Assembly: GCA_033762295.1 (NCBI GenBank)
Contig: JANRLW010000022.1
Location: 1 to 19,135 of the forward strand
DNA: 19,135 bases
Direction: 5' to 3'
DNA from: Capsulimonadales bacterium
GTDB taxonomy: Bacteria > Armatimonadota > Armatimonadia > Armatimonadales > Armatimonadaceae
Shown: one piece after another, positions 1-19,135 of the stretch
Layout: every line of letters starts with the position of its first letter
Numbering within the stretch: the first letter of the stretch is position 1
The notes under the pieces: model-generated
Database searches by the model: none
What the model was told of the DNA's origin: nothing
The model's input: the letters and a program-made list of their open reading frames with translations, nothing else
Made by a program: the position numbers and the translations under genes

Positions 1-225
1 AAACCACCCAAACCGCCGACGGTGACCATTCCCATCGTTATCATACCGGGCGGGCCGACCATGAGTATCATCGTTCGCCCCGATCCTAACGGCGGATATG
101 ATCCGGTCCCCGGCGTCGAGGTGACCATACCGATCGGTACCGATGGACCAGTCAAAACAAAAGTGGGTGCCAAAATAAAGGATGCTGATCTTGGGGTGGA
201 TGTCAAATTTGGATTCAAGTTCTGA
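1..225 (+). CDS. 3' end of an ORF running in from outside the window; possibly an Rhs C-terminal module
   Basis: Frame is open from base 1 (KPPKPPTVTIP...GVDVKFGFKF*). It sits at the head of a low-GC Rhs cassette array. No Rhs core is visible, so the identity rests on context. Confidence 0.4.
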   Translation, partial: KPPKPPTVTIPIVIIPGGPTMSIIVRPDPNGGYDPVPGVEVTIPIGTDGPVKTKVGAKIKDADLGVDVKFGFKF

Positions 226-323
226 CATTTTCCTTCCTCTTTGATGGAGTGAAGAGGCCGTTCAGGAGACTATCCACAGCAGTCTTCTGGACGGTCATAT
301 AAAAGAAAGGTAAAGGATTTCCG

Positions 324-1337
324 TTGTACACGATAATCTTTTTACGTACATCTCTGTTAATCTTGGCATTATGCGCCATCGTTGCGCGGGTAGTAGCAGA
401 ACCGGTTCATCCTGATGGGAAACGTTCGATAGTGACCGCGCCCCAAGAAGGGGAGACTCTAGCTCGTCTTCAAAATAGACAGGTAGCCACTATCCCCTTT
501 ACGAATGTTAAACACACAGAACAAATGCTGGTGCGGGCGACCCTCGACAACACGTTTTCCGTAACGTTGTTGGTGGATACAGGGGCACCTAACATCTGTC
601 TATTCCACTCTGTGACAAAAAAATATCCGAACCTCCGATTTCAACCGTCTCAGCCGTCAGAAGGTGTAAAGTTAAAGCAAGGAGTCTGTACTTTCGAGGA
701 TATCACCATTGGAAATCTACAAACCTTCGGCGAGGCCGTTCTCTTAAAACCAAATTTGGCGGACAAGGTCGTTTCCGAGTACTTCGATGGCCTCTTAGGG
801 GGAAACGTGTTGGAGGATCATGCTGTGCTCATAAACTATGATCGTAAAGAAATAGTAGTGATATTGGAGGGTAATCTAACGAAACAGGAGGTCGAGTTGT
901 TAGGGTTTCGTGGTGACACCTGTAAACCCCAGGCTTTGTTGAAAACCAAAAAACCAGGATCGGGTTATTATGTAAATGCTCGTCTATTTGGGGAGCAAAA
1001 TGTAAGGTTGCTTTTGGATACCGGCATCTCCGAGGTGACCGTATCGGAACGCTCGGTCTCAGGACGTTCCTTGAAATACGGAGCTACTTCCAAATCGTCG
1101 ATTGGTTTCCGCTCCCCAGAACTTTTCCGAGAAACCAGAATGTCAGTGGCGTTGGGAAATAACCGAGTTGACGATCTCAAATGTGACGTGGGGAACCTGA
1201 CCAATACTTTAGCTGGTAGCGATGAACTAGATGGCTTGCTGGGAGTTAACTTCCTCTCTCACTTCACCGTGCTCATGGATTTCCCTGCCGGAAAAATCTA
1301 TCTTCGACCACGAGAATCCGAAAAAGCCCGTCCTTAA
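324..1337 (+). CDS. Secreted aspartyl protease with two retropepsin-like domains
   Basis: Signal-peptide-like N-terminus; two DTG motifs (LLVDTGA, LLLDTGIS), each followed by a DGLLG motif (FDGLLGGNVL, LDGLLGVNFL). Confidence 0.85.
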   Translation: MYTIIFLRTSLLILALCAIVARVVAEPVHPDGKRSIVTAPQEGETLARLQNRQVATIPFTNVKHTEQMLVRATLDNTFSVTLLVDTGAPNICLFHSVTKKYPNLRFQPSQPSEGVKLKQGVCTFEDITIGNLQTFGEAVLLKPNLADKVVSEYFDGLLGGNVLEDHAVLINYDRKEIVVILEGNLTKQEVELLGFRGDTCKPQALLKTKKPGSGYYVNARLFGEQNVRLLLDTGISEVTVSERSVSGRSLKYGATSKSSIGFRSPELFRETRMSVALGNNRVDDLKCDVGNLTNTLAGSDELDGLLGVNFLSHFTVLMDFPAGKIYLRPRESEKARP

Positions 1338-1979
1338 ACGGGAAACCTAAACAACGGCACGGGTACCCGGAAAGACAGCCTGGATACGGACGCCTTCGGT
1401 CGGTTCGTTTCGGGAACGGGCAGTACGCCGACACCGTTCGGTTGCGCCGGTGGGTTCGGGTATCAGGCGGACGCCAGCGGGTTAATGCTCCTCGGGCACC
1501 GGTACTATGATGCCTCGACGGGACGGTTCCTCTCCAGGGATCCGATCCACGATGGGTATAACTGGTACGCCTACTGCGGAAACGATCCGGTGAACTGGGT
1601 GGATCCGGAAGGGTTTGTGGCAGCGGCTCTGGTCTTGGGTGGCTTAGGGCTTACATTTACCGCCCCTGCATGGGTGCCAGTAGTAATCGTTGTCGCCGTC
1701 GTTGGTTTCATTGCGTGGATTGCGTGGGATATATGGCATAGCCAAGGCAGTATAGTAGGAACACCAGGGTCAACAGTAGCGATTGACGATCCGGGCAAGC
1801 CCGGTCATGGTAAAATTCGAACCTATGGCCCTGATGGTTATCCAATCAAGGATATAGATTTTGGTCACGATCATGGTTTTGGTGACCCCCACGCACATGA
1901 TTGGTCGCGACCGATTATTGACCCAAGTCAACCGCATAAAAACCGCGGCCGCGGACGTCCCCTGCGACCGGATGAGTGA
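1338..1979 (+). CDS. Orphan Rhs cassette 1: core remnant plus His-rich putative toxin CT (ATG at 1485)
   Basis: In frame from 1338: DTDAFG...TPFGCAGGFGYQADASGLMLLGHRYYDASTGRFLSRDPIHDGYNWYAYCGNDPVNWVDPEG (Rhs-associated core ending in DPxG). Then a hydrophobic helix and RTYGPDGYPIKDIDFGHDHGFGDPHAHDW. Confidence 0.85.
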   Translation, partial: TGNLNNGTGTRKDSLDTDAFGRFVSGTGSTPTPFGCAGGFGYQADASGLMLLGHRYYDASTGRFLSRDPIHDGYNWYAYCGNDPVNWVDPEGFVAAALVLGGLGLTFTAPAWVPVVIVVAVVGFIAWIAWDIWHSQGSIVGTPGSTVAIDDPGKPGHGKIRTYGPDGYPIKDIDFGHDHGFGDPHAHDWSRPIIDPSQPHKNRGRGRPLRPDE

Positions 1980-2100
1980 ACCATCTTTGGTTGTCGTTTC
2001 TTATGTGTTGGTAACTGTATCATATTTTCAGCTTTGCAAGGTGTTCACCATCGTCAAATTTGGGTTGACGACGATACACCGCAACCCGCCAACAACGTGA
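1972..2100 (+). CDS. Possible 42-aa hydrophobic peptide overlapping the toxin stop
   Basis: ATG at 1972 lies 5 nt before the CT stop (GATGAGTGA); translates as MSEPSLVVVSYVLVTVSYFQLCKVF...; no family recognised. Confidence 0.2.
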   Translation: MSEPSLVVVSYVLVTVSYFQLCKVFTIVKFGLTTIHRNPPTT

Positions 2101-2128
2101 ATGAAATGACGACCCCATCTTTGTAGTT

Positions 2129-2160
2129 AGATGGGGGATGCTCCCCCCATCTTTCTTTTA
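2129..2160 (+). terminator. Intrinsic-terminator-like hairpin with a competing upstream stem
   Basis: AGATGGGGG-ATGCTC-CCCCCATCT followed by TTCTTTTA; CCCCATCT at 2113-2120 can pair with the same left arm. Confidence 0.5.
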
Positions 2161-2182
2161 TTGAAAGTTTGGAGCCGTTATA

Positions 2183-2671
2183 ATGTTGTTTACAATTGAT
2201 TCAACCGACTTCTCTGCCATTACTGACATTGTAACGACCATGTTTCGTGATGGAAGTCCATTTGGTCAAGTGCTTTTGCGCGTTATCGACAGCGAGTTTG
2301 TCCTGTTGCGCCCATCTGAATGGGTTATAGGTATAGGTGAACGAACACAAAAACAAGCCAAAATCGTACGTTCTGGAATTCAAGTAGATTGGAACGTTTT
2401 TCTCACTCTGGTTGATTCAGGGTACTTCAATGGCTTCGATGAGGTTTGGCTGCTCGCTGATATCGGAAGTTTCGATAAGCTCGATGAAGCGTTTGTTATT
2501 TATGAAATTGGCCCGTATGAAGCTTTTGACGATTCACCAAAAGGGCTCGCTTTTCGGAAGCAGTTATCAAAACAAGAGAAAACGATCGGGCTTCTTGATG
2601 GGATTCGCCTTTCGATAGTCGCATCGGATCCGGAACTGGCCCAGGGAATAATCGCAAGCCAGAGCAAGTAA
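2183..2671 (+). CDS. Putative immunity protein for Rhs CT1
   Basis: Low-GC acidic 162-aa ORF with a GGAG RBS, downstream of a toxin CT. Assignment is by position only. Confidence 0.55.
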   Translation: MLFTIDSTDFSAITDIVTTMFRDGSPFGQVLLRVIDSEFVLLRPSEWVIGIGERTQKQAKIVRSGIQVDWNVFLTLVDSGYFNGFDEVWLLADIGSFDKLDEAFVIYEIGPYEAFDDSPKGLAFRKQLSKQEKTIGLLDGIRLSIVASDPELAQGIIASQSK

Positions 2672-2758
2672 GGGAACGCACTTGCGCAATTCGAACCGAA
2701 AGCGACTTTGCCTGTGCGAATTTAAATCCCATAGGAACCCACCCGTATCGGCTTTTCC

Positions 2759-2912
2759 GATGGCGCGGTCAACTACATCCAGGCAGGCGATGGCATTGTC
2801 TCGGAGACCCGTGGCAGTACGACGAGTTACTACCATGTCGCGGGACCCGATCCACGACGGGTACAACTGGTACACCTACTGCGAGAACGATCCGGTGAAT
2901 GGGGTGGACCCG
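2759..2912 (+). repeat. 154-bp direct repeat, copy 1 (internally deleted Rhs core)
   Basis: Matches 3878-4031 with 5 mismatches by manual alignment. Confidence 0.95.
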
Positions 2913-3251
2913 ACCGGATTAATTGTCGCTATATTAGGTCCCGCACTCTTGATTCCTGGTGTCGGGCAGGTAATTGCTGTAGGTGCGATTATCATTGGTA
3001 TAGGCGCGGCTATCGTCGCCATTGGAAGTCTGATTGATGACATAGTTAATAACTCTTCAGATACCGGTCCCGGAACGCCACCGACGAGCGATCCTTACGG
3101 GAAACCATTACCACCCGGTACAAAGATCAACTGGGATGAACCGAATGACCATCACTCTGGTCATTACGATGTCGATTTGCCATATCCCGGCGCTCCTATC
3201 CGGGTAACCCACGCAGCAACCAGTGGGAGGAGAAGATCGGGGCCCCAATGA
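2835..3251 (+). CDS. Orphan Rhs cassette 2: minimal core plus putative toxin CT
   Basis: MSRDPIHDGYNWYTYCENDPVNGVDPTG, then a Gly-rich hydrophobic segment and a His-containing domain (NWDEPNDHHSGHYDV). Its stop overlaps the next ATG (ATGA). Confidence 0.8.
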   Translation: MSRDPIHDGYNWYTYCENDPVNGVDPTGLIVAILGPALLIPGVGQVIAVGAIIIGIGAAIVAIGSLIDDIVNNSSDTGPGTPPTSDPYGKPLPPGTKINWDEPNDHHSGHYDVDLPYPGAPIRVTHAATSGRRRSGPQ

Positions 3252-3727
3252 ACAAAGATTATAAAGATTATGAAGAGCGATTGGCTGATTTGGACGACCC
3301 GAATGCATCTCCGGAGATCGATATTGAACTTCACATCGAAATCTGCCACGTTCGAATTAACTGGCCTAGTCTTATTGATTGGCTACTGAGCTTGCATGGT
3401 CTATCGGTAAGTTATCCGTTGCATGAGGATGTGGATTTGTGGGCTACTCCAACCCATCAGGCAGCCGTTGCATCAGAAGGGGCGATCCCTATTCGTATCT
3501 TGACGATTTACTTGATTGACGATCAAGAAAAGCCCAAATACAAGCAAACAATAAGCGGAATGATGGATATCGTCCGTGGAATGCCTCAAAGGCGTATTTA
3601 CATTTACGCTTCGCGGCGACAGATATGGGACGCGTTCGTTTCGTTATACCAAGGTTACATTGAAACGACAATCCGTCCGAAAAGTGTTTCCATTTTCGAT
3701 GGTTTGGTTAATGTCGTTCTCCAATAA
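3248..3727 (+). CDS. Putative immunity protein for Rhs CT2
   Basis: ATGA translational coupling with the CT2 stop; low GC; 159 aa. Confidence 0.65.
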   Translation: MNKDYKDYEERLADLDDPNASPEIDIELHIEICHVRINWPSLIDWLLSLHGLSVSYPLHEDVDLWATPTHQAAVASEGAIPIRILTIYLIDDQEKPKYKQTISGMMDIVRGMPQRRIYIYASRRQIWDAFVSLYQGYIETTIRPKSVSIFDGLVNVVLQ

Positions 3728-3760
3728 AACCGTGTCAAGAGCTCAGGCTTGGTCTCCTGA

Positions 3761-4034
3761 ACGACCGGCGGCACTTACACGTACAACGGCATGGAGCAGG
3801 GGGTGCGCAAAGTGGAGGGCGGGAGCACCTTCAACTACACCCGCGAGGACGATCCGATCGATGCCGCTGTGCTCTCGGATGGCGCGGCCAGCTACATCCA
3901 GGCAGGCGATGGCATTGTCTCGGAGACCCGTGGCACTACGACAAGTTACTACCATGTCGCGGGACCCGATCCACGATGGGTACAACTGGTACACCTACTG
4001 CGAGAACGATCCGGTGAATGGGGTGGACCCGTGA
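3761..4034 (+). pseudogene. Rhs core remnant lacking any toxin CT
   Basis: TTGGTYTYNGMEQGVRKVEGGSTFNYTREDD...SDGAASYIQAGDGIVSETRGTTTSYYH, then a frame change to MSRDPIHDGYNWYTYCENDPVNGVDP*. The stop comes right after DP. Confidence 0.85.
3878..4031 (+). repeat. 154-bp direct repeat, copy 2
   Basis: Near-identical to 2759-2912, offset 1119 bp. Confidence 0.95.
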
Positions 4035-4088
4035 CGGAACGAACGGAGTTTATGAGGCCGATCGGGAGATTGGGGAAGGTTGGAGGCA

Positions 4089-5018
4089 ATGGTGAACCCG
4101 GTTGATGGCGCGACGCTGGTCTCGGTGGTAGGCGGCACGTTCCAAATGGGGAGTCGGGAGGACGACGTCCGGCGACTCTGGTCCGAAATGGGGTGGGAGG
4201 ACCGCTGGTTTGCCGGGCATGTTGCCGAACCGGGAGAGCTTCATGCACATACGGTGGAGATCGATGGCTTCCGCATGTATCGTGACCCGGTGACGATCGG
4301 GCAGTATCGACGATTCATGCAGGCGACGGGTCATCCCGCACCGGTTGATCCGACGGTACATGGTCCGTGGAACAGCGCTTGGCAGGATGGGCGGCCCCTG
4401 CCGGACACCGGGAATCTGCCGGTCAGTTCCGTTTCCTGGGAGGACGCGGTCGCCTATTGCGAGTGGGCAGGAGCGCGATTGCCGACCGAAGCCGAATGGG
4501 AGTACGCGGCGCGCGGTCCGCAAGGGAACGTGTTTCCGTGGGGGAATAGCTGGCAGGACGGGGTTTGTCGGTGCGCCGAGGTGGTGGCGGGGCGTCGTTT
4601 CGTGTCGCACGCGGAGTGGCGGTCATGGCTGAACGGCGGGGGGAAACGAGCGGATGGGACGTGGCCGCCCTCCTGCTGGCTGGCGAACCATGTCGCCCAG
4701 ATCGAGGGACCGACGGAACCGGAACGCTATCCGGGCGATGTCAGCTGGTGCGGTGTCCGCGGAATGGCGGGGCAGGTGCGCGAGTGGTGCGGGGACTGGT
4801 TCGATCCCGGTTATTATGTCCGGAGTCCGCGACAAAACCCGCCGGGACCTGTTTCGCCACCGGATTACCCGGATCGGGTTGCCTGTCGGGTGTTGCGCGG
4901 CGGATCGTGGCTGAGTTATGCGCTGACCGGTCGAGGAGCGCAACGGTTGATGTACCCGCCGGAACGGCGCGACACGAACGACCATGGATTTCGTCCGGTC
5001 ATTGGGGAAAGAGATTGA
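4089..5018 (+). CDS. Formylglycine-generating enzyme family (SUMF1/EgtB/PvdO-like) protein
   Basis: GGTFQMGS, PVSSVSWEDAVAYCEW, RLPTEAEWEYAARG, GMAGQVREWCGDW, RVLRGGSW and GFR motifs. Start uncertain (4080/4089/4092). Confidence 0.9.
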   Translation: MVNPVDGATLVSVVGGTFQMGSREDDVRRLWSEMGWEDRWFAGHVAEPGELHAHTVEIDGFRMYRDPVTIGQYRRFMQATGHPAPVDPTVHGPWNSAWQDGRPLPDTGNLPVSSVSWEDAVAYCEWAGARLPTEAEWEYAARGPQGNVFPWGNSWQDGVCRCAEVVAGRRFVSHAEWRSWLNGGGKRADGTWPPSCWLANHVAQIEGPTEPERYPGDVSWCGVRGMAGQVREWCGDWFDPGYYVRSPRQNPPGPVSPPDYPDRVACRVLRGGSWLSYALTGRGAQRLMYPPERRDTNDHGFRPVIGERD

Positions 5019-5027
5019 CCGGTTGCC

Positions 5028-5561
5028 CTATTTCTCGATTATATCGAGTTTGAATTTTGCGCCAAAGTGGATATCCAAAATCAGCTTGCTATGGCGCATG
5101 GCTTCCATTCCGAGAATAACCTCATCCTCACCGAGTTCTCCTTCTTCGGTTTCGGTCGGATCAAGGTTTCGCGAATCTTTCCATCGCCATATACCTTGCC
5201 AGAAGCTCCCGACGGAATTCTTCTCCGGTCGGCGTAGAACCAGTACTTCAACAGGGATTGGGTCTTGTCGGGGTGGTTGAGCCTCATCCGTAAGCAGAAC
5301 GAAATGGACCGGGCAGTCGGAAACCGCACCGTTCGCGAAACCGACCCGTCGTACTCCTTTACCAAGAAAGGGCAGCCTGAGTTGCTCCTGAACGGACTGC
5401 GGAATCATCACGGAGCTGGTGCATCCGGTGTCGACAAGAGCATCGCCGGACCACGTAGTTTGGCCCGGTCCATTTGGATGAATCAAGACCAAGCGGACAC
5501 GAGGTTGGAGGCGAAAATAGGAATTAAAGACGATGCGACCGCTAAGCTGGACTTTTCTCAC
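5028..5561 (-). CDS. Clan AA (retropepsin-like) aspartic protease, single domain
   Basis: DALVDTGCTSSVMIP, FANG flap and EVILGM motifs. The GTG start at 5561 is inferred from overlap with the upstream gene. Confidence 0.8.
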   Translation of the reverse strand: MRKVQLSGRIVFNSYFRLQPRVRLVLIHPNGPGQTTWSGDALVDTGCTSSVMIPQSVQEQLRLPFLGKGVRRVGFANGAVSDCPVHFVLLTDEAQPPRQDPIPVEVLVLRRPEKNSVGSFWQGIWRWKDSRNLDPTETEEGELGEDEVILGMEAMRHSKLILDIHFGAKFKLDIIEK

Positions 5562-5850
5562 GTGAGAGGGTAATTGTGCGGAAATAGATATGCCCGGTTT
5601 GCGCCGAACTACCGAGTTGGGCCAGCGCTTCCGTCGAAGTCGTGCCGATCCCGAACGAGCCCGTGCGCAGATCGATGGCAATCTCTTTGCCGGTTTCCTT
5701 TTCCGTAATTCTTTTTGCGTCAGCAAGCTTTACGTAAAGAGATTCGCCGGCTTCCGCTACCTCGCGGAAGTATCGCGGCGATTGCCGAAGCGCTTGCCGA
5801 TCCAAATGTTGTATTTTCGAAGCGGGCAGTGTCAAGGATTGAGCAGACAT
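5542..5850 (-). CDS. Small partner protein of the aspartic protease (GKxIAID motif; DUF5678-like)
   Basis: MSAQS...GKEIAIDLRTGSFGIG...EALAQL...IYFRTI, with GGAG upstream. Resembles small genes commonly found 5' of clan AA proteases (recalled, not searched). Confidence 0.55.
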   Translation of the reverse strand: MSAQSLTLPASKIQHLDRQALRQSPRYFREVAEAGESLYVKLADAKRITEKETGKEIAIDLRTGSFGIGTTSTEALAQLGSSAQTGHIYFRTITLSREKSPA

Positions 5851-6066
5851 GGAGTGACTATTCTCTCCATACGTTTCGTTACGAGACGGAGCAAAGTCGT
5901 TTCTGTTCCTTTTTCGGTCAATCGTTTGGGATGGATTACCCTGCAAACGAAAAAGCCGGAAAAATACCATTGTCTGACCACCAAAGAAAACGCATTGTTA
6001 AGAAAATGTTAAGGCGTGGGCCTACCCGAAAATTTTACCATGCCGGAACTGCGAATAGCAAGAGAG

Positions 6067-6978
6067 CTAAAGAGTGGGCTGGTTCTTTGTTGATTTTCGA
6101 TCGCCATCACCCGAAAGATCCGGACGGTGTCGGGGGGCGGTGGTGGGTCGCGGGGTGTCGGGGAGGCGGGCGTTGCGGAGGATGTGGCGGACGGCGTCCT
6201 GATGGGTGGGTGGGTCAACCGGCGGGTGTGCCGCCGTTTGGGAGGGGCCGGATCGGGCGAGGTAGTCCCGGGTTCGGCGAATGCCCTGCAGGCAAAGGGC
6301 GTCGAGCAGGATGGTGATTTTGAGGGTGATGTATTTGTGCGCCTGACGGCGCGGGAGGCCGATGCGCTGTTTGCGGGATTGCGGACGGGCGTCGGGGAAC
6401 GTTATCCTGGCACCCGGTTCCTGGCCCCCCGGCCCCCGCACACGACGCTCGTGCCGCAGGCGGGGGAGAGAAGAGTGCGTGAGGCCGGAGAATTTGGCGG
6501 TGCCGACTTCGCGGAGAAGGTGGCGGATCGCCTGGAGGTAGTTCCTGCCGGTGGCGTGGCAGTAACGGTCGAGATGCCAGTGGGAATGGACATCCAGGTA
6601 GAGTGTGAGGAGTTGAGAAGGCCCCCCGGCCCCCGCAGGCGGGGGAGAAGGGACGTGGCACGACCTGCTTCTCGCATGGGCGCCCCCCGGCAACGCAAGC
6701 GGGGGAGAAGGAGAGGGGTAGAGGTCGGTGTTCATTTTGCCGCAGGTTTTGCATTTGTATTTTTGTGCGCCGTTTTTGGCGAAGCCGCGTTTGATGCAGG
6801 GACCGTTGCATTGCGGGCAGGGGCGTTCGGTCAGGTCGGGGCGGCGATGGGCGTAGTAGTAGCGTCCACAGGCGCGGCAGCGGAACTGTGGGTTATTGGG
6901 GGTGCCACCATTGCGGACGGCATTGCCGGACTTACAGTGTGGGCAAGCGGGTGTGTTGTTGGTGCGGGTGCCGCTCAT
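6067..6978 (-). CDS. Protein with two InsA-like Zn ribbons and two ribbon-helix-helix-like segments
   Basis: CPHC..VRNG..QFRCRACGR and CPQC..IKRG..QKYKCKTCGK. C-terminal half has LTLYLD...QAIRHLLRE and ITILLD...DAVRHILRN. No DDE domain recognised. Confidence 0.6.
   Translation of the reverse strand: MSGTRTNNTPACPHCKSGNAVRNGGTPNNPQFRCRACGRYYYAHRRPDLTERPCPQCNGPCIKRGFAKNGAQKYKCKTCGKMNTDLYPSPSPPLALPGGAHARSRSCHVPSPPPAGAGGPSQLLTLYLDVHSHWHLDRYCHATGRNYLQAIRHLLREVGTAKFSGLTHSSLPRLRHERRVRGPGGQEPGARITFPDARPQSRKQRIGLPRRQAHKYITLKITILLDALCLQGIRRTRDYLARSGPSQTAAHPPVDPPTHQDAVRHILRNARLPDTPRPTTAPRHRPDLSGDGDRKSTKNQPTL
6621..6647. repeat. Dispersed copy of the palindromic repeat seen at 8251-8410, here inside a CDS
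   Basis: GCCCCCCGGCCCCCGCAGGCGGGGGAG is 24/27 identical to the tandem unit. Degenerate copies at 6424-6468 and 6682-6707. Confidence 0.8.
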
Positions 6979-7035
6979 GGGAATGAACTGAGCGGCGGTG
7001 TGAGGAAGGCGGAAAGGGGCAGGAGGAGGTAGGCA

Positions 7036-7065
7036 GTACGGGCAGGCACAGGGGCCCGCCCGTAC
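7036..7065. repeat. REP-like palindrome / hairpin
   Basis: GTACGGGC-AGGCACAGGGGCCC-GCCCGTAC, intergenic and just downstream of the esterase stop. Confidence 0.6.
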
Positions 7066-7086
7066 ACGGAGTTGGGGACGAGGCGA

Positions 7087-8232
7087 TCAGCGGAAGAGTT
7101 TTGGGGTGAATTCGATGAGGTAGTCGCGCCAGATGAGCCAGGTATGGCCTCCTTCGGTCCGGTGATCGACGACGTCGAAGCCGTGTTTTTTGTAGAGGGC
7201 GACGGTGGCGTTATGGGTGTCGAGCAGGAAGTCGTCCTTGCCGATGCCCATCCAGAAGAGTTTAAGGTCTTTTTTGAGGGAGGCATCGTCGAGCAGGGCG
7301 CGGTTGTCGGTTTCGTAGGTAAAGGGGGGCGGGGCCGGTTGGCCGGGCCGGTTCCTCGGGACGATGCCGAAGAGGCCGGAACTGTAGACGCCGATGTAGC
7401 CGAAATCCTTGAGGTTGGGAATGGCGACGGCGAGGGTCTGAAAGCCGCCCATTGAGAGACCGGCGATGGCGCGGCTGGCCCGGTCGGTTTTAACGCGATA
7501 GGTGCGCTCGATATAGGGGCGAAGGTCTTTGTTGAAATCGTCGGTGAAGGCGCCGGGATTGAAGCCGCCGGTCATCGGGCCGGTGTGTCCGGCGGGCATG
7601 ACGACGATCATGGGGACGGCTTTTCCGGCGGCGATCAGGTTGTCGAAGATGATGTTGGCGCGACCGACGGAGGTCCAGGAATCGTCACAGTCCCCGGCTC
7701 CATGCAGGAGGTAGAAGACGGGGTAGGACCGGTCGGATTTTTCGTAGCCGGGCGGCGTGTAGACGTGCATGCGCCGGGGCCGACCGAGGGAGGTGGAGTG
7801 GTAGGTGACGGCGGCGACCGCGCCATGAGGGACGTTTTTGATGTCCATGAGGTCGGCTCCGGGGACGACGGCGAGGCTCCAACTGTTGGCGTTGGACTCG
7901 CTGACCGCGGGGTTGCGCGGGTCGAGGGTCGGAACGCCGTCGATGTTGAAGCGATAGCGGTAGGCGCCGGCGGGTACGGGGCCGAGGGTCACTTCCCAGA
8001 GATCGTTTTCTTTTTTGGTGAGGGTGTACGCTTCCGGGTTGGCAGCGGGAATGTCGCCGGCATCGAGGCGAACGGCGGTTGCTTTCGGGGCAAGGATGCG
8101 AAAGGTGAGTTTTCGCTCGGCGGTTACCTCGATGGAGGCGAACTGCGGCGGCGGTTGCGCCGTGGTGCGTCGTGGCGCGGCGAACACCAGGGCGGTGACG
8201 AGCAGAGTGGCAACGAGCATGGTTGTTTTCAT
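7087..8232 (-). CDS. Secreted esterase (Ig-like/CBM48-like N-domain plus CE1-type alpha/beta hydrolase)
   Basis: Signal peptide; VYTPPGY, YPVFYLLHGAGD, nucleophile elbow AGLSMGG, GGHTWLIWRDYL. Confidence 0.9.
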   Translation of the reverse strand: MKTTMLVATLLVTALVFAAPRRTTAQPPPQFASIEVTAERKLTFRILAPKATAVRLDAGDIPAANPEAYTLTKKENDLWEVTLGPVPAGAYRYRFNIDGVPTLDPRNPAVSESNANSWSLAVVPGADLMDIKNVPHGAVAAVTYHSTSLGRPRRMHVYTPPGYEKSDRSYPVFYLLHGAGDCDDSWTSVGRANIIFDNLIAAGKAVPMIVVMPAGHTGPMTGGFNPGAFTDDFNKDLRPYIERTYRVKTDRASRAIAGLSMGGFQTLAVAIPNLKDFGYIGVYSSGLFGIVPRNRPGQPAPPPFTYETDNRALLDDASLKKDLKLFWMGIGKDDFLLDTHNATVALYKKHGFDVVDHRTEGGHTWLIWRDYLIEFTPKLFR

Positions 8233-8250
8233 AGTTTTTACCTTTAGATG

Positions 8251-8410
8251 GCCCCCCGGCCCCCGTAAACGGGGGAGCGGAGGCCCCCCGGCCCCCGTAA
8301 ACGGGGGAGCGGAGACCCCCCGGCCCCCGTAAACGGGGGAGCGGAGGCCCCCCGGCCCCCGTAAACGGGGGAGTGGAGGCCCCCCGGCCCCCGTAAACGG
8401 GGGAGTGGAG
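8251..8410. repeat. Tandem array of five 32-bp palindromic units with no spacers
   Basis: (G/A)CCCCCCGGCCCCCGTAAACGGGGGAG(C/T)GGAG at 8251, 8283, 8315, 8347 and 8379; internal stem CCCCCG-TAAA-CGGGGG. Confidence 0.97.
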
Positions 8411-8447
8411 ATCCCTCGCTCAGGCGGTGGGAACGACGGGTGGGATT

Positions 8448-9269
8448 TTAGCGGTCGGGGAAGGGCCAGATACGGTCCCAGGCGTCGAGCCAGTCTTTGC
8501 CGTGGGCGCGGACTTTGAGCGGTTCGATGATTTCGACGTGGTCACGGCCCCGGAACTGACCGACTTTATCGACGGTTTCGACTTCGATAGTGATGGTGGT
8601 CGGACGCGCGGGAACGTAGACGTGGCCTTTATTCAGGCGAGAGAGGGCTTCACGGGCACCGTCTTCGATCATCCGGCGGGCGCGCAGGGGCGGAATCTGG
8701 CGGGCGGAGAAGCGGGTGAGACCGCGTTTGACGGCGACGTAGACCGGGGCATCGCCGAGGATTTCGCGGGATTCGCGGCAGACGGCTTCATCTCCGGTGA
8801 CGAGGGCGATGGGGCATCCGTAGTGTCCGCAGAGGGCGGCGTTGATGCCGAGTTCACCGACGAGGTCGTCGTTGAACCAGAGGTTGCGCCAGGTGACGGT
8901 GGAGATCGTGTGGCAGAGGACGCCATCGGGGGTTCCGGCGCGGGCGTGCATTCCGACCATGAGGGCGGCGTCGCACCCCGTCTCCAGGAGTTCGGTATAG
9001 CGGGACCATTTGTGGTGGGCGACCCATTCGCAGTCGGGATGCAGGAGTTCGGGGATGAAGGAGTTGAAGGTCCAGTCCCCGCCTGCGCCATGGCAGTCGA
9101 CGGCGACGATTTCGGTGGCTCCGGCGGCGAGCGCACCGCGTACGGCGGCGTTGATTTCCTCGGTGTAGAGTCGTCGGGCTTCCTCGAACATGGGGGAGCC
9201 GCCCTCGACCTGTTTCCAGGTGACGATTCCGCTGACGCCTTCCATATCGGACATGATGAGGATTTTCAT
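8448..9269 (-). CDS. dppA: M55 family metallopeptidase (D-aminopeptidase DppA-like)
   Basis: MKILIMSDMEGVSG, EINAAVRGA, VDCHG, GMHARAG..GVLCHT, LVTGD motifs. Confidence 0.9.
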   Translation of the reverse strand: MKILIMSDMEGVSGIVTWKQVEGGSPMFEEARRLYTEEINAAVRGALAAGATEIVAVDCHGAGGDWTFNSFIPELLHPDCEWVAHHKWSRYTELLETGCDAALMVGMHARAGTPDGVLCHTISTVTWRNLWFNDDLVGELGINAALCGHYGCPIALVTGDEAVCRESREILGDAPVYVAVKRGLTRFSARQIPPLRARRMIEDGAREALSRLNKGHVYVPARPTTITIEVETVDKVGQFRGRDHVEIIEPLKVRAHGKDWLDAWDRIWPFPDR

Positions 9270-9349
9270 GGGGCCTTTCGGGCGATGGCAGTGGTGGGTT
9301 GGGGGTTAGGTTGGGCGGGTCGGAGCGGATTTCCTGCGTGAACAGGCCG

Positions 9350-9391
9350 CGACCTGACACCGGATCGGTCTGCCGGATCGGTGTCAGGTCG
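9350..9391. terminator. 13-bp inverted repeat downstream of the lipoprotein gene
   Basis: CGACCTGACACCG...CGGTGTCAGGTCG. No U-tract, so it may be a stabiliser hairpin or a binding site. Confidence 0.45.
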
Positions 9392-9421
9392 TGGAGGGAG
9401 GGGGCGGGTTCGGCGACCGGC

Positions 9422-9643
9422 TCAGCGGCTGGCCGGGGGGGTGGTCGCCCTGGTGCCCTGCATGTAGTAGTCGGCCTGTCCGGGCGGGACGCGTTCGTTT
9501 TTGCGGAGGTCCTGGAATTCGGGTGCGGCTTTGCCGACGACCTGGCGGTTGACTTCGGGTTCGGCGGGGCGGCATCCGGTCAGGAGCAGGAGTCCGGCGG
9601 CGAGGGCCGTCGTGAGTGTCCGGTGATGGGTTTGTTTTTTCAT
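9422..9643 (-). CDS. Small lipoprotein (73 aa)
   Basis: MKKQ basic N-terminus, hydrophobic stretch, lipobox LTGC; lies directly after the prepilin-type gene. Confidence 0.7.
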   Translation of the reverse strand: MKKQTHHRTLTTALAAGLLLLTGCRPAEPEVNRQVVGKAAPEFQDLRKNERVPPGQADYYMQGTRATTPPASR

Positions 9644-9698
9644 GTTGGTTCGGGGGGAAGGGGCCGAAGGGACCATGGGCGGTCCCTTCGGCATCGAA

Positions 9699-10616
9699 TT
9701 AGAACCAGTTGACGGCCCAGCGGAGTTCACCCCAGACGGTTCGACCGTCCTGTCCGGGTGTGACGTGCCGCCACCAGGGGAGGACCTGGTTGATCTGGGA
9801 GCGGCGGTTGGCCCCTTCGCCACTGACGATCCGGAACCATTTGGCATGTCCGTCTGCGAAGGCGAAGTTTGCGCCGCCGGCATGGAACGGGGTGTTGACC
9901 GCGCCGCTCGCGCCGTTGATGCCGCAGTGTTCGGCGGCCCAACCGGGGGTGGTGACGATATTGCCGGCGGGGAAGTTTTCGATGCCGGGGAACGGGCTTC
10001 CGTCGTAGGCGACGCCGGTGAGGAGGCATCCGACGTTCTCGGCGATGATCGGCGACCCGCTGTTCATCGCGGGGTTATTGGCCATTCCCCACATTCGTCC
10101 CTCGGTGAAGGTGATGGTGTCGGCGGGGGCGACGAAACCGGCGAGGGCGACGGGGTTATGCTGAGCGTTGGCGGTGCCGTGGAGATCCCAGCGATATCCG
10201 GCGAGCATATCGTTGAAGAGATAGGTCGTCGGGGTGAGATCATAGCGGGAGCGCTGGTTGGAGCCGTCGGAGGGACATTTCTTGACCTGCTGGTTCTTCA
10301 TATAGGGGAGGAGGGAGTTGAACCATTGCGAGGTCCAGGGCGGGGTCTGGAGTTCGTGCATGAATTCGGCTCCGCCCATCGGACTGCGTTCATCGTAGTC
10401 CTGAACGTACATGACGAAGGCGAGGCCCCATTGCTTCATATTGGAGAGACAGGAGGCCTGCCGGGCTTTCTCGCGAGCCTGAGCGAAGACGGGGAAGAGG
10501 ATCGCGGCCAGAATGGCGATAATAGCGATAACCACGAGCAGTTCGATGAGCGTGAAAGCGGACCGGGAAGGGGAACGGCGGTTGGTCCGTCGGGAAACCG
10601 GCGATTGGTGCAGCAT
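9699..10616 (-). CDS. Prepilin-type N-terminal cleavage / H-X9-DG domain protein (DUF1559-like)
   Basis: [64 protein letters not shown]. Confidence 0.93.
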
Positions 10617-10813
10617 TGCGATACTTTGCCTTTCTACATCGAGTGAGTCGCGCCAACGTTCTGCGCCGGGCATGAAGCGCAGGAGGGAAGCGACGGCGGT
10701 GTTTTGTTGGGGCGAGCCCGATCGGCCCCGTCGCCGTCAATTTATGATAACGATTCCATAGGCTCTTCGGTTCCCGATCTCTCGTATTTTTTTCAATGAA
10801 TTTGTTTGGGGGT

Positions 10814-11716
10814 TCAGGGGCGATCGGTTGCTGGCGGGGATGTGTCGGTGTCGACGAGGGTGGTCAGGGTGACGCCGGGGTAACGGTTCGGGAGGATCGA
10901 GGGGGTGATGCGATAATCGGCGAAGCGGCGGGGGGCGAGGACGTCGGGTTGAAGTTCGACGTGGACGGTGTCGAAGAGGGACTGTGCGGGGGCATTACCG
11001 AGGGGGGAATCGTGGGAGAAGATCCGGAGTCCGCGGCAGACCATGTTTCCTCGGGCGGCGGAGCGATCGAGGTCCCAGAAGTGGGTGAGGGCTTCCCAGA
11101 GGAGGGCGAGGTCGGCTTCGGTGACGCCGGTTTGTCGTGCGAGCGGAGCGGAGACGTATCCGTAGGCGCGGTAGAGGGCGTAAGGTACGACGGCTTTTCG
11201 GGCGAAGGTGCGGTTTTCTCCTCCCTGGAGTTCGGATTCCTTGCCTGTGGCGACGGCAGTCCGTGTGAGGAGGAGGTCCATCGGGAAGATGGGGTCGAAG
11301 GAGCGGGCGAAGGTGAACTGAACGGGTCCGCGCACCTGGCCGGCGTTGAACTCTTTCAGGGACATGACGGCCCCGAAGAGGCGGACGTCGTAGAACAGTT
11401 CGCACATGCGACGTCGGGCGGCGTCGGGGGTTGCGGCGGCACCGAGGGAGTCGTAGGCTCGCTGCCGTTGTCGGGCGAGGACGGATTTTTCCTGTACGTA
11501 GATATCGAAGCCGGGGCGATCCTCGGCGGTGAGGGTGACGTAGTTGCGGATTTTTCGTTTGAGACAGACATCGGTGACGATCCCGTGACCGGTTTGCGGG
11601 TCGGCGCGGGGTAGGTTTCCGGCTTCGGGGTCGCCGTTGGGGTTGCCGTCGGTGACGTCGAACAGCAGGAGGAAATCGTGGCGGCGGTTCGGATCGGTAT
11701 GGATGGATGGTTTCAC
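10814..11716 (-). CDS. cas7c: Type I-C Cas7 (Csd2)
   Basis: FDVTDGNPNGDPEAGNLPR, VTDVCLKRKIRNYV, YDVRLFGAVM, GQVRGPVQF, DRSAARG, HDSPLGNAPA. The GTG start overlaps the cas5 stop (GTGA), with a GGAG RBS. Confidence 0.96.
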   Translation of the reverse strand: MKPSIHTDPNRRHDFLLLFDVTDGNPNGDPEAGNLPRADPQTGHGIVTDVCLKRKIRNYVTLTAEDRPGFDIYVQEKSVLARQRQRAYDSLGAAATPDAARRRMCELFYDVRLFGAVMSLKEFNAGQVRGPVQFTFARSFDPIFPMDLLLTRTAVATGKESELQGGENRTFARKAVVPYALYRAYGYVSAPLARQTGVTEADLALLWEALTHFWDLDRSAARGNMVCRGLRIFSHDSPLGNAPAQSLFDTVHVELQPDVLAPRRFADYRITPSILPNRYPGVTLTTLVDTDTSPPATDRP

Positions 11717-12417
11717 GGGTGGCGCTCCGGGCGATCGTAGAGGTGTGCGGGCACGTGGAGGACGCCGCGGCGGACGTGCGCGACGAAGAACCGGGGCTGG
11801 TTTTCCTCCGGGTCGGCGGCGTAGTCGATGTCGAAGAGCATGCGCTCGGGGGGCAGGTCGACGGGAACGGGTTTGAGGGGACCGGGATATCGTTCGGGCG
11901 GGAGGAAATCGGCGGCGAATTCCCGGCATCCGAGGGCGGGTCGGTGGAAACAGCGTCCTTTGTCGACGCGTCGTCGGAAAGCGTCACGAAACCGGGCGAT
12001 CGGTTCGGGAACGTCGGTTCGTGGTTCGATATCGGCGCAGATGCGGTAGGCGACGTTGCGGAGGGCGAGGGTATGTCTTTGCGTGCGACGTTCGGCGATA
12101 TCGATCGGGCGGGGTCGTTTCCTGCGGGGATCGGGGACGGTGTCGGTGAGTTCGTTTCGGAGCAGGGAGACGAAGGCGATCGGTCGAAGGATTTCGATCC
12201 GGCGGATTCGGTAGCGGAATTCGGGTTTCCAGTAGATGGCTTCGAGCATTCCGCGTGCGGCGGACGGTGTGGGGAGGGGATAGGAGACGCGTTCGACCTT
12301 CGTTTCGGGGCGTGTGAAGCAGGCGTACTCACCGAGGAGGACGGCTTCGACGGGTGGGGTTTTCGGATCGGACGCGCCCTGCGCCGCAGGGCGGTCCATT
12401 CGAGTTTCAATCCTCAT
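11713..12417 (-). CDS. cas5c: Type I-C Cas5 (Cas5d)
   Basis: GEYACFTRPETKVERVSYPLPTPSAARGMLEAIYWKP, RTQRHTLALRNVAY, KGRCFHRPALGCREF. ATGA overlap with cas8c; alternative ATG at 12399. Confidence 0.96.
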   Translation of the reverse strand: MRIETRMDRPAAQGASDPKTPPVEAVLLGEYACFTRPETKVERVSYPLPTPSAARGMLEAIYWKPEFRYRIRRIEILRPIAFVSLLRNELTDTVPDPRRKRPRPIDIAERRTQRHTLALRNVAYRICADIEPRTDVPEPIARFRDAFRRRVDKGRCFHRPALGCREFAADFLPPERYPGPLKPVPVDLPPERMLFDIDYAADPEENQPRFFVAHVRRGVLHVPAHLYDRPERHP

Positions 12418-12449
12418 CCGCCGGTCTCCGTTTCGGAGGCGGATGCGAC
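12404..12449 (-). CRISPR. Solitary type I-C CRISPR-repeat-like element at the cas8c/cas5 junction (not an array)
   Basis: GTCGCATCCGCCTCCGAAACGGAGACCGGCGGATGAGGATTGAAAC: GTCGC start, 8-bp stem CATCCGCC/GGCGGATG, 11-nt tail AGGATTGAAAC. No second copy found by eye. Confidence 0.75.
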
Positions 12450-14096
12450 GGGGGGGCGTTCGCGTTGTTCGGGGGGATAGGGGACGCGGACGACCGGGCG
12501 GGGTGCGTTCGGGAAGTGCCGTTCGGTTCTTTCGGCGAAGTAACCGAGGGCGAACGCGGCCTGTTGTTCGGGGGTCAGTGTTTCGGGGAGGGGGTGGGGG
12601 AGGGGGTGGTGCGGGGCGAGCGGGTACTGGGTATCAAAGTCTTCGGGCATCCGGGCGGCGAAGGCGTCGCGCGGGCGGGTCATGGCATGGGCGAGGCGTC
12701 GTTGGGCGAAGCGGTAGTCGCCACGGGCGGCGGCGGTTCGTTCGAGTTGAGAAAACAGGCGTCCGAGCCGGGCGGCGTCGGAAGTGGCATCATGGAGGGC
12801 CGACGTTTCGGGTCGTGCGGCGAGGAGGAGTTTGAACAGGGCGGCGAGCGGGCGGGGAACGAGTTCGGGTGCGGGGTGGGCACCGGGATCGTGGGGGGTG
12901 TATCCGACCTGGCAGCGTCGGAGGGCGCGGGGTAGGAGGGCGTTCGGCGGCGGTGTGTCGGTGAGTGCGCAGGCGACCATGGCGTCGTAGAGGGCGTTGG
13001 GCACGTCGGCGCGGGTCGGGAAGGCGGCTTCGGTGATCCGGCTGACGGGCAGGGGTTCGGCTTCGAGATCGTTCCAGGGGTCGGGGACGGCGGTGAGGCG
13101 GTTCCAGCGTTGTTCGGCGGCTTCGAGTTCGGCGGCGGTGAGTCGGAATCCGGAGCGGAACACGATCCGTCCGCCGCTGTGGCAGGAGAGTCCGATCAGG
13201 AAGCAGGGGGCTTCCGGGGGGAGGGGCGTTCCGGTTTCGGCGGCGTGGCCGACGAGGAGGCGTCGAGCGGCGGGGACGGCGCCTTCGGGGGACCAGGCGA
13301 CGTAGCGGATGCCTCGATCCCAGTCGCCGAGGGTGAAGGCGTGGGTTTCGGAATCGAGAAGGGATTCAAGGGCGAGAGCGGTTCGTTCGGCGGCATCGCG
13401 TCCGATCGGGGCGGAGAATTCACCGAGGTTATGTGACCGGAAGGCTTCGGCGTTGAGGGAGGAGAGGGCGGCTCCGGAGGGTTGTGCGCCGGGGACGTTT
13501 CGGAGGGAGACGGGGAGGCGTGGTTCGACGGAGGCGGGTTTTCCGGTGACGAGGCAGATCATGCGGCGGGCGCGTGGCTGGCGCAGGCAGTCATACCAGA
13601 AGTTTCGGACGGCGGGCAGGTCCTGGGGGAAGTGTCCGTCGACGCGGAAGGCGATCCGGTCCGTCGGTTTGAGGTCTTCGGGCAGATCGATTTCGGGGCG
13701 TTCGGGGTTCCATCGTTCGAGGAAGGCGAGAACGGTGAGGAGTAGGGGGTCGCCGACGGTCTCGTAGCAGCGTCGGACGAGGTTTCGGAACGCGGCGCGG
13801 TGTTCGGGAAAGCGGTCGGTCGGGATGCGGGCGCGGAGACGGTCGGCGGGGTCGATACCGAGGACATATTTGGCGTTATCGACGAGCAGTACGGGGGCGA
13901 TATTGGAGGATCGTTCGCGGAAGGGGAGGCAGGAACGGACGGGTTCGGTGTTCCAGGTGACATGATCGGCGTCGTGGCGGGTATCGAGGACGTGTCGGAG
14001 GGTTTGCCAGCGGTATCCGGCCGGGGGGTAGGGCAGGCCGGGGTGGGTGCGGGCAAAGAGGATTTCGGCATCGCGGTGGAGTTCGGAAAGGAACAT
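12414..14096 (-). CDS. cas8c: Type I-C Cas8c (Csd1), divergent
   Basis: RSSNIAPVLLVDNAKYVLG, ICLVTG, GAQPSGAALSSLNAEAFRSH, GGRIVFR, LGRLFSQLE, LTPEQQAAFALGYF. Confidence 0.92.
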   Translation of the reverse strand: MFLSELHRDAEILFARTHPGLPYPPAGYRWQTLRHVLDTRHDADHVTWNTEPVRSCLPFRERSSNIAPVLLVDNAKYVLGIDPADRLRARIPTDRFPEHRAAFRNLVRRCYETVGDPLLLTVLAFLERWNPERPEIDLPEDLKPTDRIAFRVDGHFPQDLPAVRNFWYDCLRQPRARRMICLVTGKPASVEPRLPVSLRNVPGAQPSGAALSSLNAEAFRSHNLGEFSAPIGRDAAERTALALESLLDSETHAFTLGDWDRGIRYVAWSPEGAVPAARRLLVGHAAETGTPLPPEAPCFLIGLSCHSGGRIVFRSGFRLTAAELEAAEQRWNRLTAVPDPWNDLEAEPLPVSRITEAAFPTRADVPNALYDAMVACALTDTPPPNALLPRALRRCQVGYTPHDPGAHPAPELVPRPLAALFKLLLAARPETSALHDATSDAARLGRLFSQLERTAAARGDYRFAQRRLAHAMTRPRDAFAARMPEDFDTQYPLAPHHPLPHPLPETLTPEQQAAFALGYFAERTERHFPNAPRPVVRVPYPPEQRERPPVASASETETGG

Positions 14097-14144
14097 GACG
14101 TGTTAAGAAACTCCGTATCCTGGCGTCCAAACGTCGGTGTGTGG

Positions 14145-14173
14145 ATTGTACCGTTCGTCCGGTCGGCTGTCAA
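14145..14173 (-). promoter_or_regulatory. Sigma70-type promoter of the cas operon
   Basis: Minus strand TTGACA (14173-14168), 17 nt, TACAAT (14150-14145), about 50 nt upstream of the cas8c ATG. Confidence 0.8.
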
Positions 14174-14231
14174 TGGGATTTTTCTTCGCCGGGTCGGTCG
14201 GATCGCGTCCGGTCGTGCCATAATGGGGAGG

Positions 14232-14699
14232 ATGAATTACTGGCTGATCAAGAGCGAACCGTCGGTGTTTTCGATCGACGATCTGGCGCGGGTCGGGGTG
14301 ACGTGCTGGGACGGGATTCGGAATTACCAGGCGCGGAATTATTTGCGGGACGGGATGCGTGTGGGCGACCGTGTTTTGTTTTACCATTCGAACGCGGACC
14401 CTCCGGCGGTGGTGGGGATTGCGGAGGTGGTTCGGGAGGCGTATCCGGATTCGACGGCGCTGGACCCGGAGCATCCGCATTTCGATCCGCGCAGTACTCC
14501 GGAGAACCCGATCTGGCTGATGACGGATATCGGGTTTGTGGCGAAGTTTTCTTCGGCGGTGCCGCTGGAGCGTTTGAAGGACGAGGCGGAACTGTCGGGA
14601 ATGGCGGTGATTCGGCGGGGGATGCGTCTTTCGGTGCAGCCGGTGACGGAGGCGCATTTCCGTCGGGTGTGCGAGATGGGCGGGCTGACGTTTCCTTGA
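14232..14699 (+). CDS. EVE domain-containing protein
   Basis: MNYWLIKSEPSVFSIDDL, WDGIRNYQARNYLR, GDRVLFYHSN, RLSVQPV. Extended -10-like TGCCATAAT at 14216-14224. Confidence 0.95.
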   Translation: MNYWLIKSEPSVFSIDDLARVGVTCWDGIRNYQARNYLRDGMRVGDRVLFYHSNADPPAVVGIAEVVREAYPDSTALDPEHPHFDPRSTPENPIWLMTDIGFVAKFSSAVPLERLKDEAELSGMAVIRRGMRLSVQPVTEAHFRRVCEMGGLTFP

Positions 14700-14725
14700 C
14701 AGCGGATTTGCGGTGGCGATAGAAT
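14696..14725 (+). promoter_or_regulatory. Sigma70-type promoter upstream of purA
   Basis: TTGACA (14696-14701), 18 nt, TAGAAT (14720-14725). Confidence 0.65.
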
Positions 14726-14753
14726 AGGCCGTTCATTCGAGATTCCTCTAACG

Positions 14754-14782
14754 GGATAGCGTACGCTATCCTTTTTCTTTTT
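14754..14782 (+). terminator. Intrinsic terminator-like perfect palindrome
   Basis: GGATAGC-GTAC-GCTATCC followed by TTTTTCTTTTT. Confidence 0.7.
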
Positions 14783-14814
14783 CGGGGGTATTTCGGGAAG
14801 TAAGGAGCGCGAAA

Positions 14815-16173
14815 ATGGGCGCGGTGGCGGTGGTCGGGACGCACTGGGGCGACGAAGCGAAAGGCAAATTCGTCGACCTTATCGGGCAGGATGCGGATCT
14901 GGTGATTCGTTACGGCGGCGGTCCGAACGCAGGCCATACGGTGATGGTGGGCGAGGAGACGTATAAGTTCCATCTGATCCCCTCAGGCATTTTGAATCCC
15001 CGTTGTCAGTTGATCATGGCGGACGGCATGGCGCTCGATCCGGCGGTGCTGGTCGGGGAGATCGTGGGTTTGGAGGCGCGGGGGATATCGACGTCCCACC
15101 TGCGAATCTCCCACAACGCCCATGTGATTCTTCCGTACCATCAGCTGCTGGACCGTTTGGAGGAGCAATCCCGCGGTTCGAGCGCGATCGGCACGACGGG
15201 TCGAGGGGTCGGTCCCTGTTACGAGGACAAGGCGGGTCGTCGGGGGATCCGGATGGGCGATCTGATCGATCCGGCGCGTTTACGTTCCCGTCTGGCGGCG
15301 GTATTGCCTCAGAAGAATGCGATTCTGACGCGGGTTTACGGGGCGTCTGCGCTGGATGCGGACGGTTTGCTATCGGAGCTGGAGCCTCTGGCGGCGCGTC
15401 TTGCGCCGTTCGTGACGGACACCACGGCTCTGGCGATGGAGGCTCTGGCGGCGGGGAAGCGGATTCTGTTCGAGGGGGCGCAGGCAACGCTGCTGGACCT
15501 TGACAGCGGGACATATCCTTATGTGACGTCATCGCATCCGGTGGCGGGCGGCGCCTGTCTGGGGACGGGGATTCCGCCGACGGCGATTTCTCAGGTTCTG
15601 GGTGTGGTGAAGGCGTATACGACGCGTGTTGGTTCGGGGACGTTTCCGACGGAGTTGACGGATGCGCGGGGCGAACGGATTCGGGAGCGGGGTCAGGAGT
15701 ACGGGACGACGACGGGTCGTCCGCGGCGTTGCGGCTGGCTGGACGCGGTGGCGTTGCGTTACTCGGCGCGGCTGAACGGATTGACGGGGATCTGTGTGGG
15801 CCACCTGGATGTTCTGGCCGGTTTCGAGTCGGTGGCGATCTGCACGGCGTATCTTCGGAACGGGGTTCGGGTGACGGAGTTTCCGGGCGGGGATGTGAGT
15901 CATCTGGACGGTTGCGAACCGGAGTATGAGTGGCTGCCGGGCTGGTCGGAGACGGATATGGAGCGTGTGCGTGAGTTCGGGGACCTGCCGACGAACGCGC
16001 GGAACTATGTCCGGCGTGTGTCGGAGATTGCGGGCGTTCCGGCGGTACTGGTTTCTATCGGTCCGCGTCGCGATCAGACGCTGGTGGCACCGGATTGTCC
16101 TCCTCCGAGCGCTCTGTTTACGGCGGAAAGGGGCCAACCGATCGTTGGTATGGCCGTCGCTCGTGTGCTATAA
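14815..16173 (+). CDS. purA: Adenylosuccinate synthetase
   Basis: WGDEAKGK, GGPNAGHT, IGTTGRGVGP, FEGAQ..LLDLD.GTYPYVTSS, EYGTTTGRPRRCGW. Confidence 0.99.
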   Translation: MGAVAVVGTHWGDEAKGKFVDLIGQDADLVIRYGGGPNAGHTVMVGEETYKFHLIPSGILNPRCQLIMADGMALDPAVLVGEIVGLEARGISTSHLRISHNAHVILPYHQLLDRLEEQSRGSSAIGTTGRGVGPCYEDKAGRRGIRMGDLIDPARLRSRLAAVLPQKNAILTRVYGASALDADGLLSELEPLAARLAPFVTDTTALAMEALAAGKRILFEGAQATLLDLDSGTYPYVTSSHPVAGGACLGTGIPPTAISQVLGVVKAYTTRVGSGTFPTELTDARGERIRERGQEYGTTTGRPRRCGWLDAVALRYSARLNGLTGICVGHLDVLAGFESVAICTAYLRNGVRVTEFPGGDVSHLDGCEPEYEWLPGWSETDMERVREFGDLPTNARNYVRRVSEIAGVPAVLVSIGPRRDQTLVAPDCPPPSALFTAERGQPIVGMAVARVL

Positions 16174-16174
16174 T
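16145..16174 (+). promoter_or_regulatory. Probable internal promoter for miaA-hfq
   Basis: TTGGTA, 18 nt, TATAAT with extended TG (TGCTATAAT), overlapping the purA stop. Confidence 0.55.
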
Positions 16175-16185
16175 CGGGGGCGGGT

Positions 16186-17184
16186 TTGGCGTTAACGGCG
16201 GAGCGTGAACGGCCGCTGGTGGCGCTGGTGGGTCCGACGGCGGTCGGGAAGACGGCGGTCGGGATCGCGCTGGCGAAGCGGTTGGGGGGCGAGATCATCA
16301 GTGCGGACGCGGTGGCGGTCTACCGTGGTCCGGATATTGGCGCGGCAAAGCCGACGCTGTCGGAGCGTGCGGAGGTTCCGTTTCATCTGATCGACGTGGT
16401 TTCCCCGGCGGAGGACTTTACGGTTACGGATTTTTCCCGTCTGGCAGAGGAGGCGATATCGGCGATTCGCGGGCGTGGTCGGTGGCCGATTGTCGTCGGG
16501 GGGACGGGTTTGTATGTTCGTGCGGTGACGGCGACGTTGACGGTACCGAATGTTCCCCCGCAGCCGGAGATTCGCGCGGAGTTACAGGCGGAGTCGGATG
16601 CGTTCGGTTCCGCGGTTTTGCATGCGCGTCTGGGGGCGATCGATCCGGCGGCGGCGGCGCGTATTTTGCCGGGGGACGCGAAGCGCATCATCCGTGCCCT
16701 GGAGGTGTACCGTGTGACGGGCCGTCCGTTCTCCTCGTTCCATACGCCGGAGGGCGTTCATGGGGTTCCCCGTCCGAACACGTGGCAGTTCGGCCTGCGT
16801 ATGGATCGGTCGCAGTTGTATGCGCGGATCGAGGCGCGGGTGGACGCGATGCTGGCGGCGGGTTTCGAGGACGAGGTTCGTGGTTTGCTGGCGGCGGGTT
16901 TTGATCCGGGTTTGAAGGCGTTACAGAGCCTGGGGTATCGTCATCTGGGGCGTTATGTGCTGGGGGAGACGGATTTCGAGACGGCGGTAACGGAGTTGAA
17001 GCGGGATACGCGTCGTTACGCCCGTCGGCAGATGATCTGGTTTCAGGCTGACCCGAATATCGTCTGGTACGATAGATCGGTTCCGTCGGGAGAGAGGGTT
17101 TCGGCGGGTTCCGGGAGCGGGGACGAGGCCCTTGCGGAGGCGATCGCGGAGCGTTTGACCGGTGGTGCGGGTTATGCGGGATGA
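16186..17184 (+). CDS. miaA: tRNA dimethylallyltransferase
   Basis: GPTAVGKT, EIISADAVAVY, HLID, VGGTGLY, RIIRALEV, TRRYARRQ. Confidence 0.98.
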   Translation: MALTAERERPLVALVGPTAVGKTAVGIALAKRLGGEIISADAVAVYRGPDIGAAKPTLSERAEVPFHLIDVVSPAEDFTVTDFSRLAEEAISAIRGRGRWPIVVGGTGLYVRAVTATLTVPNVPPQPEIRAELQAESDAFGSAVLHARLGAIDPAAAARILPGDAKRIIRALEVYRVTGRPFSSFHTPEGVHGVPRPNTWQFGLRMDRSQLYARIEARVDAMLAAGFEDEVRGLLAAGFDPGLKALQSLGYRHLGRYVLGETDFETAVTELKRDTRRYARRQMIWFQADPNIVWYDRSVPSGERVSAGSGSGDEALAEAIAERLTGGAGYAG

Positions 17185-17248
17185 AGGTGCGAAAAGATAC
17201 GGAAAGTATGAGAGAAGTGCAGGAATGATCGAAGGAAGGACAACTCGA

Positions 17249-17542
17249 ATGAACAAACCGCAGGTGAATTTGCAGGATACGTTTCTGAACGCGGTCCGCA
17301 AGGAGAATATCGCTGTCACGATCTACTTGATCAACAGCGTGCAGTTGCGCGGGCATGTGCGCGGCTTCGACACGTTTACGATTCTTCTGGAGTCACCGGG
17401 TCGCCCGACGCAGCTGGTGTACAAGAGTGCGATCACGAGTATTGTGCCGATGCGACCGGTCCATCTCCGTGAGTTAGGCGAGCCTCAGGCTCCGAAGGCG
17501 CCGCCGGAGGAGGTTCCGGCGGCGGAACCGGCGGGCCAGTAA
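17249..17542 (+). CDS. hfq: RNA chaperone Hfq
   Basis: MNKPQVNLQDTFLNAVRKE, VTIYLINSVQLRG, FDTFTILL, QLVYKSAITSI; conserved miaA-hfq synteny. Confidence 0.97.
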   Translation: MNKPQVNLQDTFLNAVRKENIAVTIYLINSVQLRGHVRGFDTFTILLESPGRPTQLVYKSAITSIVPMRPVHLRELGEPQAPKAPPEEVPAAEPAGQ

Positions 17543-17636
17543 CTCGTTCGGCAGGGCGTTCCCGGAGGGGTCCGGGAGCGTTCCTCCCGATGACGGCGCG
17601 ATTAAGCGGTTAAGAGCGGTTAAGAAGCGGGCATCT

Positions 17637-18482
17637 ATGACATTGGATTTCACGAAAATGCACGGCCTCGGCAACGACTTCGTGGTGGTCGACGGTCTGG
17701 CTCCGGGATCGCCTTCGGTGGAATCGTTGATTCCGCATCTTCCGTTGATCGGGGACCGTCGTTTCGGGGTTGGTTTCGACCAGTTTCTGGTGGTGCTTCC
17801 TTCCGAGGCGGCGGATTTCACGATGCGTATCTTCAATCCGGACGGTTCGGAGGCGGAGATGTGCGGAAACGGTATCCGGGCGTTTGCGAAGTTCGTTTAC
17901 GACCGGGGGTATACGTCGAAGTCGGAGATATCGGTGTCGACGCTCGGCGGCGTGAAGTATCTGGCGCTGGAAACGGAAGCGGGGAAAGTGACGCGGGTTC
18001 GGGTGGATATGGGTGAGCCGGGTTTACAGCGTTCGGACCTGCCGATGACGGGCGAGTCCGGTCCGGTGACGGATGAGCCGCTGTACGTTCAGGGTGAGGT
18101 GGTACGTATAACGGGGGTTTCGATGGGGAACCCGCACGTGGTGTTTTTCTCGGACAATGCAACAGAGGAATTGATCAATCGTCTCGGCCCTCTTCTGGAG
18201 AATCACGAACATTTTCCTCGCCGTACGAATGTCCATCTGGTTCAGGTCGTGTCGTCGGAGGAGATCCGGGTTTTGACCTGGGAGCGTGGCGCGGGCCGGA
18301 CGCTGGCCTGCGGGACCGGGGCATGCGCTTCGGTGGTGGCGTCGCATGTGAACGGCCGGATCGGTCGTCGCGCGACGGTGCATCTGCTGGGCGGCGACCT
18401 TTTGATCGACTGGGCGGCGGATAATCATGTTTACATGACCGGTCCGGCGACCGAGGTATTTTCGGCGAGGATGGAATGGTAA
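17637..18482 (+). CDS. dapF: Diaminopimelate epimerase
   Basis: FTKMHGLGNDF, NPDGSEAEMCGNGIR, SMGNPHVV, WERGAGRTLACGTGACA. Confidence 0.99.
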   Translation: MTLDFTKMHGLGNDFVVVDGLAPGSPSVESLIPHLPLIGDRRFGVGFDQFLVVLPSEAADFTMRIFNPDGSEAEMCGNGIRAFAKFVYDRGYTSKSEISVSTLGGVKYLALETEAGKVTRVRVDMGEPGLQRSDLPMTGESGPVTDEPLYVQGEVVRITGVSMGNPHVVFFSDNATEELINRLGPLLENHEHFPRRTNVHLVQVVSSEEIRVLTWERGAGRTLACGTGACASVVASHVNGRIGRRATVHLLGGDLLIDWAADNHVYMTGPATEVFSARMEW

Positions 18483-18552
18483 CGGGAAGTCGTTTCGGAA
18501 GAAGGACTTGACGCTTTGTTGTGGAAATGGAAAACGTAGAAAAGACACTACC

Positions 18553-19135
18553 ATGATACACGAGGCGAATTCGGCGGCACCTGTCGAGAGCAACGGTACG
18601 ACCGGCGATAACGTCGTGGTTACGGAGTCGGCGAGCGGGATCAGCGGCGTAACGGTGAAGGGTTGGCGGAACGGTTTGTTGCTGATTCTGCCCCCGGACG
18701 GGACCTGGGACAGCGTCATGCAGCAGGTCCATACGAAACTGGATGAGGCGAAGGCGCGATCGTTCTGGCGTGGTTCGCAAACGACGATCGATTGCGGGAT
18801 GCGGGTGGTCCCGCGTCCGGAGTTGTCCTCGCTGACGGACTTTATCAAGCGGGCGTTCGGTCTGGTACCGGTGGCGGTGGTAGCGTCGGACGAAGGTACC
18901 CGGGCGGCGGGTCAGCAGCTGGGTCTGGCACCTTATTCGGAGTTACCGATCGTTCGAAAGCCGGCCCGGGTCACGGAGCCGGAGCCGGAGCGGGAACCGG
19001 AGCGGGACGTTGCCGAGAAGGAATCGAGCGTTGCGCGTTCACCGTATTTCCCCAACAATGCGCTGTACGTTCCGAACACGTTGCGTTCGGGTCAGCGTGT
19101 GATGCACGACGGCCACCTGATCATCTGCGGCGATG
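18553..19135 (+). CDS. minC: Septum site-determining protein MinC (3' truncated by the window; not in the ORF track)
   Basis: Manual translation: MIHEANS...VTVKGWRNGLLLIL...ALYVPNTLRSGQRVMHDGHLIICGD (MinC TLRSGQ...GD motif). Confidence 0.9.
   Translation, partial: MIHEANSAAPVESNGTTGDNVVVTESASGISGVTVKGWRNGLLLILPPDGTWDSVMQQVHTKLDEAKARSFWRGSQTTIDCGMRVVPRPELSSLTDFIKRAFGLVPVAVVASDEGTRAAGQQLGLAPYSELPIVRKPARVTEPEPEREPERDVAEKESSVARSPYFPNNALYVPNTLRSGQRVMHDGHLIICGD

Follow-up and report, generated by a model that had tools for sequence, protein, structure and literature searches.

A paralogous type I-C Cascade operon with a shortened Cas8c and a solitary CRISPR repeat at its cas8c/cas5c junction in a Capsulimonadales bacterium

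To our knowledge, nuclease-free Cascades have come to light mostly in transposons and, as candidates, in a few incomplete loci. The canonical I-C systems of N. lactamica and D. vulgaris (PDB 8G9S-8GAN, 8DEJ, 7KHA) provide the reference for the operon described here. It resembles them in the families and folds of Cas5c, Cas7c and Cas8c, in the PAM loop and wedge of Cas8c, and in a repeat of the 11-nt-handle type. It differs from them in gene order, in being unlinked from cas3, adaptation genes and array, in a deletion within the Cas3-recruit loop, in the missing start of Cas11c, and in a repeat placed within a coding junction.

Solitary repeats are also the basis of the crlRNA/SRU circuits (CRISIS, bioRxiv 2024.12.27.630466; bioRxiv 2023.03.03.530964). 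In the available parts of these reports, the repeat follows another gene, immediately precedes cas5c and has a conserved 11-nt handle and a 3' hairpin, as in our operon, and the circuits use ordinary Cascade rather than a dedicated paralog. A layout with the repeat between cas3 and cas5c was tested in one of them (bioRxiv 2024.12.27.630466), and the survey in the other, as far as its accessible text describes it, mapped only repeats without ORF overlap (bioRxiv 2023.03.03.530964). In our operon, in contrast, the gene preceding the repeat is cas8c, the repeat overlaps stop and start codons, and the guide has no target in the operon promoter; meanwhile, the canonical locus of the same genome carries a similar circuit with a matching target. 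Type I systems lacking Cas3 (I-C CASTs, bioRxiv 2021.08.16.456562; a Cas8-Cas5 fusion, PMC10910872) likewise consist of Cascade genes proposed to bind DNA with guides possibly supplied in trans, but our operon, with no transposase seen, has no fusion and is a chromosomal paralog beside housekeeping genes, with an intact parent system. RacrIC1 (PMC10651486) also places a solitary I-C repeat within a polycistronic mRNA, and Cas-homolog anti-CRISPRs, in the available parts of their description, are Cas paralogs that could form non-productive complexes (bioRxiv 2023.06.24.545427). Both are virus-borne, whereas our repeat lies inside a complete three-gene Cascade operon with no prophage context seen.

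The window, that is, the whole stretch of DNA that was analysed, comprises 19,135 nt (forward strand, 1-19,135) of contig JANRLW010000022.1 from a Capsulimonadales bacterium (GCA_033762295.1). The operon and its neighbours are:

9699..10673, minus strand: DUF1559/prepilin-type gene (family match), downstream neighbour outside the system
10814..11716, minus strand: cas7c, 300 aa, GTG start, paralog
11713..12417, minus strand: cas5c, 234 aa from the first ATG or 228 aa from the second, paralog
12414..14096, minus strand: cas8c, 560 aa, paralog, frame intact
14145..14173, minus strand: sigma-70-type promoter of the operon, TTGACA-17-TACAAT, 11/12 consensus matches, putative function
14232..14699, plus strand: EVE-domain gene (family match), divergent upstream neighbour outside the system

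The gene order is cas8c-repeat-cas5c-cas7c, and ATGA and GTGA overlaps join the three genes. An earlier reading made from the sequence alone had described three intact, overlapping frames behind this promoter, flanked by a prepilin-type and an EVE gene and free of tniQ and transposase genes. All of this was recovered: the frames and both overlaps, the promoter at 14173-14145, the two flanking genes, and no tniQ or transposase among the window ORFs. Sites resembling TTGACA/TACAAT numbered 2 between 10600 and 14900, against 0.4 in shuffled sequences. The cas8c/cas5c ATGA overlap sits within a solitary CRISPR repeat. The true start of cas5c may be the second ATG, at 12399.

Family models identified Cas5c (NCBIfam TIGR01876, 126.9 bits, cut-off 85), Cas7c (TIGR02589, 299.1 bits, cut-off 182.25) and Cas8c (Pfam PF09709, 179.4 bits, cut-off 27); with the NCBIfam equivalog TIGR01863, Cas8c scored 129.9 bits, under the cut-off of 218.65. 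The operon lies in a chromosomal context between housekeeping-type genes, its composition and codon third-position skew are like those of same-strand neighbours, and no mobile-element or prophage hallmarks were seen around it. The window itself showed neither cas3 nor cas1/2/4 nor an array.

The absence of cas3 and array holds for the locus and not for the genome. The same genome (94.5% complete) also has a canonical WYL-cas3-cas5c-cas8c-cas7c I-C locus with an array, on contigs C53 and C76, at which cas1/2/4 were not found. The motifs of its Cas3 look intact in sequence. A whole-genome search, suggested earlier as a check on whether the operon is an orphan, thus found both Cas3 and a cognate array, so that crRNA and Cas3 are available to the window Cascade in trans. 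The orphan-system reading is ruled out by these genes. The window trio is 41, 60 and 67% identical to the canonical copies of cas8c, cas5c and cas7c, respectively, and the closest Cas7c among 7,999 scored candidates was the canonical copy. An AU test against one relative (G010) gave no date for the duplication (p 0.22). We infer that the operon arose either by tandem duplication of the Cascade block and reciprocal loss, or by movement of cas8c ahead of a repeat-cas5c unit.

In Cas8c, the following features were located:

12516..12806, minus strand: Cas11-like C-terminal domain, eroded; no start codon at the conserved internal position; core spanning 74 aa
13272..13277, minus strand: join of a 33-nt in-frame deletion between V274 and P275 (alignment to Nla A276-P297), most of the Cas3-recruit loop gone
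13482..13484, minus strand: Q205, aligned with the GAQ motif of Dvu Cas8c
13902..13913, minus strand: PAM-interaction loop R62-S63-S64-N65, aligned with Nla R69-SGS and the Dvu GNG loop

The available passages on the Neisseria structure describe a hydrophobic recruit loop of Cas8c that engages Cas3 and is conserved; they contain no mutational test of it. This loop has 10 aa in the window Cas8c against a homolog median of 22, and it is longer in 141 of 142 homologs. The exception (P0213) is a fusion of half a Cas5 with Cas8c, which may be a gene-calling artefact, and recalls a Cas3-less I-C system for which a Cas8-Cas5 fusion has been reported (PMC10910872). The same structural passages place a second Cas3 contact at an anchor-loop groove in the Cas8 N-terminal domain, and this contact may persist. 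The Cas11-like core spans 74 aa against at least 87 in all 142 homologs. A methionine in the Cas11-start region occurs in 126 of the 142 and is missing here, with no in-frame ATG, GTG or TTG in codons 401-471; the C-terminal domain, which caps the Cas11 filament, has lost helices. Meanwhile, the N-terminal and wedge domains are intact and N74/K76 are retained by alignment. The Dvu GAQ motif is taken as the site of the strand-separating wedge Q212, which would make Q205 its counterpart. The predicted structure (pLDDT 81; best TM 0.74, to 8g9t_K) suggests that the Cas8c fold is retained, with residues ~531-560 predicted to be disordered. What appears new, judging from alignment, is the combination of the recruit-loop deletion and the loss of the Cas11 start with a retained PAM loop and Gln wedge. 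Even with Cas3 and crRNA available in trans, the earlier proposal of a nuclease-free complex gains molecular support from a Cas8c that has no recruit loop or Cas11 start and keeps its PAM-reading parts, and from the long-term purifying selection on all three genes described below.

Synonymous sites between the window and canonical copies are near saturation and all three frames are open. Conserved columns were kept preferentially in Cas7c (130/142 vs 61/143 elsewhere), in the N-terminus of Cas8c (48/55 vs 79/206), in its wedge/adaptor (22/27 vs 50/131) and in its C-terminal remnant (18/33 vs 10/63, p 1e-4). Taken together, these observations indicate long-term purifying selection on the window operon. 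Cas5c kept 57 of 64 near-invariant columns, against 56 in the canonical copy; its Y62-W63 lie within a YWKP motif, in which the Tyr differs in Dvu, Nla and the canonical copy, and the Lys/His of the catalytic Tyr/Lys/His triad were not mappable. In simulations of neutral drift, all frames were stop-free in 1.3% of 300 runs at 0.05 substitutions per site, and 23% still had no stop at 0.02. Branches leading to the window copies have 3 to 8 times the length of the canonical ones and the amino-acid make-up is skewed, which is also compatible with relaxed selection. Pairwise dN/dS values were 0.30, 0.40 and 0.70, with dS underestimated, and a three-taxon codon likelihood ran to its bounds and was uninformative.

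The junction between cas8c and cas5c carries the following elements:

12370..12403, minus strand: spacer-like sequence behind the handle, with the second cas5c ATG (12399) and a strong hairpin inside
12404..12449, minus strand: solitary CRISPR repeat, 8-bp basal stem and intact 11-nt handle
12493..12515, minus strand: weak candidate target of the junction guide, TTC PAM, 8/10 seed, ~110 nt upstream of the guide
14727..14743, minus strand: second weak candidate target, 12/14 matches beside an ATC PAM, which is non-canonical; covers the presumed start site of the promoter that precedes purA

The repeat covers the cas8c stop codon, the first cas5c ATG and a Shine-Dalgarno-like GAGGA. It matches Rfam CRISPR-DR9 (E 0.0017, 30.9 bits, short of the gathering score of 45), nothing else in the window matched Rfam at E<=1, and its last 17 nt equal the genome's array repeat. 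In line with the earlier remark on a repeat at the non-canonical junction, this repeat marks the point of rearrangement. Cas5c is predicted to cut between 12415 and 12414, inside the cas8c stop codon. Handle and stem base are intact despite the near-saturated synonymous sites, and the repeat looks like a maintained substrate of Cas5c. For the guide behind it we found no convincing target. The match at 12493..12515 has a chance probability of about 0.6-1.2% and was found post hoc, 123 sites in the genome match the guide at 12/14 or better, and the best site in the operon's own promoter matches 5/10 seed positions. The match in the purA leader is not discriminating, since the motif is conserved in relatives without the window operon.

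The canonical locus has a solitary, self-targeting repeat in its cas3-cas5c interval (shuffle p 0.002). The target of its crRNA-like RNA has a TTC PAM and 9/10 seed positions, and lies directly downstream of a promoter that serves the canonical cas5c-cas8c-cas7c as well as a small nuclease-like gene. Self-targeting solitary repeats between cas3 and cas5c were also found in 3 of 13 relatives examined. The genome held no convincing solitary repeat other than the junction repeat, the one at the canonical locus and, following the C76 array, a degenerate copy. None of the 28 array spacers targets the assembled genome, the best match being 28/38.

Based on these findings, we postulate that the operon encodes a subfunctionalised duplicate Cascade, which binds DNA without handing it over to Cas3 and so serves as a natural CRISPRi complex, repressing under RNA guidance, with feedback through mRNA cleavage; we give this reading an even chance of being right. 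It builds on the operon's paralogy, age and selection, on the two features that Cas8c has lost and those that it keeps by alignment (PAM loop and wedge), and on the solitary repeat. Cas5c and Cas7c would load RNAs bearing the common 11-nt handle, and the altered Cas8c would read a TTC-type PAM and open a short, seed-length R-loop, which would suffice to block RNA polymerase with the loop that docks the Cas3 HD domain missing. The likeliest guide would be the crRNA-like RNA of the canonical cas3-cas5c interval. Free Cas5c would cleave the repeat in the operon's own mRNA, splitting the cas8c stop codon and parting the first cas5c ATG from its frame. The ribosome site of the second start would stay in the bound handle, and the outcome would be negative feedback under guide shortage. 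Cas11 was not needed for silencing in I-E, in the available text of that report (PMC12235044). In I-D, loss of Cas11 abolished DNA binding, and the window complex may thus not bind DNA unless it borrows Cas11c from the canonical copy. Moreover, repression guided by crRNA-like RNAs is already within reach of the canonical Cascade and does not call for a second copy.

A stronger version would make the operon a self-contained domesticated CRISPRi unit, blind to Cas3 and devoid of Cas11, whose own mRNA carries the guide, one Cas5c cut silencing the operon and freeing the guide for a host promoter, with the conserved leader of the adjacent purA-miaA-hfq block as the local candidate; we find this improbable. 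The complexes might instead serve as a decoy or brake, absorbing anti-CRISPR proteins aimed at the PAM pocket or Cas7, or competing with the canonical system for crRNA and subunits, with the repeat as a Racr-like scaffold. RNA anti-CRISPRs of the Racr type are solitary repeats carried by mobile elements, frequently next to acr genes. The kept PAM pocket and Cas7 surfaces are those bound by AcrIC4, AcrIC8, AcrIC9 and AcrIF2 in the available passages, a solitary I-C repeat in mRNA does inhibit I-C immunity (RacrIC1, PMC10651486), a guide that forms a hairpin from position 7 onward would be a poor one, and the promoter is near consensus. Since the 28 spacers have no genome match, however, there is no visible autoimmunity to restrain, and the host-like composition and lack of mobile-element hallmarks also speak against a decoy or brake, which we regard as possible though unlikely.

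The long branches (Cas8c 1.44 vs 0.18), the 21 of 42 conserved C-terminal columns kept in Cas8c, the Pro/Arg enrichment and the lack of an ortholog would all suit a relic of an old duplication under relaxed selection, with Cas8c eroding, the operon's function recently lost or going, and the repeat kept as a ribosome-binding site; the stop-free simulations at the lower divergence would allow a very recent death. Yet substitutions shun conserved columns in every part tested, C-terminal remnant included, the cas8c frame is open despite many indels, and promoter, handle and stem base are preserved, so we consider a relic doubtful. Slightly more doubtful is a redundant ordinary Cascade that interferes normally with Cas3, Cas11c and crRNA in trans, perhaps escaping Acr proteins by divergence: it fits the intact-looking Cas3 motifs, the handle common to both loci and the second Cas3 contact described in the structural passages, but not the clean deletion of a conserved hydrophobic loop or the helices lost from the Cas11-capping domain. 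It is largely excluded that the operon serves a Tn7-like I-C CAST, or another mobile element, as its targeting module. Although reported I-C CASTs comprise cas5, cas7 and cas8 without cas3 or array (bioRxiv 2021.08.16.456562), no tns or tniQ was seen among the window ORFs and the genes are host paralogs of host-like composition. TniQ was not found genome-wide by a weak search that matched 0 of 14 controls, and one marginal TniB-family match on another contig was of a kind shared by 13 of 14 controls.

The operon was seen in one genome only. No Cas8c ortholog was found in genome_contigs, metagenome_contigs or 401 genomes of the phylum; among 8,000 scored matches in a 5.8-billion set, Cas8c found only itself at E<=1e-20, in 1.84 billion representatives the next match was at 42%, and 26 plasmid records were all below 60%. 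Scans with Cas7c returned 5 loci from metagenomes and 3 from viruses, each of them either canonical or too short to be judged. None of 29 phylum loci and none of 80 genome loci had cas8c in first place. EVE genes in 4 of 31 family genomes had none of the window's neighbours beside them, and 28 purA loci of relatives (~1.5 kb flanks) held no cas match. Conservation at a fixed locus, for which a check had been suggested earlier, is not supported, with neither ortholog nor shared order found among genomes that include none of the same genus. Among the titles, abstract openings and passages covered in the literature, we found no description of this gene order or of a paralog without the recruit loop.

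Our findings concern a singleton from one genome and are inferred from sequence. A duplicate beside its intact parent shows which surfaces were dropped, namely the Cas3-recruit loop and Cas11, and which were kept, namely PAM loop, wedge, Cas5c and Cas7c. With the paralog pair, one can ask directly if Cas3 loading needs the recruit loop and if an I-C complex is able to silence genes without Cas11. If the repressor reading is true, the operon would be a three-gene CRISPRi scaffold blind to the resident Cas3, and the cut inside its overlapping stop and start codons would represent an mRNA-level autoregulation of cas genes that a survey confined to intergenic repeats would miss.

The three minus-strand reading frames of cas8c, cas5c and cas7c, their two codon overlaps and the promoter described in the sequence-only reading were all found. 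Cas5c and Cas7c exceeded the curated cut-offs, and Cas8c passed the Pfam cut-off but, with 129.9 bits, stayed below the 218.65 required by NCBIfam (271.9 for the Cas8c of contig C53 of the same genome). GC content and skew displayed no step across the operon and its third codon positions resembled those of same-strand neighbours (C3 of 0.58-0.66 vs 0.56-0.65), thus there is no sign of recent arrival or misassembly.

An orphan status of the operon was contradicted by C53, which carries a canonical type I-C locus:

C53, locus order: WYL gene, cas3, inserted 121-aa ORF, cas5c-cas8c-cas7c, and an array truncated by the end of the contig

The proposed genome search (132 contigs, 94.5% complete) therefore yielded cas3 and a I-C array, the repeat of which also makes up the array that begins contig C76, while cas1, also sought, was not found, nor were cas2 and cas4, despite the array. 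The array comprises at least 24 spacers and starts ~85 nt past cas7c, with no AT-rich leader between the two on C53. The C53 Cas3 displays sequences that we take to be HD, Walker A, DEVQ and motif VI. A degenerate additional repeat lies ~370 nt beyond the array's last full repeat (L005:1184-1588, on C76). Contig C54 (L006:5946-6290) bears a five-repeat mini-array with an I-C-like repeat, whose handle (the 3′ 11 nt) differs by one base from the host's. A tape-measure gene and a tail gene follow immediately downstream, so it is prophage-borne; its 4 spacers had no match within the assembled genome.

Identity between window and C53 proteins was 41, 60 and 67% (Cas8c, Cas5c and Cas7c), and the C53 copies were the top matches in those Cas7c, Cas5c and Cas8c searches that returned C53. 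In the suggested check of phylogeny and gene order, trees placed window, C53 and the relative G010 in one group (support 100/100) in which the window branch is long, and the window order was shared with no other locus seen. G010 (95% complete) had a single match per cas gene, and no second operon was found in it. Cas5c matches occurred in 98/401 phylum genomes. In 28 of the 29 best relative loci cas5c is followed by cas8c, the remaining locus being cut off at its end; among the 80 top-ranking genome loci, out of 586 or more, 78 have this order, two are cut off or uninformative, and none has cas8c before cas5c. In a set of 1.84 billion proteins, the window Cas8c stands as the representative of its own cluster, and the next match is at 42%. 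The gene order is unique among the loci seen, the phylum genomes compared all being of other genera. The 3′ end of the window cas5c resembles the C53 coupling sequence, but is joined to cas7c rather than cas8c, which fits duplication with reciprocal loss.

Aligned to C53, the window cas8c has a single 33-nt deletion at residue 274. The missing residues align to A276-P297 of N. lactamica Cas8, a stretch named the recruit loop, which touches the Cas3 HD domain via conserved hydrophobic residues, according to the available text of bioRxiv 2023.08.05.552134 and PMC11417383. The recruit-loop span is 10, against a median of 22, and equally short in 1/142 homologs (127/149 phmmer hits, of at least 520 aa, plus C53 and 14 relatives). 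In this homolog, P0213 (ENA, 467-kb contig), the Cas8c part is preceded, as a fusion, by the C-terminal half of Cas5c; the accessible portion of PMC10910872 mentions a Cas8-Cas5 fusion in a I-C system apparently without Cas3. The loop region is also short in the homologs P0199 and P0237, and all three proteins are possible independent Cas3-blind variants.

Cas11c is made from an internal cas8c start, as stated in the parts available of bioRxiv 2020.04.18.045682 and PMC7684278. The Cas11 start region has a Met in 126/142 homologs and C53, and no in-frame start was found there in the window cas8c. The Cas11-domain core measures 74 aa vs at least 87 in homologs, and retains 21/42 conserved columns vs 73/99 elsewhere in the protein (Fisher p 0.01). 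The PAM loop, N74/K76, the wedge-motif Gln and the invariant R310 are retained by alignment (PAM-loop and wedge parts after the available text of bioRxiv 2022.06.15.496202). The Cas8c model (mean pLDDT 81; low at 486-496, 531-560 and other short stretches) resembles solved Cas8c structures. Judging from these alignments, the window Cascade appears to have dropped its Cas3 handshake and Cas11. Together with a predicted Cas5c site where two of its own genes meet, this makes the operon, real and unusual as first described, more specific than that description. The site is the following:

12449-12404, minus strand: solitary CRISPR repeat (Rfam CRISPR-DR9, E 0.0017)

This repeat, at the cas8c/cas5c junction, is 46 nt long, not 37. 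Its basal stem has 8 bp (z -2.95), and its last 17 nt are identical to the array repeat. Across the whole genome, it is the only place outside the main array where the exact handle follows a perfect stem of at least 6 pairs. We infer a Cas5c cut between 12415 and 12414, within the cas8c stop codon and immediately behind the first cas5c ATG. The handle contains the ribosome site for the second cas5c ATG (12399), and the putative cut would exert feedback on the operon. The survey bioRxiv 2023.03.03.530964 confined its mapping to repeats outside ORFs, as far as its available text describes.

Another solitary repeat lies within the C53 locus:

L004:4475-5160 (C53), minus strand, cas3-cas5c interval: circuit of promoter, target, repeat with guide, hairpin and 121-aa ORF

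The promoter is consensus-like, with a TTC-flanked target just downstream, followed by a degenerate repeat and a terminator-like hairpin. The guide behind this repeat matches that target, which has a TTC PAM and lies ~95 nt further upstream, at 9/10 seed positions, a match equalled by 0.2% of 2,000 shuffled guides. Comparable solitary repeats occur in 3/13 relatives examined (G032, G036 and G044), each with a self-match of 9 or 10 of 10. Promoter repression was shown for a related layout, according to the available part of bioRxiv 2024.12.27.630466, and the C53 interval is probably a circuit of this CRISIS/CreR type. Feature scores of 0.88-0.90 liken the 121-aa ORF to small proteins of the PD-(D/E)XK type, which is no more than a lead. 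In the relative G003 a homolog lies ahead of a cas5, and no matching self-target was found there. G010 is without the insertion and has a 7-nt gap instead.

The guide behind the junction repeat did not match the operon's own promoter (best 5/10 seed positions). Two weak candidate targets emerged post hoc: a TTC site at 12512 with 8/10 seed positions (chance 0.6-1.2%), and a 12/14 match that covers the promoter ahead of purA and has ATC as its PAM. For the latter, 4/3,208 control 14-mers did equally well with a similar PAM and 29/3,208 with any PAM, and the match sits in a motif also conserved in relatives without the operon. The region ahead of purA (14696-14782, plus strand) has a promoter, then a short leader, then an intrinsic terminator. 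Many family relatives share the leader motif, the terminator stem or both. The element had no Rfam match and may be an attenuator or small RNA not described so far.

Elsewhere in the window, a C-terminal motif, presumably Rhs-core-like, is present in three copies at 1485-4031 (plus strand), with variable tails and small ORFs behind the first two. These are probable orphan Rhs toxin-immunity cassettes; the 4 ORFs scanned had no Pfam match. A GC-rich, REP-like palindromic unit of 32 nt is repeated ~5 times in tandem between the esterase and M55 peptidase genes and also has related single copies (8250-8418 and 6619-6711). A 303-aa ORF (6067-6978, minus strand) displays repeated zinc ribbons and a weak InsA-like match below cut-off.

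Same-codon use at residues identical in window and C53 was compared with the expectation at saturation: 0.56 for cas5c (0.55 expected), 0.63 for cas7c (0.54) and 0.53 for cas8c (0.53), with a slight excess for cas7c only (z 2.4). None of the three frames contains a stop, although synonymous codons are near saturation; in 300 simulations of neutral drift, all three stayed stop-free in 1.3% at 0.05 substitutions per site. Conserved columns were spared by substitutions in Cas7c and all three Cas8c parts (p 1e-19 to 1e-4). Both observations speak against a relic, which we consider unlikely; a very recent loss of function keeps some probability, as 23% of simulations at 0.02 substitutions per site remain stop-free. 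Cas5c retains 57/64 near-invariant columns. The proteins are enriched in Pro and Arg and their branches are long, and therefore selection is weaker or different. The window operon is a paralogous Cascade maintained over a long time.

What this Cascade does is best weighed against known systems. By their defining tests, the operon belongs with neither canonical I-C, CRISIS, CAST (bioRxiv 2021.08.16.456562) nor Racr (PMC10651486), and a transposon module is very improbable. Ordinary interference in trans, using a Cascade that seems to lack the Cas3 handshake in a genome that encodes cas3, has no better prospects than a relic. A decoy or brake deserves somewhat more credence, while still a minority view. 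The likeliest reading, at about an even chance, is a bind-only repressor Cascade, in an operon known from one genome and its sequence. It would work like known crRNA-like RNA circuits and Cas3-less Cascades. Given the self-targeting circuit of C53, an insertion absent from G010, in which no second operon was found, the source genome is likely to have a continuing requirement for bind-only Cascade activity.

Follow-up and report, generated by a model that had tools for sequence, protein, structure and literature searches.

The question raised by this locus is whether the element GTCGCATCCGCCTCCGAAACGGAGACCGGCGGATGAGGATTGAAAC (46 nt, positions 12449..12404 on the minus strand), which lies across the end of a cas8c gene and the beginning of a cas5 gene, truly belongs to the type I-C CRISPR repeats and, if so, what a lone repeat might do inside the coding message for Cascade subunits. 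Positions refer to the whole stretch of DNA analysed (19,135 nucleotides), hereafter called the window. A preliminary description of the junction had answered the first part of the question in the affirmative and had suggested, for the second part, that Cas5 would cut its own mRNA; the two proposals fared differently.

The junction element is a type I-C CRISPR repeat

12404..12449, minus strand: solitary type I-C CRISPR repeat, with a 4-nt 5' overhang, an 8-bp stem, a 15-nt loop and an 11-nt 3' tail (covariance model, Rfam RF01322 and fold)
12414..12404, minus strand: handle-forming tail AGGATTGAAAC, 11 nt, identical to the tail of the array repeats of the same genome

The junction element is confirmed as a genuine type I-C repeat, as had been claimed. 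A covariance model (CM R1), trained on 12 real array repeats with the junction element left out, gave it 44.3 bits (E 2e-10), the runner-up within the window reaching 13.6 bits, and all its non-loop positions agree with the consensus of the model, variable position 3 excepted. The Rfam family CRISPR-DR9 (RF01322) aligned end to end with exactly the same coordinates (model positions 1-37 of 37, 30.9 bits, E 2.3e-5); this score is below the gathering score of the family (45 bits), at which threshold nothing was reported. The features by which we recognised I-C repeats, that is, a 5' GUNGC, a GC-rich stem of 7-8 bp and an 11-nt 3' tail ending in AUUGAAAC, are all present, and the element is longer than such repeats (46 nt vs about 32-37), its loop being of 15 nt vs the usual 6.

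The alignment with the repeats of the genome itself and with I-C families, which had been proposed as a check, was strongly positive. Indeed, the final 17 nt of the element (CGGATGAGGATTGAAAC) are identical to those of the I-C array repeats of the host genome, located on another contig, and a search of the 5.16-Mb genome with this 17-mer, allowing up to two mismatches, returned the CRISPR arrays (28 copies) and the junction element only. The preliminary description had allowed that the resemblance might be confined to ATTGAAAC; the score of the covariance model and the full-length match to RF01322 speak against this. By itself, ATTGAAAC does not reach significance (it occurs twice in the window, and at least 2 times in 19 of 200 shuffles), but the complete element is far beyond chance.

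On the 19-kb contig the repeat is present in one copy and without an array, the host arrays being located on contigs C53 and C76. The covariance model matched no second repeat or mini-array near the element at E values up to 10 and with filters off, and a short blastn, in which both the element and the repeat were searched against the genome, yielded noise alone outside the arrays among the matches listed. No array with the CATCCGCC stem, able to refresh the junction element, was found in the host genome. The CATCCGCC/GGCGGATG stem is also present in real arrays elsewhere: the exact 19-mer GGCGGATGAGGATTGAAAC was retrieved from genome_contigs at 15 loci, in arrays or as single copies, with cas genes detected in three of them (L046, L048 and L055), and at none of the 15 does it lie at a cas8c/cas5 junction.

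The host genome is a 132-contig draft of 5.16 Mb, and repeats are classic misjoin points; it might accordingly be imagined that two contigs of this metagenome-assembled genome were falsely joined at a CRISPR repeat. We regard this as very improbable: the junction element differs from the array repeat of its own genome in stem, loop and length, spacer-like flanks are absent, the GC content is uniform across the join, and a seamless 4-nt overlap connects two intact and compatible paralogous cas genes that have diverged about equally from their C53 copies.

The cas8c-cas5-cas7 operon and its genomic setting

14145..14173, minus strand: sigma-70-like promoter TTGACA-17-TACAAT upstream of cas8c, 11 of 12 positions matching
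12414..14096, minus strand: cas8c (Csd1), 560 aa, Pfam PF09709 Cas_Csd1 (1.6e-52), highly divergent
11713..12417, minus strand: cas5c, 234 aa from the first ATG (ATG1) and 228 aa from the ATG at 12399, Pfam PF09704 Cas_Cas5d (6.5e-26)
10814..11716, minus strand: cas7c (Csd2), about 300 aa from the GTG at 11716, Pfam PF05107 Cas_Cas7 (1.7e-90), with a GTGA overlap with the cas5 stop

The proteins of the I-C interference module Cas5c, Cas8c and Cas7c are all encoded (Pfam matches and, for Cas5c, PDB Cas5c structures, E 2e-41), in the order cas8c-cas5-cas7, which departs from the canonical cas3-cas5-cas8c-cas7 with a neighbouring array; neither cas3 nor an array was found beside them on the 19-kb contig. 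The operon is a paralog of the canonical I-C locus on contig C53, with whose Cas7 its own shares 67% identity in an alignment beginning at GTG 11716. The last 11 Cas8c residues and the stop are encoded by the repeat, and the region of Cas8c that is homologous to its relatives stops near residue 523. The operon is flanked by purA, miaA, dapF, an EVE-domain gene and a DUF1559 gene. A recent horizontal transfer was also considered; there is no sign of it, as the operon and its flanks have similar GC contents (0.65-0.67 in the operon). The promoter-like site is the sole one in 10600-14300 (shuffle mean 0.3). Judging from the three intact open reading frames, the 4-nt overlaps at both junctions, the near-consensus promoter and the conserved Cas5 columns, the operon looks alive.

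Searches for a close relative of the operon were negative in 71 genomes of the order and 401 of the phylum, in genome_contigs (Cas8c query), in 5.8 billion proteins (Cas8c and Cas5 queries) and in 1.84 billion representatives, where the closest Cas8c is 42% identical; a metagenome pattern search for long-loop versions of the repeat gave no match. The 80 Cas5 loci retrieved from metagenomes all show identities of 41-55%, and there is no locus among them in which cas8c or cas7 precedes cas5. Within the order, all the loci possessing both genes (16/16) show the canonical gene order, and the order of this operon does not recur in any of the 83 related loci whose arrangement could be assessed. The gene context of the repeat, i.e., a cas8c-cas5-cas7 paralog with neither cas3 nor array, is new, and the operon adds another member to the derived type I systems.

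Lone repeats upstream of cas5 and the origin of the arrangement

The preliminary description knew of no case with a comparable geometry, which is too strong a statement. Solitary repeat units (SRUs) lying directly before cas5c have been described in I-C loci, where Cas5c cuts 3' of the repeat hairpin, leaving an 11-nt handle, and gives rise to crRNA-like RNAs with a mature length of 48-50 nt (bioRxiv 10.1101/2024.12.27.630466); as presented there, these units are intergenic and act as guides. A similar picture emerged from 96 loci related to ours, in which nine of the 11 solitary matches of the covariance model (E ≤ 1) are located upstream of cas5 and on the cas5 strand. Moreover, 24 handle-like 12-mers were counted on the same strand in the 69 kb upstream of cas5, against 7 in the rest of this strand and 17 on the opposite one (other sequence, 339 kb). 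A hairpin, a handle, a stretch of 15-32 nt and a 3' hairpin follow each other in five of the six related loci inspected, no 3' hairpin being seen in the sixth (L023). Going by their sequences, these recurring units match the described Cas5c-cut SRUs.

The junction element fits this placement, having a repeat-like hairpin and an 11-nt handle directly upstream of cas5c and on the same strand; it shares with the described SRUs the subtype, the position immediately before cas5c, the conserved handle and a downstream hairpin. Since lone repeats before cas5 were already known, it represents an unusual variant rather than a new principle. The described SRUs are preceded by non-cas cargo genes and followed by a spacer-like stretch, and have a TTC/TTA-flanked target upstream of the cargo (bioRxiv 10.1101/2024.12.27.630466). 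The junction element, in contrast, lies inside the cas8c/cas5 coding overlap, after cas8c and 6 nt before the next hairpin, in an operon with neither cas3 nor array, and the genome and promoter scans reported below revealed no target for it. The simplest and most likely origin of this arrangement is the exchange of a [repeat-cas5] block with cas8c.

On this basis, we tentatively propose (with a probability of roughly 0.45) that the element is a domesticated I-C SRU, that the [SRU-cas5c] block was swapped with cas8c, and that the repeat in the mRNA lets Cas5c repress Cascade synthesis. The swap would have generated the paralogous cas8c-SRU-cas5-cas7 operon lacking cas3 and array, in which the repeat supplies the stop of cas8c and the first start of cas5.

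The swap might also have left nothing more than an inert relic, that is, the leftover of an SRU or of an array end carried along in a rearrangement, which survives as a stop, a start and a device for translational coupling and which Cas5 neither binds nor cuts effectively. This has a smaller, though still appreciable, likelihood of being correct. Recombination at repeats often leaves standalone repeat-like sequences behind, and intergenic ones have been reported in I-C loci at a fraction of 0.34 of 1206 (Shmakov et al., PMC10120712); many of them may be inert. In addition, the ATGA of the repeat tail belongs to the array-repeat consensus of the host genome and of genome G018, so that stop and start come free, and the preservation of the repeat is explained in part by the stop and start codons that it now encodes. 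However, these coding needs account for few of the 46 positions, and the residues encoded are not conserved in homologs. The repeat has remained unspoiled, in stretches coding for non-conserved protein tails, with its non-loop consensus intact save for variable position 3, even though the adjoining Cas5 has a terminal branch 3-4 times longer than those of its clade mates (0.79 vs 0.19-0.29 substitutions per site). The departures from array repeats concern the loop (15 vs 6 nt) and position 3 of the overhang, leaving the stem base and the 3' tail intact. For the Cas5c of Bacillus halodurans the loop and the 5' overhang were reported to be unimportant, the stem base and the 3' tail being the parts that matter (PMC8524198); the changes thus appear to be limited to parts in which Cas5c reportedly accepts variation, which for a 15-nt loop is a predicted tolerance.

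A literature search returned no paper on a CRISPR repeat lying within an overlap of two cas genes, although the supplements of preprints might contain such loci. In the pipeline of Shmakov et al., as described in PMC10120712, repeat-like matches overlapping open reading frames were thrown out, which places the junction geometry outside its scope; surveys of this kind can miss elements like the junction repeat.

The repeat within the operon mRNA

12414..12417, minus strand: ATGA overlap, formed by the cas5 ATG (12417-12415) and the cas8c TGA (12416-12414)
12415..12445, minus strand: repeat hairpin, with an outer stem pairing 12445-12438 with 12422-12415 and a nested stem pairing 12437-12434 with 12430-12427
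12363..12403, minus strand: second strong hairpin, which adjoins the repeat, covers the in-frame cas5 ATG at 12399-12397 and encodes non-conserved leader residues

The predicted fold of the junction element (-19.2 kcal/mol, z -2.95, equalled by 1 of 200 shuffles) contains the 8-bp stem, the nested 4-bp stem and the 11-nt tail, and the hairpin is still predicted when the element is folded in a 151-nt context. The nested stem holds the Shine-Dalgarno-like GGAG (12429-12426), 8 nt ahead of the cas5 ATG. The second hairpin is predicted to be even stronger (-25.3 kcal/mol, z -4.35, equalled by 0 of 200 shuffles) and only 6 nt separate it from the handle; both candidate cas5 start codons lie within strong predicted hairpins. 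The placement of the second hairpin is like that of the 3' hairpin of I-C crRNA-like RNAs.

From the cleavage rule given for Cas5c (PMC8524198), we infer that a cut would fall between 12415 and 12414, about 31 nt from the loop of the second hairpin and 52 nt from its 3' base. The layout of stop, start, GGAG and predicted cut that had been proposed agrees with the minus-strand sequence, the open reading frame coordinates and the predicted fold. The accompanying claim that the cut would sever the start of cas5 holds only in part: the predicted cut does follow ATG1, but a second in-frame ATG is available at 12399, so that the cut need not abolish the translation of cas5.

Since the lone repeat lies exactly at a junction between Cascade genes, Cas5 may bind or cut its own mRNA; self-processing of this message is plausible, if unproven. 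The catalytic triad of Cas5c consists of the equivalents of Tyr, Lys and His, the Lys being reported as invariant (PMC8524198). The Cas5 of the operon, which retains 74 of the 80 highly conserved columns, does not fit this triad, the columns mapped by alignment being occupied by Tyr62, Arg142 and Phe143, i.e., by an Arg in place of Lys and a Phe at the third position. In the Lys column, 120 homologs show K in 116 cases, A in three and R in one, and K is present in 93 of the 96 related loci; Y-K-H is read at the triad in 37 of these 96, in agreement, like the description in PMC8524198, with the column mapping. The Arg at the catalytic position argues against efficient self-cleavage, so that the cutting by the operon's own Cas5 that had been envisaged appears doubtful as an efficient reaction; it points rather to a Cas5 that binds or cuts slowly, or to the canonical paralog as the cutter. 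It would also fit a loss of processing in the paralog, as expected if the repeat were an inert relic.

According to the reading that we prefer, in which the repeat lets Cas5c repress Cascade synthesis, the repeat in the operon mRNA would form the 8-bp hairpin burying GGAG and AUG1, the next hairpin burying AUG2, and cas5 together with the GTGA-coupled cas7 would be translated mainly by ribosomes that end cas8c at the overlapping UGA and thereby open the hairpin. Free Cas5c, either the Tyr-Arg-Phe variant of the operon itself (probably a binder or a slow cutter) or the Lys-bearing Cas5c of C53, would recognise the stem base and the 11-nt tail. Its binding would block re-initiation, and a cut after G12415 would remove the cas8c stop and AUG1, with Cas5 staying attached to the new 5' end of the cas5-cas7 RNA; in both cases, free Cas5c would exert a negative feedback on the synthesis of Cascade subunits.

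The coat protein of phage MS2 binds the replicase operator hairpin, which contains the downstream start codon, and in this way represses translation. The action proposed for Cas5 is similar in that an RNA-binding protein sits on a start-codon hairpin, an analogy of mechanism only and not of homology; unlike the coat protein, Cas5 would control the very gene that encodes it and might cut as well.

The same predicted structures might do without Cas5 altogether: the pairing of GGAG and of both start codons, together with the ATGA and GTGA overlaps, which point to coupling, would be expected if the two hairpins merely tuned the cas8c to cas5-cas7 coupling or the stability of the mRNA, the repeat ancestry being irrelevant. 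We consider this improbable, for it leaves unexplained the exact consensus match of the 11-nt single-stranded tail and (variable position 3 excepted) of the 5' overhang.

A further possibility is that a Cas5c-cut RNA, made of the handle and about 20-40 nt, with its end within or beyond the second hairpin, is taken up by the Cas3-less Cascade as a built-in guide and represses a promoter or a gene; a guide or decoy role had also been suggested in the preliminary description. The succession of repeat and 3' hairpin immediately ahead of cas5, as in the described I-C crRNA-like RNAs and in the related loci, agrees with this idea, and a Cascade with neither cas3 nor array would suit a purely regulatory role. 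We searched for TTC plus seed across the genome and, in the cas8c promoter region, for TTC, TTA, TTT or TTG. In the promoter region (14040-14320) the best PAM-flanked match was 7/12, equal to the background median. Genome-wide, nothing emerged above background, the two best matches being inside open reading frames and the best seeds occurring in about the number expected by chance (roughly 0.15, an estimate); one of them, TTC plus a 10-nt identity, spans codons 5-9 of a pilin-like gene (C53:18020-18032). Moreover, the handle and the -25 kcal/mol hairpin are only 6 nt apart, vs 15-32 nt in those five related SRUs that possess a 3' hairpin. A guide-producing role thus has a low probability; the outcome of these scans and the lack of a second repeat in the covariance model search are, in turn, compatible with an inert relic.

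Repeat-derived CRISPR RNAs that sense or regulate their own system have become a recent theme, including CreR, crRNA-like RNAs and Racr. CreR/CreA and mini-array regulators resemble the junction element in being RNA elements of repeat origin that are located in cas loci and link the levels of Cas proteins to cas expression; as described, they are guides repressing promoters, usually with two repeat-like flanks (bioRxiv 10.1101/2023.03.10.532045; PMC10120712), whereas the covariance model and the promoter scan revealed neither a second repeat nor a promoter match for the junction element. The Racr RNA anti-CRISPRs, among them RacrIC1, co-transcribed with acrIC5, provide examples of a solitary I-C repeat that forms part of a longer transcript with protein-coding sequence and can engage Cas proteins; those presented in PMC10651486 are encoded by phages and plasmids and act as inhibitors of the host system. 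The mobile element and the frequent acr neighbours of Racrs have no counterpart here, the junction element being chromosomal, in a cas operon set among housekeeping genes and of matching GC content. The described cases are separate small RNA genes, guides or decoys; the junction repeat, if our preferred reading is true, would be part of the protein-coding message of Cascade and would provide a direct, guide-free link from free Cas5c to Cascade synthesis, possibly with cross-talk between two paralogous Cascades in each cell.

Such cross-talk might take a more specific form, which we hold to be doubtful and of modest likelihood: it would be above all the Cas5c of the canonical locus, whose catalytic residues are intact, that cuts or clamps the cas8c/cas5 junction, silencing the paralog, and whenever this Cas5c is lacking, fully occupied by crRNA or inhibited (e.g., by an anti-CRISPR), the junction would remain uncut and the diverged Cascade would be made as a back-up. 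Given the identical handle, the same crRNAs could serve the back-up Cascade, and the Lys-to-Arg change would be an adaptation sparing its own message. The locus offers, in any case, a naturally occurring Cas5c in which Arg takes the place of the catalytic Lys, adjoining its putative substrate.

The junction repeat and its predicted fold

According to the preliminary description, the 46 nt joining cas8c and cas5 represent a lone type I-C repeat, and at the sequence level this identity is established: the alignment with the arrays of the same genome, the Rfam family CRISPR-DR9 and a covariance model all match. The features concerned are the following.

Features of the junction operon (window coordinates)
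12449..12404, minus strand: junction repeat, GTCGCATCCGCCTCCGAAACGGAGACCGGCGGATGAGGATTGAAAC
12414..14096, minus strand: Cas8c/Csd1, 560 aa (Pfam, 1.6e-52)
11713..12417, minus strand: Cas5c, 234 aa (Pfam, 6.5e-26)
next after Cas5c, minus strand: Cas7c (Pfam, 1.7e-90)
12403-12363, minus strand: second hairpin, 6 nt past the handle (the 11-nt 3' tail left after a Cas5c cut at the stem base); -25.3 kcal/mol, z -4.35, 0/200 shuffles as good

The array repeat of the genome, GTGGCATCCGGTCTTCGGGCCGGATGAGGATTGAAAC, has its last 17 nt and nine of its first ten in common with the element; when this 17-mer was searched throughout the genome with up to two mismatches, 28 copies were found in arrays, one at the junction and none elsewhere. 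CRISPR-DR9 aligned over its full length on exactly 12404-12449 (30.9 bits, E 2.3e-5), the 15-nt loop, in place of 6 nt, keeping it under the family's gathering score of 45. A covariance model trained on 12 array repeats, drawn from genomes both related and unrelated and excluding the element, assigned to it 44.3 bits (E 2e-10), the runner-up in the window reaching 13.6 bits. The stem CATCCGCC/GGCGGATG differs by one base pair from that of the resident array and is present in genuine I-C arrays elsewhere (e.g., loci L042, L045/L046 and L049); thus, the element is assigned to that repeat subfamily, from which it deviates only in the longer loop and in the variable overhang position 3.

The cas8c TGA (12416-12414) and the first cas5 ATG (12417-12415) form an ATGA overlap within the 3' arm of the stem, and the cas5/cas7 junction is likewise overlapping (GTGA, 11716-11713). 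Fold prediction reproduced the structure proposed earlier, that is, an 8-bp stem, a nested 4-bp stem with GGAG 8 nt before the ATG, and an 11-nt tail (-19.2 kcal/mol, z -2.95), which is retained within 151 nt of context. The second hairpin spans an alternative in-frame cas5 start (ATG 12399). Since both candidate starts lie in predicted structure, the translation of cas5 should depend on ribosomes coming from cas8c. The same folds are compatible with a structure operating independently of Cas5, an improbable reading when set beside the match to I-C repeats.

Genomic context, lone repeats and origin

The genome (5.16 Mb, 132 contigs, 94.5% complete) harbors a canonical I-C locus on another contig (C53:1-8745, L003), in which a WYL regulator, cas3, a 141-aa ORF, cas5, cas8c and cas7 are directly followed by an array that carries on, across two contig ends, at C76:1-1700 (L004); it numbers 28 repeats or more, of which the last, near C76:1579, is degenerate. 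No cas4, cas1 or cas2 lies between the C53 cas genes and the array; Cas1 had no match in the 94.5%-complete assembly, and Cas3 HD had a single one, on C53. The proteins of the junction operon are paralogs of the C53 set (identity 41-45% for Cas8c, 60% for Cas5 and 67% for Cas7), and neither cas3 nor an array occurs on their contig, C22, which the window covers completely. A near-consensus promoter (TTGACA-17-TACAAT) lies upstream of cas8c. The operon is bordered by an EVE-domain gene, purA, miaA and dapF to one side and by genes for a DUF1559 pilin-like protein and a D-aminopeptidase to the other, all of them ordinary genes of the chromosome, which it resembles in GC content. An assembly misjoin appears very improbable.

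The gene order cas8c-cas5-cas7 is unique among the loci examined. Indeed, cas5 precedes cas8c in all 16 loci with both genes from the same taxonomic order, and among 80 metagenome loci with a Cas5 relative cas8c lies downstream of cas5 in 69, while cas8c or cas7 lies upstream in none, 13 of the 80 having less than 700 nt upstream of cas5 and not being judgeable in this respect. None of the collections searched yielded a closer relative of the operon: 1.84 billion representatives gave a best Cas8c of 42% identity, and for Cas5 the C53 paralog was the top match in a set of 5.8 billion proteins. The terminal branch of this Cas5 measures 0.79 substitutions per site vs. 0.19-0.29 for four clade mates, and the protein retains 74 of the 80 columns conserved at ≥90%, so that the operon is either old or fast-evolving, yet constrained.

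The covariance-model search of 96 related loci (408 kb) gave 29 matches at E ≤ 1; of these, 18 come from a single array in genome G022, placed immediately before cas5, and nine of the eleven solitary ones lie upstream of cas5 on its strand, including the following.

Solitary matches upstream of cas5
L107, cas5 strand: 36.7 bits
L075, ending 17 nt before the cas5 GTG: 22.7 bits
C53:4993-5020, minus strand, own canonical locus: 16.1 bits, degenerate, between cas3 and the small ORF before cas5

In a cruder scan for the 12-nt handle (≤2 mismatches), 24 solitary-type matches fell in the upstream zone (up to 920 nt on the cas5 strand, 69 kb), against 7 elsewhere on the same strand and 17 on the other strand (339 kb of other sequence); these counts overstate independence, as some loci are near-duplicates and the handle includes the Shine-Dalgarno-like GAGGA. 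Five of the six handle loci inspected present a hairpin, the handle, 15-32 nt and a strong 3' hairpin, the latter not being seen in the sixth (L023). This is the architecture of the solitary repeat units (SRUs) described in a preprint (bioRxiv 10.1101/2024.12.27.630466), according to which Cas5c cuts SRUs directly before cas5c, 3' of the repeat hairpin, yielding crRNA-like RNAs of 48-50 nt that carry an 11-nt handle, have their 3' end within the loop of the hairpin downstream and repress a target flanked by TTC/TTA and located upstream of cargo genes. Hence, the statement that no such case had been described does not hold for lone repeats before cas5c as such; it stands for a repeat that sits where the coding regions of two cas genes overlap, of which no description was found in the literature covered. 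The survey of Shmakov et al. retained only repeat-like matches not overlapping ORFs.

At locus L007 (G022:C61:13402-17025) the array that immediately precedes cas5, in the same orientation, ends in decaying repeats (22 and 20 bits) some 150 nt short of the gene, an arrangement from which a lone repeat in this position could naturally arise. A solitary I-C-type repeat with a 7-bp stem, a GCAA loop and the tail TGAGGATTGAAAC was also observed in L040 (G023:C74:5277-8293, minus strand, around locus position 1500), whose genome (same family, 85% complete) gave no Cas5 match.

We take the element to be an SRU that came along with cas5c and has since become part of the operon mRNA. Its likely origin would be a single swap of the adjacent blocks [SRU-cas5c] and [cas8c] in a common ancestral layout [SRU-cas5c]-cas8c-cas7, giving cas8c-SRU-cas5c-cas7, followed by the extension of both ORFs into the element. 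Cas8c homology stops near residue 523, the last 37 residues being a non-conserved tail, and the Cas5 core begins at residue 22, after short leaders that are unrelated across 120 homologs.

Is the element still in use?

In favor of continued use, the non-loop consensus positions are all intact save variable position 3, and the differences are confined to the loop and the 5' overhang; for Bacillus halodurans Cas5c, PMC8524198 reports that loop and 5' overhang mutations are not inhibitory and that stem-base and 3' tail mutations are. Moreover, the repeat is unspoiled beside a long-branch but constrained Cas5, and the assembly holds no array with the same stem that might renew the copy. The second hairpin, through which both candidate cas5 starts become structured, counts on this side as well. 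Against it, the stop and start codons partly explain the preservation, standalone repeats are common in I-C loci (at least one in a fraction of 0.34 of 1206; Shmakov et al.), and the operon Cas5 has Arg142 at the catalytic Lys position. Of 120 homologs, 116 have K in this column, three have A and one has R; among the 96 related loci K is found in 93, and Lys is retained in the C53 paralog; Tyr-Lys-His, read in 37 of the 96, agrees with the S. mutans triad Tyr50-Lys120-His121, whose Lys is called invariant (PMC8524198). The only other Arg among the 96 occurs in L087 (metagenome contig, cas5 1445-2077; Tyr-Arg-Tyr), which is absent from the matches listed in the handle scan.

Weighing these points, the reading we favor most, with a probability of roughly 0.45, is that Cas5c would still recognize the element and so gate the passage from cas8c to cas5, either through binding or through cleavage between 12415 and 12414. 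The main rival, an inert relic retained for stop, start and coupling, seems rather unlikely. Within the recognition-site reading, Arg142 in place of Lys points to the Cas5 of this operon as a binder or slow cutter, and the nuclease that does the work may be the Cas5c encoded at the canonical locus, which carries the Lys. The self-processing switch suggested at first is plausible but unproven, its self-cleavage form being weakened. What is new here is an SRU variant in frame within a gene overlap; together with the reordered Cascade paralog without cas3 or array and the Lys-to-Arg replacement, this unusual overlap makes the locus a good experimental case.

A guide-producing SRU is also improbable. 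No sign of a guide role was found for the post-handle sequence: the best TTC/TTA-flanked match in the cas8c promoter region (7/12) equals the background median. The best genome-wide seeds were a site within a ComEC-like ORF on contig C45 and TTC plus 10 identical nt at C53:18020-18032 (L137), in codons 5-9 of a prepilin-type (pilin-like) gene; the latter is probably due to chance (about 0.15 expected genome-wide by estimate), although its contig also carries the canonical cas locus. Unlike the junction element, the degenerate C53 SRU (region C53:4920-5150) has a seed match near a promoter, as expected of a self-regulating crRNA-like RNA, for which it is a candidate. Roughly 34 nt downstream of it comes a 10-bp hairpin, and its spacer-like part matches TTC plus an 8-position seed at C53:5089, 70 nt upstream of the SRU and just past a promoter, TTGACA-17-TAATAT.

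Other repeats and composition of the window

Six head-to-tail 32-nt units, each with a CCCCCG-TAAA-CGGGGG hairpin, lie at 8250-8450 between the esterase and D-aminopeptidase genes, with related units 1.6 kb off (6422-6444, 6588-6660 and 6683-6711); as the 8250-8450 repeats have no spacers, their reading as a CRISPR array was rejected. A 71-nt module at 1537-1607, 2842-2912 and 3961-4031, the last two copies of which fall within a 157-nt duplicate (2756-2912 and 3875-4031), encodes a DP..GYNWY.YC.NDPVN..DP motif that presumably resembles the core end of RHS/YD-type polymorphic toxin cassettes; the GC content around the modules is lower (0.47-0.54), and the small ORFs there matched no Pfam family. 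Lastly, from 4000 to 19135 the plus strand has a very strong GC skew (+0.19 to +0.36 in all 1-kb bins but 5001-6000, with 0.02), which persists over genes of either strand.
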